The notes beneath the pieces were generated by a model. It was not told where the DNA came from and made no database searches. It saw nothing but the letters and a program-made list of their open reading frames with translations. From contig CAZPXM010000001.1 of NCBI GenBank assembly GCA_964591015.1, forward strand, positions 41,062 to 105,061: DNA of 64,000 bases, in the 5' to 3' direction. Numbering within the stretch: position 1 is the first letter of the stretch; each line of letters begins with the position of its first letter. Positions 1 to 64,000 of this stretch are shown here, one piece after another. Position numbers and translations under genes: made by a program. This DNA is from an uncultured Gemmatimonadaceae bacterium (lineage in GTDB: Bacteria > Latescibacterota > UBA2968 > UBA8231).

Positions 1-483
1 CGCGTTGGGCCAGCGGGCCAGGGTCAGCGGTTGGCCGGCGAAGAACAGCTCGGGGTGCGCGGGGCTCAGCGGGCGGCCGAACCCGCGCGAGCGCATGCGG
101 GGGATGCGGGTGAGCCCCAGCGCCTCGAGGTCGAGCTGCCGCACGTGCTCCCGGGCAGCGGGGCTCAGCCGGTCGCGAACCGCCGGATCCTGGACCGGCG
201 CGAAGTCTGCCACGCGGATGCCGCCCAGCAGGCGGGCGCGGGAACCCGGCAGGGAGCGCACCGTCACGGGCTCGTCCTGGGCACCGGAATCGGCGGGTCC
301 CAGTTCCAGCGGGGCGGTGAGCCGATAGTCGCCGCCCGCCAGCCAGATCGTGGTGCCGGGGCGCTGGCGGGCCGGCAGCGCGCGCAAGGCAGCGCGGGCG
401 CGCGCCAGGGTGGCGAACGGGCGTCTCTCGGTTCCGGAATTGGCGTCGCTGCCAGTGGGGGCGACGAAGATCGAGCGGGCCAC
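1..483 (-). CDS. Partial (runs off left edge) right-handed parallel beta-helix protein, GH141-like N-terminus
   Basis: Not in the ORF track because there is no stop in the window. My translation from GTG 483 (GAGG upstream): VARSIFVAPTGSDANSGTERRPFATLARARAAL...TIWLAGGDYRLTAPLELGPADSG...PELFFAGQPLTLARWPN. This is the typical 'VAP-G-D-N-GT---PFATL-RA' beta-helix enzyme start. Confidence 0.8.
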   Translation of the reverse strand, partial: MARSIFVAPTGSDANSGTERRPFATLARARAALRALPARQRPGTTIWLAGGDYRLTAPLELGPADSGAQDEPVTVRSLPGSRARLLGGIRVADFAPVQDPAVRDRLSPAAREHVRQLDLEALGLTRIPRMRSRGFGRPLSPAHPELFFAGQPLTLARWPNA

Positions 484-541
484 AGGGTACCTCGTGGTGG
501 CTGGAGGTGGAAGGCAGGCTCCCGCCGGCGGGAATGGCCAC

Positions 542-569
542 ATAATGGAGTGCGGCGCCATGCGGTCAA
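542..569 (-). promoter_or_regulatory. Putative sigma70 promoter TTGACC-N16-CATTAT for the beta-helix gene
   Basis: Minus strand reads ttgacc gcatggcgccgcactc cattat, about 60 nt upstream of the GTG. Confidence 0.4.
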
Positions 570-700
570 GCGGGGCGCGCCGGGCCGGCCCTTGTCCGCA
601 CCGGTGCAGGGGCTCATGCTATGTGTGTTCCCTGTGCGTTGACGGCGCCCGGGTGCCGCCCGAGCGCCCGGGCAACTCCTCTGGGTGGAGACTCGCTCCC

Positions 701-2596
701 ATGGTCGATGCCCTGCTTCCGAGATACGAGATCCTCGCGAACCACGCGCCGCATCTGGGCGGCCTGTGGGGCCGGCGACTGGCGGACACGGTCGAGCGCT
801 GGATGCTGCACGTCAGCGAAGACGCCCTGCTGGACGGCTTCCGGCAGCGGCCGGGCGTGCAGCCCTGGATCGGCGAGCACCTCGGCAAGTACCTGCTCGG
901 CGCGGTCGGCGCCGCCGCCTTCGTGCCGCAGGCGGCGCTGGCGGCCAGGTTGGAGCGCCTGGTGACCGCCTGGGTGGCCTGCCAGGAGCCGGACGGGTAC
1001 CTGGGCACCTACCTGCCTGCGGAGCGCTGGCAGCCCGGCGATCCGCAGCGGCCTGCGCAGGCTCCCTGCTGGGATCTGTGGGTGCACAAGTACGCCATCC
1101 TGGGGCTGCTGGCCTACGCCGAGCGCACGGGATGGGCGCCCGCCCTGGCCGCGGCCCGGCGGGCCGGCGATCTGGTGGCTGCCGAGTTCGGACCGGGCAG
1201 TCCGCGCGACCTGAACCGCACCGACGAGCACGCCGGCCTCGCCAGCGGCTCGATCCTCGAGGCCATCCTGCTGTTGCACCGGCGCACGGGTGCGACCGCG
1301 TACCTCGAGCTCGCCCGACGGATCGTCACGGACTTCTGGGAGCGGCCCGACGGGCCGCGCCTCATGGCCGGCCTGCGGGCCGGCGCGCCCGTGCACACCA
1401 TCGGCGACGGCAAGGCGTACGAGATGATGAGCTGTTTCGTCGGGCTCGCCGAGTACGCCCGGACCACGGGCGATCGCGGGCTGCTGGATCTGCTGCTGGC
1501 CGCCCGCGACCGGATCGCCGCCCAGGTGCGCTATCCGACCGGCGGGATGAGCGACGTCGAGTGGTTCAAGGAGCCCGGCCGGCTGCGCGAGGAGGCGCCG
1601 CTGGAGACCTGCGTGTCCTTCACGTGGCTGCAGTGGAACCTGCGGCTGTTCGCGCTGAGCGGGGATCCGGCCGCGCTGGATCTGGCCGAGGAGGTGGCCT
1701 GGAACCAGCTCCTGCCGGCAGTGTGTCCGGACGGCAGCACCTGGACCTATCACCTGCCGATCACCGGGCCCAAGATCTTCTCGCGGCAATGGATCCAGGG
1801 AGTGGAGGGCCGGTACGGCGGGGCGTCGCTGTCCTGTTGTCACACCAACGGCCAGCGGGCCTTGGCGCTGTTCCCGCGCTGGGCCTACAGCGCCGGCGCG
1901 CCCGGCGAGCTGGCGGTCAACTTCTACGGCGAGTCGGGCGGCGTGTTCGATGTCCCGGGCACTGGCCGCGTGCACGTTCGCCAGAGCACCGACTACCCGG
2001 CCTCCGGGATCGTCGAGCTGGAGGTGTCGGTTGCGGCCGGCCGCTCGCTCGTGCTCGCGCTGCGCGTCCCCGGCTGGGCGGGCGGCCTGCGCGTGGAAGG
2101 GGCGGACCGGGCGACTGCGGCCGACCGGCGGGTCCGCCTGGCTGTGGCCGGCAATCGTCGTCTGCGCGTGGAGCTGCCCATGGAGCCGCGGCTGGTGGCG
2201 GCAGGCGGGAGCAACCGCGGCAAGGTCGCCCTGGCGCGTGGTCCGCTCCTGTTCGCGCTGGACCCGGAGCAGGCGCCACCTGGCTGGGAGCTGGACCAGG
2301 TGGCTCTGGCGCTGGATGCCCGGTTGCCGCCGGCTGCGGTCCAGGTCGGCTCCGGAGCGGGCGGCTGGCCCGTGCTGCGCGTGCCGGTGGCCCGCCTGCC
2401 CACCGGCGTGGTGGCGCCGGCGGCGGCGCTGGCTCGCTGCGACAGGAGCGAGGCCGCGTTCGAACCCATCCTCTTCGCGGGTCTGGGAGGACGGCCGCGC
2501 GGGGAGGAGCCGGATCGCGCCGGCGCGCCGTGGGACGCCGCGGACACGGCTGCGCTGCCGACCTATCGAACCCTCTTCCCGTGGCTGCCGGACTGA
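701..2596 (+). CDS. GH127 (DUF1680) beta-L-arabinofuranosidase-like glycoside hydrolase
   Basis: WIGEHLGKY, WDLWVHKY, ETCVSFTW and SCCHTNG motifs match the Glu/Cys-Cys zinc site of HypBA1-type enzymes. ATG 701 is preferred over the ORF-track start 350. Confidence 0.88.
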   Translation: MVDALLPRYEILANHAPHLGGLWGRRLADTVERWMLHVSEDALLDGFRQRPGVQPWIGEHLGKYLLGAVGAAAFVPQAALAARLERLVTAWVACQEPDGYLGTYLPAERWQPGDPQRPAQAPCWDLWVHKYAILGLLAYAERTGWAPALAAARRAGDLVAAEFGPGSPRDLNRTDEHAGLASGSILEAILLLHRRTGATAYLELARRIVTDFWERPDGPRLMAGLRAGAPVHTIGDGKAYEMMSCFVGLAEYARTTGDRGLLDLLLAARDRIAAQVRYPTGGMSDVEWFKEPGRLREEAPLETCVSFTWLQWNLRLFALSGDPAALDLAEEVAWNQLLPAVCPDGSTWTYHLPITGPKIFSRQWIQGVEGRYGGASLSCCHTNGQRALALFPRWAYSAGAPGELAVNFYGESGGVFDVPGTGRVHVRQSTDYPASGIVELEVSVAAGRSLVLALRVPGWAGGLRVEGADRATAADRRVRLAVAGNRRLRVELPMEPRLVAAGGSNRGKVALARGPLLFALDPEQAPPGWELDQVALALDARLPPAAVQVGSGAGGWPVLRVPVARLPTGVVAPAAALARCDRSEAAFEPILFAGLGGRPRGEEPDRAGAPWDAADTAALPTYRTLFPWLPD

Positions 2597-2670
2597 CCGC
2601 GCCGGGGCAGCCGAGGTCGCGCCGTGGTGCCGCCGGGTGCCGGGCAGCAGGCCGCGCAGCGGCGTGGCCG

Positions 2671-2720
2671 GCGCGGAGCGGCGCAGGGCGGCGCACGGCG
2701 GCGTGCGGCGGCGGAGGCGG
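2671..2720. repeat. Degenerate 10-bp tandem repeat (about 5 copies, GCGnnnnGCG-like) between convergent genes
   Basis: gcgcggagcg gcgcagggcg gcgcacggcg gcgtgcggcg gcggaggcgg. Confidence 0.35.
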
Positions 2721-2741
2721 GGCCGGCATCCGGCACGGGCC

Positions 2742-4910
2742 TCAACGCGGGTCCAGCAGGAACCAGATCGCCGTGGATCGCGGCGCCAGCCGGGCGCCGA
2801 AGGCGCGGACGGCGGTGCCCACCCGCTTCCCTGTGGTCGCGTCGACCACGTCGGCGGCACGCGGCAAGGCGAACCGGCGCCTGCCGCCCTCGCGCGTGTG
2901 GCAGGCCAGCACCCGCGAGCTGGCCAGGAGCACGTCCCGGCCGGAGGGCTCGTACAGGTGCCCGCCGGCCTCTGCCAGCAGATTCCGCAGCAGCGTGCGC
3001 GGCACGAGCGGCAGGGCGCACAGCACGGACGTGCCCCACGCGCACCGACGCGCTGCCACGGCCACGCACCGTGTGCCGGCCCACCAGGCCAGCGGCTCGG
3101 CGGCCGGATCGTCGATGGCCAGCGCCAGGGAGAGCGTGGCCGGCAGAGGCAGATCGGCGTCCTTCTCCATCCATACCGGTGCCGGCCGGTAGCGCCAGAC
3201 CTTGCCCTGCAGGCCCACCAGCAGCGGATGCGGCGCGCGGCTGAAGCGGATCTCGGGCACGATGCGGCCGCGCAGGCGCACCGTGTGCATGCCGGTCAGG
3301 TCCTGGACGTCGGTGCGCAGGAGGCCGCGGTCGCCCAGGATCCCCGGGCCGACCATCCACAGCACCGTCCGGCCGCCGCGGCACAGCAGGCGGCGCACGC
3401 GCCCGCGCGCGGCCTGCCCGAGGGCGAACAGGTTGGCGGCCACCACGAGCCGGTGGCGGTCCTCGACGTCGTCCCACAGCAGGCAGTCGACGGGCGCACC
3501 GCAGTACTGCGCCTCGTTGGCCAGCTGATCGAGCACGCCGCTGCTGACGTTGTCCTGTAGACTGCGCCAGTGGTTCAGGTGATACAGGCTGCCGTCGTCG
3601 TACGCCAGGGCCAGTTGCGCCACGGGTGTTGGCCGCAGCGCCGCGAGCCGCCGGTCAGCGGTCGCCAGGCGGGCTATCTCCGCCATGATCCGCGGGTGCA
3701 GGTACTCGCCGCCCTGGTACTTCCGGCCGAAGTCGAACCACCACAGCCCGTGGTCCTCGGCCAGGGCGCGGGCCGCGTCCCGCCGGACGAGGGCGACGGA
3801 GTCGGCCGGGGTCCGCGCGATCTCGCTGCGCGTCTTCCAGTACACCTTCATGCTGCGGCCGATGTGGGTCGGCGTGTCCGCCTCGCTGAACCACAGCTTG
3901 CCGCGGCGGCGCACGGTGGCGATCAGGGCGCGGTCCAGGGCGGTGCCGCCCAGGTCCCGGCTGGCGACGTCGTACACCTGGGGCGCGGCCAGGTAGTCGA
4001 CCCATGGCGAGTTCACGACCCGCCGGAACTCGAGATGGCCGGCCTCGTCGCGCCACGGCGTGTTGAAGAAGTAGCCGTGGAAGGCGCCCGCCAGCAGCCG
4101 GCGCCCGGAGGCCTGCTTGACGATGCGGCAGCAGCCGATCAGCGTGTCGGCGACCAGGCGATGGTGGCACTGCAGGTAGTCGCGCACCCGGACCGCGTTC
4201 GCGCCGCGGCGCAGGAACCCGCGGCCGGTCTGCAGACGGTCGCGCCCGGGGACCTGGACGCTGGCGAACGAGTCCACCCGGCGACCCCAGGCCGCCGACA
4301 ACGCCGCCGCGCTGCGGTACTTGCGGGCGAGGTATTGGCGGAAATGCGCCGTCATGGCCGGCCCCACGTCGGGCAGGTAGAAGAAGCCCCAGTAGTGCCA
4401 CTCGCCGTACGTGCCGCAGGCGCTCATCATGCCGGCGATGTGGTCGCCGTACGGCGCGGCGACGACGTGCCGGACCAGCGCCCTGAGCGCGGCCGCGTTG
4501 GCCCGGCGCCAGGACCGGCTGGCCAGCGAGACCCGCAGCGGCGCGACGCCGCTGTCCAGGTCGCCGGTGTGGCAGGTCGCCGCCGGCTCGGCCAGGGCAT
4601 ATTCCACGCGGTCCTCGGGGTGGAGGAGGTACCAGAACTCCGGAGCGTGGAGATCGACGCGCAGCAGCAGCCGGGCGCGCGGGTCCAGACTCAGCACGTG
4701 CTCGACGCGCCGGTCGAGGCCATCGAAGGCGTAGCGCCCCGGCATGATCCAGCCGTCCGCGAGCGCATAGGCGATCTCGTACGCATGGATGCCGGCGCGC
4801 GCCATGGCCGCCAGCTGCGCCACGCGCCTGGGCGCCAGATAGGCGGTGGGGCTGTGACCGGGTATCGAATACAGCAGACGTCCGGGGGCTGCGGAAAAGG
4901 TCTTGTCCAT
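2742..4910 (-). CDS. GH42-like / beta-galactosidase-type TIM-barrel glycoside hydrolase with C-terminal trimerisation-like domain
   Basis: LLLRVDLHAPEFW, SLASRSW, HIAGMMSACGTYGEWHYWG and KLWFSEADTPT motifs; start MDKTFSAAP at 4910. Confidence 0.65.
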   Translation of the reverse strand: MDKTFSAAPGRLLYSIPGHSPTAYLAPRRVAQLAAMARAGIHAYEIAYALADGWIMPGRYAFDGLDRRVEHVLSLDPRARLLLRVDLHAPEFWYLLHPEDRVEYALAEPAATCHTGDLDSGVAPLRVSLASRSWRRANAAALRALVRHVVAAPYGDHIAGMMSACGTYGEWHYWGFFYLPDVGPAMTAHFRQYLARKYRSAAALSAAWGRRVDSFASVQVPGRDRLQTGRGFLRRGANAVRVRDYLQCHHRLVADTLIGCCRIVKQASGRRLLAGAFHGYFFNTPWRDEAGHLEFRRVVNSPWVDYLAAPQVYDVASRDLGGTALDRALIATVRRRGKLWFSEADTPTHIGRSMKVYWKTRSEIARTPADSVALVRRDAARALAEDHGLWWFDFGRKYQGGEYLHPRIMAEIARLATADRRLAALRPTPVAQLALAYDDGSLYHLNHWRSLQDNVSSGVLDQLANEAQYCGAPVDCLLWDDVEDRHRLVVAANLFALGQAARGRVRRLLCRGGRTVLWMVGPGILGDRGLLRTDVQDLTGMHTVRLRGRIVPEIRFSRAPHPLLVGLQGKVWRYRPAPVWMEKDADLPLPATLSLALAIDDPAAEPLAWWAGTRCVAVAARRCAWGTSVLCALPLVPRTLLRNLLAEAGGHLYEPSGRDVLLASSRVLACHTREGGRRRFALPRAADVVDATTGKRVGTAVRAFGARLAPRSTAIWFLLDPR

Positions 4911-5049
4911 CGTCGCATCAGAAGGCGCCCGCGGCTGGCGCTGGCCCGGGCAGACCACCAGGGCTGGGCGCCCAGCAGGAGGCGCGGTATGGAGGCCCGG
5001 CGGCGGCGGTGGCAGCCGGCACGGCGACCGGTCGCCGGCGCTCGCTGCG

Positions 5050-6252
5050 TCAGTAGATCAGCCCCATGTCGGAGCGGTAGTCCCGCCCGGCCGGCTCGTC
5101 GTCCGGCAGACCCACCTGCTCCCAGAACCGCGTATGGGCAAAGGGCTGGCGACGGATGTCGGGCACGTGCACCGCGGCGCCGCCCTGTTCGGCGGAACGG
5201 TTCGCCAGGATGCCGGGCAGGGTGTAGTCGGCCATGCGGTACACATCGATCGGCACCACCTCGTCCGCCAGCAGGGCGCGCGTGAACGTGATGGCGGTCC
5301 AGATGTCCGTGCCGCCGTGCCCCGAAGCCGCGCCGGCATCCGGGCGGCCGGTGCCGATGTCCACGCGCTCCCAGCCCAGCTTCTCGTCGCGGTCGCGATC
5401 GAGACGGCGACAGAAGCCCTCGTGGGAGTACCACTCGACGCTGCCTTCGGTGCCGAACAGGCGGTAGTTGTGCGCGCCGGGGCGCCGCGTGTTGAGCGTC
5501 ACGAGGATGCGGAGGAGGCGGCCCCGCGCCGTCCGGAACAGGGCGTACTGGCCGTCGCTGCGCAGGGGCGCCTCGGCATTCCACCAGGGCCCTTCCACGC
5601 AGTTGGCGCTGACCACGCGGTCGTCGAGCACCTCCAGCAGCGGTCCCAGGTCGTGCGTGAGGTACTGGATGGGCGGCTGATCGGCGCGCCACAGCGGCCG
5701 GACGGCGTCCATGCCCTGCGCGCGCACCTGGCTCGGCGCGAACTGGTTTCCCGCCGGGCTCACCATGGTCGTGGGCAGGTAGTGCAGGTACTCGCCGTCG
5801 GCCAGCGAGATCTGTCCGAAGCGGCCCTCCTCGACCCAGCGGCGCCAGTACCGCAGGAAGTTCATGAAGCAGGAGTTCTCCGCCAGCATGTACTGGCGCC
5901 CCGCACGCTCGACAGCCAGCGCCAGGTGAACGATCTCGTCCTGGGCGAACGCGCCGGGGACCTCGCTGAGCACATGGCAGCCGGCCGCCAGCGCCTGGAT
6001 GGCGTGGCCCGCCTGCTGGCGGCCGTTGCTGGCGATCACCACCGCGTCCGGGCGCAGGTCGAGCAGCTCCTCGAACTCGCTGACGATGCGCACCTGCCGG
6101 CCGGACGCGGCCACGACCCTGGCCGCCCGGTCCCGCCACTGGCGGATACGGTCGGCTGCCCCGATCACCTCGGCGTCCTGCACGCACAGGAAGTTGCGCA
6201 GGTGACTCAGACCGCGCCGCAGCCCGAGGATGCCCACTCTCAGCTTGTCCAT
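5050..6252 (-). CDS. Gfo/Idh/MocA family oxidoreductase
   Basis: LRVGILGL Rossmann start, DAVVIAS, HVLSEVP, MLAEN, YLTHDL. Confidence 0.9.
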   Translation of the reverse strand: MDKLRVGILGLRRGLSHLRNFLCVQDAEVIGAADRIRQWRDRAARVVAASGRQVRIVSEFEELLDLRPDAVVIASNGRQQAGHAIQALAAGCHVLSEVPGAFAQDEIVHLALAVERAGRQYMLAENSCFMNFLRYWRRWVEEGRFGQISLADGEYLHYLPTTMVSPAGNQFAPSQVRAQGMDAVRPLWRADQPPIQYLTHDLGPLLEVLDDRVVSANCVEGPWWNAEAPLRSDGQYALFRTARGRLLRILVTLNTRRPGAHNYRLFGTEGSVEWYSHEGFCRRLDRDRDEKLGWERVDIGTGRPDAGAASGHGGTDIWTAITFTRALLADEVVPIDVYRMADYTLPGILANRSAEQGGAAVHVPDIRRQPFAHTRFWEQVGLPDDEPAGRDYRSDMGLIY

Positions 6253-6394
6253 CGGCAGCGTCGTCTCCGCTGGTGCTCGGGCGCACAGGCGCAGGCGTGC
6301 GGCTCCGAGCGGTCATGGCGGCCGGCGACCCGGGCACGGGACGGAGAGCCGCAGGCGGCCCCGGCGCGCCGGGGCGGCGTTCGGCGCAGCGCGC

Positions 6395-6793
6395 TCAGGC
6401 AACGCCGAGGCTCAGGTCGCCGTGGATCTTGAACGTGTGCCCGTCGCGCGAGACGTGCAAGGCCCGGCCGGGGAAGGCGCGCGGCAGCTCTTCGCGCAGC
6501 CGGCTCACGACCTGCTCCTCCATCTGCTTCTGTACCTCGGGCGGCACGTGGCTCAGCGTGGCCATGCCGACCTGCACGACATAGCCGGGTCCGTGCGCCG
6601 AGCCGAAGCCGGCGGTGAACGCCCCGCCCAGACGGAAGAGCCCGCTGTGGGCCGGGTTGGCGGTGGTGCCGTGCTCGGGGCGCGCCGGATGCAGGGGGTA
6701 GCGATCGCCGTAGCGGGCCTCCAGCTCGGCGTCGATGCGGTCGAAGACCGCGCGCAGGCGCTGCTCCCAGGCCTCGGCCTTGTGGTGTCGCAT
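6395..6793 (-). CDS. Conserved-looking hypothetical protein (132 aa)
   Basis: MRHHKAEAWEQRLRAVFDRIDAELEARYGDRYPLHPARP...NPAHSGLF...FTAGFGS; GAGAGG upstream; normal amino-acid composition, unlike the GC shadow ORFs. Confidence 0.7.
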   Translation of the reverse strand: MRHHKAEAWEQRLRAVFDRIDAELEARYGDRYPLHPARPEHGTTANPAHSGLFRLGGAFTAGFGSAHGPGYVVQVGMATLSHVPPEVQKQMEEQVVSRLREELPRAFPGRALHVSRDGHTFKIHGDLSLGVA

Positions 6794-6837
6794 GCAGCAC
6801 CTCTCGCCGCGCGGCGCCGCACGGCGCCGCGCGCCCG

Positions 6838-7608
6838 CTACCGGCCCAGCCAGCCGCCGTCCACCACCAGAGTCGTGCCATGCACGTAGGCGGCGGCATC
6901 GGAACAGAGAAAGACCAGCGCCCCGCCCAGGTCGGCGGGCCGGCCCCAGCGTCCCGCCGGGATGCGCGCCACGATCTGCTGGTGGCGTTCGGGGTCCTCC
7001 TGGAGCGCCCGCGTGGCGTCGGTCCGCACGTATCCCGGCGCGATGGCGTTGACGTTGACCCCGTGCGCGGCCCACTCGTTGGCCAGCGCCTTGACGAGCT
7101 GGGCCACGGCGCCCTTGGTGGCCGCGTACGCCGGCACGGTGATGCCTCCCTGAAAGCTGAGCACCGAGGCGGTGAACACGATCTTGCCGGCGCCCCGCGC
7201 CACCATGTCGCGGCCGAACTCGCGCGCCAGCACGAACTGGGCATCGAGGTTGAGCCTGACCGTGTCGTCCCAGTCCGCGTCGGCGAAGTCGGCAGCGGGC
7301 CGGCGCCGGATGATGCCCGCGTTGTTGACGAGGATGTCGACCCGCGGCACGTCGCGGCGCACGCGGGACACGAACTCGCGCCGCGCGGCGGCGTCCGCCA
7401 GGTCGCAGGCGTAGGCCGCGAAGCAGCGCCCGCGGGCGCGCACCTCGCCCTCCACCGCGCTGCCGCGGGGCTCCAGCGCTCGCGACACGCCGACGATATC
7501 GGCGCCGGCCTCGGCCAGCGCCACGGCGAACGCGCGTCCGATGCCCCGGCGGCAGCCGGTGACCACGGCAGTCCTGCCATCCAGCCGAAAAAGGTCCAAG
7601 ATGGCCAT
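6838..7608 (-). CDS. kduD: 2-dehydro-3-deoxy-D-gluconate 5-dehydrogenase (KduD)-like SDR
   Basis: TGCRRGIG, NNAGIIRR, FTASVLSFQGGITVPAYAATKG, NVNAIAPGY, IPAGRWG. Confidence 0.88.
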   Translation of the reverse strand: MAILDLFRLDGRTAVVTGCRRGIGRAFAVALAEAGADIVGVSRALEPRGSAVEGEVRARGRCFAAYACDLADAAARREFVSRVRRDVPRVDILVNNAGIIRRRPAADFADADWDDTVRLNLDAQFVLAREFGRDMVARGAGKIVFTASVLSFQGGITVPAYAATKGAVAQLVKALANEWAAHGVNVNAIAPGYVRTDATRALQEDPERHQQIVARIPAGRWGRPADLGGALVFLCSDAAAYVHGTTLVVDGGWLGR

Positions 7609-7797
7609 CGGCACGCCCCCTCTGGCCGCCCATCCTCGCGCCCGGGCGGCGCCGGACACCCGCGCCGGCCGTCCCGGCGCCCGGCCGGCACCCCGATCCT
7701 GGCTGCGAGGCGCTCCAGGCGGTGTAATCTACCAGGCGATGCAATCTAGTTCGATACCGGGTCCGGCGCGAGGGGCAGCGGCCGCGGTCACGGCCGC

Positions 7798-7826
7798 TTT
7801 ACAGGGATGCGTGTTGGTCCTACACT
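7798..7826 (+). promoter_or_regulatory. sigma70 promoter TTTACA-N17-TACACT upstream of nikR
   Basis: ttt aca gggatgcgtgttggtcc tacact: 17-bp spacer, 5/6 match at -35 and 4/6 at -10 in a GC-rich background. Confidence 0.65.
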
Positions 7827-7946
7827 AGAGCGCGCACGTGGGCACCGGGGACGCCGTGGGAGCCCGGGACGCGGGCATCGAGGCCGGGCGTGGCGCCGGG
7901 GAGCGGGCGGCGGGCCCGCGAGGTCGCCGCCACCGCAGTCAGCAGC

Positions 7947-8405
7947 ATGAGCCAAGCGATGGGCAGCAGGGACGGAGAGCAGGAGAACGCCTCCAGGACG
8001 ACGGTGACGCGGTTCGGCGTCTCCATGGACGCCCGTCTGCTCGCGCGTTTCGACGAGCTGATCGGCCGACAGGGGTACACCAATCGCTCCGAAGCCTTCC
8101 GCGACCTGATCCGGGATCGTCTGGTCGAGGCCCGCTGGGAGAGCAGGACCCGCGACGTGCCCGCTGTCGTCGTCCTGGTGTACGACCACCGGGTGCGCCT
8201 CATCGGCGACCAGATCACCAGCATGCAGCACGACCACATGGCGCTGATCGTCTCGAGCATGCACGTTCATCTGGACGAGACGAGTTGCCTGGAGGTGACC
8301 GTGATGCACGGTCCGGCGCAGGATGTGCGCGAGCTGGCGCAGCGCATGCTCAGCCTGCGCGGCGTGAAGCACGGCCGCCTGATCGTGACGGGCACCGGGG
8401 AGTGA
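7947..8405 (+). CDS. nikR: Nickel-responsive transcriptional regulator NikR
   Basis: Ribbon-helix-helix RFGVSMD...FDELIGRQGYTNRSEAFRDLIR; Ni site QHDH...SSMHVHLDETSCLEV; GVKHGRL. Confidence 0.93.
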   Translation: MSQAMGSRDGEQENASRTTVTRFGVSMDARLLARFDELIGRQGYTNRSEAFRDLIRDRLVEARWESRTRDVPAVVVLVYDHRVRLIGDQITSMQHDHMALIVSSMHVHLDETSCLEVTVMHGPAQDVRELAQRMLSLRGVKHGRLIVTGTGE

Positions 8406-8483
8406 GGCAGCGATGCGACCGGTGCCCCCCGCCGCCGGCAACCCCCCTGGCGGGGCTGCCGCTGAACTGTGAGGCAGGTGCCG

Positions 8484-9014
8484 ATGCACGACGACAGCTT
8501 CGCTGCGGTCGTGCGGTTCCATGGCCATCTTTGCCCTGGTCTGGCCATCGGCTACCGGATGACGCGCGCGGCACTGGCAGCGCTGGGCGCGGGCCGCGCC
8601 GAGGACGAGGATCTGGTGGCCGTGGTCGAGAACGATGCCTGCGGGGTGGATGCGGTCCAGTACCTGAGCGGCTGCACCTTCGGCAAGGGCAACCTGATCT
8701 TCCGCGACGTGGGCAAGCACGCCTACACGTTCTTCCATCGCGCCTCCGGCCGGGCGGTGCGCGTGTGCGCCAGGGAGCCGGTGGGCGCGCCCGAGGATCG
8801 CCAGGCGCGCATCCAGTGGCTCCTGTCGGCGCCCGAGGAGCAGGTGGTGGCAGTGGCACGGCTCCAGGCCGACCCGCCGCCGCACGCCCGCGTGCGCGCC
8901 TCGGTGACCTGCGCCTGCTGCGGGGAGCGCGTGATGGAGACGCGGGCACGCATCCGCGACGGCAAGCCCTGCTGTATTCCCTGCGCCGCGGCGCGCGACG
9001 GCGCGGCCGCCTGA
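8484..9014 (+). CDS. FmdE family protein with C-terminal zinc finger
   Basis: FHGHLCPGLAIG, VENDACGVDAVQ, GCTFGKGNL; C-terminal CACCGE...CIPC. Confidence 0.88.
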   Translation: MHDDSFAAVVRFHGHLCPGLAIGYRMTRAALAALGAGRAEDEDLVAVVENDACGVDAVQYLSGCTFGKGNLIFRDVGKHAYTFFHRASGRAVRVCAREPVGAPEDRQARIQWLLSAPEEQVVAVARLQADPPPHARVRASVTCACCGERVMETRARIRDGKPCCIPCAAARDGAAA

Positions 9015-9096
9015 ACAGCGGCGGCGAGCGAGGATCCGGCGCGGCCGCGACCCACGAGCCGACGATCCGCGGGCGGCGAGGGCACCTGGTGATCCC

Positions 9097-11025
9097 ATGA
9101 CAGCGACGATGCCGATGCGCACGCTCACCGCGCCGCGGCGGGGCGCCGTGCCGGCGTGGGCCCGGCGGCAGCGCGAGCTGTTCGCGGCGATCGACGCCGC
9201 GGCCCCGCTCTTCCTCCGCAAGTACGTGCATCCGGGCGGCACCCTGAAGGAGCACGGGAAGCTCGACGACGACTACGAGTGCTTCAACAGCTGGCCGCTC
9301 GTGTACGCGATGGGCGGGCGCCCGGAGCTGCTGGAGTGGAGCCTGAACGCGTGGAACGGCATCACGCGCCAGTGGACGTACCCGCCTCGGTGCGCCGTCC
9401 GCCGCGAGTTCGTGCGGCACAGCGACGCTCTGCACCTGAGCGAGGCCTACACCGGCTTCCAGGCCTTCGGGCTGGCCGCACCGCAGATCCCTGAGAACGC
9501 CGCGCGAGCCCTCCGCTTCGCCTCCTTCTATCTGGGCGACGAGCCCAGCGCCCGCAACTACGATCCGCGCCTGCGCCTGATCCGCTCGCCCATCACCGGC
9601 AGCGGCGGACCGCTGTTCGAGAGCAGCGCCGACTACGTGCTGAACTACGTGTTCGCCAGCCTGTACCCGGTGGTGCGCGAGCTGGAGGCCGGCTGGGACC
9701 GCGATCCGGCCCGCCATGCCGAGATTCAGCGCCTGTACAACGCCATGGTCATGCAGGGCGACGTGCCCATGAATCTGGCGATCACCGGGCTGGTCGCCCA
9801 CGCCCACATCCTCACCGGCGACGCGCGCTGCCGCGCCTGGGTGCTGGAGTACGTCGATGCGTGGATCGAGCGGGCGCGCCGCAACGGCGGCCTCATCCCC
9901 GACAACGTGGGCCTGGACGACCGCATCGGCCAGACGCGCGGGGGCAACTGGTGGGGCGGGTTCTTCGGCTGGAATGGCCGGTACTCGGTCTGGATGATCT
10001 TCCACGCGCTGATCACGGCCACCGAGTGCGCCTACCTGCTCAGCCGGGACCGGACCTACCTGGAGTTCTACCGTTCGCAGGTGGACTTCCTGCTGGAGCG
10101 GGCGACAGAGCGGGACGGCGACTTGCTCGTGCCCTACAAGCATGACCGCGACGGCTGGTACGACTACCGGCCCCTGGACCCCTACATCGTCGGCCATCTG
10201 TGGCATCTGTCGATGGATGCGGCCGACGAGGCGCGCCTCCGCCGGCTGCACGCCGGCGCCGCGCACGGTCCCCATGCCTACGCGTACGCCGAATCGCCCG
10301 ACCCGCCTGCTCCGGGCGCGGAAGCGTGGCGGCCCGCAGGCCCGGCGGACTGGGACCACGTGCGCGACGATCTCTACGGGAACAAGTTCGTGGAGAACGA
10401 GCCAGCGCACCTGCGTTTCCTGCTGGGCGCCAATCCCGGCTGGCCCGCGGCGATCCTGGCGGCGACCGAGCGGCAGGTGGCCACGGCGGTCGAGCGGCTG
10501 CAGGGCGACAGCTACCAGCACCCGTGGCGCAGCCAGACCATGCAGGCGCAGAACCCGGTGCTCGGCGCGGCGTTGGGGCAGATGACGATGGGAGCGCCGT
10601 TTCCCTGCTACAATGGCGGGCTGCTGATGGCGCGGCTGCGCTATTTCGATGCCGATGCTGGCCGGCCCGGGCTGCCGCCCGACGTGGCCGCCCTGGTGGA
10701 GCGGCTGGCGGCCGACCACACGGTGGTCGAGCTGGTCAACACGTCGGCAGCGCACCGGCGCCAGGTCATCGTGCAGGCCGGCGCCTACGCCGAGCACTGC
10801 GTCGAACAGGTCTCGGCGGCGCCGCTGGCCGGCGCCGAGCCAGCGGTCGCCTCGCCGCCGCCGCTGCGCGTGGACGGGACATGGTTCGAGGTCGAGCTGC
10901 CGCCGGCCACCGGCGTGCGCCTCTCGCTGGCCATGCGCTGCTTCGTGCGGCCACCGACCTACGCGTGGCCGCCGGACCGCGGCGGCTGCGCCGCGCCTGG
11001 CCTCAGTCGGCCAGCAGCTCCCTGA
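9097..11025 (+). CDS. Uncharacterised 642-aa protein, probably helical-barrel fold
   Basis: Long ORF with normal composition; motifs DDDYECFNSWPLVYAMGG, HSDALHLSE, GDVPMNL, NGGLIPDNVG, WWGGFFGW, PCYNGGLL. Confidence 0.8.
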   Translation: MTATMPMRTLTAPRRGAVPAWARRQRELFAAIDAAAPLFLRKYVHPGGTLKEHGKLDDDYECFNSWPLVYAMGGRPELLEWSLNAWNGITRQWTYPPRCAVRREFVRHSDALHLSEAYTGFQAFGLAAPQIPENAARALRFASFYLGDEPSARNYDPRLRLIRSPITGSGGPLFESSADYVLNYVFASLYPVVRELEAGWDRDPARHAEIQRLYNAMVMQGDVPMNLAITGLVAHAHILTGDARCRAWVLEYVDAWIERARRNGGLIPDNVGLDDRIGQTRGGNWWGGFFGWNGRYSVWMIFHALITATECAYLLSRDRTYLEFYRSQVDFLLERATERDGDLLVPYKHDRDGWYDYRPLDPYIVGHLWHLSMDAADEARLRRLHAGAAHGPHAYAYAESPDPPAPGAEAWRPAGPADWDHVRDDLYGNKFVENEPAHLRFLLGANPGWPAAILAATERQVATAVERLQGDSYQHPWRSQTMQAQNPVLGAALGQMTMGAPFPCYNGGLLMARLRYFDADAGRPGLPPDVAALVERLAADHTVVELVNTSAAHRRQVIVQAGAYAEHCVEQVSAAPLAGAEPAVASPPPLRVDGTWFEVELPPATGVRLSLAMRCFVRPPTYAWPPDRGGCAAPGLSRPAAP

Positions 11026-11860
11026 GGCGCGCCGGATCGCCCACGGGCGTCAGCGGCGCCATGGGCAGGCGCATCACCGCGGCGAGGCTGTCGGGGTGTT
11101 CGGCCAGGGCGTAGCGCACCGGCTCGGCGGCGGTGGCGCGCAGGATCGTCGTGCGGCGGTAGGGAGCCGGCAGGCGCGCGAGGCAGGACGCCGGCGCCCG
11201 CGACGCCCGCAGCGCCTGCTCGGCGGCGGCGCGGATGCGCTCGCAAGCCCGCCGCGGCTGCAGGTGGATGGCGGCGCTGTTCCGCTCCGCGTATTGCTCG
11301 GCCGTGCATTCGTCGCCGCGTCCCGGGCGCGTGCCGCGCTTCACCGCCACGGTGCGGATGCCGGGAACGAGCCGGACTGCTTCCTCGGTGAAGGCCTGGT
11401 CGCCAGCCGCGAATACGCATGGGAGGCCCAGTTCGCCGGCGCACAGGGCGAGCTGGCCGAACTCGCCGATGGCCACGCCGTTGATCGAGAGCTCCAGGTA
11501 GCCGAAGCTCTGCGTGTGGGCCAGATGGGCCAGCGGCGTGCGGCTCTTGGCGTGCTGCCCCACCCAGGCCACGGCATCGTAGCCGCCCTCCTCCAGCCCG
11601 CATGGCCAGCTCTGGGGCCAGCCGCGCAGGAACTCCGCGCGTGGGTCCAGGTCCTGGATATCGACCGCGCCGGGTCCGTGGCCGTCCGCCACCAGCACGC
11701 TGTCGGCGCCGCCGGCGAAGAAGCCGGCGACGGCGGCGTTGACTTCCTGCGTGAGCAGCTGCCGGGCGAGGGGATAGTAGGGCTGGCCAGGGCTGATCCA
11801 GGCCGCGGCGTTCTGCACGCCCGCCACGCCTTCCAGATCGGTCATGAGGTAGATGCGCAT
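11003..11860 (-). CDS. dppA: M55 family D-aminopeptidase (DppA-like)
   Basis: IYLMTDLEGVAGV, EVNAAVAGFF, VADGHGPG, VGQHAKS, LAHTQS, GEFGQ. Confidence 0.88.
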   Translation of the reverse strand: MRIYLMTDLEGVAGVQNAAAWISPGQPYYPLARQLLTQEVNAAVAGFFAGGADSVLVADGHGPGAVDIQDLDPRAEFLRGWPQSWPCGLEEGGYDAVAWVGQHAKSRTPLAHLAHTQSFGYLELSINGVAIGEFGQLALCAGELGLPCVFAAGDQAFTEEAVRLVPGIRTVAVKRGTRPGRGDECTAEQYAERNSAAIHLQPRRACERIRAAAEQALRASRAPASCLARLPAPYRRTTILRATAAEPVRYALAEHPDSLAAVMRLPMAPLTPVGDPARLRELLAD

Positions 11861-12071
11861 GGCAGTTCCCTTCGAGTCGCATGGGGTCCGGCAGCCAGGC
11901 ACGGCGGCCGGCTGGCAAGGACGCCAGCCCGGCGCGCGCGCGAGAGCACCAGCGCGCCGGCGCGGATGCCGCGGATTTGCGTCCGTGGCGCCTGCGACTA
12001 TATACAGACGCATCGCCGGGGCGAGAGCAACCGCCGGGGCGTCCACCGTGGAGCGGAAAGCGAGGACCGAG

Positions 12072-12485
12072 ATGAACGGACACGACCTGAAGAGGGCGCT
12101 GATGCGGCGCCACGAGCTGGCCCGTCATCTGCATCCGGCAGCCCAAGCCGCCGCGGCAGTCGACGCGATCTGTGGCTGGATAGGATGGGATGCGGCGGCC
12201 CTGCGGCGCGAAGTGGCAGCGCACGCCGCGGCCCGGCGATGGCCGCTGGACCGGGCGTACCAGGACTACTGCCAGCACGCCCTGCGCGACCGCCTCAACG
12301 ACGCGAAGTGGAGCTTCGTGGAGAGGAACCCGCACGACCCGGCCGCCCAGGAGATCATCGCCCTGGCCCGCTCGTGGCTGGCGCGCATCCAGCGCGAGGC
12401 CAGCGACGAGGATCGCGTCGTGGCCTTCCCCACCGAGGAGGAGGCGTACGGCGAACCGGACCGGCGCGTCGAGGCGATGGGTTGA
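12072..12485 (+). CDS. Hypothetical helical protein (137 aa)
   Basis: ATG after GAGGA; MNGHDLKRALMRRHELARHLHP...; promoter-like TTGCGT-N16-TATATA at 11977-12004. Confidence 0.6.
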   Translation: MNGHDLKRALMRRHELARHLHPAAQAAAAVDAICGWIGWDAAALRREVAAHAAARRWPLDRAYQDYCQHALRDRLNDAKWSFVERNPHDPAAQEIIALARSWLARIQREASDEDRVVAFPTEEEAYGEPDRRVEAMG

Positions 12486-12564
12486 GGCGAGCGCACGGCA
12501 GCGGCAGCGCGCCGGCCCTGGCGGCCGGACGCCTCCCGCCACGGGCCCGGGCCGTGCCCGGCTC

Positions 12565-12930
12565 TCAGTTGCGCACCGGACCCTCGCCCTCCCAGGGCTC
12601 GGCCTCGTCGCTCATGCTATCGTGCCAGTTCTCGTAGTACGAGCTGACGAAGTCCAGCAGGACCTGCATCACGCAGCAGTCCGACTCGCCACTGTCGAGC
12701 AGGTGCTCGACGGTGGCGGACAGCAGCGCGAAGCCGAGGTCCTGCTGCGCGATGCCCTTGGCCTGGGCAGCGGCCACCAGCGCGCGGAACTGCGCCGCCA
12801 GTTCCTCGTCGTCCAGGAGAATGCGGTTGTAGGGGGGTAGCTCGTCGCCTTCGTCGCTGCCCTCCTCACGACCGTCGCCCTGGCCGTCCGGTCCCTCGTC
12901 ATAGAGCGAATCGTCGCCGCTGGCCATCAT
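12565..12930 (-). CDS. Small acidic hypothetical protein (121 aa)
   Basis: Strong GGAGGAGG RBS; D/E-rich termini around a helical core. Confidence 0.7.
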   Translation of the reverse strand: MMASGDDSLYDEGPDGQGDGREEGSDEGDELPPYNRILLDDEELAAQFRALVAAAQAKGIAQQDLGFALLSATVEHLLDSGESDCCVMQVLLDFVSSYYENWHDSMSDEAEPWEGEGPVRN

Positions 12931-13780
12931 CTTCCTCCTCCGCGTGTCTCCGCACCGCGGCTGATCGCGAGCGCGCCGGCTGCCAGCCCGGCCGGGACGC
13001 CGGCAGCGCAGGCGTCGGCGGGAATCTCGCGGCGCTCACCGGCAACGCCGCTGCCTCCAGGGCGGCAGCCGGGTCCGCCAGAAACTGGCGATACAGGCGC
13101 ACCGCCGGAACGGCGCCATACTCCACCCGCTGCACCGGCGTGTGGTCGAACGACAGGATGGCGGCGCCAGGGCAGGCCAGCACGATGGGCGAGTGTGTGG
13201 CAATGACGAACTGGGCCTGCCCGGCACCCGCTGCGGCGTGCAGCAGCCGCACCAGCTCGAGCTGGCTGTGCGGCGACAGCGCGGTCTCCGGCTCGTCCAT
13301 GAAGAAGAGGCCGCGACGCTCACAGCGGGCTCTCAGGTAGGCCAGGATCGACTCGCCGTGGGACTGCACCAGCAGTGACTGCCCGCCATAGTGCTGGAGC
13401 ACCTGGCGGTCGGCGGCCGCCCACTGATCCACCGTGTAGGCGAAGTGCTGGAAGTTGCTGGACGAGAAGTACGCGCCCGGCACGCGCCCGTCGCACCAGT
13501 CGATGGTCAGGTAGTACTGGAGCGCCTCGACGTCCGGGTTCGGGTCGAGCCGGGGCCGCCCGGTATCGCCCCAGATGTGGACGCCGCACCGGCGGGCGAT
13601 CGCCTCCAGGAGCGTGGACTTGCCGCTGCCGTTCTCGCCGGTGAAGAAGGTCACGGGCGCGGTGAACTCGACCGCTGGCGTGCCCTGCAGCAGCTTCTGG
13701 TTGAAGGGGTAGCGATCGGCTCGCGGGAAGTCGGCGGAGCGCACCGTCGCGCGCTGGATGTGCATGCGGGTCCTCGTCAT
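12899..13780 (-). CDS. Predicted ABC-type ATPase (COG3910 / AAA_21-like)
   Basis: YPFN...[55 protein letters not shown]. Confidence 0.85.
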
Positions 13781-14061
13781 GGACGACAGACCGCGCACCA
13801 TCGCGCGGCAGTCGGGTCCTGGATCCGGCAGCAATATACCCTGCGTCTGGGGGCACGACAACGGCACGGGGCCGGGCCGGCCGCCGTGGCGCGCTCGCGC
13901 CGGGCAGGCACGCACGCGGTCTGGCGCCGCCGCCGGTCCGCCCTTTCTTAGGTTGGCGTGGGCCGCGACTGTGGGCACGATGGCGGCTGCCAGCCCCGGC
14001 CGTGCTCGGCGCGATCTCGGGCGCGAGGCGCCGGCGTGCCGCACCCAACCAAGGAGGAGAG

Positions 14062-15342
14062 ATGAAGACGACGATAGCGGCGGTCTGGGCGATCGAGATC
14101 CTGGACTCGCGCGGCAACCCCACCGTGCGGGTGTTCTGCGAGCTGAGCGACGGCACCGTGGCGTCGGCCTCGGTGCCGTCGGGCGCCTCGACCGGCGAGA
14201 ACGAGGCAGTGGAGCTGCGCGACGGCGATGGCGGCCGCTATGGTGGCAAGGGCGTGCTGCAGGCGGTCCGCAACGTCGACGAGGTCATCGCCCCCGAGAT
14301 CCGCGGGATGGATCCGAGCCAGCAGGCCCGGATCGACCGGCTGATGATCGAGCTGGACGGCACCCCCAACAAGGGCAAGCTCGGCGCCAACGCGATCCTG
14401 GGCGTCTCCATGGCCGTGGCGCGCGCCGCGGCGACGGCGGCCGGCCTGCCGTTGTATGCCTATCTCGGCGGCGCCGGCGCGGTCCGCCTGCCCGTGCCCA
14501 TGATGAACATCCTGAACGGCGGCAAGCACGCCGACAACAGCGTGGACCTGCAGGAGTTCATGGCCATGCCGGTGGGCGCTCCCAGCTTCCGCGAGGCCCT
14601 GCGCTACGGCGCCGAGACCTTCCACGCCCTCAAGCGGATCCTGGCCAAGAGGGGGTACTCGACGGCCGTGGGCGACGAAGGCGGATTCGCCCCCGATCTG
14701 AAGAGCAACGAGGAGGCCTGCGAGGTCATCGTGGCGGCCATCGAGGCGGCCGGCTACCGGCCGGGCAGGGATGTGGCCATCGCGCTGGATCCGGCGGCCA
14801 GCTCGTTCTTCGCGGACGGCGCCTACCAGCTGTCGCGCAGCGGTCAGGGCAGGAAGACCAGCGCCGAGATGACCAGGCTGTACGGGAGCTGGATCGAGAA
14901 GTACCCGATCGTGTCCATCGAGGACGGACTGGCGGAGAACGACTGGGACGGCTTCCAGGCGCACACCGCCGCCCTGGGAGATCGCATCCAGATTGTCGGC
15001 GACGATCTGTACGTCACGAACACCCGGTTCATCGCCCAGGGCATCCAGCGCGGCAGCACCAACGCGGTGCTGATCAAGCTCAACCAGATCGGTACGGTCA
15101 CCGAGACCAACGAGGCGATCGCGCTGTGCCGGCAGGCGGGCTGGGGCTTCGTGATCTCGCACCGCAGCGGCGAGACCGAGGACGCCTTCATGGCCGACTA
15201 TGCGGTGGCCATGGGCGGCGGCCAGATCAAGACCGGGTCGGCCTGCCGCAGCGAGCGCATCGCCAAGTACAACCGTCTCCTGGAGATCGAGGCCGAGCTC
15301 GGCAAGGCCGCCGTGTTCGCCAATCCGTTCTCTCGCTCCTGA
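14062..15342 (+). CDS. eno: Enolase (phosphopyruvate hydratase)
   Basis: [60 protein letters not shown]; AAGGAGG RBS. Confidence 0.97.
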
Positions 15343-15668
15343 GCCCACCCGGCGCCAGCCGGGTGCCGCTGGCTGCGCTGGCCCTTGGCGGCAGGAGCGG
15401 CGAGCGGCGTGGCGGCTCGCGCCCTGGCCTGCGGGTCCGTGTAGCAGCGGGAACACCGCTGTTACCTCGAGCATACGCGCCGGCATCGCCCGCTCGATGC
15501 CGGCGCCCGGTATCCGGCCCGGCGCGGCCACGGGCCGGCGCGTGCGGCGGCGCGAGCACACCTTTTGCTGCTCACTCGCCGGCGGGCGCGCGCCAGGCCC
15601 ATCCTCCCATGCCGACTCCAGCAGGCGGCCGGCCAGGGCGCGGCCCCAGTCCTGGCGTGGAGCTGTCG

Positions 15669-16715
15669 ATGCGTCGCGTGCTGCCGGTGGGCCGGCCGCT
15701 TCTGCGCACCTACCTGTTCTACCTGTACCCGTTCACCATCCTGGCGCAGAGCGACGACCACCTGGCATGGCTGTTTGGCCGGTGCATCCAGTTGCTCTAC
15801 TACCCGGGCGAGTGCCTGAAGATGCTCGTCGAACCCGGCTCGGTGAGCAGCCAGCTCGGCCACGCCTACCGACTCAGTTGCCCGCTGCTGGACATCCAGA
15901 CGCTCGCCCTGGAGACGCTGGCCTCGCTGGAGCCGGACCCGGTCCGGGCCTGTGTCAGGCTGATCGAGGGGGGCACCTACGTCCAGCTCGACGTCGACTA
16001 CTTCCATCTGCGCCATACCCCGGACCACGGGCGGCGGCACTTTCTCCACGAGCTGCTGCTGTACGGCGTGGACACCGGCCGCGACAGCTTCACGGCGGCG
16101 GCATACGGGCCGCGCGGCGATCCGGTTGCGGTCGAGGTACCCTTCGCGGAGCTGGCGCGTGCGGCGGCGGGCACGCCGGCGCCGGAGCGCGGCGCATCGC
16201 CGCCGGACGAGTCCCTGTGGGGCCGGCCGCGGGCCATCCTCTACCGGTACCATCCGGAGCGCCGCTGTGCGCTCGATCTCGTCAGCGTCGGCGAGCAGAT
16301 CGCGGACTATCTGCACGGAGCCGACTCGTCGGGGCGGTACCGGCTCCAGGGGCTGGCTCGACCCGGCGGCGTCTGGGGGACCGCGGTGTACGGCTGGCTG
16401 CACGACCAGCTCGAGGAGGCCTGCCGGGCGCCTGCGGCGATCTGCCCGCTGACCTGGCGGGTGCTGTACGAGCACAAGGTCTGCATGGAGCGGCGCCTCG
16501 GGTACCTGGCGGCGACAGCCGTGCCCGCCGCCGGGGAACTGGCGGGTCAGTACCGCGCGGTCATCCGCTGCGCGCGCGCCCTGCAGGTGCTGCTGCTCCG
16601 CTGGTCCGCAGCGCCGGCAGGCACCCCCGCCGCGGCGCGCGTGGCGCACGCCCATCTCGGCCAGATGGCGGCGGTGGAGGCGCGCGTGCTCGGCCGCGTG
16701 CTCGACGCGATCTAG
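15669..16715 (+). CDS. Hypothetical protein resembling BtrH-N / papain-like fold family
   Basis: YVQLDVDYFHL...HFLHELLLYGVD...F and C-terminal LYEHKVCMERRLGYL. An alternative in-frame ATG lies at 15609. Confidence 0.6.
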   Translation: MRRVLPVGRPLLRTYLFYLYPFTILAQSDDHLAWLFGRCIQLLYYPGECLKMLVEPGSVSSQLGHAYRLSCPLLDIQTLALETLASLEPDPVRACVRLIEGGTYVQLDVDYFHLRHTPDHGRRHFLHELLLYGVDTGRDSFTAAAYGPRGDPVAVEVPFAELARAAAGTPAPERGASPPDESLWGRPRAILYRYHPERRCALDLVSVGEQIADYLHGADSSGRYRLQGLARPGGVWGTAVYGWLHDQLEEACRAPAAICPLTWRVLYEHKVCMERRLGYLAATAVPAAGELAGQYRAVIRCARALQVLLLRWSAAPAGTPAAARVAHAHLGQMAAVEARVLGRVLDAI

Positions 16716-16780
16716 CCGGCCGCCGCGGCGCGAAGGGGGGGCGGTGTCCGCGCGCTCGCCACCGGCCACGGGCGGCTCGG

Positions 16781-17512
16781 CTAGGCGCGGTCCGGCAAGC
16801 CCTCGGTGTAGCCGTTGGCGACCATGGCCTCGCGGAAGAACTCGAAATAGTGGCGGCCGGTATCGCGCTGCCAGCGTCCCACCGGCTCGGGGCGGACGAT
16901 GATCCTCGCCAGGGGGATGCCCAGGAATTCCTCCAGTCTGCCCAGCGTCTCCTCCTGCCGCAGCACGAAATCCTCGTAGCGCACCGACAGATAGCGCGCC
17001 GGCTTCGGCGTGGCCTGGACCAGGTCGTACTGGTACTTCCAGGAGATGGCGCGCCGCTCCCGCTGGTCCGTGACGGGCGGGTAGTCGATCCCGAAGTCGT
17101 GCAGGTCGTCGGTGAGGTGGGCGCCGATGATGCAGTCGCGGGGATCGCGGATCCACGAGATGTAATGGGCATCGGGGAACATGCGCGCGATCCACGGGAA
17201 TATCAGGGTGGTCTCCGGCAGCTTCCAGCCGCGGTTGGCGTCGCGCCGCAGCACGTCGGCCAGATAGGACTCGACCAGCCGGACGAACTCGGGGTCGAGG
17301 GGCATGGTGTGCAGCTGGGAGAAGTCCCAGTGCAGCCCGCCGGTCCACCGCACGTAGCGGGCCATGACGCGACAGGCCTCGTACAGGTCCTCGGGCGGCA
17401 CCTTGTCGCCGGACGGATTGATCGTGCTGCCCATGAACACGCCGCTCGCGTACAGCGTGTGCGAGATGGCCCGCGTGCCCGAATGGCCGCGGCCGATGAT
17501 CGTCACCAGCAC
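16781..17512 (-). CDS. Sulfotransferase-fold protein (Sulfotransfer_3-like)
   Basis: IIGRGHSGTR (5'-PSB loop), GWKLP, FPDA...IRDPRD, VRYEDFV...LEEFLG; GTG after GGAAAGGAGG. Confidence 0.8.
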   Translation of the reverse strand: MLVTIIGRGHSGTRAISHTLYASGVFMGSTINPSGDKVPPEDLYEACRVMARYVRWTGGLHWDFSQLHTMPLDPEFVRLVESYLADVLRRDANRGWKLPETTLIFPWIARMFPDAHYISWIRDPRDCIIGAHLTDDLHDFGIDYPPVTDQRERRAISWKYQYDLVQATPKPARYLSVRYEDFVLRQEETLGRLEEFLGIPLARIIVRPEPVGRWQRDTGRHYFEFFREAMVANGYTEGLPDRA

Positions 17513-17667
17513 TTCCTTCCCTCCTTTCCGGGGAACGGCAGCGCGGACGGCGCCGGCCACTGCCGGCCGCCGGTGGATGCGGAGAGGCAAAGGTCGCGGC
17601 CGGATCGCCTGCCGACAAGGCAGCGCGGCGTGCCCCGCGGTCTGCCGCATGGCGGCCCGGCCGGGCT

Positions 17668-18768
17668 TCAGCCGGCAGCAGCGGCGGCGCGCGCGGCGCG
17701 CACGAAGGCCAGGAAGTTCTCCGGCGGGGTTTCCGCGAACACTGCATCGGCGGTCGAGTGGATGTGGCGGAAGCCGGCCGCGGCCCGCACCATGGCGCGA
17801 GTGCCGGCGGCCACCTCGGCCGGCGTCCCGTCCCGCAGCAGGATCAGGCTGAGATTGCCCTTGGAGCAAATGCGGGGGGAGAGACGCGCCCGCGCCGCAG
17901 CCAGCTCGTTGTCACCCTCGGGCGGCGGGGCCAGGGTCTCGACGACGTCCGCGCCGAGCGCGTCGAACAGACCTGCCTCGATCAGGCGCCGCGTATGCCC
18001 GCAGTTGTGGTACCAGAACAGGCCGCCGCGCGCGTGCGTCCACTCGGCCAGGCGGCGCGTGTAGGGCAGGTCCTGGGCGGCGAACTGCCGGGGCGAGATC
18101 ATCTCGAGCCCATAGCCTGACTCGCTCATGAAGTCCACGCCCTCTTCCAGCGCGATGGCGAAGACGAACAGGGCCGCCGTGAACACCGCCTCCATGCTGC
18201 GGCCGAACAGCTCGGGGTGATCGGCCGCCTGGTACACCATCTGTGCCGGGCTGATCTGGCCTCCCAGCCAGGTGATGTGCGGGTGCCCGATGACGATCAC
18301 GCCGCTCTCGCCGACGCGCCGCCGGAAGGCGGCGAAGTAGCGGCGTATCTCCGCCTCTCGTGTCGGCACGGCCGCGCAGGCGGCAACCAGCAGCTCGTGG
18401 TCGGCGGGCCCGCGCAGCGGGAACGCCCCGTCCTCTCCGTACAGACCCGCGCGTCGCGATACGCGCCGCTCCCAGGTGCCGGCTGGCGTCTCGAGAGTGG
18501 CGACCCTCCACGTCGCGTCCGAGCGCGCCGGATCGTCGCGCCAGGGGAAGATCAACTCGGCGCAGGCGGTCATGAACATGGGCTCGTAGTCCAGGGCGTG
18601 CGCCAGGGCGATCTCGTCGGCCACGGGGTCGGCGGTCACCCGCAGCCCGAGACGGCGCAGACACGCCGCCACCAGCGGGGCGTGGGGCAGGAACGGCGAC
18701 ACCACGGGGCGAGCCCCGGGCTGACCGCGGACGTAATCCAGGAACCGCTGTCTGGGCGTGATCGCCAT
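17668..18768 (-). CDS. Uroporphyrinogen decarboxylase / methylcobalamin methyltransferase-fold family protein
   Basis: TPRQRF start, ISPRQF...PY, FWYHNCG, VVETLAPPPEGD, KGNLS, HSTAD..F.ETPPENF. Confidence 0.82.
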   Translation of the reverse strand: MAITPRQRFLDYVRGQPGARPVVSPFLPHAPLVAACLRRLGLRVTADPVADEIALAHALDYEPMFMTACAELIFPWRDDPARSDATWRVATLETPAGTWERRVSRRAGLYGEDGAFPLRGPADHELLVAACAAVPTREAEIRRYFAAFRRRVGESGVIVIGHPHITWLGGQISPAQMVYQAADHPELFGRSMEAVFTAALFVFAIALEEGVDFMSESGYGLEMISPRQFAAQDLPYTRRLAEWTHARGGLFWYHNCGHTRRLIEAGLFDALGADVVETLAPPPEGDNELAAARARLSPRICSKGNLSLILLRDGTPAEVAAGTRAMVRAAAGFRHIHSTADAVFAETPPENFLAFVRAARAAAAAG

Positions 18769-18877
18769 GCTCCTGCCCGCGCGGGAAAGGGACGGCACCC
18801 GACGCGCACCGGCGGCGGCCCGCAGCCGCCTCCGCCGGCCTCCGCTCTGCGACAGGCGACGCGCTGCCCGTCGGTGG

Positions 18878-19933
18878 CTACTCGCCGGTCAACAGCCGGA
18901 TGTACTCGCGCGCGACGCGCAGGTCCTCCAGTGCCTCGGCCGCGCGCGTCAGCGGTTCGCGTTCGCCGCGCACGGCGGCCAGGAAGTTGATCGCCTGCTG
19001 GCGCATGGCGTGGACCCAGGGCAGCTGCGGGCTCCAGGTCTGCGGCTCGGCACCGTTACCCGGGTCCCGGAACACCTCCAGACGGCCCGGGCGGTTGCAG
19101 GCCAGCGGCGCCGGCAGTTCGAGCTTCACGTAGCCGCGCTCGAAGCACACCAGCGCCGACTCCTGCCAGTCGATCGTGGTCCGATAGGGGGACATCTCGA
19201 TCGCACACGGCACGCCGCTGGCGCTGGTCCCGGCCAGCAGCACTCCCGCGGAATCCGCGTAGGTGACCCGATAGGGCTCGCCCAGCAGGTGCCGCATCAG
19301 GTTGACCTGGTGGATGTAGTAGTTGACGAAGGCCGTGTAGCGCTGGAAGGTCGCGGGCGACAGGTCCGCCGCCGGTGGGTCCACCTCCAGGTTCGGCCGC
19401 GGTTCGTCCGTGCGGATGAGGTCGAAGAAGCCGTTGGCGACCCAGTCGCCCGCCGGCATCGCGATGCGCACGTACGTCATCCGCCCCAGCTCGCCGGTGT
19501 CCCGCAGCCGATCGATCTCCTGGCGGGCGCGCATGGTCGCCGGATCGCTGCGCTTGTGGTAGCCGAGCATGTGCCAGGTGCCGCTCTCCCGTTCGGCCCG
19601 CACGATCGCCTCCCCCACGGCGACGGAAGCGGCCAGGGGCTTCTCCGTGAGCAGCGGCACGCCGGCCGCGAGCAGCCGCGGCACGAGGATGCCGTGCCGG
19701 TTGAACGGCTGCGAGGCGACGATGGCGTCCAGCTTCTCGGCGGCCAGCATCTGCTCGAAACCCGCGTACACCCGCGGCACGCCGTGGCGTCGGGCCACGC
19801 GTTGGGCCTGTTCGGGCAGGAGTTCGGCGATCGCCACCACCTCGCAGTCGGGCAGGGTGGCGAAGTTCCGCAGATGGGCGCACTGTCCCATGTTGCCGGC
19901 GCCCACGAAGCCCACTCTGACTTTCTCGCTCAT
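18878..19933 (-). CDS. Gfo/Idh/MocA family oxidoreductase
   Basis: VGFVGAGNMG, LLTEKPLA, GYHKRSDP, YYIHQVN. Confidence 0.92.
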   Translation of the reverse strand: MSEKVRVGFVGAGNMGQCAHLRNFATLPDCEVVAIAELLPEQAQRVARRHGVPRVYAGFEQMLAAEKLDAIVASQPFNRHGILVPRLLAAGVPLLTEKPLAASVAVGEAIVRAERESGTWHMLGYHKRSDPATMRARQEIDRLRDTGELGRMTYVRIAMPAGDWVANGFFDLIRTDEPRPNLEVDPPAADLSPATFQRYTAFVNYYIHQVNLMRHLLGEPYRVTYADSAGVLLAGTSASGVPCAIEMSPYRTTIDWQESALVCFERGYVKLELPAPLACNRPGRLEVFRDPGNGAEPQTWSPQLPWVHAMRQQAINFLAAVRGEREPLTRAAEALEDLRVAREYIRLLTGE

Positions 19934-20043
19934 AGCCGTACGCTCTCCGCGCCAGAAACACCATCGAGAAGGCTGCCCCGGGCTGGCGGCCGCAGCCGAG
20001 GCCGGCGCCGCCGGGCGTGGCGTGGTCCGCGGCGCGCCGCTTC

Positions 20044-20072
20044 AGTATTGTCTGCCTCGCACGGCCGCGCAA
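20044..20072 (-). promoter_or_regulatory. Putative sigma70 promoter TTGCGC-N17-AATACT for the Gfo/URO-D/sulfotransferase genes
   Basis: Minus strand reads ttgcgc ggccgtgcgaggcagac aatact. Confidence 0.45.
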
Positions 20073-20253
20073 GCTGCCGCGGCGCGGACCCCGGACCCCG
20101 TGTCGCCGGCCAGCGCGGGCGCCGGTGCGGGCGGCGCGGCGGGGGGGAGTCCGGCCCTGCCGCCTGGCTCTGGCGCGGTGTCTTGATCGCGTCGCTGCCG
20201 GGTGCTTACTTGACAGCCTCGACCCGACCCATCCGCCGGCTGCGAGGACGCCG

Positions 20254-21402
20254 ATGCGCACCACGATGAGTTCCAAGGAACGCCTGCTGGCAGCGATGTC
20301 GCTGGAAGAGCCGGACCACGTGCCGCTGTGGTGCCTGTGGAGCCACGCCCGCGATCCCTTCAACCGCAAGGACCAGCGGCGGCGGCTGGAGGCCACGCTG
20401 CCGCTCGGCCTGGACGATACGCTCTGGCTGTACGGGCCCTGGCGGATCGCTCCGGAGGTACGGGTCAGCTCGTGGACCGAGGCGGTCCCCGGCCGGTCCT
20501 ACCGGATCATGCACAAGCTGTACGAGACGCCGGCGGGCAACCTGGAGCACGTGGTGCGCAGCAGCGAGTATCTGACGAGCCCGGATGAGATCCAGGTCCT
20601 CGGGGATCTGAACATGTCCCACGGGCTCAAGTCGCTGGTCACCGGGCCCCAGGACCTGGACGCGCTGCGCTACCTGCTGGGCGACCCCAGCCGGGAGCAG
20701 CTGCGCGAGTTCCGCGGCCGGGCGCGGGAGCTGCGCCTGCTGGCCGATCGGCGGCAGGTGCTGCTCGAGGGGGCGTACGTGAGCCTGGGCGACGCGGCGG
20801 CGTGGCTGGTGCGGCCGCAGGATCTGATCTACCTGGAGACGGATCAGCCGGGGTTCGTCGACGAGCTGCTGGAGGTGATCTGGTTCTGGCACATCAAACA
20901 GATCGGCCTGCTGATCGACGCGGGCGTGGACGTCATCCTGCACCGCGCCTGGTACGAGATGCCCGATTTCTGGGGCGTGGCGGGCTACCGGCGCTTCCTC
21001 GCGCCGCTGGTGAAGGAAGAGGCGGCGATCGTGCAGCAGGCCGGCCGGCGCTTCTCCTACATCATGACCACTGGCATCATGCAGCTGCTGGACGACTTCC
21101 TGGACATCGACATGGATCTGCTCTGGGGCGTCGATCCGGTGCAGGGCGGTGCGGACCTGGAGCGCGTCGCGGCTCGCCTCAAGGGCCGCATCGCCGTGCT
21201 GGGCGGGATGAACGGGAACCTGACCATGACCGAGGGAACGCCCCAGGACGTGGCAGCGGCGGTGGAGCGGGCCATCCAGGTGCTCGGTCCCGGGGGCGGC
21301 TTCATCCTCTCGCCGGTGGACAAGATCGAGGCCTGGACGCCGTGGGAGAATGTGGAGGCGCTGCTGGCGCGCTGGCGCGCACTGGCCGACTGCGCGGGCT
21401 AG
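20254..21402 (+). CDS. URO-D / methyltransferase-fold family protein
   Basis: MSSKERLLAAMSLEEPDHVP, LWGVDPVQG, GGMNG, LGPGGGFILSP, TPWENV. Confidence 0.85.
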   Translation: MRTTMSSKERLLAAMSLEEPDHVPLWCLWSHARDPFNRKDQRRRLEATLPLGLDDTLWLYGPWRIAPEVRVSSWTEAVPGRSYRIMHKLYETPAGNLEHVVRSSEYLTSPDEIQVLGDLNMSHGLKSLVTGPQDLDALRYLLGDPSREQLREFRGRARELRLLADRRQVLLEGAYVSLGDAAAWLVRPQDLIYLETDQPGFVDELLEVIWFWHIKQIGLLIDAGVDVILHRAWYEMPDFWGVAGYRRFLAPLVKEEAAIVQQAGRRFSYIMTTGIMQLLDDFLDIDMDLLWGVDPVQGGADLERVAARLKGRIAVLGGMNGNLTMTEGTPQDVAAAVERAIQVLGPGGGFILSPVDKIEAWTPWENVEALLARWRALADCAG

Positions 21403-21499
21403 TGTCACCCGGCGCCGCGACGCCCTGGCTGGGGCCTGGCGGCCGCGGCGGCGCCCCGTGTCGGCGCGGCCGGGTGCCGCTGTGGACAGGAGGAGCTGC

Positions 21500-22561
21500 G
21501 TGATCGCGTCACCTCGACCGCTGGCACGCCGCCAGTTCGCCAGCGACAACTATGCGGGCATCTGCCCCGAAGCGTGGCAGGCCATGGGCGCGGCCAATCA
21601 CGGGCACGCGCCCGCGTACGGAGAGGACGAGTGGACGGAGGCCGCCTGCGATCTGATCCGCCAGACCTTCGCGTGCGACTGCGAGGTGTTCTTCGTGTTC
21701 AACGGCACAGCAGCCAACTCGCTGGCGCTGGCGGCTCTGTGCCAGTCGTACCACAGCATCATCTGTCACCAGACCGCTCATATCGAGACGGACGAGTGCG
21801 GCGCGCCGGAGTTCTTCTCGAACGGCACCAAGATCCTGCTGGCCTCCGGGGACGACGGCAAGATCGAGCCGGATAGCGTCGCCGAGCTGGTGCACCGCCG
21901 CAGCGACATCCACTACCCGAAGCCGCGCGTGCTGAGCCTCACGCAGGCCACCGAACTGGGCACGGTGTACACGCTCGCCGAGCTGGCGCGGCTGGCGGCA
22001 GTCGCCCGCGCCTGCGGCCTGCGCATCCACATGGACGGCGCGCGGCTGGCCAACGCGGTGGTGGCGCTGGGCGCCACTCCCGCCGAGCTGGTGCGGCAGG
22101 CGGACGTGGATGTGCTCTGCCTGGGGGGCGTCAAGGGCGGGCTCGCGGTCGGCGAGGCGGTGGTCTTCCTCGACCGCGCCCTGGCGCACGAGTTCGAATA
22201 CCGCTGCAAGCAGGCGGGGCAGCTGGCGTCCAAGGCGCGGTTCCTGGCCGCGCCGTGGCTGGGCGTACTGCGGGACGGCGCCTGGCTGCGGCACGCGGCG
22301 CACGCCAACGCCTGCGCGCGGCGGCTGGAGCAGGGACTGCGCCAGGTGCCGGGCGTGCAGGTGATGTTCCCCTGCGACGCCAACTCCGTGTTCGTGCGGC
22401 TGCCCGCCGAGGCGTCGGCGGCCCTGCAGGGGCGCGGGTGGCGCTTCTACTCGTTCATCGGCGTCGGCGGCGCGCGGCTGATGTGTTCGTGGGACACGCA
22501 GCCCGAGGACATCGACGCGTTCGTCGCGGACGTGGCCGCATGCATGGCCGGCGCGGCCTGA
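21500..22561 (+). CDS. ltaE: Low-specificity L-threonine aldolase (PLP-dependent)
   Basis: FASDNYAG, AYGEDEWT, FNGTAANS, HIETDECGAPEF, HMDGARLANA, KQAGQLASKARF; GTG after AGGAGG. Confidence 0.92.
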   Translation: MIASPRPLARRQFASDNYAGICPEAWQAMGAANHGHAPAYGEDEWTEAACDLIRQTFACDCEVFFVFNGTAANSLALAALCQSYHSIICHQTAHIETDECGAPEFFSNGTKILLASGDDGKIEPDSVAELVHRRSDIHYPKPRVLSLTQATELGTVYTLAELARLAAVARACGLRIHMDGARLANAVVALGATPAELVRQADVDVLCLGGVKGGLAVGEAVVFLDRALAHEFEYRCKQAGQLASKARFLAAPWLGVLRDGAWLRHAAHANACARRLEQGLRQVPGVQVMFPCDANSVFVRLPAEASAALQGRGWRFYSFIGVGGARLMCSWDTQPEDIDAFVADVAACMAGAA

Positions 22562-22637
22562 GCAGCCTGGCGCGGCGTCCCGCAGGGGGCTGCGGGCGCG
22601 GCGGGGCGGCGGGCGCCGACGGCAAAGGAGGCGGACG

Positions 22638-23681
22638 ATGGTCGGCAGGCTGAAGCACTGGACGTGGGTGACGATGGATCTGGACACCACGGACGAGGAG
22701 TGGCGGCGGCAGTTCGCGCGCTGGCGCGCCGCCGGCATCGACGCCATCCTGCCCGAAGTCGTCAGCAACAGCGCCGCCGCCTATGGCAGCGCGCATCTGC
22801 CGGTGCGCGGGCCCTGGCTCGAGCGCCTGCTGCCGCTGGCCGCCGCGGCGGGCCTGGAGGTGCATGCCTGGATACACATCATGCCGTGCAACATCCCCGA
22901 GGTCTACCGCGAGCACCCCGAGTGGTACGCGGTGAACCGGCTGGGCGAGTCCACGGCGGACCGCCCGCCCTACGTGAGCTACTATCGCTTCCTCTGCCCG
23001 TCGCGAGCGGAGGTCCAGGAGTTCGTGGCGCGGCGCGTGCGCGAGCTGGCGGCCTACGACGGGCTCGCGGGCATCCACCTGGACTACATCCGCTTTCCGG
23101 ACGTGATCCTGGCGGAAGGACTGCAGCCCCGCTACAACCTGGTGCAGGATCGGGAGTACCCGCAGTTCGACTACTGCTACTGCGAGGTGTGCCGCCGCCT
23201 GTTCCGGGCTGCCGGCGGGCAGGATCCGCTGGAGATGGCGGATCCCACCGTGGACCCCGCCTGGCGGCAGTTCCGCTACGACCGCATCAGCAACCTGGTC
23301 GTCCAGGTCCTGGCCCCGATCGCCCGGGCGGCGGGCAAGCAGCTGACGGCGGCGGTGTTCCCCAACTGGGAGCACGTGCGCCAGGAATGGCATACATGGG
23401 GCCTGGAGGCCGCGTTCCCCATGCTCTACCACAGCTTCTACAACGCGGACCTCGAGTGGATCGGGGCGCGTTGTCGCGAGGAGGTCGACCGTCTGCCAGC
23501 CGGGGTGCCGCTCTACAGCGGGCTGTTCGTGCCGGCACTGAAGCGCGAGGAGATCGGGCCGGCGGTGCGCGTCTCGGTCGCCAACGGCGCGCGGGGCGTC
23601 TCGCTGTTCGCGGCGCGCTCGCTGCGCGACGAGCACTGGAGCGAGTTCGCCGGCGTGGTCCGCGGCCTGGAGGGTGCGTGA
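22638..23681 (+). CDS. GHL10 / DUF187 family glycoside-hydrolase-like protein
   Basis: LEVHAWI, HPEWYAVNR, FLCPS..EVQEF, GIHLDYIRFPD, PMLYH. Confidence 0.82.
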   Translation: MVGRLKHWTWVTMDLDTTDEEWRRQFARWRAAGIDAILPEVVSNSAAAYGSAHLPVRGPWLERLLPLAAAAGLEVHAWIHIMPCNIPEVYREHPEWYAVNRLGESTADRPPYVSYYRFLCPSRAEVQEFVARRVRELAAYDGLAGIHLDYIRFPDVILAEGLQPRYNLVQDREYPQFDYCYCEVCRRLFRAAGGQDPLEMADPTVDPAWRQFRYDRISNLVVQVLAPIARAAGKQLTAAVFPNWEHVRQEWHTWGLEAAFPMLYHSFYNADLEWIGARCREEVDRLPAGVPLYSGLFVPALKREEIGPAVRVSVANGARGVSLFAARSLRDEHWSEFAGVVRGLEGA

Positions 23682-24637
23682 TGGTGCGCCTCGGCGTGCT
23701 GGGGGCCGGCAGCCACTCGAGCAGCAACCACGGACCGGCGCTGCAGCGATGTCGCGACGAGCAGCCGGAGCGGATCGAGCTGGCGGCGGTCTGCGACCTG
23801 GACGTCGAGCGAGCCCGCCGGTACGCCGCGCGCTTCGGCTTCGCGCGGGCCTACGTCGACCTGGAGCGGATGGTGGCCGCCGAACGGCTGGACGGCCTCG
23901 TCGCCGTGACGCCGGTCGAGGCCACGGCCGAGCTGGCGGCACGGATCGCCCGTCTCGGCGTGCCGCTGGCGATCGAGAAGCCGCCGGCGCGCACGCCGCT
24001 GGCCGTCCGCCGGCTGCGCGACGAGCTGCTTTCCACGGGCACGCCCCACATGGTCTCGCTGAACCGCCGTTTCAGCCCGGCGCTGCAGCGCGCGCGGGAA
24101 TGGCTGGCGGGACGACAGCCGCCGGCAGTCGCCCTGTCGAGGATGCTGCGCCACGACCGGCGCGAGGCAGGTTTCCCGTACGATACCGGCATCCACGCCG
24201 TGGATGCCGTGGTGTGTTTCCTGGGGGAGCCTGTGCAGGTGCGCGCCACGCGCCGGCCAGTGGGTGCGCAGGGTACCGAGCTGGTGGTGGCGCAGGCCGG
24301 ATTCGCTGGCGGGGGGACGGCGCTGTTCTGCATGGCGCCTGCCGCGGGGGCGGTCGAGGAGACACTGGAGCTCGTCGGCGACGAGTACGATATCCAGATC
24401 GATCTGTGGCAGTGTGCCGTGCGCATCCGCCAGGCGGATCAGCCGGTGCTGGCCTGGCAGGCGGCACCCGGCACGCCCCCGTGGGAGAGCAACGGGACGC
24501 TGGCGGAGACGCGCGCCTTCGTGCACGCCGTGGAGACGGGCGCGGGCTGGTGGCCGGACCTGGGCGAGGCTGCCTGGTCGAGCGGTCTGGCGCACGGCAT
24601 CTGCGCCGGTCTGGACGGAACCCTGCCGGTGCCATGA
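23681..24637 (+). CDS. Gfo/Idh/MocA family oxidoreductase
   Basis: LGVLGAG, AVCDLD, AIEKPP, VSLNRRFSP, TGIHAVD; its ATG overlaps the upstream TGA. Confidence 0.88.
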   Translation: MVRLGVLGAGSHSSSNHGPALQRCRDEQPERIELAAVCDLDVERARRYAARFGFARAYVDLERMVAAERLDGLVAVTPVEATAELAARIARLGVPLAIEKPPARTPLAVRRLRDELLSTGTPHMVSLNRRFSPALQRAREWLAGRQPPAVALSRMLRHDRREAGFPYDTGIHAVDAVVCFLGEPVQVRATRRPVGAQGTELVVAQAGFAGGGTALFCMAPAAGAVEETLELVGDEYDIQIDLWQCAVRIRQADQPVLAWQAAPGTPPWESNGTLAETRAFVHAVETGAGWWPDLGEAAWSSGLAHGICAGLDGTLPVP

Positions 24638-24673
24638 TGGACGGTCGGGACCGGCGGCCCGAGAGCGGCCAAG

Positions 24674-25864
24674 ATGGGCGCTGATGCCTACCTGTGCGAC
24701 CTGGCCGCGCAGCTGGCGGCGGTGGCATCCTCGGCGGAGCACGCGCGGCGGCGCCGGCTGTGGGACGAGGTCCTGGCGCTGCGGGGGCGGCGGGCTCCGG
24801 TCAATTTCTACCTCTACGAGTGGGTCTGGGCGCGCGAGCTGGGCGCCGACCTGCTGCGGTACGAGCGGGGCCTGGAGGCGCAGCTGGAACGCACCCTCCG
24901 GTTCCAGTTGTGGCGTGCGGAGCACCTGCCCGACGACTGGCCGGCGCATCCCTCGGTGGTCGTGCACCCGGTGCGGCCGCGGCGCTCGCGTCCCTTCCCG
25001 TGGGGCGTGGAGCTGGAGTTGCGCGTGCCGGCCGGCGCCGGGGCCTACAAGCCCGTGCCGGCGCTCCGCGACCCGGCGGATCTGGAGCGCCTCGTTCTCC
25101 CCGAGTACGCCGAGGACGCCGCCGCCACCGACGCGCTGGTCGAGCGCGCGCGCGAGCTGACGGGCGGGGCCGTCGCGATCCGCCTGCACAGCGACGAGCT
25201 GCACTGGGGCCCGTTCGAACACGCGGTGCGTCTGCGCGGCATGGATCAGCTGCTGGTGGACGTGTACGACCGGCCGGAGTTCGTGCACCGGCTGATGGGC
25301 CGCCTGACGGACGGGATGGTCGCCTACCATCGACAGCGAGAGGCCGCCGGCCGTGTCTGTGCCGGCCTCGGGATCGGCCACGTGCCGTCGCGCGACGTGC
25401 CTCCGCCGCTGCACGACCGCCTGGCCGGTTGCTGGGGCTACCTGCACGCGCAGTCGGCCGCCTCCTACTCGCCGGCGATGTACGCCGAATTCGTCCAGCC
25501 CTACAATCGGCGCCTCGCCGAGCTGGTGGGGCAGGTCTACTACCACGGCTGCGAGGACCTGTCGCGCAAGTGCGCGATCATCGCCGAGCTGCCCCATCTG
25601 CGGCTGTTCCACCTCTCGCCCTGGACGCCGCCCGAACCGGTGGTGCGGCAACTGGGCGCGCGCGTCGCGTACGAGGTGCACGCGCACCCCACGACGGTGA
25701 TCTTCGGCGACGACCGGGCGGCCATCCGCCAGGAGCTGGCGCGGCTGCATCCGGCGGTGCAGGGAGTGCCGCACGTGTGGGCGCTGGCGGACGTGGAGAC
25801 CTTCGCCGGCAGGTTCGAGCGGACCGTGTACTGGGCGCACGTCGCGCGCGAGCTGAGCGAGTGA
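24674..25864 (+). CDS. Divergent URO-D-like TIM-barrel protein
   Basis: LRGMDQLLVDVYDRPEFVHRLM, YSPAMYAEFVQPY, YYHGCEDL, HLSPWT. Confidence 0.7.
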   Translation: MGADAYLCDLAAQLAAVASSAEHARRRRLWDEVLALRGRRAPVNFYLYEWVWARELGADLLRYERGLEAQLERTLRFQLWRAEHLPDDWPAHPSVVVHPVRPRRSRPFPWGVELELRVPAGAGAYKPVPALRDPADLERLVLPEYAEDAAATDALVERARELTGGAVAIRLHSDELHWGPFEHAVRLRGMDQLLVDVYDRPEFVHRLMGRLTDGMVAYHRQREAAGRVCAGLGIGHVPSRDVPPPLHDRLAGCWGYLHAQSAASYSPAMYAEFVQPYNRRLAELVGQVYYHGCEDLSRKCAIIAELPHLRLFHLSPWTPPEPVVRQLGARVAYEVHAHPTTVIFGDDRAAIRQELARLHPAVQGVPHVWALADVETFAGRFERTVYWAHVARELSE

Positions 25865-25982
25865 GGGCCGGCGCGGGCGGCGGCAGGAGGCCGCTGGCCG
25901 CACCGGCTGCCGGTGGGCCGGGCCCGCGGCCCCGGGGAGCGCACCGGCAGCGGCCGGCGCGGGCCCGAACCCGCGGGACCTC

Positions 25983-26957
25983 CTACGCGCTCCGCCAGTC
26001 GGTCAGCGCGTCCAGGTGGGCCTTCTCGGCGGGCGCCAGCCGGAATCCCGCGGCCTCGACCGATTCGCGCAACTGCTCCCAGTCGCGCGCGCCGACGATG
26101 GGCGCGGTGATCAGCGGATCGCTGAGCAGCCAGCCCAGCGCGACCTGGGCCAGCGACTTGCCGTGCGCCTTGCCGATCGTCTCCATCTCGTCCAGCAGGT
26201 GGAAGTTCCGGGCGGTGAAGTAGGTCTGCATGCGCGGGTCGATCGTCCCCCGACTCTCTGCCGGCGCCCGGTCGCGGCCGCGGTGCTTGCCCGTCAGAAA
26301 GCCCATGGCCTGCGGGCTGTAGGGGATCACCCCCAGGCCGTACTCGCGCGCGACCGCCGCCTCGCCCTCCTCGAACTCCCGCCGGTCGATCAGGTTGTAG
26401 TAGGGCTGCACGCATGCGTACCGGGCCCAGTCGTGCTTGTCGCTGGTCCACAGCGCCTGACACAGGCGCCAGGCGCTGTAGTTCGAGCAGCCCAGGTAGC
26501 GCACCTTGCCCTGGCGCACCAGGTCGTCGAAGGCGCGCAGAGTCTCGTCGATGGGCGTGCGCGGATCCATCGCGTGCGCCTGGTACAGGTCGATGAAGTC
26601 GGTCTGCAGGCGCCGCAGGCTGTTCTCCGCGGCGTCCATGATGTGCCGGCGGCTCAGGCCGCGGTCGTAGGGAAGGGGGCCGACCGGGCTGCACACCTTG
26701 GTCGCCAGGACGATCTGGTGGCGCTTGCCCGTGGCGCGCAGCCAGGTGCCGATGATCTCCTCGGAGCGACCGGCGTAGCTGCCCTTGGCCCAGGCCGAGT
26801 AGTAGTCGGCGGTGTCGACGAAGCTGCCGCCCGCGTCGGTGAAGCCGTCGAGCATCCGGTGCGCTTCCCGTTCGTCCGTGTGCCAGCCGAAGGTGGCGGT
26901 GCCGAAGCAGATCTCCGACACCGTCAGGCCAGTGGATCCGAGACGGCGGTATTCCAT
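25983..26957 (-). CDS. Aldo/keto reductase
   Basis: MEYRRLGSTGLTVSEICFGT, FVDTADYY, GRSEEIIG, LATKV, SLRRLQTDFIDLYQAH, GKVRYLGCSNY. Confidence 0.95.
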   Translation of the reverse strand: MEYRRLGSTGLTVSEICFGTATFGWHTDEREAHRMLDGFTDAGGSFVDTADYYSAWAKGSYAGRSEEIIGTWLRATGKRHQIVLATKVCSPVGPLPYDRGLSRRHIMDAAENSLRRLQTDFIDLYQAHAMDPRTPIDETLRAFDDLVRQGKVRYLGCSNYSAWRLCQALWTSDKHDWARYACVQPYYNLIDRREFEEGEAAVAREYGLGVIPYSPQAMGFLTGKHRGRDRAPAESRGTIDPRMQTYFTARNFHLLDEMETIGKAHGKSLAQVALGWLLSDPLITAPIVGARDWEQLRESVEAAGFRLAPAEKAHLDALTDWRSA

Positions 26958-27022
26958 CTTCTTCCTTTCTACCAGCGCCGGGCCGCGCGCGCCGCCGGGT
27001 GCGGCGCCGGCGAGCACGATCG

Positions 27023-27060
27023 GCAGCAGGGCGCCCGGAAAGCCGCTGGCGCCCTGCTGC
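27023..27060. repeat. Perfect 13-bp inverted repeat in the AKR 5' leader
   Basis: GCAGCAGGGCGCC (27023-27035) / GGCGCCCTGCTGC (27048-27060). Confidence 0.75.
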
Positions 27061-27102
27061 GGCTCCTTGCAGAGGTCGCCTTTCCAGGCTAATGTTCGGC
27101 CT

Positions 27103-27130
27103 AATTTACCCGGGTCGGGCCGCCCGGCAA
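27103..27130 (-). promoter_or_regulatory. Putative sigma70 promoter TTGCCG-N16-TAAATT for the AKR gene
   Basis: Minus strand reads ttgccg ggcggcccgacccggg taaatt. Confidence 0.4.
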
Positions 27131-27143
27131 GCGGCCGCGAGAG

Positions 27144-27983
27144 GTGGGGATGAGGGGAGTGGAGCTGCACCGCTGTCCGGGCTCGCCACTGGTCGTGTCG
27201 GTCCCTCACACGGGCACCTGGGTGCCGGCGGCGGTGGCGGCGCGCCTGGCTGTGCCGGTGGCGGTGGTGCAGCAGCGCGTGGACGCTTTCGCCTGGGATG
27301 TGGCCTGCACGGCCATCCCCCACGCAACGGTCGTGCGCGCGGTGTGCGCCCGTGCCGTGGTGGACCCGAACCGTTCGGGCACCGTCACCGCCGTCGATCT
27401 GCACAGCGATCCGGATGCCGATGGCGAACGGCTGGTGCGGCTGTACGGCCGCCAGGGCGAGTCGCTGTGGCGGGCGCGGCCCGGCGTGCCCGCGGTGAGC
27501 GCCCAGGAGCTGGCGCGCCGGGTGCGACTCTACCATGAGCCCTACCATCGCGCCCTCGAGGCAGCGCTGGCGCAAGCTCCCCGCCCCTGCCTGCTGGTGG
27601 ACGTGCACTCGATGGACGAGAGCGCCTTCGACCTGGTGATCGGCGACCATCGGGGACGCAGCGCCGGAGTCCAGTTCTGCGAGCGCGTGGTGCGGCGGTT
27701 CTTCGCCGAACGGGGCTACCGGGTGGGATACGCCGGCCCCCGGTCCGTGGATCGGCGCGGCCGGCCGCTGTCGCCGGTGGCGGTGCGGCATTCCGGCGGC
27801 TTCATCGCCAGTCGGTACGGAGACCCGGCGGGCGGCTGTCTGGCCGTCCAGCTCGAAGTCAGCCGCGCCACGGCCGAGCGCCGGTTGGCGGCAGTGCGGG
27901 CCGACTTCGGCGCCTTCTTCGCCTTCGCGAGCTCGTGGCTGAGGCAGCAGGCCGCTGCTGCGGCAGGCGCAGCGGCGCCGTGA
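27144..27983 (+). CDS. N-formylglutamate amidohydrolase family protein
   Basis: LVVSVPHTG, RAVVDPNR, YHEPYHRAL, LVDVHSM, LVIGD, AVQLEVSR; start uncertain (27144-27159). Confidence 0.82.
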   Translation: MGMRGVELHRCPGSPLVVSVPHTGTWVPAAVAARLAVPVAVVQQRVDAFAWDVACTAIPHATVVRAVCARAVVDPNRSGTVTAVDLHSDPDADGERLVRLYGRQGESLWRARPGVPAVSAQELARRVRLYHEPYHRALEAALAQAPRPCLLVDVHSMDESAFDLVIGDHRGRSAGVQFCERVVRRFFAERGYRVGYAGPRSVDRRGRPLSPVAVRHSGGFIASRYGDPAGGCLAVQLEVSRATAERRLAAVRADFGAFFAFASSWLRQQAAAAAGAAAP

Positions 27984-28036
27984 GCTGAGCGCCGGCACCG
28001 GCGCCGACCATAGTGCGAACCGGGAGAGAACGACAG

Positions 28037-30046
28037 ATGGCAGAGGCGTTCTGGTTCAACCGGATGGTGGAGTACTGGAGCTTGCCGCTGCACCTCGATC
28101 TGCCGGCCCTGGTGCGGCGCGCCCGGCTGCAGCTCGTCCAGGCAGGCACCTTCGGGCCGATGTTCTACGGGCTCGCCGACGACCCCTCGGTGCCCCGGCA
28201 GTGGGTGGGGATGCCGCTGGTCGGCATCGAGCCGAACCTCGAGCTGGCGCAGCGGACCATCGCCGGGGTGCAGGCCGCCGGCGCTCGCTTCGTCGGGCAG
28301 TTCAGCATGTCCTGGCACTACGGCGACCACGAGCGCGGCAAGGGGCTGTTCGGCGCGTGGGAGCGCCTGTGGACCGCCCCGCTGCTCGGGGCGCCGCCTT
28401 GTGCCGCGGCGGCCGACGCCATGGAGCGGCTGCCCGACGGCTCGCTGCGTTGCTGGCCGATCGAGGGGCGGCCCTATCGCACCTACAGCGGCTGCTTCTG
28501 CAACCCGCTGTGGCTGGCGGTGCTGAAGGCCATGGTGACCCGCGCGATCGCCCTGGGAGTGGATGGCCTGATGGCCCACCACAACTTCTCCAGCTTCTGT
28601 GGCTGCCAGCACTGCCGGGCCTATCTGCGGGCCCGCCTGGAGGCCCGCTTCGATGCTGGGGAACGGGAGGCGCTGTTCGGCGACGGCTGGGAGCGAGGCG
28701 ACGATCTGCGTTCGCCCGTTGCCGGCGCCCCGGCAGCGCTGGCAGCGCAGCTGCGCCTGGAGCTGGAGCGGAGCGCCCATCGCCGCCGCAAGGAGATGTT
28801 GGACGAGGTGCTGCTCGGCCACGGCCGGTCGCTGAAGCCGGATCTGCTGGTGGCCCAGTGGTACCACAAGTACGACTTCGGCCCCCATGACGAGCGGAGC
28901 CTGCTGCCCGCATCGGAGTGGGCCCGCGGCGAGAGCTACATCTGGTACAGCCAGGGAGCGCACAAGGGTGAGAGCCAGCTGGCGCACGGGTACCTGGCGG
29001 ACATGGGCCTCCCGGCGCGGTTCATGTATGCGGCGGGAGGGGGGCGACCATTCATCGCCAACAAGTACGACCACCGGCGCCTGCGCCTGTCGATCGCCGA
29101 GGCGGCAGCGAACGGGGCGGCGGCCCTGGCCTTTCACGTGCCCGGAGGCGTCGAGGCCGGCGACGAGCTGGCGCGCGACGAGTACTGCGCCGCCCTGGTC
29201 CGCTACCACGGTTTCGTGGCGGCCCACGCGGCGCTCTATCATCCGGCCCGGCCGTGGGCCGACGTGGCGCTGGTCTATCCCCGCCGCGACGAGTTGCACG
29301 GCGAGACCGGCTGCCTGGAGGCCCTGCACCGAGCCGGACGGGTGCTGGAGGACCGCCACGTGCCGTTCGCCATCGTGCTGGACGAACAGCTGATCGAGCA
29401 GGGCGCCGCGTTCGCGACGCTCATCGTGCCGCGGCCGCAGCGGCTGACCGCGACGGAGCGCTCGTGGCTGCACGACCACGCTGCCCGAGGCGGCCTGGTG
29501 GTGATGCTGGAGTCGGCCGGGGAGCAGGAGCAGGACGCGGGCGGCCGGGCGGCCGGCAGCCCCGAGGCGGCCGCGGCGCGCGCCGGCACGGGCCTCCGCT
29601 ACCTGGCAGTGCACCCGTGGGCGGGCCAGACCGCGGAGGTGCGGCCCGGCGTGCGCGTGCCGGTGTGGCCGGCTCCCGAGGCCGACGAGTTCGGCCGGGC
29701 GCTGCTGGAGGTGTTGGCTGCGGGGGGCGTCCCCCGCCTGGTCACCGATGCCCCCTGGTACGTCCGCGTGCGCGCCTGGTGCCTCGAGGCTGGCGGGCTG
29801 GCGCTGCACTGGGTCAACTACCGGCAGGTCGAGTCCGCGGCCACGGAGACGCCCTGGCCGGTGGGGCCGATCGCCGTCGACTGCGCCGTGCCGCCAGGGC
29901 AGCGGATCGTGCGCCTCGACTGGCATCGCCCCGAAGCAGAAAGCGCCGCATTGCCCTTTGTCCACGCCGGCGGGCGGCTGCGCTTCGCGGTGCCGGAAGT
30001 CGTGGTGTACGGCATCGTCGTGGTCCAGTTCGACTGGCGCGCGTGA
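28037..30046 (+). CDS. Uncharacterised glycoside-hydrolase-like TIM-barrel protein with class-I-GATase-like C-terminal domain
   Basis: GVDGLMAHHN, FCGCQHC, ADVALVYPRR, HVPFAIVLDEQL, LALHWVNY. Confidence 0.7.
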   Translation: MAEAFWFNRMVEYWSLPLHLDLPALVRRARLQLVQAGTFGPMFYGLADDPSVPRQWVGMPLVGIEPNLELAQRTIAGVQAAGARFVGQFSMSWHYGDHERGKGLFGAWERLWTAPLLGAPPCAAAADAMERLPDGSLRCWPIEGRPYRTYSGCFCNPLWLAVLKAMVTRAIALGVDGLMAHHNFSSFCGCQHCRAYLRARLEARFDAGEREALFGDGWERGDDLRSPVAGAPAALAAQLRLELERSAHRRRKEMLDEVLLGHGRSLKPDLLVAQWYHKYDFGPHDERSLLPASEWARGESYIWYSQGAHKGESQLAHGYLADMGLPARFMYAAGGGRPFIANKYDHRRLRLSIAEAAANGAAALAFHVPGGVEAGDELARDEYCAALVRYHGFVAAHAALYHPARPWADVALVYPRRDELHGETGCLEALHRAGRVLEDRHVPFAIVLDEQLIEQGAAFATLIVPRPQRLTATERSWLHDHAARGGLVVMLESAGEQEQDAGGRAAGSPEAAAARAGTGLRYLAVHPWAGQTAEVRPGVRVPVWPAPEADEFGRALLEVLAAGGVPRLVTDAPWYVRVRAWCLEAGGLALHWVNYRQVESAATETPWPVGPIAVDCAVPPGQRIVRLDWHRPEAESAALPFVHAGGRLRFAVPEVVVYGIVVVQFDWRA

Positions 30047-30177
30047 AGACGGCCGCTGTCGTCCTCGCTGCCCCGGCGCCAGGAGAGCGGGCGCGCGGGG
30101 CTGCGGCGGACGCACGCGGCGCCGGCCACGCATGGCCGCAACCGCAGCACGCCACGAGCGGAAGGGAGGCAGTGTCC

Positions 30178-30930
30178 ATGGAGGTGCTGGTGACAGGAGC
30201 AGCGAGCGATCTCGGCCAACAGCTGGCCGCGGTCCTGGGCCGCGAGCACCGCGTGCGCTTGTTCGACGAGCGCCAGTTCCCCGTGCCGGCGCGCGCCGAC
30301 AGCCGGCAGGGCAGCTTGCTGGCGGCAGAGGACGTGTGGCAGGCGGTACGCGGGGTGCAGGCGGTCGTCCATACTGCGGTGCCGCCGGCGGGCGTGCCGG
30401 CGGCCGGCCTGGGGCGCGAGCAGGCGCTGCTGGAATGGTACGCGCGCGGCACGCACGTCCTCATGCAGGCGTGCGTGGATGCCGGCGTGCGGCGGTGCGT
30501 CTACCTCAGCACGTTGGAGCTGTTCCGTGCGTACCCGGACGACGTGTACATCAGCGAGCAGTGGCGCCCCTTGCCGCCCCCGCAGATGGAGATCCTGGGG
30601 CCGTACCTGGGCGAGCTGGTCTGCCGCGAGTTCGCTGCCGACTACCGGATCGGCGTCACCGTGCTGCGGCTCGGCAGGCTCGAGTACGAGGAGACCGTGG
30701 CGCCGGACGCGCCCGACCTGCTGTGGCTGGATCCGCGGGACGCGGCCCAGGCCTGCGCCCTGGCGCTGCGCGCCGATCTGAGCCAGGAGGTGCACAGCGC
30801 GCGCCGCTGGCGCGTGCTCCACATCTGTGCGCAGCATCCCGACGGCAAGTACCTGATCCAGCGGGCCCGCGAGATCGGCTACGCGCCCGTCCACAACTAC
30901 GCCGCCGTGTGGGGCGGCGAGCGAGGCTGA
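30178..30930 (+). CDS. NAD-dependent epimerase/dehydratase-fold protein, catalytic YxxxK apparently absent
   Basis: VLVTGAASDLG, VYLST, GELVCREF, VTVLRLG, DPRDAAQA; GGGAGG RBS. Confidence 0.8.
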   Translation: MEVLVTGAASDLGQQLAAVLGREHRVRLFDERQFPVPARADSRQGSLLAAEDVWQAVRGVQAVVHTAVPPAGVPAAGLGREQALLEWYARGTHVLMQACVDAGVRRCVYLSTLELFRAYPDDVYISEQWRPLPPPQMEILGPYLGELVCREFAADYRIGVTVLRLGRLEYEETVAPDAPDLLWLDPRDAAQACALALRADLSQEVHSARRWRVLHICAQHPDGKYLIQRAREIGYAPVHNYAAVWGGERG

Positions 30931-30932
30931 AC

Positions 30933-31661
30933 ATGGCCAAGAAGAAGGTGCTGCTGCTGGGCGCCGCCGGCCTGGTGGCGCCGCACATCACGGCTGGACT
31001 GGAGCGGCACTTCGAGCTGCGCCTGGCGGATATCCAGCCGCATCCGGGCGGACGGGAGCAGCTGCACGTGGACATCGGCTGCTACGAGCAGGTGCTGGCC
31101 GCGGCGCGCGGCATGGACGCGATCTTCAACTTCACGGTCAACCGCGGCCATCCGGTGCTGAGCTTCACCGTGAATGTGCTGGGCGCCTACCACGTGCTCA
31201 GGGCGGCGGTCGAGCTGGGGATCAGGCGCATCGTGCACACCGGGCCTCAGAGCGTCATCGGCGCCTACCAGCACGACTTCGACGTGGACGATCCGCCGCC
31301 CCGCCCCGGCGCGGGGTACTACGGGATCACCAAGCACCTGAGCAACGAGCTGTGCCGGGTGTTCGCGCGCGCTCACGATCTGCAGATCGTCTGCTTCCTG
31401 TTCAACGGGCTGCGGGCCAGGCCGGAGGGGCCGATTCGCGGCGAGGACTTTCCCGCGTTCACGGTCGTCTGGGAGGACTTGGTGGAGGCCTGCCGGCTGG
31501 CCGTGGAAGCCGACGCCCGGGCGATCGCGGGCGGGTTCCAGATCCTCAACCTGCACAGCCACCAGGGACACGGGAAGTACCTGCTCGACAAGGCGGCGCG
31601 GGTGCTGGGCTTCAGGCCGCTCGAGCCGGTGGAGCGGCTCTACCGCCGGCGGGTCGGGTGA
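30933..31661 (+). CDS. NAD-dependent epimerase / uronate-dehydrogenase-like extended SDR
   Basis: VLLLGAAGLV, LRLADI, VNVLGAYHVLRAA, YYGITKHLSNE (YxxxK). Confidence 0.85.
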   Translation: MAKKKVLLLGAAGLVAPHITAGLERHFELRLADIQPHPGGREQLHVDIGCYEQVLAAARGMDAIFNFTVNRGHPVLSFTVNVLGAYHVLRAAVELGIRRIVHTGPQSVIGAYQHDFDVDDPPPRPGAGYYGITKHLSNELCRVFARAHDLQIVCFLFNGLRARPEGPIRGEDFPAFTVVWEDLVEACRLAVEADARAIAGGFQILNLHSHQGHGKYLLDKAARVLGFRPLEPVERLYRRRVG

Positions 31662-31712
31662 CGGCGGCGCCGGCGGCCCGAGGCGGCCCCGCCGGATCCG
31701 CCGCCGCGGTCG

Positions 31713-35036
<3,324 letters not shown>

Positions 35037-35066
35037 TCAGTCCTGCCCCTTTACAGGAGAAAGACC

Positions 35067-35672
35067 ATGGCTTTCGCGCTGCCTGCTCTGCCCTACGCCG
35101 AGGACGCTCTCGAGCCGCACTACTCGGCCCGCACCATCGGCTTCCACCACGGCAAGCATCACGCGGCGTATGTCAAGAACCTCAACGACCTGGCAGCGGG
35201 AACGGAGCTGGCCAGCAAGAGCCTGGAGGAGATCATCCGCGCCACTGCCGGCGACGCCGCGCGCACTGCGGTCTTCAACAACGCCGCGCAGGTATGGAAT
35301 CACACGTTCTTCTGGTCCTCCATGCGGCCAGGGGGCGGCGGCGAGCCCGGCGGCGCCCTGGCCGCGGCCATGGCCCGCGACTTCGGGAGCGTGGCCGCGT
35401 GCGTGGAGGCCCTGAAGAAGGCGGCGATCGCGCGCTTCGGCAGCGGTTGGGGATGGCTGGTGCTCAAGGGCGGCAAGCTGGAGGTCGCGAGCACGGCCAA
35501 TGCCGAGACCCCGCTGACCTGGAACGGGGTGACGCCGTTGCTCACCGTGGATGTCTGGGAGCACGCCTACTACCTCGACTACCAGAACCGGCGGCCCGAC
35601 TACCTGCAGACCTTCGTGGAGAGGCTGGCCAACTGGGAGTTCGCCGCCGCCAATCTGGCCCGCGCCTGCTGA
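35067..35672 (+). CDS. sodB: Superoxide dismutase, Fe-type
   Basis: LPALPYAEDALEP, HHGKHHAAYV, NNAAQVWNHTFFW (Fe-type Gln), FGSGWGWL, DVWEHAYYLDY. Confidence 0.95.
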   Translation: MAFALPALPYAEDALEPHYSARTIGFHHGKHHAAYVKNLNDLAAGTELASKSLEEIIRATAGDAARTAVFNNAAQVWNHTFFWSSMRPGGGGEPGGALAAAMARDFGSVAACVEALKKAAIARFGSGWGWLVLKGGKLEVASTANAETPLTWNGVTPLLTVDVWEHAYYLDYQNRRPDYLQTFVERLANWEFAAANLARAC

Positions 35673-35771
35673 GCGCCGGCACGCGGCGCGCGGTTGCGGC
35701 CGGTCTGCGGCGCCGGCGGCCTGTGTCCCGATGGCGGGTCCCAGTCAGCTGCCCATGGGAGGCGAATCCGG

Positions 35772-36812
35772 ATGAAGCTGCTGAAGGAGCTGTGCGAGAC
35801 CGCCGGCATCGCCGGACGGGAAGAGCGCCTGCGCGGCATCGTCGAGCGCGAACTGAGGCCGGTAGTGGACGACCTCCACGTCGACGCACTGGGGAACGTC
35901 GTGGCCCTGCGGCGGGCGGCGCGGCGCAAGGGCGCTCGCCGGCTCATGCTCGCCGCCCACATGGACGAGATCGGGTTCGTCGTCTCGCATGTCGACGACC
36001 ACGGTCTGCTGCGCCTGGTGCCGCTGGGCGGCCACGACCCGCGCAACCTGGTAGCGCAACGGGTCACCGTCTGCGCCGACGGTGGCGACCTGACCGGATT
36101 GCTCTACCCCGGCCTGAAGCCGCCCCACATCCAGACCGAGGAAGACCGCAAGAAGCAGCTCAACCTGAGCGACTTCTTCGTCGATCTGTGCCTGCCGCCC
36201 GATCGCGTCCGCAGTCTGGTGGCGGTCGGCACCATGGTCACCCTGCAGCGCGACTTCCAGGAGATCGGCGCCGGCGTCAGCGGCAAGGCCATGGACGACC
36301 GGCTGGCGGTCTACGTGATGATCAGGGCCATGCAGCAGGCCAAGAGCGTTGGGTTCGACACGTACGCGGTGGCGACGACTCAGGAAGAGGTCGGGCTGCG
36401 AGGCGCGGCGGTCAGCGCGTACGGCGTGGAGCCCGAGCTGGGCATCGCGCTCGATGTGACGCTGGCAGCGGACATACCCGGCGTGCCCGAGCACGAACAG
36501 GTCACGCGCCTGGGCAAGGGCGTGGCCATCAAGCTGCTGGATTCGGCGTCCATCTCGGACCCTGGCCTCTTCCGGCAGATGCGGGCGCTGGCAGAGAAGA
36601 GGAAGATCGAGCACCAGATCGAGATCCTGCCCCGCGGCGGCACGGACGCCGGCGCCATGCAGCGCGCCCGCGCCGGCGTTCCGGTCGTCACGCTCTCCGT
36701 GCCGACCCGCTACGTGCACACCTCGATCGAGTTGGCTGCCAAGGATGACATCCGCGCGGCCATCGCCCTGTTGACCGCCTTCCTCGAGGAAGGGAACCGC
36801 AAGGGGCGTTAG
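35772..36812 (+). CDS. M42 family metallopeptidase (FrvX/TET-like)
   Basis: LAAHMDEIG, GKAMDDR, TTQEEVGLRGA, IALDVT, GGTDAG, PTRYVHT. Confidence 0.93.
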   Translation: MKLLKELCETAGIAGREERLRGIVERELRPVVDDLHVDALGNVVALRRAARRKGARRLMLAAHMDEIGFVVSHVDDHGLLRLVPLGGHDPRNLVAQRVTVCADGGDLTGLLYPGLKPPHIQTEEDRKKQLNLSDFFVDLCLPPDRVRSLVAVGTMVTLQRDFQEIGAGVSGKAMDDRLAVYVMIRAMQQAKSVGFDTYAVATTQEEVGLRGAAVSAYGVEPELGIALDVTLAADIPGVPEHEQVTRLGKGVAIKLLDSASISDPGLFRQMRALAEKRKIEHQIEILPRGGTDAGAMQRARAGVPVVTLSVPTRYVHTSIELAAKDDIRAAIALLTAFLEEGNRKGR

Positions 36813-36875
36813 CCGCGGGGCGAGGCTGCCCGTGCGGGCCTCTCCCGGCCTGCCGGGGCCGCTGCGTCGGGCGGA

Positions 36876-37019
36876 TCAGGAGTGGTGCGGTCGCCCCGGC
36901 CGGGCGATGAGGTACACCAGCCCGGCGACCAGGCACAGCAGCAGCCCCTTGGGACCGAACGCGTACACCAGGATGCCGGCCGTCACGCCCGCCACTACCC
37001 ACTTCTCGCGTGCTCCCAT
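36876..37019 (-). CDS. Small membrane protein (47 aa, two short hydrophobic segments)
   Basis: MGAREKWVVAGVTAGILVYAFGPKGLLLCLVAGLVYLIARPGRPHHS; GAGG upstream. Confidence 0.55.
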   Translation of the reverse strand: MGAREKWVVAGVTAGILVYAFGPKGLLLCLVAGLVYLIARPGRPHHS

Positions 37020-37344
37020 ACTGACCTGCCTCGGCTGATCTCTCCACGCCGTGGACGGTTGGCTGGCCACCAGTATGGCCGCGAATATAGTCGCGATCGG
37101 CCGCCGGTGCAGTACACGGCGGCTGTGACCTGCCACGGCGGGGGGCGCCGGCCCGCGCGTCGCGTCCGGCGCGGAGCATCCGGGAACGCCGGTCGGCGGT
37201 CCTGCCGGATCCGCCCACGGGTGCGCGGCGGGCCTTGCGCCGTGCCTCGGCGGTCGGGCTCGGGGCGATGGTGGCAGGTACACGAAATGCGATCAAGAGA
37301 AGCAAAAAAATCCACCGAGGGCCCAAAACGATCTATGTTTTGTG

Positions 37345-37373
37345 TTGACACGTTAAAGAATATGTGCTATCGT
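37345..37373 (+). promoter_or_regulatory. Strong sigma70 promoter TTGACA-N17-TATCGT with extended -10 TG and upstream A-tract
   Basis: ttgaca cgttaaagaatatgtgc tatcgt in the only markedly AT-rich patch of the window. Confidence 0.75.
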
Positions 37374-37399
37374 TGAAACCAGACAGGAGCGACGATGCC

Positions 37400-37795
37400 G
37401 TGAGAAAGATCCTGGAGAAGTGTCCGGCCTGCGGCGCAGCGCTCGAGGTCACGCGACTCGGCTGCCGGCAGTGCCAGACGGTGATCGAGGGCGTTTTCGT
37501 GCCGTGCACCTTCTGCAAGCTGTCCCCGGACAGCCTGGAGTTCGTCACCACGTTCGTGCGCACCCGGGGCAACCTCAAGGAGATCGAGCGCGAGCTGGGC
37601 ATGTCGTATCCCACGGTACGGGGTCGACTGCAGGCGGTTCTGGAGGAGCTTGGCTTCGGCACCGAGGAGCAACAGGGCGAGCGCCCGCCTGGCGAACAGG
37701 AACTGGCGGCGCAGCGCCGCGCCATCCTGGCGCGGCTGGAGGAGGGCCGGATCAGCGTCGACGAGGCCGTCGTCGCGCTGGAGCGGCTTCCCTGA
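37400..37795 (+). CDS. DUF2089 family Zn-ribbon/HTH regulator with C-terminal SHOCT-like motif
   Basis: CPACG...CRQC, FVRTRGNLKEIERELGMSYPTVRGRL, RRAILARLEEGRISVDEA; GTG after AGGAG. Confidence 0.88.
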   Translation: MRKILEKCPACGAALEVTRLGCRQCQTVIEGVFVPCTFCKLSPDSLEFVTTFVRTRGNLKEIERELGMSYPTVRGRLQAVLEELGFGTEEQQGERPPGEQELAAQRRAILARLEEGRISVDEAVVALERLP

Positions 37796-37825
37796 GACAG
37801 AACACACGATGACGGAGGTGTCGCC

Positions 37826-38989
37826 ATGGACAGCGGAGAACGTCTCAGCGTCCTCACCATGCTGGCCGAGGGGAAGATCTCGGTGGACGAGGCCGAACGT
37901 CTGCTGCTGGCGCTCGGTCAAGCCGCTGGACCGGCAGCCGACAGCACTGGTGCCGCGGGGCAGGCAGGCGCCGGGGCGGCGCCGGCCGGCCACGACGGCA
38001 CGCGGGGCCTGGATCTGGAAGCGCTGGGGGCGCAGGTCCGGCGTGCGGGCAGCTCCCTGCAGGCCAGCGAGATCGGGCGCACGGTGAGCCGCGAGGTCGG
38101 CAAGGCGCTGGGATCGCTGCAGCGGGCCGACTGGGGCGGTCTGGCCAGCCGCATCGTCTCGCAGGTGACGGAAGCCGTCACGCAGGCTGTCGAGCATGCC
38201 GCTCCGCGCGTCCAGGTCGAGAAGGAGCAGGAGTGGTCCTTTGCGGGCGTCAACCTGAGGCGGCTGGCAGCGACGGTGGCCAACGGTCGCATCGAGGTCG
38301 AGGGAGGCGATGGCGAGCAGGTCTCGGTCCACGCCGTCGTGCGCGTGCGCGCCCGCGACCAGGCCGGCGCAGCGGCCGTCGCCGAGCAGGTCGTGCCGCG
38401 CGCGGTCGAGGAGGGCGACTGCCTGCGCCTGTTCGTCGAGCCCGACAAGCCCCCGAGCGGCTCGCAGGTGAGCGTCGCCTACCGCGTGCTGTGCCCGCGC
38501 TCCCTGCGGGCCGAGCTGCGGGTGGCGAACGGCAACGTGCGCTGCACCCGGATCGAAGGCGGAGCCCGGCTGGCGGCCACCAACGGCAATGTCCACGCCG
38601 AGCACTGCCGCGGCGAGCTGGACGCGCGGACGGTGAACGGCAACGTGGTGGCGCGGGTCGACGAACTGACCGCGGCTGGCTCGTTCGAGACCACCAACGG
38701 CAATGTGAGCGTGGACGTGCTGGGCGGTGGCGGCTCCCTGACGGCCACGTCGCAGAACGGGAACGTCCGGCTGTGCTTGCCTGCCGCGGCGAGCGCCGAC
38801 GTCGAGGCGCGCACGACGAACGGCACCGTGACGACCGAGCTGGCCATGTCCCGGGTCGTCGAGCAGAAGCGGAACGCCCTGGTGGGAACGATCGGCGAGG
38901 CCGCCGCCGAGATGCCGCAACTGCGCCTGCGCACGCTGAACGGCAACATCCACCTCGGCTCGACCCAACCCGAGGAGGCGGGACGATGA
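37826..38989 (+). CDS. SHOCT-like N-terminus plus DUF4097 (Toastrack) beta-repeat protein
   Basis: ERLSVLTMLAEGKISVDEAERLL, then repeated T/V-x-NG-N-V beta motifs (VANGRI, VANGNV, TNGNV, VNGNV, TTNGNV, SQNGNV, TTNGTV, TLNGNI). Confidence 0.88.
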   Translation: MDSGERLSVLTMLAEGKISVDEAERLLLALGQAAGPAADSTGAAGQAGAGAAPAGHDGTRGLDLEALGAQVRRAGSSLQASEIGRTVSREVGKALGSLQRADWGGLASRIVSQVTEAVTQAVEHAAPRVQVEKEQEWSFAGVNLRRLAATVANGRIEVEGGDGEQVSVHAVVRVRARDQAGAAAVAEQVVPRAVEEGDCLRLFVEPDKPPSGSQVSVAYRVLCPRSLRAELRVANGNVRCTRIEGGARLAATNGNVHAEHCRGELDARTVNGNVVARVDELTAAGSFETTNGNVSVDVLGGGGSLTATSQNGNVRLCLPAAASADVEARTTNGTVTTELAMSRVVEQKRNALVGTIGEAAAEMPQLRLRTLNGNIHLGSTQPEEAGR

Positions 38990-39801
38990 ACGCGGAGATG
39001 CGCAAGGTGCTGGCGCTGGTGGCGAGGAAGGCGATCACGCCTGCCGACGGCGAGCGGCTGCTGGCCGCCCTCGGGCAGCCGGAGCCCACAGGGCCGGAGG
39101 CGGCGCCGGCGCTGTCCGCAGGACTTGGCGAAGGCTCGGCGGCATCGCTGGCGGGCGCCCTGGCGGAGGGGGCGCTGCTGGAGGGGGCGCTGCTGGCGGG
39201 GGCGACCCTGGAGGGCGCCGACCTGCGCCACGCGGACCTGACCGACGCCGACCTGAGCGGCGCCAACCTGGAGGGTGCGGTGCTGGCCGACGCGGTGCTG
39301 CGCGGGGCCCGGCTGGTGCGGGCCAATCTGGAGGGCGCGCACCTGGACGCAGCGGTGGCTGCAGGAGCCGATCTGGGCGGCGCGAATCTGGAGAACTCGC
39401 GGCTGGAGGCCGCGCGCCTCGTCGGCGCCAGCCTGGCGGGCGCCAACCTGGAGAACGCCGTGCTGGCCGAGGCCGAGCTGTCCGACGCCGACCTAACCGG
39501 CGCCAATCTCGAAGGGGCCGACCTGCGGCGCGCGGTGCTGGCCGGTGCCCGGCTGGCCGGGGCCAACTGCGAGGGCCTGAGCGCCCCGGACGCCGACTGC
39601 TCGCAGGCCGACCTGGCGGGCGCCTTCCTCGGCGAGGCAGACCTGGACGGTGCCGACCTGCGCGGCGCGAACCTGGCCGGGGCCGTCGCCCCCAGGGTGC
39701 AGTGGCGTGGGCTGTGCCTGCGGGACGCGGACCTCCACGGGCGCGACCTGACGCACGGGGATCCCGGTGCCAGCGCCGGCGGCGGCGAGGCGCGCGGCTG
39801 A
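38986..39801 (+). CDS. SHOCT-like N-terminus plus pentapeptide-repeat (Rfr) protein
   Basis: EMRKVLALVARKAITPADGERLLAAL, then about 41 consecutive LxGAx-type pentapeptides; ATGA overlap with the upstream stop. Confidence 0.9.
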   Translation: MNAEMRKVLALVARKAITPADGERLLAALGQPEPTGPEAAPALSAGLGEGSAASLAGALAEGALLEGALLAGATLEGADLRHADLTDADLSGANLEGAVLADAVLRGARLVRANLEGAHLDAAVAAGADLGGANLENSRLEAARLVGASLAGANLENAVLAEAELSDADLTGANLEGADLRRAVLAGARLAGANCEGLSAPDADCSQADLAGAFLGEADLDGADLRGANLAGAVAPRVQWRGLCLRDADLHGRDLTHGDPGASAGGGEARG

Positions 39802-39814
39802 ACCCGTCGGCAAG

Positions 39815-39864
39815 CCCGGCGCCGCGCACCCGGCAGCGGGGGCTGCCGGGTGCGCGGCGCCGGG
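39815..39864. terminator. Perfect 23-bp GC hairpin between convergent genes (possible bidirectional terminator or RNA stabiliser; no U-tract)
   Basis: CCCGGCGCCGCGCACCCGGCAGC-gggg-GCTGCCGGGTGCGCGGCGCCGGG. Confidence 0.6.
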
Positions 39865-39889
39865 TCAGCGGCAGGGCCGGGCCATGCGG

Positions 39890-40786
39890 TCAGCGCTCCA
39901 GGCCGACGCCGAACTCGGCGCGGAAGGCGCGCCAGACTGCCGGATCGACCTCGGCTGTGGCTGCCTCGTACGCCTCTTCGACCTTCTCTTTGTTGTAGGG
40001 TCCCGGCATCACCAGCCCGTCGAAATCGGCGTGCAGGCAGAACTGCATGGCGAGATGGCGGATGTTGACGCCGCGATCGCGACACCACTGCCACATCGCG
40101 TGCGCCAGATAGGCCTGGGGCCGCGGCCGCGACAGGTCGGGCTCGCGTCCGCCCAGCAGCCCCATGCCGAAGACGCTGGCCATGATGACGCCGACGCCGC
40201 GGGCGCGCGCCAGCGGCAGCGTCGTGCGGGCCACCGACTGGTTGAGGAGCGTGTAGTCCAGGTAGGTGAGCACGATCTCGCAGTGGCCGGTCTCGATCAT
40301 CCGGCGGTGGAACTCGTGCTGGCGGACGCCGATGCCGAGGTGGCGGACCTTGCCCTCCTCCTTCATCTTCAGCAACTCGTCCAGGCAGGCTCCGGGCGCC
40401 AGCGGCACCTCGATGTCGCTGGGGTCGTGGATGAGCACCGAGTCCAGGTATTCCGTCTTCAGCAGTCGCAGGCTGTTCTCGACGCTCCAGCGCGTGCCGG
40501 CGGCGCTGAAGTCGCCGCGGCGCTCCGGGTGGGTGCCCGTCTTGGTTTCCAGGTACACCTTCTCGCGCCAGCCGCCCGCCAGCGCCAGCCCCACGCGACG
40601 TTCGCTCTGTCCGTACCCCGCCGACGTGTCGAGGAAGTCGATGCCCAGCTCGATGGCCCGCCGCACCCCTTCGATGGCGTCGCGGTCCGAGCTCTTGTCG
40701 CTGCCGAACCAGGCGCACCCGAGGCCGAGCACGCAGGGGGTCATGCCGGTGTTGCCGAGGCGCCTTCTGCCCAGTGTGCCGCTCAT
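39890..40786 (-). CDS. Aldo/keto reductase
   Basis: RRRLGNTG, GIDFLDTSAGYG.SE, ETKTG, SLRLLKTEYLDSVLIHDP, GKVRHLGIG. Confidence 0.9.
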   Translation of the reverse strand: MSGTLGRRRLGNTGMTPCVLGLGCAWFGSDKSSDRDAIEGVRRAIELGIDFLDTSAGYGQSERRVGLALAGGWREKVYLETKTGTHPERRGDFSAAGTRWSVENSLRLLKTEYLDSVLIHDPSDIEVPLAPGACLDELLKMKEEGKVRHLGIGVRQHEFHRRMIETGHCEIVLTYLDYTLLNQSVARTTLPLARARGVGVIMASVFGMGLLGGREPDLSRPRPQAYLAHAMWQWCRDRGVNIRHLAMQFCLHADFDGLVMPGPYNKEKVEEAYEAATAEVDPAVWRAFRAEFGVGLER

Positions 40787-40895
40787 TCGGTGTTCTCCTT
40801 GACCGGGACTGCGGCCCTGGTGGCCGCCAGTTGCCGCGCGCCGAGGCAATGAACCGCAGGCCGGGGCCGCGGTCAAGCCGCGGTGGCCGGGCCGG

Positions 40896-40924
40896 TTGAC
40901 AGCCAGGCGCCGAGCGGACACCTT
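40896..40924 (+). promoter_or_regulatory. Putative promoter TTGACA-N17-CACCTT for the M16 peptidase
   Basis: Perfect -35 and 17-bp spacer, weak -10. Confidence 0.4.
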
Positions 40925-41042
40925 AGCGCCGCCCGCCGACCGGCAAGATGCCTGCGCATCGGCCCGCCAGCGCCGTCCCTGGCGCAGCCGGTGTGAGCGG
41001 CAGCCGACAGGGAGCGGGTCGTCACCCCCCGGAGACTGCCCC

Positions 41043-43919
41043 ATGCAATCGTTGCGCGCCGTGGTCTGTGCTGCGGCCGTCGCGGTGGTGGCCGCCTGCG
41101 CCGGCAGACAGTCGCGGCCGAGCCTCCCCGCAGGAACGGCGGACACCGCGCCGCTTCCCGCCGGCATCCGGCCGTACCTCCAGCAGACGATCCCGCTGGA
41201 CCGGGCGCTCCACCACGGCACGCTGGCCAACGGCATGCGCTATCTGATCCGGAGGAACCAGCGGCCGGAGTCGCGGCTCGAGCTGCGTCTGGTGGTGCGC
41301 GTCGGCTCGGTGGTGGAAGCGGACCACGAACAGGGCTTTGCGCACGTCCTCGAGCACCTGGCGTTTCAGAGCACCCGGCACTTCGGCGGGCACGAGCTCG
41401 TCCAGTACCTCGAGTCGCTCGGCATCGCCTTCGGCCCGGATCTGAACGCCTACACCGGGTTCGACGCCACCGTGTACGAGCTCCGGGTGCCCACCGACTC
41501 GGCAGCCGTCGTGCAGACGGCGCTGCAGGTCCTGGCGGACTGGGCCGGGGGCATGCTGCTGCTTCCCGAGGAGGTCGACAGGGAGCGGCAGGTCATCATC
41601 GAGGAATGGCGTTCCGGCCGCGGGGCCGCTGCCCGTCTGCGCGACCAGCAGCTGCCGCTGCTGCTGTCCGGCTCCCGCTATGCCGAGCGTCTGCCGATCG
41701 GGCAGCTGGCGGTGCTGGACACCTTCCATCACGAGCAGCTGCGGGCCTTCCATCGGGCCTGGTACCGCCCCGACCTGATGGCGGTGATCGCGGTGGGCGA
41801 CTGCGATCCGGCATGGCTCCTGGAACAGATCCGCGACTGCTTCGGCGCGCTGGCGGCTGCTCCGGACGCTCCCGCGCGACCCGAATTCCCCGTGCCGCCC
41901 CACGCCCAGACGCTGTTCTCGATCGCCACCGACCCGGAGGCGACGGCGGCGCAGGTAGCGCTCTACACCAAGGCGGACGCGCGTCTCCAGGCGACCGTTG
42001 GCGACTACCGCCGCTACCTCGTCGAGCTGCTCTACTACCGCATGCTGAACCAGCGTCTGTACGAGCTGACCATGCTGGCCGAGCCGCCGTTCCTCAGCGC
42101 CGCGGCGGGCAACACCCGTCTGGTGGCGACGGCGGAGGCGCAGGTCCTGCGCTGCCAGACCACGAACGCCGGCGTCCTGGGCGGGCTGGCCGCGCTGGTG
42201 CGCGAGGCCCGCAGAGCGCGGTTGTACGGTTTCACCGCCACCGAGCTCGAGCGCGAGAAGAAGGACATGCTGCGCTATATGGACCAGGTGTACCGCGAGC
42301 GAGACAAGACCGAATCGGCGACGTATGCGGCCGAGTACATCCGGCATTTCCTCGATGCGGAGCCCACGCCGGGCCTCGAGTACGAGTACGGTCTGTACCG
42401 GACCTTTCTGCCGCAGATCACGCGGGAGGAGGTGGCCGCCAGCGCGGCCCAGTGGAACGCGGAGGCCAATCGCGTGGTGCTGGTCAGCATGCCCGCCGCC
42501 GTGGACGTCGCCGTGCCGACGGAAGCGATGCTCCGGCGTACCCTCGCCGAGGTGGAGGCCGAGACCATCGAGCCCTACATCGATGCGGCTCTCGACGGTC
42601 AGCTCGTCGAGCCGCCGCCCTCACCGGGGCGGATCGTCCACGAGTCCACCGTGCCCGAGCTGGGCCTCACGGTCTGGGAGCTGAGCAACGGTGTCCGCGT
42701 CAAGGTCAAGCCCACCGACTTCAAGAACGACGAGGTGCTGCTGGCCGCCGTCAGTCCCGGAGGGCACTCGCTGGTGGACGACGCGGACTTCATCGCGGCC
42801 TCGACCGCGGACGCGGTGGTGCGCGAGTCGGGCGTGGGCCGTTACGACAAGATCGCGCTGGAGAAGGCCCTGGCCGGCAGGATGGTGCAGGTCGTGCCGT
42901 GGATCGGCGAGCTGCAGGAGGGACTCAAGGGCGCCGCCTCGCCGGAGGACCTGGAAACGCTCTTCCAGCTCGTGTACCTGTACATGGTCGAGCCGCGCGC
43001 GGACAGCACGGCGTTCGCGTCGTACCAGCACTGGCTGGCGGGCATGATCGAGAATCGGGCCGCCAGCCCGGATGCAGCCTTCAGCGACACGGTCACGGCC
43101 ATCCTGTCGCAGCACCATCTCCGGGCCCGGCCCTGGTCGCCCGAGATGATCGCCGCGATGGACCTGCAGCGCTCGCTGGCCATCTACCGGCAGCGCATGG
43201 CGGCCGCCGGCGATTTCACGTTCTACCTGGTGGGCAACCTGGACCTCGAAGAGCTGCGCGGCCTGGTCTGCCGCTACCTGGGTGCCCTGCCGGCGGGCGG
43301 GCCGGGCGAGCGCTGGCGCGACGTGGGCATCGATCCGCCGCCGGGCGTCGTCGAGCGCGAGGTGCGCCGCGGGCTGGAGCAGAAGTGCTTCACCCAGATC
43401 ATCTTCGCCGGCGAACGCCCGTGGTCGTACGAGGAGGCGTTCGCGCTGGACGCGCTGGCCGCGGTGCTGCGCATCAGGCTCAGGGAGGTGCTGCGCGAGG
43501 GGCTGGGCGGCACGTACGGGGTGGGTGTCGGCGGCACGCTTCTCCATTATCCGGACGAGGAGTACCGGCTGGCGATCGGGTTCGGATGCGCGCCCGAGCG
43601 GCTGGAGGAGCTCACCGGCGCGGTGTTCGCCCAGCTCGACAGCATGGCCCTGGCGGGCCCGGACACCTCGCTGATCGAGCGGGTGCGTTCGGTCAAGCGG
43701 CGCCAGCACGAGGTCGAGTTGCGCGAGAACAGCTACTGGCTGGAGCTGCTCCAGGCCGCCGACTTCCACGGGCTGGAGCCCCAGCGCGTCCTCGAGCTGG
43801 ATCGCCAGCTTGCCGAGCTATCGCCCGACCTGCTGCGGGGCGCTGCGGCCCGGTACGTCGACAAGTCGCGCTACGTGCGCGTGGTGCTGCGGCCGGAGAC
43901 AGACGCCTCCCAGCAGTGA
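41043..43919 (+). CDS. pqqL: M16 family zinc peptidase (PqqL-like), probable lipoprotein
   Basis: LANGMRYLI, GFAHVLEHLAF (HxxEH), DLNAYTGFD.TVY, ERQVIIEE, second half LSNGVRV..KPTDFKNDE, LREVLREGLGGTY; lipobox VAAC19. Confidence 0.92.
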   Translation: MQSLRAVVCAAAVAVVAACAGRQSRPSLPAGTADTAPLPAGIRPYLQQTIPLDRALHHGTLANGMRYLIRRNQRPESRLELRLVVRVGSVVEADHEQGFAHVLEHLAFQSTRHFGGHELVQYLESLGIAFGPDLNAYTGFDATVYELRVPTDSAAVVQTALQVLADWAGGMLLLPEEVDRERQVIIEEWRSGRGAAARLRDQQLPLLLSGSRYAERLPIGQLAVLDTFHHEQLRAFHRAWYRPDLMAVIAVGDCDPAWLLEQIRDCFGALAAAPDAPARPEFPVPPHAQTLFSIATDPEATAAQVALYTKADARLQATVGDYRRYLVELLYYRMLNQRLYELTMLAEPPFLSAAAGNTRLVATAEAQVLRCQTTNAGVLGGLAALVREARRARLYGFTATELEREKKDMLRYMDQVYRERDKTESATYAAEYIRHFLDAEPTPGLEYEYGLYRTFLPQITREEVAASAAQWNAEANRVVLVSMPAAVDVAVPTEAMLRRTLAEVEAETIEPYIDAALDGQLVEPPPSPGRIVHESTVPELGLTVWELSNGVRVKVKPTDFKNDEVLLAAVSPGGHSLVDDADFIAASTADAVVRESGVGRYDKIALEKALAGRMVQVVPWIGELQEGLKGAASPEDLETLFQLVYLYMVEPRADSTAFASYQHWLAGMIENRAASPDAAFSDTVTAILSQHHLRARPWSPEMIAAMDLQRSLAIYRQRMAAAGDFTFYLVGNLDLEELRGLVCRYLGALPAGGPGERWRDVGIDPPPGVVEREVRRGLEQKCFTQIIFAGERPWSYEEAFALDALAAVLRIRLREVLREGLGGTYGVGVGGTLLHYPDEEYRLAIGFGCAPERLEELTGAVFAQLDSMALAGPDTSLIERVRSVKRRQHEVELRENSYWLELLQAADFHGLEPQRVLELDRQLAELSPDLLRGAAARYVDKSRYVRVVLRPETDASQQ

Positions 43920-43941
43920 GGGGACGACCCCGGGCGGGCCC

Positions 43942-45321
43942 TCACGCGGCTGCCAGCACGGCCTTCGCCCAGGTCTCCAGCAGGCCCAGATCCGCGGCCA
44001 GGTGCAGGATCGTGTAGCGCGCGCGAATGTCCTTGCTGTGGACCAGGGCGCGCCGGGCCCGGCGCCGCGGCACGCCGATCTGCGCGAAGGTGGCGGGAGC
44101 CTGGGCCCGCTCCAGTTCCGCGCGCAGGTCGGCTGCCGGCCGCAGGGTCGTGGCCACCTCGGCGAGGATCTCCTCCCAGTGTCGCTGCAAGCGGGTGAGC
44201 CGCGCCCGCAGGCGTTCGGGGTCCGGATGGGCGCGGCGCGCGTGCTCGACAACCGCATCCGCCAGCGTTCCGAACCGGCGCCGCACCAGGGCCCGGTAGG
44301 CCGTCCACGGAGCCAGCGCGGCCACGCGCCCCTCCACGTCGATCTGCGCCGGCGACATGCCGGCGAGCCGCTCGTACAGCGCGGCCATGGCCACGGTGGC
44401 CACGCCGACCTGACAGCCGTGCAGATCGTGGGGCTCGCCCCAGGCAAAGTGGGTCATGTCGAGATAGTGACTCACGAGATGCTCGGCGCCGCTGCTGGGC
44501 GCCGCGGGGCCCGCCAGCCCCATCGCCAGACCGGAGAGGCACAGGCTGGCGCACAGCCTGCCCACAGCAGCCGGATCGCGGCCCGGCAGGCGCTCGGCCA
44601 CGCCGTCGAGCAGTGCACTGCCCGCCTCCATCAAGGCGCGCACCCGGCCGGGATAGGCCTCTCCCTCCAGATGCTGGGCCAGGCTCCAGTCGGCGCTGCT
44701 CACCGGCTTGGAGAGCAGGTCGCCCAGGCCGGAGGCGATCATCCGGTAGGGTGCCGCGGCGAGCACGTCCAGGTCGAACAGACAGACAACGGCAGGCCGG
44801 CACGGCCGGGTGATCTTGACGCCGTGGCGCAGCAGGGCGGACAGGCTGGAGGTGTAGCCGTTCATCGACGGCGCCGTCGCGACCACGCCGTACGGCAGCC
44901 CGCGGCTGTCGGCTGCTGTCTTGACGATGTCGTTGACGGTGCCGGCCCCGACCGCGACCGCGGCGCTGCAGCCCAGTTCGCCCAGCCGGGTCTGGATCGC
45001 CTCGACCCTGGCGTCGTCCGCCACGGGCGCCGTGGCGCCGGGTTCCGGCGGCACGATCGCGACCCGCGCCGGCAGGCCGGCTCGCTCCAGACTGGCTGCC
45101 ACGGCCGCACCGGCCACCCGCCAGGTGGTCGGATCCGCCACCAGCAGCCAAGTGCCGGCTGGCAGGTGCGCGCGCAGCAGCGACGCCGAGCGCGGCAACA
45201 GCCCTGGCTCGAACACCAGACAGCGTGTCACCAGCTCGGCGGCGTACGGGGCCAGAAGAGGGGCGATGTCCAGGCGCTGCGCAGGCATGGAGGCAGGATC
45301 GGCGGATGGTTCGGCGAGCAT
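43942..45321 (-). CDS. sn-glycerol-1-phosphate dehydrogenase-like (AraM/EgsA family)
   Basis: VAVGAGTVNDIVK, TAPSMNGYTS, ASGLGDLLSK, SSGAEHLVSHYLDM, LHGCQVG. Confidence 0.85.
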   Translation of the reverse strand: MLAEPSADPASMPAQRLDIAPLLAPYAAELVTRCLVFEPGLLPRSASLLRAHLPAGTWLLVADPTTWRVAGAAVAASLERAGLPARVAIVPPEPGATAPVADDARVEAIQTRLGELGCSAAVAVGAGTVNDIVKTAADSRGLPYGVVATAPSMNGYTSSLSALLRHGVKITRPCRPAVVCLFDLDVLAAAPYRMIASGLGDLLSKPVSSADWSLAQHLEGEAYPGRVRALMEAGSALLDGVAERLPGRDPAAVGRLCASLCLSGLAMGLAGPAAPSSGAEHLVSHYLDMTHFAWGEPHDLHGCQVGVATVAMAALYERLAGMSPAQIDVEGRVAALAPWTAYRALVRRRFGTLADAVVEHARRAHPDPERLRARLTRLQRHWEEILAEVATTLRPAADLRAELERAQAPATFAQIGVPRRRARRALVHSKDIRARYTILHLAADLGLLETWAKAVLAAA

Positions 45322-45388
45322 GGACCCGACCTGGATCGCCCTCGCCCACAGCCGGCGGTCGGCCGTCGCGCGGCCGCGGCGCGGGCGT

Positions 45389-45417
45389 ACGCTCGCGGCC
45401 GCGCCGTGCCGTGTCAA
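45389..45417 (-). promoter_or_regulatory. Putative promoter TTGACA-N17-GAGCGT for the G1PDH-like gene
   Basis: Perfect -35 and 17-bp spacer, weak -10. Confidence 0.35.
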
Positions 45418-45547
45418 GCGGCCGCCGCGGGCGGTTGGCGCCGCGTCTCCTTGCCGGAGCCCGCGGGCGGCTCGTTCTTAGGATTCACCGCGTGCCGCCC
45501 CGCTGCGGGCGCCTCCGGCAGACCGTCGGCACATCCCCAGCCCTGCC

Positions 45548-47515
<1,968 letters not shown>

Positions 47516-47580
47516 GCGCTGCCGGGCGCTCGCCGGCGCCCCGCCGTGGCTCGCCTGTCCATTGCCCTTGGAGGTTGCCC

Positions 47581-50235
47581 ATGGTGTGGCGCGTGCCCCG
47601 TTCCCTGCACCAGTACTGCCGCGACGTCCTCCCGTTGCTGCTGGCGCACAGCAGCGGCGACCGCATGCTCGAGGCGGTGGCGGCGGTGCTGCGGTCCGAC
47701 CGCTGGAACTCCTTCGACCGGTTCCACGAGACCACGGAGACGCTGGTCGGCCGCTACCGGGCCGTGGGGGCCCAGGCAGAGGTGTACCCGGTCCAGACGG
47801 GAGGTCGGATCGGCAGCGGGCGCTGGGTGATCCAGGAAGCCGCGGACATTCTCGGTGCCAGCGTCGAGGTGGTGTCGCCCGTGCACCGGCGCGTGCTGGA
47901 CTACGCGGAGAATCCGTGGCACGTGATCCAGTGGTCGACCAGCACACCGGCGGCGGGGCTGGAGTGCCGGCTGGCGATCGTCGACGACATGGAGGAACTC
48001 GGGCGTCTGGGACCGGAGGGCCTGCGCGGCGCGGCGGTGCTGAGCAGACTGGGCGCCCGCGAACTGCTGCGGCCGCTGGCCGACCGGGGCGCGGCCGCGC
48101 TGATCGTCGACCGGGCCGCAGCCGCCGGCTCGCAGGCGCTGCAGTGGACGAAGTTCGGCTGGGGGGCCATCGCCCCGGAGGCGGCCTGCGCGCGGCTGGT
48201 GGGGTACGTGGTGAGCGCCGATCAGGGACGGCAGTTGCGCGAGCTGGCGCGTACCGAGGGCGAGGTGCGCCTGCGGCTGCGCGCCGACATCCGGCGGTAC
48301 GTCGGCACCCACGATGTGGTGAGCGGCCTGGTGCCGGGCAGCGGCGACCCGCAGGACGAGGTCTGGGCGATCGCCCACAGCGCCGAGCCCGGGGCGGTGG
48401 ACAACGCCTCGGGCGTGGCCGTGTGCCTCGAGATCGCCCGCGTCCTGGAGGAGCTGATCCGCGCCGGCCGCCTGCGGCGCCCGAAGCGCTCGATCCGCCT
48501 GGTGAACGCCTACGAGTGCTACGGGTTCTTCGCCTTCCTGGAGCGGGTGCGGCGCCTGCAGCCGCCGCTGGCCGGCGTGTGCCTGGACGCCCTGGGCACC
48601 AGGCCCGAGGCGTGCGACGGGCGCCTGGAGTGGCATGCGACCGTGCCGGCCTCCGCCGGCTTCGTCGACCGCGCCGGCGCGACCCTGCTGCGCGCCGCGC
48701 TGCGCCAGCGCCGGCCCGGATACCGGCTCCACTTGGGCGCGTTCCAGTCCACGGCGGACACGCTGATCGGCGATCCCCGCTATGGCTTCCCGTGTCCGTG
48801 GCTGACGTCGATGTACCGGCGGCAGGGCAGCTATGCGGCCTACCACAACTCCGCCGACACGGTCGCCCTGCTCGACGGTGCGTGCCTCGAGGCGATCGCC
48901 GGCGCCATGGCGGGGTACCTGCACTATCTGGCCGACATGGACACGGAGGACGTGCTGGCGTGGACCGCGTGCGAGGCGGCGCTGGCGGCCCGCGCGCTCG
49001 GCGAGCAGGAACCGGCCAGTGCCGCGGCAGCGTCCGTGCGCGCGGGCTATGCCGCCACGGAGGCGCGGCTGCGGCGCTGGCTGTGGGGGGGCGAGCGGCC
49101 GGCAGTCATGGCGCGGCTGCGAACAGCCAGGGCGCGCGTGGAGCAGGCCGCGCCGGGCGGCTGGCAGCGACGGCCGGTGCCCCGCGCGCTGGCGGCCGCA
49201 GTGCGCCGCGTGCCGCGGCGGACCGCGCCGCTCACGCCGACGCTGGAGAACACGCCGGAGGCGCTGGCGGCGCGCCTGCGGCGAGCGGGGTTGGATCCGT
49301 GGACCCTCTACTGGGCCGACGGCCGCCGCAGCATCGCGGAGATTGCGGCCCTGGCGGCCGGGGACCGTCCGGGTGCCAAGGGCGGTCCGGCGGCCGGCGA
49401 CTGGAAGCAGGTGCTGCAGCGCCACGCGGAGTTCTTCGCCGTGCACGCCGAGCTGGGCTACGTCCAGCTGATGGACCCGCAGCAGATGTGGACGCGGGCC
49501 CGGCTCACCGGCGACCTGCGGCGTCTGGGCGTGCGGCCTGGCATGGATCTGATGGTGCACAGCTCGCTGTCCGCGCTCGGCCCGGTGGCCGGCGGCGCCG
49601 AGACCGTGGTGGCGGCCCTATTGGCCGCGATCGGTCCGCGCGGCACCCTCTTGATGCCGTCCTTCAACCATCGCGCCGCGCGGGTGTACAACCCGCTGAC
49701 GACGCCCACGACCAACGGCGCCATCCCCGATGCCATGTGGCGGCGCCCCGATGCGGTGCGGAGCCTGCACCCGACGCACGCGGTGGCCGCGATCGGACCC
49801 CGCGCCGAGCACTACTGCCGCGGGCACGTGGAGGCGGGCGTGTGGGCCGAGGACAGCCCCATCGGCCGGCTCATCCACGGCGGCGGCTACCTGCTGTGCC
49901 TGGGTACCACGCACAACACCTCGACCGCCTACCACGTGGCGGAGATCTCGATGCCCTGCCGGTGCATCGACATGTTCGGGGCGGACGATGTGGTCGTGAT
50001 GCCGGACGGCAACCTCCAGCGCGTGCGCGGCCTGGCGTTCCGCGCCGGCCCGTGCCCGGTTCCCACCAGCAAGCTCGACGAGACGCTGGACCGGCGCGGC
50101 CTGCAGCGCCGGGGCAAGGTGGGACAGGCGGACAGCGCGCTGTGCCGCGCCATCGACCTGTGGCGCGTGCGCCGCGAGCACCTGCGCGGCGTCTGCGCGA
50201 CATGCACGGTGCGGCCGCAGCGGGCCCGCGGTTGA
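47581..50235 (+). CDS. Fusion: PA-domain + M28/DUF4910-like aminopeptidase-fold + winged helix + AAC(3)-family N-acyltransferase
   Basis: AHSAEPGAVDNASG, YEC, CLDALG, AYHNSADT; WADGRRSIAEIA wHTH; then LRRLGVRPGMDLMVHSSLSALG, GTLLMPSF, RSLHPTHAVAAIG, LCLG..HNTSTAYHVAE in one uninterrupted frame. Confidence 0.85.
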   Translation: MVWRVPRSLHQYCRDVLPLLLAHSSGDRMLEAVAAVLRSDRWNSFDRFHETTETLVGRYRAVGAQAEVYPVQTGGRIGSGRWVIQEAADILGASVEVVSPVHRRVLDYAENPWHVIQWSTSTPAAGLECRLAIVDDMEELGRLGPEGLRGAAVLSRLGARELLRPLADRGAAALIVDRAAAAGSQALQWTKFGWGAIAPEAACARLVGYVVSADQGRQLRELARTEGEVRLRLRADIRRYVGTHDVVSGLVPGSGDPQDEVWAIAHSAEPGAVDNASGVAVCLEIARVLEELIRAGRLRRPKRSIRLVNAYECYGFFAFLERVRRLQPPLAGVCLDALGTRPEACDGRLEWHATVPASAGFVDRAGATLLRAALRQRRPGYRLHLGAFQSTADTLIGDPRYGFPCPWLTSMYRRQGSYAAYHNSADTVALLDGACLEAIAGAMAGYLHYLADMDTEDVLAWTACEAALAARALGEQEPASAAAASVRAGYAATEARLRRWLWGGERPAVMARLRTARARVEQAAPGGWQRRPVPRALAAAVRRVPRRTAPLTPTLENTPEALAARLRRAGLDPWTLYWADGRRSIAEIAALAAGDRPGAKGGPAAGDWKQVLQRHAEFFAVHAELGYVQLMDPQQMWTRARLTGDLRRLGVRPGMDLMVHSSLSALGPVAGGAETVVAALLAAIGPRGTLLMPSFNHRAARVYNPLTTPTTNGAIPDAMWRRPDAVRSLHPTHAVAAIGPRAEHYCRGHVEAGVWAEDSPIGRLIHGGGYLLCLGTTHNTSTAYHVAEISMPCRCIDMFGADDVVVMPDGNLQRVRGLAFRAGPCPVPTSKLDETLDRRGLQRRGKVGQADSALCRAIDLWRVRREHLRGVCATCTVRPQRARG

Positions 50236-50272
50236 CCGACGCCGGTGGCGCCGCCGCCGGCCCGCACCGGCC

Positions 50273-50301
50273 TTGAGACGGTGCGGCAAGGCTCCTATAC
50301 T
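50273..50301 (+). promoter_or_regulatory. sigma70 promoter TTGAGA-N17-TATACT for the NSS transporter
   Basis: ttgaga cggtgcggcaaggctcc tatact. Confidence 0.7.
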
Positions 50302-50368
50302 TGCCCGGCACCCCCGGGGGGTGCGTGGCTGCTGCCATCCTCGTCCATCACACCTGCGGGACAGCGGC

Positions 50369-51739
50369 ATGGCGAATCGCGAGCACTGGAGTTCGCGGCT
50401 GGGCTTCATCCTGGCGGCCGCCGGTTCGGCGATCGGTCTGGGCAATCTGTGGAAGTTCCCCTACATCACCTACGAGAACGGCGGCGGTTCGTTCGTCCTG
50501 GTCTACCTCGTCTGCGTGGCGCTCATCGGGCTGCCGATCATGGTCGCCGAGACGCTGCTGGGACGCCGCGCCGGCACGAGCGTGGTCGGCGCCTTCCGGG
50601 TGCTGGCCCCGCACGCCCGTTACTGCCAGATCATCGGCTGGCTGGGGGTCGCGGCGGGATTCGTCATCCTCAGCTACTACAGCGTCGTCGCCGGCTGGAC
50701 CCTGGAGTACGCGGTGCGGGCGAGTTCGGGGTACTTCGACGGCATGGATGCCCAGCAGGTCTCGGCCTCGTTCGGGTCCTTCCTGGCCGACCCCGTGCGG
50801 CAGGTAGGCTGGCACGCGGTCTTCATGCTGCTGACCATGGGCGTGGTGATGGGCGGCGTCAAGCGGGGGATCGAACGCTGGGCGCGCATCCTCATGCCCG
50901 TGTTGCTGGCCCTGATCGTCGCGCTGATGGTGTACTCGCTGGTGACCGGCGATGCGATCAGCGCGTTCCGCTTCGTCTTCCGCCTCTCGCCGGTCAGCAA
51001 GCACGGCGTGCTGGAGGCCATGGGCCACGCGTTCTTCACGCTGAGTCTGGGCATGGGCGCGATGGCGACCTACGGGAGCTACGTCTCGAAGGATGTGGGC
51101 CTGGCGAGGATCTCGCTGGCGGTGACCGCCATGGACACTGCGATCGCGCTGGGGGCGTGCATGGTGCTTTATCCCATGATCTACGCGCACGGCCTGCGCA
51201 TCGAGGAGAGCGTGGGGATCATCTTCACGACGCTGCCCTCGATCTTCGCGCGGATCCCCCTGGGCGGGGTGGTGGCGCCGGTGTTCTTCCTGCTGATGGC
51301 GTTCGCGGCGCTCACCTCCACGATCTCGCTCCTAGAGGTGGTGGTCGCCTTCGGAGTGGACGAGCTGGGACTGCGGCGGCGGACGGCGGCACTGAGCGCC
51401 ACCCTGATCATCTTCCTGTTCGGCGTGCCCTCCGCCCTGTGCAACGGGGCGGTCGGCTGGCTGGCGCGGGTCCGCCTGCTGGCCAAGGGCGCGCACGAGC
51501 TCAACTGGTTCGACTCGTTCGACTACCTGGCCACCAACTGGATGCTGCCGCTGGGCGGCCTGCTGATCTCGGTGTTCATCGGCTGGGTGCTGCCCGCGGC
51601 AGCGCGAGAGGAGGAGTTCCGCCTCGGCGCGCGCTGCGGGCCACGCCTGCCGTTCGTGCTGTGGGACATTGCCATCCGCTACGTCTCGCCGGCCGCCGTG
51701 CTGGTCGTGCTGCTGTACAAGGTGGGTCTGTTCGGCTGA
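50369..51739 (+). CDS. Sodium-dependent neurotransmitter-symporter (NSS/SNF) family amino-acid transporter
   Basis: REHWSSRLGFILAAAGSAIGLGNLWKFPY, GGGSF..VYL, SYYSVVAGW, AFFTLSLGMG. Confidence 0.95.
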   Translation: MANREHWSSRLGFILAAAGSAIGLGNLWKFPYITYENGGGSFVLVYLVCVALIGLPIMVAETLLGRRAGTSVVGAFRVLAPHARYCQIIGWLGVAAGFVILSYYSVVAGWTLEYAVRASSGYFDGMDAQQVSASFGSFLADPVRQVGWHAVFMLLTMGVVMGGVKRGIERWARILMPVLLALIVALMVYSLVTGDAISAFRFVFRLSPVSKHGVLEAMGHAFFTLSLGMGAMATYGSYVSKDVGLARISLAVTAMDTAIALGACMVLYPMIYAHGLRIEESVGIIFTTLPSIFARIPLGGVVAPVFFLLMAFAALTSTISLLEVVVAFGVDELGLRRRTAALSATLIIFLFGVPSALCNGAVGWLARVRLLAKGAHELNWFDSFDYLATNWMLPLGGLLISVFIGWVLPAAAREEEFRLGARCGPRLPFVLWDIAIRYVSPAAVLVVLLYKVGLFG

Positions 51740-51786
51740 GGCCACTCGCCGGCCTGGGAGCGGCGGGGATCAGGAGGGAGGGGAGG

Positions 51787-52779
51787 ATGGGCGACAGGTA
51801 TCGCGTGGTCATCACCGACTTCGTGACGGACGTCGGGCTGGAGGAGCGGCTGCTGGGCGACCTGGCGGCCGTGGAGGCGGTGCAGGCCACGGCCGAGGAG
51901 CAGCTGCGCGGTCGGGTCGAAGACGCGGACGCGCTCCTCGTGTACCACTACATCGCGCTCGGCGCCGCGACGATCGAGCGGCTGCGGCGCTGCCGCGTGA
52001 TCGTCCGGTGCGGCGTCGGGTACGACAACGTGGATGGTGCCTGCGCGCGGCGGCGGGGGATTCCTCTGTGCAACGTCCCCGACTACGGCACCGAGGACGT
52101 GGCGGATTCGACCATGGGGTTGCTGCTGGCGCTGGCGCGCGGCATCGGGGTGCTGAACTCGCGCCTGCGGGCCGGTCTGGGGTCATGGTCCTACACCCAG
52201 GCGGCCCCGCTGCTGCGGCTGCGCGACCGGGTGCTGGGCATCGTGGGCCTGGGCCGCATCGGCACGGCGGTGGCGCTGCGCGCGCGCGCCCTGGGTATGG
52301 ACGTGGTGTTCTACGACCCCTACCGGCCGGACGGCGTCGAGCGGGCCATCGGCGTGCGGCGCGCCTGGACGCTGGAGGAGCTGCTGGCCCAGGCCTTCGT
52401 GCTGAGCGTTCACTGCCCGCTGACCGCCGAGACGGCGGGCATGATCGGGGCGGCGGCTTTGGCGCGGCTGCCGCGCGGCGCGTACCTGGTCAACACCGCG
52501 CGCGGCGGCATCGTCGACACGGGCGCGGTGGCCGACGCGATCGCGTCGGGCCAGCTGGCGGGGGCCGGCATCGACGTGCTGCCGGTGGAGCCGCCCCCGC
52601 CCGACGATCGGCTGGTGGCGGCCTGGCGCGATTCTGCGCACCCCGCCCATCACCGCGTGCTCATCACCCCGCACGTGGCGTTCTACTCCGAGCAGGGACT
52701 GGAGGACATGCGGGTGAAGGGGGCCGCGGGTGTGCGCCGGGCGCTGCTGGGCGAACCCCTCCGCAACGTGGTGAACTGA
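51787..52779 (+). CDS. D-isomer-specific 2-hydroxyacid dehydrogenase (CtBP-like)
   Basis: RCGVGYDNVD, NVPDYGTEDVAD, GIVGLGRIG, VNTARGGIVD, GIDV...EP, ITPHVAFYS. Confidence 0.93.
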   Translation: MGDRYRVVITDFVTDVGLEERLLGDLAAVEAVQATAEEQLRGRVEDADALLVYHYIALGAATIERLRRCRVIVRCGVGYDNVDGACARRRGIPLCNVPDYGTEDVADSTMGLLLALARGIGVLNSRLRAGLGSWSYTQAAPLLRLRDRVLGIVGLGRIGTAVALRARALGMDVVFYDPYRPDGVERAIGVRRAWTLEELLAQAFVLSVHCPLTAETAGMIGAAALARLPRGAYLVNTARGGIVDTGAVADAIASGQLAGAGIDVLPVEPPPPDDRLVAAWRDSAHPAHHRVLITPHVAFYSEQGLEDMRVKGAAGVRRALLGEPLRNVVN

Positions 52780-52855
52780 GACCGCCTGCCCGGGCGGGTT
52801 CGGAGCGGGGGCAGCGGCGGGATGGCCGGTACCTGACCAGAGAGGAGGCGGACCC

Positions 52856-54340
52856 ATGCGGATCCTGTTCATCGACATCGACACCCTGCGGCCGGATCAT
52901 CTGTCCTGCTACGGCTATCACCGGCACACCTCGCCGCACATCGATGCCGTGGCGGCCGAGGGCGTGCGCCTGACGGACTACTATGCGTCGGACACGCCCT
53001 GCCTGCCGAGCCGGACGGCGCTGTTCACCGGCCGCTTCGGCGTGTGCACGGGGACGGTCAACCACGGCGGCGAGTACGCGGACCTGCCGCTGGAAGGGGC
53101 GGCGCGCGGCTTCCGCCAGGGCTTCGCCGCGACGGCGCTGGGCGCCGTCCTGCGCCGCGCCGGCCTGCACACCGCGACCATCAGCCCCTTCCCCAGTCGA
53201 CACACGGCGTACCACATGCTGTACGGCTTCACCGAGGCCTACGACACGGGCAGCGGCGGCCTCGAGAACGCGGACGACGTGTATCCGCCGGCGCGGCGCT
53301 GGCTGCAGGCCAACGGAGCCCGCGACAACTGGTTCCTGCACGTCAACTTCTGGGATCCGCACACGCCCTACGATCACCCCGAGAGCCACGGCAACCCGTT
53401 CGCCACCGAGCCGCTGGAGCCGTGGCTCACCGAGGAGCTGATCGCCCGGCAGCGCGAGAGCTTCGGGCCGCACAGCGCCCGGGAGGTGCCGGGCGAGACC
53501 GACGAGCTGCCGCCCCGGTGGCGGATGGGGCGCGGCAGCATCGCCAGCCTGGCGGACGCCAAGGCCCACTATGATGGATACGACACCGGCATCCATTTCG
53601 TCGACCAGTACGTGGGGCGGCTCGTCCAGGACCTGCGCGACCTGGGCCTCTACGAGGACACGGCCATCGTCATCACTGCGGACCATGGCGAGAACCAGGG
53701 CGAACTGAATGTCTGGGGAGACCACCAGACCGCCGATTACGTCTGCAACCGCATCCCGCTGATCGTCCGCTGGCCCGGGGTCACGGATGGGCAGGCCGGG
53801 CGGGCCCTGGGCGGCCTGCACTACAACGTCGATCTGGCGGCGACGCTGGCCGAGCTGGTGGGTGCGGAGGCGCCGGCGGTCTGGAACGGCCGCAGCTTCG
53901 CCGCAGCCCTGGCGCGCGGCGAGGCTGCCGGGCGCGACTTCCTGGTGCTCGGCCACGGGGCCTGGAGCTGCCAGCGCAGCGCGCGCTGGGGCGACTACCT
54001 GCTGATCCGCACCTACCACACCGGGATGAAGGAGTTCCCGGAGTACATGCTCTTCGACGTGGCCCGCGATCCGCACGAGCTGCAGAGCCTGGCGGCGACG
54101 CGCCCCGAGCTGGTGGCGCACGGCCTGCTGCTGATCGACCGCTGGCTCGGCGCGCGCATGCCCGAGGCGCTGCGCGGCGATCCCTTCTGGGGCATCATCC
54201 GCGAGGGCGGCCCGCTGCACGCCAACGAGCGCCACCCGCGCTGGGGCCGCTATCTGGAGCGCCTCCGGCAGACGGGCCGCGCCCACCATGCGCAGCGGCT
54301 CGAGCGGTTCGGCGGCCGGCCGTTCACCAGCGGTCTGTAG
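52856..54340 (+). CDS. Formylglycine-dependent sulfatase
   Basis: ILFIDIDTLRPDHL, CLPSRTALFTG (CxPxR), WDPHTPY, ITADHGE, IPLIVRWPG. Confidence 0.93.
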   Translation: MRILFIDIDTLRPDHLSCYGYHRHTSPHIDAVAAEGVRLTDYYASDTPCLPSRTALFTGRFGVCTGTVNHGGEYADLPLEGAARGFRQGFAATALGAVLRRAGLHTATISPFPSRHTAYHMLYGFTEAYDTGSGGLENADDVYPPARRWLQANGARDNWFLHVNFWDPHTPYDHPESHGNPFATEPLEPWLTEELIARQRESFGPHSAREVPGETDELPPRWRMGRGSIASLADAKAHYDGYDTGIHFVDQYVGRLVQDLRDLGLYEDTAIVITADHGENQGELNVWGDHQTADYVCNRIPLIVRWPGVTDGQAGRALGGLHYNVDLAATLAELVGAEAPAVWNGRSFAAALARGEAAGRDFLVLGHGAWSCQRSARWGDYLLIRTYHTGMKEFPEYMLFDVARDPHELQSLAATRPELVAHGLLLIDRWLGARMPEALRGDPFWGIIREGGPLHANERHPRWGRYLERLRQTGRAHHAQRLERFGGRPFTSGL

Positions 54341-54439
54341 CGCCCCAGCGTCCCGCCGGCAGACCGGCAGGCCGGGCGCCCGGAGCCTGGCTGGCGGCGA
54401 GTCGCGGGGCCAGGACGAGCCGAACCCGGGAGTCGTGCC

Positions 54440-56410
54440 ATGCGAGCGGCAGAGCTGCGTTTCCGCCAGATCCACCTGGACTTCCACACGAGCGAGCACA
54501 TCACGCGCATCGGCGCGGACTTCGACGCCGGGGAGTTCGCCGAGACGCTGGCCCGGGCGCGTGTGGACTCGGTGACCTGCTTCGCGCGCTGCCACCACGG
54601 CTGGATCTACTTCGACACGCAACGCCACCCGGAGCGCCGGCATCCGCACCTCCAGCGCAACCTGCTGCGCGAGCAGATCGAGGCCTGCCACGCGCGCGGC
54701 ATCCGGGTGCCGATCTACGTGACCGTCCAGTGGGATCACTTCACGGCCGGCCAGCATCCCGAGTGGCTGTGCCTGACCGCCGACGGTCAGCTCCAGGGGA
54801 CGGCGCCGTACCAGGCCGGCTTCTACCGCAAGCTGTGCGTCAACACGCCCTACGTGGACTGGCTGAAGGAGCACGTGCAGGAGATTCTCGATACCTTGCC
54901 GGTCGACGGCTTCTTCTTCGACATCGTGCAGCCCAACGACTGCTCCTGCGAGCACTGCCGCCGTGGCATGGTGGAGGCCGGTCTCGATCCGTCCGACCCG
55001 GCGGCGCGGCAGGCGTACGGCCTGGAGACCGTGAACGCCTTCAAGCGCGACATGACCCTCTTCGTCCGGCAGCAGAACGCCGACTGCACGCTGTTCTACA
55101 ACGCCGGGCACATCGGGCCCCGGCACCGCCACGTCGTGGACGCCTACACCCACTTCGAGCTGGAGTCGCTGCCGAGCGGCGGCTGGGGCTACCTGCACTT
55201 CCCGCTCACCATGCGCTACGCCCGCGGGCTGGGCCGGGACTGCCTGGGCATGACCGGCAAGTTTCACACCACCTGGGGCGATTTTCACTCGTTCAAGAAC
55301 CCGGCGGCGCTGGAGTTCGAGTGCTTCCAGATGCTGGCGCTGAACGCCAAGTGCTCGGTGGGGGACCAACTCCATCCCACCGGCCGCCTGTGCGCCCACA
55401 CGTACGCGCTGATCGGCAGGGTCTACCGCCAGGTAGAGCGCAAGGAGCCGTGGTGCCGGGGCGCCCGGCCGGTGACCGAGATCGGCGTGTACCACCCCGA
55501 GGAGTTCGCCGGCGGCCACAGCCGCCTGCCGGAGGCGGCGCTGGGGGTCGTCCGCATGCTCCAGGAGGGGCGGCACCAGTTCGACCTCATCGATACGCAC
55601 GCCGAGCTGGACGGCTATCGCCTGGTGGTCCTGCCCGAATGCATCCCCCTGGACGCAGCGCTGCGGGCGCGTCTCGAGAGCTTCCTGGCCGGCGGTGGGG
55701 CGGTGATCGGGGCCTACCGCGGCGGCGTGGACGCCGCAGGCAGGGGGCTCGGCTTCACGGTCAAGGGAGAGGCGCCCTGCGCGCCCGACTTCGTCGTGCC
55801 CGCCGGCGCGCTCGCGGCCGGGCTGGCGCCGACCGCCCACGTGATGTACGCGCGCGGTCTGGAGCTCGAGCCCGGTGCCGGAGCCGCGGTGCTCGCCTGG
55901 ACCGAGGTCCCTTACTTCGAGCGCTCGTGGCGCCACTTCTGCTCGCACCGGCACACGCCTTCGTCGGGGCGGCGGGGCGGGCCCGCGGCGATTCGCTGCG
56001 GCGAGGTGATCCACTTCGCGCACCCGCTCTTCAGCCAGTACGCGCGCAACGCGCCGAGCTGGTGCAAGCGGCTCTTTCTCAACGCAGTCGCGGCGCTGCT
56101 GCCGGAGCCGCTCGTGCGCGCCGAGGGCCCCAGCGGCCTGGTGGCGGCGCTCAACCGTCAGACCGAGCCCAGCCGGCTGGTGCTGCACCTGCTGTACTAC
56201 GTCCCCGAGCGTCGCGGCGCCGATTTCGACGTGGTGGAGGACGTGGTGCCGCTGCACGAGGTGCCCATCTCGGTGCGCGCGGGAGCGGTCGGCCGGGTGG
56301 TGCTGGTACCCGAGGGAGAGACGCTGCCGCACGCGATGCGAGGCGGCCGCTGCGAGTTCGTGGTGCCGCGCATGTGCGGCCACTGCATGGTGGCCCTGGA
56401 GCCGGCCTGA
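54440..56410 (+). CDS. GHL6-family glycoside-hydrolase-like protein with beta-galactosidase trimerisation-like domain
   Basis: FRQIHLDFHTSEHI, FARCHHGW, VDGFFFDI, ELESLPSGGWGY, GMTGKFHTTWGDF, GDQLHPTG. Confidence 0.82.
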   Translation: MRAAELRFRQIHLDFHTSEHITRIGADFDAGEFAETLARARVDSVTCFARCHHGWIYFDTQRHPERRHPHLQRNLLREQIEACHARGIRVPIYVTVQWDHFTAGQHPEWLCLTADGQLQGTAPYQAGFYRKLCVNTPYVDWLKEHVQEILDTLPVDGFFFDIVQPNDCSCEHCRRGMVEAGLDPSDPAARQAYGLETVNAFKRDMTLFVRQQNADCTLFYNAGHIGPRHRHVVDAYTHFELESLPSGGWGYLHFPLTMRYARGLGRDCLGMTGKFHTTWGDFHSFKNPAALEFECFQMLALNAKCSVGDQLHPTGRLCAHTYALIGRVYRQVERKEPWCRGARPVTEIGVYHPEEFAGGHSRLPEAALGVVRMLQEGRHQFDLIDTHAELDGYRLVVLPECIPLDAALRARLESFLAGGGAVIGAYRGGVDAAGRGLGFTVKGEAPCAPDFVVPAGALAAGLAPTAHVMYARGLELEPGAGAAVLAWTEVPYFERSWRHFCSHRHTPSSGRRGGPAAIRCGEVIHFAHPLFSQYARNAPSWCKRLFLNAVAALLPEPLVRAEGPSGLVAALNRQTEPSRLVLHLLYYVPERRGADFDVVEDVVPLHEVPISVRAGAVGRVVLVPEGETLPHAMRGGRCEFVVPRMCGHCMVALEPA

Positions 56411-56567
56411 CAGGAGCAGCGCCCCTCGTCGGGGAGGCACGGGCTGCCCGCGCGAGACTCGCCGTGCGAGGCCGGGCGCGGGAGCCGGGCACATCCCCGC
56501 TGATTGGGGCGCGGCTGCTGGGATCGTGGCCGCGCCCGCTCGGGCCCGGAGACGGAGGCGGCCGCAG

Positions 56568-57242
56568 GTGTGCACGCTGGGAGGCATCGCGCAGGGAGAC
56601 CGAAGGCTCGTGCTGCTGGCCTGCGGGCCCGAGTTGCGCCCGGTGCCCTGGGCGGCGCCAGGCGCAGCCGCGGACCATACAGGGCAGGCGGTGGGCGACG
56701 ACGGACAGCGGCTGCGCTGCGGCGTCAACGACGCGGGGCTGGCGCTGGCGCTGGCGTGGGCGGCCGGGGCTTCGCCCGGCGTCCTCGCGCGCGTCCTGGC
56801 CCGGGCGGGCAGCGTGGCGGCGGCGGCCGAGGAGCTTGCGGCCCAGATGGCCGGCCGGCCGCAGGCGCCGGCTGGCGTGGCGGTGATCGCCGGCCCGGAG
56901 GGGCTGGCGGTGGCTGACTATGGGCCGGACCGAGCCCGCCTCGAGCGCTGCGCGCAGGGGTGCGTGGCGCGCGCGTGCGGGAGCGCCGCGGGCACCGGCG
57001 ACGCGGCAGCGGGCGGGGAGCGGCGGCAGGACGCCATGCTCGGTTTCCTCGACGAGCTGTACGTATGGATGCCGCTGCTCGACGATGAGGACACGATCGA
57101 GCGATGCCAGCAGGCCCTGGAGCGGGGCGCGCTGGCGCAGGACAGCGCGAGAGGACGCGCGATCGTCGATGCAGCGTCGCGCTGCCTGTACGTGGCCGCC
57201 GCACCGGGTCGCTGGCGGGCCATGCCGCTGCGGCGCTGCTGA
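56568..57242 (+). CDS. Degenerate Ntn-hydrolase-fold protein (N-terminal Cys; C45/C59-like)
   Basis: GTG after GGAGG gives M-C-T; GVNDAGLA; LARAGSVAAAAEEL; VIAGPEGLAVAD. Confidence 0.5.
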   Translation: MCTLGGIAQGDRRLVLLACGPELRPVPWAAPGAAADHTGQAVGDDGQRLRCGVNDAGLALALAWAAGASPGVLARVLARAGSVAAAAEELAAQMAGRPQAPAGVAVIAGPEGLAVADYGPDRARLERCAQGCVARACGSAAGTGDAAAGGERRQDAMLGFLDELYVWMPLLDDEDTIERCQQALERGALAQDSARGRAIVDAASRCLYVAAAPGRWRAMPLRRC

Positions 57243-57304
57243 GCGCCTCCCGGGCGCTCGCCGCGCCGCGGCGGCGCGGCAGGGCGCGGCGGGGCGCGGC
57301 CGCC

Positions 57305-58342
57305 TCAGACGCGCCAGGGCTGGAGCCGGCCGGTCACGGCAACGTGCTGGCCCTGGGTGACGCGCGCCGCCCAGGCCTGGGCGACCACGATTCCATCCAC
57401 GCCGGCGCGGATGGGAAACGGCTCCAGGTCGATGCGCTCGAAATCGTGCAGCCAGCCGATGACCTGGCCTGCCGTGACCTCGCAGCCGCAGGGCAGCGCC
57501 TCCTCGTAGTGGCCCGAGAAGGGCGCGACGGAGAAGCACTCCCGGTCGACCATGGCCGCCTTGCGCTGCGTGCCGTCGCGGTGGTGGTCGATCCGGTCGA
57601 TGGCGCCCTCCAGCTGCCCGTGGTGGATGGCGGCGGCCAGCACGCCGTGGCGGCCCCAGCGCACGCCGCTGGCCTGCACGGCCCGGCCCCAGCCCAGCTC
57701 CGCGCCCACGGTGATCTTGCCCAGGCGCTCGGCCTCGCTGGTCAACAGGCCGGGCGTCTCGTTCTGATAGGTGAGCACCAGCGGTGTGCCGAACCAGCGC
57801 GCGGTGGTCTCGCTCTGCCGCGCCTGCCCGGCGTCGGCGACCTCGTGACAGCTGGCACACGGCAGGAAGCGGGTGTCGGCCCCGCCTGCGTGCAGATCGA
57901 GGACGACGTGCACGCGCGGCCAGATGGCCTCGCGGACAAAGGCGGCGATGCGGTGCGTGATGCCCGCCAGGGCCGCGGTCCGGCCGGCACCGTCGACGAA
58001 GGCGCGGTTGAGATTGGCCCCGTCGGCGGCGTTCGAGTCGCGCGTGCCGTGGCGAAAGGCCGCCGCATTCAGCACCGGCACGAGCAGGATGCGGCCGAGG
58101 ACCTGCGCCGCGTCGATCTCCCTGAGCAGACGACGCAGCGCGATCGGCCCCTCGTACTCGTCGCCGTGGGTGGAACCGAAGGCTGCCAGCCCCTGGCCGG
58201 GACGGGCGCGCGGGCCGACGAAGACGGTGAGCGGTATCAGATAGTCGCCCCAGATGGAGTCGTGCTCCAGCGCTACCCAGTAGTCGCGCCTTCCGGGCGA
58301 GTCGAGATCGAGTTCTGCGGGCCTGGCGATCTGGCGTTCCAT
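57305..58342 (-). CDS. Succinylglutamate desuccinylase/aspartoacylase (M14-like) family protein
   Basis: STHGDEYEG, PVLNAAAF, NLNRAF, VLDLHAG, AELGWG, C-terminal biotinyl-like APFSG. Confidence 0.88.
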   Translation of the reverse strand: MERQIARPAELDLDSPGRRDYWVALEHDSIWGDYLIPLTVFVGPRARPGQGLAAFGSTHGDEYEGPIALRRLLREIDAAQVLGRILLVPVLNAAAFRHGTRDSNAADGANLNRAFVDGAGRTAALAGITHRIAAFVREAIWPRVHVVLDLHAGGADTRFLPCASCHEVADAGQARQSETTARWFGTPLVLTYQNETPGLLTSEAERLGKITVGAELGWGRAVQASGVRWGRHGVLAAAIHHGQLEGAIDRIDHHRDGTQRKAAMVDRECFSVAPFSGHYEEALPCGCEVTAGQVIGWLHDFERIDLEPFPIRAGVDGIVVAQAWAARVTQGQHVAVTGRLQPWRV

Positions 58343-58460
58343 GCGATTGGCTCCCGTCGGCAAGGGTGTCGGCTGGATCCTCGTCCGGCGGCGCTCGCCG
58401 GCGCGCGGCGCACTGGCGGCGGGTGCTGCCGGGCACGGGCTGGCCGCTGCCCGGCCGGAT

Positions 58461-59879
58461 TCAGCGCGTGCGCGGGTACTCGCTGTCGGCGAACAGCCCG
58501 TCGATGGCGCTCACCGTCTCGTCCACCAGGATCTGCCCGCCCTCGGGACCGACCCAGTTGGACTTGATGAGGGCGCTGTAGTGGCCGCCCATCAACGCCC
58601 GCTGCGTGGGCAGATAGAAGCCTTCCTGCGAACCGTCGGCCAGCTGGACCAGGAACGTCTGCAGGGCGCGGCTGCGGCACCGGATGCGCCTGCCGTAGTC
58701 GACGAACAGCTCGAACGGGTTGGTGGCGATGGCAGCCTCCCCGAGCCGGATGATGTGGGTCTCCGCCTCGTGCTCCGGATGGTCCGCCTGCTGTTCGTAC
58801 CGCCGCACCAGATCGCTGACCAGGCCGAACGGCCACAGACGCTGAAAGGCGAAGGGCTGCCGGGCGCGTTCCTGCTCGTCCATGGCCGGCAAGCGCTTCT
58901 CCAGCGCGTACTCGTCGGCCGTGACCATGAGCCTGGGCAGGCGCAGGGTTCTCACCTCGTGGCCGAACTCGAGCGTGGCGCGGGCGGGCGAGCGGCTCTG
59001 CAGCCCCTCGTCCAGCGCGGCCATGAGGCGGCGGGCGATGATGCCCTTGGCATCCACTCCCAGGCGGTCGCGCAGGTCCTTCTCCTCCTTCTGGTCGGCC
59101 AGCAGGTGCGGCGAGAGGTCACCGGCCGGGGCGCACTGCGGCAGCAGGTGGACCGCGGCGCCGAAGCGTTCGGCCACCCGCGCGCGCACCTCGTGCCAGT
59201 AGTCCGCGGAGAACGCCGACAGGCCCTCGTCGCACTGGGCGGGGCAGGCCACGTTGGCGACGATCCCGGTCAGGGCGCCGTCCTCCCCGAACGTGTACAG
59301 CATGTTGACGGCGTGATCGTCGCAGGACTCGAAGCCCACGAAGTCCTGGCGGTCCGTCCTGCCGTACATCAGGGCCGAGCCGTCCGCGTACACGGCCCGG
59401 CGACACCGGCCCACGACGGCGTAGCCGAAGCCGCGCGCCACGCGCGCCGGCTGGCGGCCCTCCCAGGCGGCCGCGATGACCTCGGCCAGCCGACGCGCCA
59501 GCCAGGCGCGGTACTCGCCGGGCGGCATGAAGACGGGGTCGCCGACGGGCTCTTGGTACCAGCCGCTGGCCAGGCAGGGCGCGGTGTGCGTGTGGGTGCA
59601 GTTGAGGGTGAGCTTGCGTCGGTCCAGGTCAGGACAACGCCCTGCCAGGGCGGCCACCAGGTCGCTCTTGACGCCCTCGGCGAGCAGGTCGCAGGAGACG
59701 AGGACCGCCTGATCGGCAGCCCCGTCCGGGGCGCGGACCTCCAGGGCCAGTGCCGTGGCCGTCAGGGGCGAGACCACGCGGTCGGAGAGGCGGGCGTGGA
59801 ACTGCCCGCTGACCAGCGTCCGGCGCGGCGGCGTGATGTCGCCCCGGCTCCAACCAGCATGCAGCGTACCCGTGAGCAT
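58461..59879 (-). CDS. Neutral/alkaline ceramidase-like superfamily hypothetical protein
   Basis: GWSRGDITP, NCTHTHTAP, QCAPAGDLSP, IRLGEAAIATNPFELF, YLPT..A..GGHY. Confidence 0.7.
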   Translation of the reverse strand: MLTGTLHAGWSRGDITPPRRTLVSGQFHARLSDRVVSPLTATALALEVRAPDGAADQAVLVSCDLLAEGVKSDLVAALAGRCPDLDRRKLTLNCTHTHTAPCLASGWYQEPVGDPVFMPPGEYRAWLARRLAEVIAAAWEGRQPARVARGFGYAVVGRCRRAVYADGSALMYGRTDRQDFVGFESCDDHAVNMLYTFGEDGALTGIVANVACPAQCDEGLSAFSADYWHEVRARVAERFGAAVHLLPQCAPAGDLSPHLLADQKEEKDLRDRLGVDAKGIIARRLMAALDEGLQSRSPARATLEFGHEVRTLRLPRLMVTADEYALEKRLPAMDEQERARQPFAFQRLWPFGLVSDLVRRYEQQADHPEHEAETHIIRLGEAAIATNPFELFVDYGRRIRCRSRALQTFLVQLADGSQEGFYLPTQRALMGGHYSALIKSNWVGPEGGQILVDETVSAIDGLFADSEYPRTR

Positions 59880-59995
59880 CGAGCACTCCTGTTCGTACGG
59901 CGGCGTGGCCCGGGGGTCGGCGCGGATGCCCTCGGGGCCGCGCGCCCCTCGCGCCGGCATGCGGCGCGCGCCCACGGCGACCGCCGGGCTGCGGT

Positions 59996-60640
59996 TCACG
60001 GCGCGCGCGGAGAGGTCGGCAGGTCGATTCCCACCTGCTGCAGCAGTTGCGCCGTCAGCCGGTAGGTCAGTCCCCACAGCAGGGGCCGGCCGGGTCCCAG
60101 CAGGTCGATGGCGGGCAGGTCGCGTCCCTCCAGGCCCCTGAACGCGAAGGTGCGAACGAGCTGGCGCTCGGGAGCGCACAGCACCGAGATGGGCACCCAG
60201 AACGCCTGCGCGACTTCGGCGTTGGGGCGCACCTGGACGCCCGCCGGCACGGCGAAGACGAACGCTGCCACGCGCACCGGCAGCGACGCTCCGCCCAGCT
60301 CGTCGAGCTGGCCCAGCAGATCGCGCGCGGTCAGCTCCAGGCCCACCTCCTCGTGGGCCTCGCGCAGGGCGGTGGCCAGCAGGTCCGCGTCCTGCGGCTC
60401 GTGCCGGCCGCCGGGAAAGGCGAGGTGTCCCGACCAGGGGTCGTCTGGATGCTGCGTGCGCTCGATGAATAGCAGCTCCGCCTCCGCCGCGCCCGAGCGC
60501 AGCACGGCGGCCACCGCTGCCGGCGTCGCCGCGGGCGCGCCGAGCGCCGCCGGGACGCGGCCGGCCAGGGCGCGGCCGAGCTCGCCAACGCTGACGGCGC
60601 GGCAGGCGCGGCGCGGGGTCGAGGAGCGTACCGGGTTCAT
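59996..60640 (-). CDS. Nudix hydrolase, CoA pyrophosphatase-like
   Basis: SGHLAFPGGR...ATALREAHEEVGL, LWGLT. Confidence 0.9.
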   Translation of the reverse strand: MNPVRSSTPRRACRAVSVGELGRALAGRVPAALGAPAATPAAVAAVLRSGAAEAELLFIERTQHPDDPWSGHLAFPGGRHEPQDADLLATALREAHEEVGLELTARDLLGQLDELGGASLPVRVAAFVFAVPAGVQVRPNAEVAQAFWVPISVLCAPERQLVRTFAFRGLEGRDLPAIDLLGPGRPLLWGLTYRLTAQLLQQVGIDLPTSPRAP

Positions 60641-61566
60641 GGCAGGGGCCTCTCGCCGGCCGCCGCCAGCGCGCGCCAGCTCAGCAGCGATCCCACCACC
60701 AGCGTGCCGCAGCCGAACCACAGCCGCGCCCCGGGCATCACGCGCAGGTACGCGCAGCTCGCCAGCGTCGACAGCAGAGGGGTCAGGTACGAGATGGTCG
60801 CCACCAGCGTCACGTCGGCGCGCCGCATGGCGACCTCCCAGCAGGCGTACGCCGCGGCGGTGGACGAGCCCAGGAAGAGCAGCTCGCCGGTCGCCTGCCA
60901 GCTCCAGACGAACGCCTCGGCAGCGAACAGGCGAACGGCCAGCATCAGCACTCCAGTGGCCGCCACGAAGGCGAACACGGCCCCGCGGGCGCCGGGCGCA
61001 GCCCAGCGGCGGGTCAGCGTCGAGTACAGGGCCCACGAGACTCCGGCCCCCAGGGCCAGGCCGTACGCCAGCGGATTGGCTGCCAGGTTCGCCCGCGTCA
61101 GCCGCCAGGAGAGCCGCTCCTGATGGCTGAGCACGAGAAACACGCCGCCCAGCGACAGCAGCGTGCCCGGCCACAGCAGCCACGCGGCCCGCCGCCGCAA
61201 CAGCACGGTCGAGAAGACGACGGTGAGGGTCGGCCACGTGTAGTTGAGCATGCCCAGCTCGAGTACCTGCACGCGGTCGGCAGCCAGCCCGAGGGCCTGG
61301 TAGAGGGCGAAGGTGTAGAAGACGAACAGGCTGCCGCACCCCAGCAGGTACGCGCGGGGCTGGGCGCGCAGATCCAGCAGCGGTTGCCGCCGCACCCACG
61401 CTGCCGCCGCGATGAGCGCGGCGCTCGTCAGGTACACGGCGGCCACCGCTGTGCGCGCGCCCAGCCGCTCTGCCAGGCTGCGCGCCACCGCGATGGTCAT
61501 GCTCCACAGCCCGATCGCGGCGATGCCGGCGAGGGTGTAGCGGTCGACACGGAGGCGGTCCGGCAT
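60637..61566 (-). CDS. yddG: DMT/EamA family exporter (YddG-like aromatic amino acid exporter)
   Basis: About 10 hydrophobic segments; AIGLWS, LGMLNYTWP, YACWEVAM, SYLTPLLS; 4-nt overlap with the Nudix start. Confidence 0.82.
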   Translation of the reverse strand: MPDRLRVDRYTLAGIAAIGLWSMTIAVARSLAERLGARTAVAAVYLTSAALIAAAAWVRRQPLLDLRAQPRAYLLGCGSLFVFYTFALYQALGLAADRVQVLELGMLNYTWPTLTVVFSTVLLRRRAAWLLWPGTLLSLGGVFLVLSHQERLSWRLTRANLAANPLAYGLALGAGVSWALYSTLTRRWAAPGARGAVFAFVAATGVLMLAVRLFAAEAFVWSWQATGELLFLGSSTAAAYACWEVAMRRADVTLVATISYLTPLLSTLASCAYLRVMPGARLWFGCGTLVVGSLLSWRALAAAGERPLP

Positions 61567-61870
61567 GCGGTCCTGGTCAGCTTCTCGGTCGGTCGCGCCG
61601 GCGAGGCCGAGGCCGACGGCGCCGCCGGACACCGCACGGACACCGCGCGGCGACCAGGCTCCACCCCGGCGCGGGCACCCCGCGCGCCGCCGCCAAGCGG
61701 GCGGCGGGCGGGCGCGGCGAAGATAGGCGCCGCACGGCCGCCGAACAACCCCGCGGCGAGAGCCGGTGCCGCGGCCCGGGCCGCCTGGCGCAGATGGCCC
61801 GCAGAGCCGTCGGTGCGTAGCTTACCGGCCCGATCGCAGCCGGCGTGTCCCATCTTCCCCGGAGTCGCCC

Positions 61871-62833
61871 GTGACCCCACGCGAGCGGTTCATCCATGCG
61901 CTGGAGCGCCGCCCACCCATCCCGGGCCGCGTGCCCACCTTCGAACTGGTGTTCTTCTTGACGATGGAGGCGTTCGGCAAGGTCCATCCCTCCCACCGTC
62001 ACTACGCGCAGTGGGACCAGATGGAGGAGAAGGAGCGGCAGCTCCACCGCCGCGACATGGCGGAGCTGTTCATCGCCACGGCGCGCCGCTTCGAGCACAG
62101 CGCGATCTTCCTCCACCCCAATCCCGGCAGCGAGGCGGAGACCCTGCGCCTGATCGATCTGGTGCGCGACCTCAGCGGCGACACCTACTTCCTCATGCTG
62201 CACGGCGACGCGACCTACGGAGTGCCCAGCGGCAGCCACATGGAGCAGTGGTGCGCGCGGCTGGTGGAGGAACCGCAGCGGCTCAAGCAGGAGGCGGCCG
62301 CGATGGTGGACCAGGCGCTGGAGCGCGGCGCGCGCCTGGCCGCGCACGGCGGCCTGGACGGCTTCGCCCTGTGCGCAGACTACTGCTTCAACACCGGGCC
62401 GTTTCTGTCGCCGGCGCAGTTCGGCGAGTTCGTGACTCCCTATCTGGCGCGCCTGATCCGCGGCTACCGGGCACAGGGGCACTACGTGATCAAGCACACC
62501 GACGGCAACATCATGCCGATCCTCGACCAGCTGGTCGAGGGGCCCCCCCACGCGCTCCACTCGCTGGATCCCCAGGGCGGAGTGGACATGGCCGAGGTGA
62601 AGCGACGGGTGGGCGACAGGGTGTGCCTGATCGGCAACGTGAACTGCGGCCTGCTGGACTCCGGGACGGACGCGGATGCCATCGCCTCGGCCCGCTATGC
62701 GCTGCGTCACGGCATGCCCGGCGGCGGCTACGTATTCTCCACCAGCAACTGCGTGTACACGGGCATGCGCCTGCGCCGCTACGAGCTGATCCTCGACGTG
62801 TGGCGGGGCGAGGGCAACTACCCGCAATCGTGA
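61871..62833 (+). CDS. URO-D / methyltransferase-fold family protein
   Basis: [65 protein letters not shown]. Confidence 0.88.
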
Positions 62834-62898
62834 GGCGCCTGGCCACGGCGGCGCGGGGTGCCGTCCCGGTGGGCGCGGGGTCGCTGGAGGCGGCGAAC

Positions 62899-63618
62899 AT
62901 GCACGCGGAGCAATACGCGCGGCAGGTGCTCATCCCCGGCTGGGGAGAGGCCGGGCAGGAGCGGCTGCGCCGGGCCAGAGTCGTGGTGGCCGGCGCCGGC
63001 GGGCTGGGTTGCCCGCTGTCCACCTACCTGGCCGTGGCGGGCGTCGGCGAACTGCGCCTGTGCGACCCGGACTGCGTGGCCGTGTCGAATCTCAACCGGC
63101 AGATCCACTACACCGCTGCGGACGTGGGCCGGCCGAAGGTGGAGGTGGCGGCCGCGCGGCTGCGGGCGCTCAATCCCGCTGTCAGCGTCCTGGCGCACCG
63201 CGTCCGGCTGGACGCCGACTCGCTGCCGGCCATCGCTGCCGGTGCGGATCTGGTGGTGGACTGCCTGGACAACTTCGCCGGGCGCTACGTCCTCAATGCC
63301 TACTGCGTCCGCCATCGCCTGCCCCTGCTGCACGCCGGCGTGTGGGGGCTGGGCGGCCAACTGGCGCTGCTGCTGCCGCCGCGCACCGCCTGCCTGCGCT
63401 GCGTGTTCCCGGAGCCTCCGCCTGCGGCGCCGGCGCTGCCGGTGGCCGGGGCCGGGGCCGGCCTGGTCGGTGCGGCGCAGGCTGTCCTGGCGCTGCGCTG
63501 GCTGACGGGGATGGGGGTGGAGGAAGCGGGGCGGCTGCTCGTGCTGGAGGGCGAACCGCTCGCCATGCAGCAGATCGCTCTGCGGCGTGTCCCTGGGTGC
63601 CCCGACTGCGGCGCCTGA
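62899..63618 (+). CDS. HesA/MoeB/ThiF family adenylyltransferase
   Basis: [39 protein letters not shown] and CPDC zinc pairs. Confidence 0.92.
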
Positions 63619-63692
63619 GCGGTCCGGTGGGAGGAGGGGCGCCGCGCGGGCAGTGCTCGACGACGGGCTCGGACCCGGGCGAGGAGGGAGCC

Positions 63693-64000
63693 ATGCAGCG
63701 AGAGGGGTCGTGGCCGGTGCTGCGCACCTACCGCGGCGAGCACCTGCGCCGCGTGGCCATGCCGCTGGGCGGCATCGGCACGGGAACCGTGTCGCTGGGG
63801 GGTCGCGGCGATCTGCGGGACTGGGAACTGGTCAACCGGCCCGCCAAGGGGTTCGTGCCGCGGTCGGCCGCGCCGCCATTCTTCGCGCTGTATGCGCGCG
63901 CCGCCGGCCAGCCTGCCGTGTGCCGCCTGCTCGAAGGACCGCTCGATGCGGAGCTGTACGAGGGCGCCTCGGGGGCGGTCGGGACCAACCACGGCCTGCC
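63693..64000 (+). CDS. Partial (runs off right edge) GH116 family glycosidase N-terminus
   Basis: After GGAGGGAG RBS: [48 protein letters not shown]. Confidence 0.85.

Follow-up and report, generated by a model that had tools for sequence, protein, structure and literature searches.

The open reading frame at 47581-50235 (+ strand) of the window, the whole 64,000-nucleotide stretch of DNA analysed here, encodes a single 884-residue protein that looks like a metabolic enzyme, serving neither antibiotic resistance nor surface-glycan biosynthesis. Its first ~620-630 residues are a self-contained, divergent M28-clan metallohydrolase module in which a catalytic core bearing a PA-like lid is followed first by a helical and then by a small alpha/beta domain, and the last ~250 residues are, judging from the sequence, an AAC(3)-fold, acetyl-CoA-dependent N-acetyltransferase (NAT) with a His/Glu catalytic dyad. 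Comparison with homologues indicates that the fusion is real and ancient, and that purifying selection has acted along its whole length. The reading that we tentatively favour, and that we place somewhat short of probable, is a cytoplasmic two-site enzyme that combines hydrolytic unmasking with N-acetylation of an amine on a small metabolite.

ORF calling and translation gave 884 codons followed by a stop codon (50233-50235), with a third-position GC content of 0.93. The start was assigned to ATG 47581, where 19 of 19 aligned homologues begin, rather than to the upstream GTG at 47512, and a Shine-Dalgarno-like GGAGG (47570-47574, + strand), read from the sequence, is located 6 nt 5' of this ATG. 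In the AlphaFold2 (AF2) model of the single chain (pLDDT 86, pTM 0.89) as well as in the homologue alignment, the domains are separated by a few residues only, without a long linker. The N-terminus is devoid of a signal-peptide-like segment, from which we infer that the fusion protein is cytoplasmic. The initial annotation had described one 884-residue frame joining an M28-type and a complete AAC(3)-type domain, which the ORF and the Pfam matches bear out, and it had left room for a stop or a misassembly at the junction. Neither explanation holds, as the architecture recurs in co-linear homologues of ~880 aa with 49-65% identity that are encoded in many genomes, including some complete chromosomes. 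Proteins of 856-903 aa with this architecture form at least 120 clusters, and a relative is encoded in stretches of at least 134 species-level genomes; 80 loci matching over nearly the full length were kept, complete chromosomes of 4-8 Mb among them. The 884-aa protein belongs to an uncultured bacterium of high GC content, its closest relatives stem from MAGs labelled Latescibacterota or Gemmatimonadota, and the host labels of the fused homologues are mainly Latescibacterota, Gemmatimonadota and Planctomycetota. Averaged over 73 homologues, the M28 core and the NAT domain each share 68% identity with the 884-aa protein, compared with 27% for the helical linker (aa 453-530), the least conserved part. 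In the sources, such proteins are named "AAC(3) family N-acetyltransferase", "aminoglycoside N3'-acetyltransferase" or "DUF4910 domain-containing protein".

The metallohydrolase module begins with a helical cap (aa 1-61, 47581-47763, + strand), for which AF2 predicts helices at residues 7-15, 17-23, 26-39 and 48-61 with pLDDT values of up to 98. Next on the same strand are an initial M28-like catalytic segment (aa 62-110, 47764-47910; AF2 strands 65-72, 87-99 and 103-107), whose Foldseek matches are M28 aminopeptidases, a PA-like insert, i.e., the apical or lid domain, with approximate boundaries (aa ~111-240, 47911-48300), and the M28-like catalytic core (aa 241-452, 48301-48936), recognised by its Pfam match and site residues. 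The best Foldseek matches of the N-terminal half are the PA-containing M28 aminopeptidases 2ek8 (Aneurinibacillus AM-1), 3iib (Shewanella), PaAP (P. aeruginosa) and BSAP (B. subtilis YwaD, 6hc6), with E values of 4e-18 to 5e-15 for 2ek8, 3iib, PaAP and 6hc6 over alignments of 450-520 columns, and the predicted model displays an M28 fold with the PA insert at its canonical position. In addition, the family profile aligns aa 121-310 with 3iib chain residues 98-298. The PA domain proposed in the initial annotation is thus backed by the predicted structure and the family profile; no Pfam PA or DUF2172 match was detected in the sequence, even at E values up to 10 on isolated segments.

All M28-type metal-site motifs that had been pointed out (AHS..PGAVDNASG, E, D, YH) were found in the protein, namely AHSAEPGAVDNASG with H266 (48376-48378) and D274 (48400-48402), E312-C313 (48514-48519), D336 (48586-48588) and Y421-H422 (H422: 48844-48846), all on the + strand. 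Residue correspondence was derived from known M28 motifs and from a profile alignment to NAALADase-L, which puts H266 and D274 on the H...D motif of the latter. H266, D274, E312, D336, H422 and C313 are invariant across 74 fused homologues. Among 106 fused and stand-alone representatives, H266, D274, E312, D336 and H422 are at least 97% conserved, and a wider set that also includes E269 and D426 is at least 89%, mostly at least 95%, conserved. The complement of five M28 zinc ligands plus base is nevertheless incomplete, as the second Glu of the "EE" pair corresponds to C313, a position that is Cys in 55 of the 106 representatives and mostly hydrophobic in the others; the commonest residues there among relatives are C, I, M and F. 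With a Cys in place of this Glu, the chemistry may therefore differ from that of a classical binuclear aminopeptidase. The loop that carries H422 (aa ~390-430) is modelled with low confidence by AF2.

The label "DUF4910-like" given previously to this module is not supported, since classical M28 outscores the DUF4910/CA_C2195 type: PF04389 (Peptidase_M28) matches aa 267-444 with 33.1 bits against a cut-off of 21.3, whereas PF16254 (DUF4910) reaches 18.9 bits, under its cut-off of 26.6. Likewise, searching the family profile against the PDB returned NAALADase-L at E=7e-6 compared with E=0.14 for CA_C2195 (3k9t), and 3k9t is absent from the top 50 Foldseek matches. With PA-domain M28 aminopeptidases and M28B enzymes of the NAALADase/GCPII type the module shares the H...D...E...D...H order and the position of the PA-type insert, and with GCPII also a helical domain after the catalytic one. 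It differs from them in its low identity (12-17%), in the Cys that replaces the second "EE" Glu, in the helical cap added at the N-terminus and the small alpha/beta domain added at the C-terminus, and in the missing signal peptide; most PA-domain M28 aminopeptidases and GCPII-type enzymes are secreted or membrane-anchored. The DUF4910/DUF2172/HTH_47 proteins (PF16254, PF09940 and PF16221), represented by C. acetobutylicum CA_C2195 and C. jejuni Cj1295, resemble the module in their M28-related core, inserted lid and small C-terminal domain, in a weak DUF4910 similarity and in their published genomic linkage to N-acetyltransferases. They are, however, about 435 aa long instead of about 630 aa, and reside in NDP-sugar or glycosyltransferase loci that have no equivalent here.

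Between the catalytic core and the NAT domain lie a helical linker domain of three long AF2-predicted helices (aa 453-530, 48937-49170, + strand) and a small alpha/beta domain (aa 531-632, 49171-49476, + strand) with a conserved W..WADGxR motif in the alignment, of which D580, G581 and R583 hardly vary in the wider family. A variable loop at aa ~597-602, modelled with low confidence, is located inside the small domain. The initial annotation had assigned a winged helix, which we could not confirm. Neither HTH_47 nor any other Pfam family matched the small alpha/beta domain when isolated segments were searched at E values up to 10, a PDB profile search of this domain returned no match, and modelling aa 453-634 separately did not lead to a significant Foldseek match either (best E=5). 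The order of secondary-structure elements in aa 531-632, with a strand, three short helices, one long helix and a further strand, would permit a winged helix.

The C-terminal NAT domain (aa 633-884, 49477-50232, + strand) was assigned by Pfam, PDB sequence matches and Foldseek. PF02522 (Antibiotic_NAT) matches aa 658-868 over model positions 1-231 of 232 (E=6.2e-47, 160.5 bits against a cut-off of 25), and the motifs VHSSLS (49558-49575, + strand, encodes HSSLSA), MPSF, RSLHPTH and STAYHVAE are all present, in agreement with the complete AAC(3)-type domain that had been proposed. Antibiotic_NAT enzymes are described to carry a Tx-phi-H-phi-AE motif and, in Group 1, a structural Zn site (PMC8956665), whose Cys/His ligands lie in the C-terminal extension. 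The corresponding T782-A-Y-H785-V-A-E788 (49924-49944, + strand) contains invariant H785 and E788, of which H785 aligns with H154 of AAC(3)-IVa, and T782 is Thr in 73 of 74 homologues; fused relatives whose N-terminal modules are no more than ~25-28% identical still keep the His and Glu. The cysteines C795 (49963-49965), C825 (50053-50055) and C872-x-x-C875 (50194-50205), all + strand, are invariant, C825 falls on Cys189/190 in the alignment to AAC(3)-IVa, and residue 867 is His in 66 of 74 homologues, which would fit a structural zinc site like that of Group 1 enzymes.

AAC(3)-IVa, a Group 1 Antibiotic_NAT (6mn3/6mn4/6mn5; PMC8956665), is the closest relative among PDB sequence matches (E=8e-31, 33% identity), which also include FrbF and YokD, and the predicted model adopts the AAC(3) fold with target-normalised Foldseek TM-scores of 0.71-0.79 against AAC(3)-IVa, -IIIa/b, -Xa, FrbF, YokD and BA2930. 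The likeness to AAC(3)-IVa extends from the fold (TM 0.75-0.77, 31-33% identity) to the His/Glu motif, the VHSS motif on the CoA side, a Cys at the Cys189/190 pair and a C-terminal CxxC that is consistent with the Group 1 Zn site. In contrast to AAC(3)-IVa, the present domain sits behind a 630-aa hydrolase module, and it stays under all NCBIfam AAC(3) cut-offs (AAC_3_IV 136/420, AAC_3 120/270, II 92/480, VIII 86/560 and VIa 59/675). Moreover, the fusion resides on chromosomes of uncultured environmental phyla and is not mobile; none of 72,556 plasmids carries the architecture. The suggestion in the initial annotation that the protein is "not necessarily resistance" is thus well supported by these scores and by the absence from plasmids. 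In AAC(3)-IVa, the aminoglycoside is bound by W63, D67 and E185 (PMC8956665), and the cleft is acidic. According to one pairwise alignment to AAC(3)-IVa, on which both the contact-residue and the charge comparisons are based, W63 corresponds to F695, retaining an aromatic residue, D67 to A699, where the family has Ala, Gly or Ser, and E185 to A819, and the NAT-domain pI has a median of 7.9 and is 9.3 in the 884-aa protein, compared with 6.0 for the corresponding stretch of AAC(3)-IVa. R721, R722, R727, R821 and R864 show little or no variation. On these grounds we consider an aminoglycoside-like acceptor unlikely, because two of the contact residues are replaced by Ala or other small residues and the domain is near-neutral to basic. 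FrbF (3sma) and YokD/BA2930 (2nyg, 3e4f), which share the fold (TM 0.73-0.79) and the catalytic dyad, act on non-aminoglycoside substrates or on substrates not yet known and exemplify small-molecule N-acetylation by this fold outside resistance. These proteins are single-domain, unlike the fusion, and FrbF belongs to a phosphonate biosynthetic cluster, whereas no such cluster exists at the fusion locus.

The neighbourhoods of the fused genes are variable and of a catabolic or transport type. At the 47581-50235 locus, the neighbours are an amino-acid-type SNF symporter and a D-2-hydroxyacid dehydrogenase, both downstream, a sulfatase and a GHL6 protein, and an AstE/AspA-type deacylase is encoded 7 kb from the fusion gene within the window. 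Other fused clades are accompanied by a DUF6785 membrane protein, by GH20b, Ldh_2 and Aminotran_3, or by GH123, PIG-L, Amidohydro_2 and a sulfatase, and distant fused lineages by GH94, SSF or MFS transporters, Amidohydro_1/3 and DAO; behind one distant fused homologue come two Amidohydro_1/3 genes and then a DAO-type oxidoreductase. At the 13-14 loci of one fused clade, the gene lies between an Ldh_2 dehydrogenase and a class-III aminotransferase on the same strand, separated from them by about 30-250 bp. The clades have no neighbour in common, so that each association may go back to one arrangement in an ancestor. Nucleotidyltransferases, NDP-sugar epimerases/dehydratases, glycosyltransferases and polysaccharide exporters were found neither in the annotated neighbour clusters of the 80 fused loci nor in the top neighbour clusters of 80 stand-alone loci and the genes directly beside them, in five further contigs with fused relatives or in the annotated parts of the window. 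Hence, none of the contexts examined is the glycan-modification locus that had been invoked.

The N-terminal module is mostly encoded alone, with 85 of 99 full-length representatives lacking the NAT domain and many stand-alone relatives labelled with both PF04389 and PF16254. At 79 of 82 stand-alone loci, no AAC(3)-like ORF was present in the available flank of at most 6 kb, and close stand-alone relatives (43-49% identity) lie inside long contigs without a NAT neighbour. At 7 of 80 stand-alone loci a class-III aminotransferase cluster adjoins the gene, and at 3 the immediate neighbour is a GNAT acetyltransferase. The Campylobacter precedent cited for a Rosetta-stone argument agrees with the literature: Cj1295 is described as aminopeptidase-like and Cj1296/7 as an N-acetyltransferase (PMC3068675), and DUF4910 was linked to aminosugar N-acetyltransferase genes, with mention of occasional fusions (PMC4000134). 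For the unfused relatives of the present module, however, the premise of this argument fails. Coupling could be loose, because the module occurs mostly free of NAT and clearly has a function of its own.

In the two-site enzyme that we tentatively favour, both sites would serve one pathway whose substrate is a small metabolite with an amine. The metallohydrolase would remove an N-terminal aminoacyl or N-acyl group and so unmask an amine, and the NAT domain would then acetylate an amine of the same molecule or of its product, as capping or acyl exchange. The acceptor would probably carry an acidic group rather than be a polycationic aminoglycoside, and the role would be nutrient processing, in keeping with the many transporters, glycoside hydrolases, sulfatases, dehydrogenases and aminotransferases encoded nearby. 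That acyl transfer and deacylation act on one substrate had already been proposed; coupling within the fused clade is plausible because both active sites are intact, while the glycan locus of that proposal lacks support and its aminoglycoside-like acceptor is unlikely. The two sites might instead bracket a short pathway rather than catalyse consecutive steps, which we consider unlikely. The NAT domain would acetylate an imported amino acid, diamine or amino-sugar acid for protection, a class-III aminotransferase and a dehydrogenase would remodel the rest, and the M28-like site, as an MH-clan metallo-deacylase, would finally strip the acetyl group, as in the ArgA/ArgJ-ArgD-ArgE, DapD-DapC-DapE and AstA-AstC-AstE routes, albeit built from unrelated folds (AAC(3) fold plus M28 versus GNAT/LbH plus M20). 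ArgE and DapE are MH-clan metallohydrolases partnered with class-III aminotransferases. The Ldh_2/aminotransferase flanks of the 13-14 loci would suit such a cycle, as would the stand-alone loci next to aminotransferases or GNATs, the Amidohydro_1/3 pair and DAO-type oxidoreductase behind a distant fused homologue, the dehydrogenase, symporter and AstE/AspA-type deacylase of the window and the basic, Arg-rich NAT domain, which fits a carboxylate-bearing acceptor. On the other hand, the aminotransferase link represents one evolutionary event, as it is confined to one fused clade and most contexts lack it, and to our knowledge the deacylases of acyl-protection pathways are M20 and not M28 enzymes. 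In a variant of this cycle, the enzyme would carry out N-acetyl "repair" of de-N-acetylated or N-desulfated hexosamines and thereby restore the 2-acetamido group on which GH20 and GH123 enzymes generally depend, enabling these to act; if true, this would make it a soluble bacterial counterpart of lysosomal HGSNAT.

It also seems fairly unlikely that the NAT domain alone is catalytic, with the M28-like module devoted to non-hydrolytic recognition, scaffolding or oligomerisation (cf. transferrin receptor) or joined to it by chance with unrelated substrates. In favour of this, a conventional peptidase role has been argued against for CA_C2195-type relatives (PMC4000134), one canonical zinc ligand is missing across the wider family, most of the modules are free of NAT, and model confidence is low at aa 390-430. 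Yet the conservation of the site, including the general-base E312, over 106 diverse representatives at ~25-50% overall identity is hard to explain without chemistry there, the M28 core is as strongly conserved as the NAT domain, and the fusion persists in several phyla. Glycan modification, in which an amino or nonulosonic sugar would be deacylated and re-acylated during surface-polysaccharide or glycoprotein biosynthesis, has its precedent in Cj1295, proposed to cleave the C5 acetamido group of pseudaminic acid and so let another acyl group be added, and in the adjoining N-acetyltransferase Cj1296/7 (PMC3068675). The DUF4910-aminosugar N-acetyltransferase linkage with its occasional fusions (PMC4000134), the weak DUF4910 match here and the above-threshold DUF4910 matches in some distant fused relatives point the same way. 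We regard this as quite improbable in view of the NDP-sugar, glycosyltransferase and exporter genes missing from the annotated neighbourhoods, the sub-threshold DUF4910 score, the absence of DUF2172 and HTH_47 and the position of 3k9t outside the top 50 structural matches. A genuine AAC(3) conferring resistance to aminoglycosides or other antibiotics, with the peptidase domain as an accessory, is very improbable. Its best solved relative is the broad-spectrum resistance enzyme AAC(3)-IVa, the catalytic motif is intact, and the sources use the name "aminoglycoside N3'-acetyltransferase"; against this stand the 136 bits compared with the 420-bit AAC(3)-IV cut-off, the small neutral residues at D67 and E185 in a domain that is not acidic, a plasmid-free architecture that is chromosomal in free-living uncultured lineages and tied to a 630-aa hydrolase module, and FrbF and its kin, in which the fold serves substrates other than aminoglycosides.

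Metagenome surveys routinely score AAC(3)-fold genes as conferring aminoglycoside resistance. As the evidence suggests a metabolic enzyme, counting matches of this kind would inflate estimates of the environmental resistome. The fusion family offers an experimental handle on two little-understood groups, Antibiotic_NAT enzymes outside resistance and the M28/DUF4910-like "aminopeptidase-like" proteins such as Cj1295 and CA_C2195, for which only hypothetical chemistry has been put forward, and with both sites on one polypeptide, coupled deacylation and acylation can be assayed. The family is common in Latescibacterota, Gemmatimonadota, Planctomycetota and Poribacteria, phyla represented almost exclusively by MAGs, in which knowledge of pathways is thin.

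The fusion gene lies at 47581-50235 (+) of the window, whose GC content is 70-76% throughout, and was called from third-position GC, which reached a GC3 of 0.93 over the frame 47512/47581-50235 (+). Translation from 47581 onward yields 884 residues and then a stop. In a first alignment, the ATG at 47581 marks the N-terminus of 19 of 19 homologues, 0 of 19 reach the upstream GTG at 47512, and a GGAGG is located 6 nt ahead of this ATG; the GTG start is therefore ruled out, and the initial annotation had both the coordinates and the single 884-aa frame right. All of the motifs that it quoted were also found in the protein.

Neither a stop nor a misassembly was found at the junction between the metallohydrolase and acyltransferase parts, and the C-terminal part does match PF02522. 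Among 5.8 billion proteins searched, 378 matched, and the best 120 are all 856-903 aa long with 53-65% identity and 96-100% query coverage; PF02522 was detected in all 120, and PF04389 or PF16254 in most of them as well. Scanning one genome per species identified 134 stretches encoding a relative, 80 of which were kept as near-full-length matches (49-64% identity). A misassembly or frameshift is ruled out by this co-linear architecture in at least 134 genomes, among them closed chromosomes of 4-8 Mb. The metagenome-assembled genomes with a fused locus are labelled Latescibacterota, Gemmatimonadota, Planctomycetota/Phycisphaerae, Poribacteria, Zixibacteria and Handelsmanbacteria. One contig (JAYZFI010000035.1) carries two fusion paralogues about 93 kb apart in differing neighbourhoods (loci L065 and L067).

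In Pfam, Antibiotic_NAT matches aa 658-868 with 160 bits (cut-off 25; E=6.2e-47) over essentially the full model, in agreement with the proposal of a complete AAC(3)-type domain. Peptidase_M28 matches aa 267-444 just above its gathering score (33.1 versus 21.3 bits), whereas DUF4910 falls below its own (18.9 versus 26.6 bits); of the earlier M28/DUF4910-like label, the M28 half is the better supported. An AlphaFold2 model built from 74 homologues (mean pLDDT 86, pTM 0.89) was combined with conservation data to set the boundaries of the parts. It begins with a helical cap (aa 1-61; mean identity to the window protein 53%), followed by an M28-like catalytic domain in two segments (aa 62-110 and 241-452; 62% and 68%) that flank a PA-like insert (aa ~111-240; 49%), a three-helix domain, which is the least conserved part (aa 453-530; 27%), a small alpha/beta domain with a W..WADGxR motif (aa 531-632; 44%), and the NAT domain (aa 633-884; 68%), which is separated from the small alpha/beta domain by only a few residues.

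Foldseek comparison with the PDB matched the N-terminal half to the PA-containing M28 aminopeptidases 2ek8, 3iib, PaAP and BSAP/YwaD as well as to the M28B proteins NAALADase-L, GCPII and GCPIII; together with a profile alignment to 3iib, these matches support the predicted PA domain. The structure of the DUF4910-type protein CA_C2195 (3k9t) is absent from the top 50 matches, and the family profile finds it at E=0.14 versus 7e-6 for NAALADase-L. For the C-terminal part, the structural matches are AAC(3)-IVa, FrbF, YokD/BA2930 and AAC(3)-III, -II and -X, with TM values of 0.71-0.79. A winged helix, also part of the original description, found no support: the isolated segment gave no Pfam match at E up to 10, a PDB profile search was negative, and aa 453-634, modelled separately with confidence (pLDDT 86), had no significant Foldseek match (best E=5).

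The putative metal site was mapped by profile alignment to NAALADase-L and by the known order of M28 motifs. H266 and D274 map onto the H...D motif with the bridging Asp, E312-C313 onto the 'EE' pair that supplies the general base and a zinc ligand, and D336 and H422 onto the remaining metal ligands. Among 106 fused and stand-alone representatives with about 25-50% identity, D336 is conserved in all 106, H266, D274 and E312 in 104 each, H422 in 103, D426 in 101 and E269 in 95. Position 313 is less uniform, with Cys in 55/106 and Ile, Met and Phe as the next most frequent residues; in the clade of the window protein, Cys stands where the Glu ligand would be expected and is invariant in 74 sequences, so that the pair reads E-C, in contrast to classical M28 enzymes. 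Because the site residues are conserved while position 313 deviates, the M28-like site is almost certainly functional, and judged by these residues it departs from the classical binuclear centre of M28 enzymes.

The defining motif of the Antibiotic_NAT family, Tx-phi-H-phi-AE (PMC8956665), appears in the fusion as T782-A-Y-H785-V-A-E788. H785, which aligns to the catalytic H154 of AAC(3)-IVa, and E788 are invariant, position 782 is Thr in 73/74 sequences, and the NAT His and Glu are retained even in fused relatives whose N-module (the first ~630 aa) is only about 25-28% identical. C795, C825, C872 and C875 are also invariant and H867 nearly so, a cluster that may resemble the structural Zn site of Group 1 enzymes, which lies beside Cys190 and in the C-terminal extension (PMC8956665).

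The acceptor side of the NAT domain looks different. AAC(3)-IVa contacts its aminoglycoside through W63, D67, E185, C190 and E249 (PMC8956665), and in a pairwise alignment to this enzyme W63 corresponds to F695, which keeps the aromatic character, D67 to A699, which is Ala, Gly or Ser across the family, and E185 to A819, which is Ala in 71/74. For the NAT domain, the median pI is 7.9 (window protein 9.3), compared with 6.0 for the corresponding stretch of AAC(3)-IVa, and R721, R722, R727, R821 and R864 are invariant or nearly so. The fusion architecture was found in 0 of 72,556 plasmids, whose AAC(3) genes match only the NAT part at no more than 41% identity. On account of the contact residues, pI, Arg content and absence from plasmids, a polycationic aminoglycoside is unlikely to be the acceptor, and one carrying an acidic group would be more plausible. 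The aminoglycoside-like substrate of the initial annotation thus finds little favour, while its caution that the fusion need not confer resistance is borne out by the plasmid result and by NCBIfam, in which only AAC(3) models match and all score far under their cut-offs (136 versus 420 for AAC(3)-IV).

We also asked how the N-module occurs on its own. A search of 1.84 billion representatives clustered at 50% identity gave 1,278 relatives with E values of 1e-3 or lower, 169 of them at 1e-30 or lower. Since 85 of the 99 listed whole-module representatives contain no NAT domain and only 14 are fused, the N-module is a self-standing unit in which fusion is occasional; the 85 NAT-less representatives are 547-738 aa long and stop 1-83 residues (mostly 1-36) past the small alpha/beta domain. 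All seven long distant relatives tested with Pfam carry Antibiotic_NAT. The close stand-alone relatives P0123 (49% identity) and P0128 (43%) lie inside contigs of 65 kb and 13 kb, respectively, and within these are neither truncated nor next to a NAT gene. Neighbouring N-acetyltransferase genes are documented for CA_C2195/Cj1295-type proteins (PMC4000134, PMC3068675), but the Rosetta-stone premise fails for the present relatives: with a NAT-domain HMM and an available flank of at most 6 kb, 79 of 82 stand-alone-type loci showed no AAC(3)-like ORF, and the other three comprised two fusions and one adjacent NAT fragment, which rules out an adjoining AAC(3) gene as their usual companion. Neighbour-joining with Fitch parsimony did provide an estimate of independent events, at least 11 changes between fused and unfused states, on a topology that is not to be trusted at about 30% identity. 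The divergences of N-module and NAT domain correlate (r=0.91), a value driven by near-versus-far groups. AAC(3)-IVa is at least as close to the NAT domain of the window protein as the distant NAT domains are, so that one ancient fusion followed by losses and several separate fusions are both compatible with the data.

In the window, a long-type ABC-F ATPase (45548-47515, +) with two ABC domains, ABC_tran_Xtn and a weakly matching C-terminal domain lies directly upstream of the fusion gene. Downstream follows an SNF-family Na+ symporter (50273-51739, +; probable ATG at 50369, MANREHW...), which is probably transcribed separately, because a promoter-like TTGAGA-17-TATACT at 50273-50301 lies in the gap. 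Further downstream are a D-2-hydroxyacid dehydrogenase, an SGSH_C sulfatase and a GHL6 hydrolase, and elsewhere GH2, GH127, Gfo/Idh/MocA, aldo-keto reductases, M16 and M42 peptidases and an AstE/AspA-type deacylase. Glycan-degrading genes are abundant (350-2596; 31713-35033, -; 52856-54340; 54440-56410) and are of GH127-like, GH2 beta-galactosidase, sulfatase (with an N-sulfoglucosamine-sulfohydrolase C-terminal domain) and GHL6 types. Two URO-D-like genes of the uroporphyrinogen-decarboxylase fold were noted at 20017-21402 and 61766-62833. Three consecutive genes at 37364-39801 (+), for a DUF2089 zinc-ribbon/HTH, a SHOCT-like/DUF4097 'toastrack' and a pentapeptide-repeat protein, look like a small regulatory or stress module. 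An aldo-keto reductase ORF (39890-41236, -) and the ORF of a two-domain M16 peptidase of 1007 aa (40896-43919, +) overlap by about 340 bp at their 5' ends, so that at least one start codon must have been mis-set by the mechanical ORF call. The 64-kb window contains no tRNA genes and no Rfam match at the gathering threshold.

A tblastn search with 18 window neighbours against the 80 fused loci found ABC-F in 13 (within 10 kb of the fusion), Fe-ADH_2 in 11, M16 in five, the sulfatase in three, the 2-hydroxyacid dehydrogenase in two and the SNF symporter in none; the ABC-F adjacency may represent old synteny and not a functional link. De novo clustering of neighbours revealed synteny at the clade level only. 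Most loci of one clade (~21 loci) have a gene for a DUF6785/DUF6784 membrane protein that adjoins the fusion 3' end or overlaps it; a second (~14 loci) places a GH20b-domain protein and then Ldh_2 ahead of the fusion and Aminotran_3 behind it, at spacings of about 30-250 bp; and a third has Fe-ADH_2 and ABC-F upstream with GH123, GNAT, PIG-L, Amidohydro_2, cyclase or sulfatase genes nearby. With few tblastn recurrences, clade-level synteny and an SNF gene that has its own promoter-like site, a conserved operon partner is ruled out.

The operon-like second arrangement (L030, L035, L039, L041, L042, L046, L052, L053 and L058 among others) is followed by a UVR-domain protein and a GTPase, the latter resembling HflX as judged by sequence reading. 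One clade (L007, L009, L011, L013, L017 and others) carries bacterial-microcompartment-type genes 1-6 kb upstream of the fusion, which by sequence reading and not Pfam include BMC shell, EutN-like, PduL-like phosphotransacylase, aldehyde dehydrogenase, rhamnose-mutarotase-like and FAH-family genes. Distant fused lineages adjoin GH94 (twice), rhamnosidase-like, URO-D-like, SSF/MFS transporter, Amidohydro_1/3 and DAO-type oxidoreductase genes. In L166 the genes near a distant fused homologue include GH94, an SSF symporter and, two genes downstream of the homologue, the URO-D-like gene (13010-14155); another such homologue (P0287) also has GH94 nearby; and in L167 (2974-6889) the 946-aa fused homologue P0219 is followed by two D-aminoacylase- or NagA-like Amidohydro_1/Amidohydro_3 genes and a DAO/FAD oxidoreductase. 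Within about 6 kb of stand-alone relatives, the clusters that recur are GH20, GH42-like, Gfo/Idh/MocA, TonB-type outer-membrane protein, Aminotran_3 and metallophosphoesterase, each in at most 9/80 loci, and a census of the 97 immediate neighbours of these relatives counted 91 different Pfam families, with Metallophos the most frequent at seven, and yielded no informative partner. Across these neighbourhoods, what recurs is uptake, glycan breakdown, frequently through hexosamine-related families, and amine/amino-acid enzymes, with no universal link.

As read from its sequence, the fusion is a conserved single polypeptide with two intact catalytic centres, a tight domain junction and no signal peptide. 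We tentatively favour, at somewhat less than even confidence, a cytoplasmic two-step amine-processing enzyme, in which the M28-like site would hydrolyse an aminoacyl or N-acyl bond to unmask an amine, and the NAT site would use acetyl-CoA to acetylate an amine of the same molecule or product. The substrate would be a small imported metabolite, probably with an acidic group, and the role would belong to catabolic metabolism and not to glycan biosynthesis or aminoglycosides. The pairing of hydrolysis with acyl transfer put forward initially is thus essentially kept, while its glycan/aminoglycoside setting is moved. A glycan-modification role of the Cj1295 type would speak for the original setting, but the annotated parts of the window and the fused and stand-alone neighbourhoods examined showed no gene for a nucleotidyltransferase, an NDP-sugar epimerase, a glycosyltransferase or a polysaccharide exporter, and we regard this role as improbable; genuine aminoglycoside resistance, for which the AAC(3) fold speaks and the acceptor residues and plasmid census do not, seems highly improbable.

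Two further explanations were weighed. That the N-terminal module is non-catalytic or functionally independent is unlikely; its frequent occurrence without a NAT domain would suit independence, and its conserved metal-site residues point to catalysis. It is quite unlikely that the two activities bracket an aminotransferase/dehydrogenase pathway in an acyl-protection cycle, which draws on the Ldh_2, fusion, Aminotran_3 operon of the second clade, on the aminotransferase and GNAT genes found beside stand-alone relatives, and on the precedent of ArgE and DapE, which are MH-clan deacylases. Only under such a cycle is the AstE/AspA-type (succinylglutamate desuccinylase/aspartoacylase) zinc deacylase at 57305-58363 (-), 7 kb downstream of the fusion, of interest. 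The two-step amine-processing enzyme remains our preferred reading.

Both folds are well known, and the architecture is already present in public databases under automatic names such as 'AAC(3) family N-acetyltransferase', 'DUF4910 domain-containing protein' and 'aminoglycoside N3'-acetyltransferase/aminopeptidase-like protein'. Occasional DUF4910 fusions to sugar-modifying enzymes have been mentioned (PMC4000134), and our literature search found no publication that describes or characterises an M28-like/Antibiotic_NAT fusion family. The fusion appears to be a conserved, multi-phylum, bifunctional M28-like/Antibiotic_NAT enzyme whose E-C motif at the metal site is unusual and whose putative acceptor site is not of the aminoglycoside type. 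The family is useful against over-annotation of resistomes, and it offers an experimental entry to the 'aminopeptidase-like' proteins and their putative chemistry.
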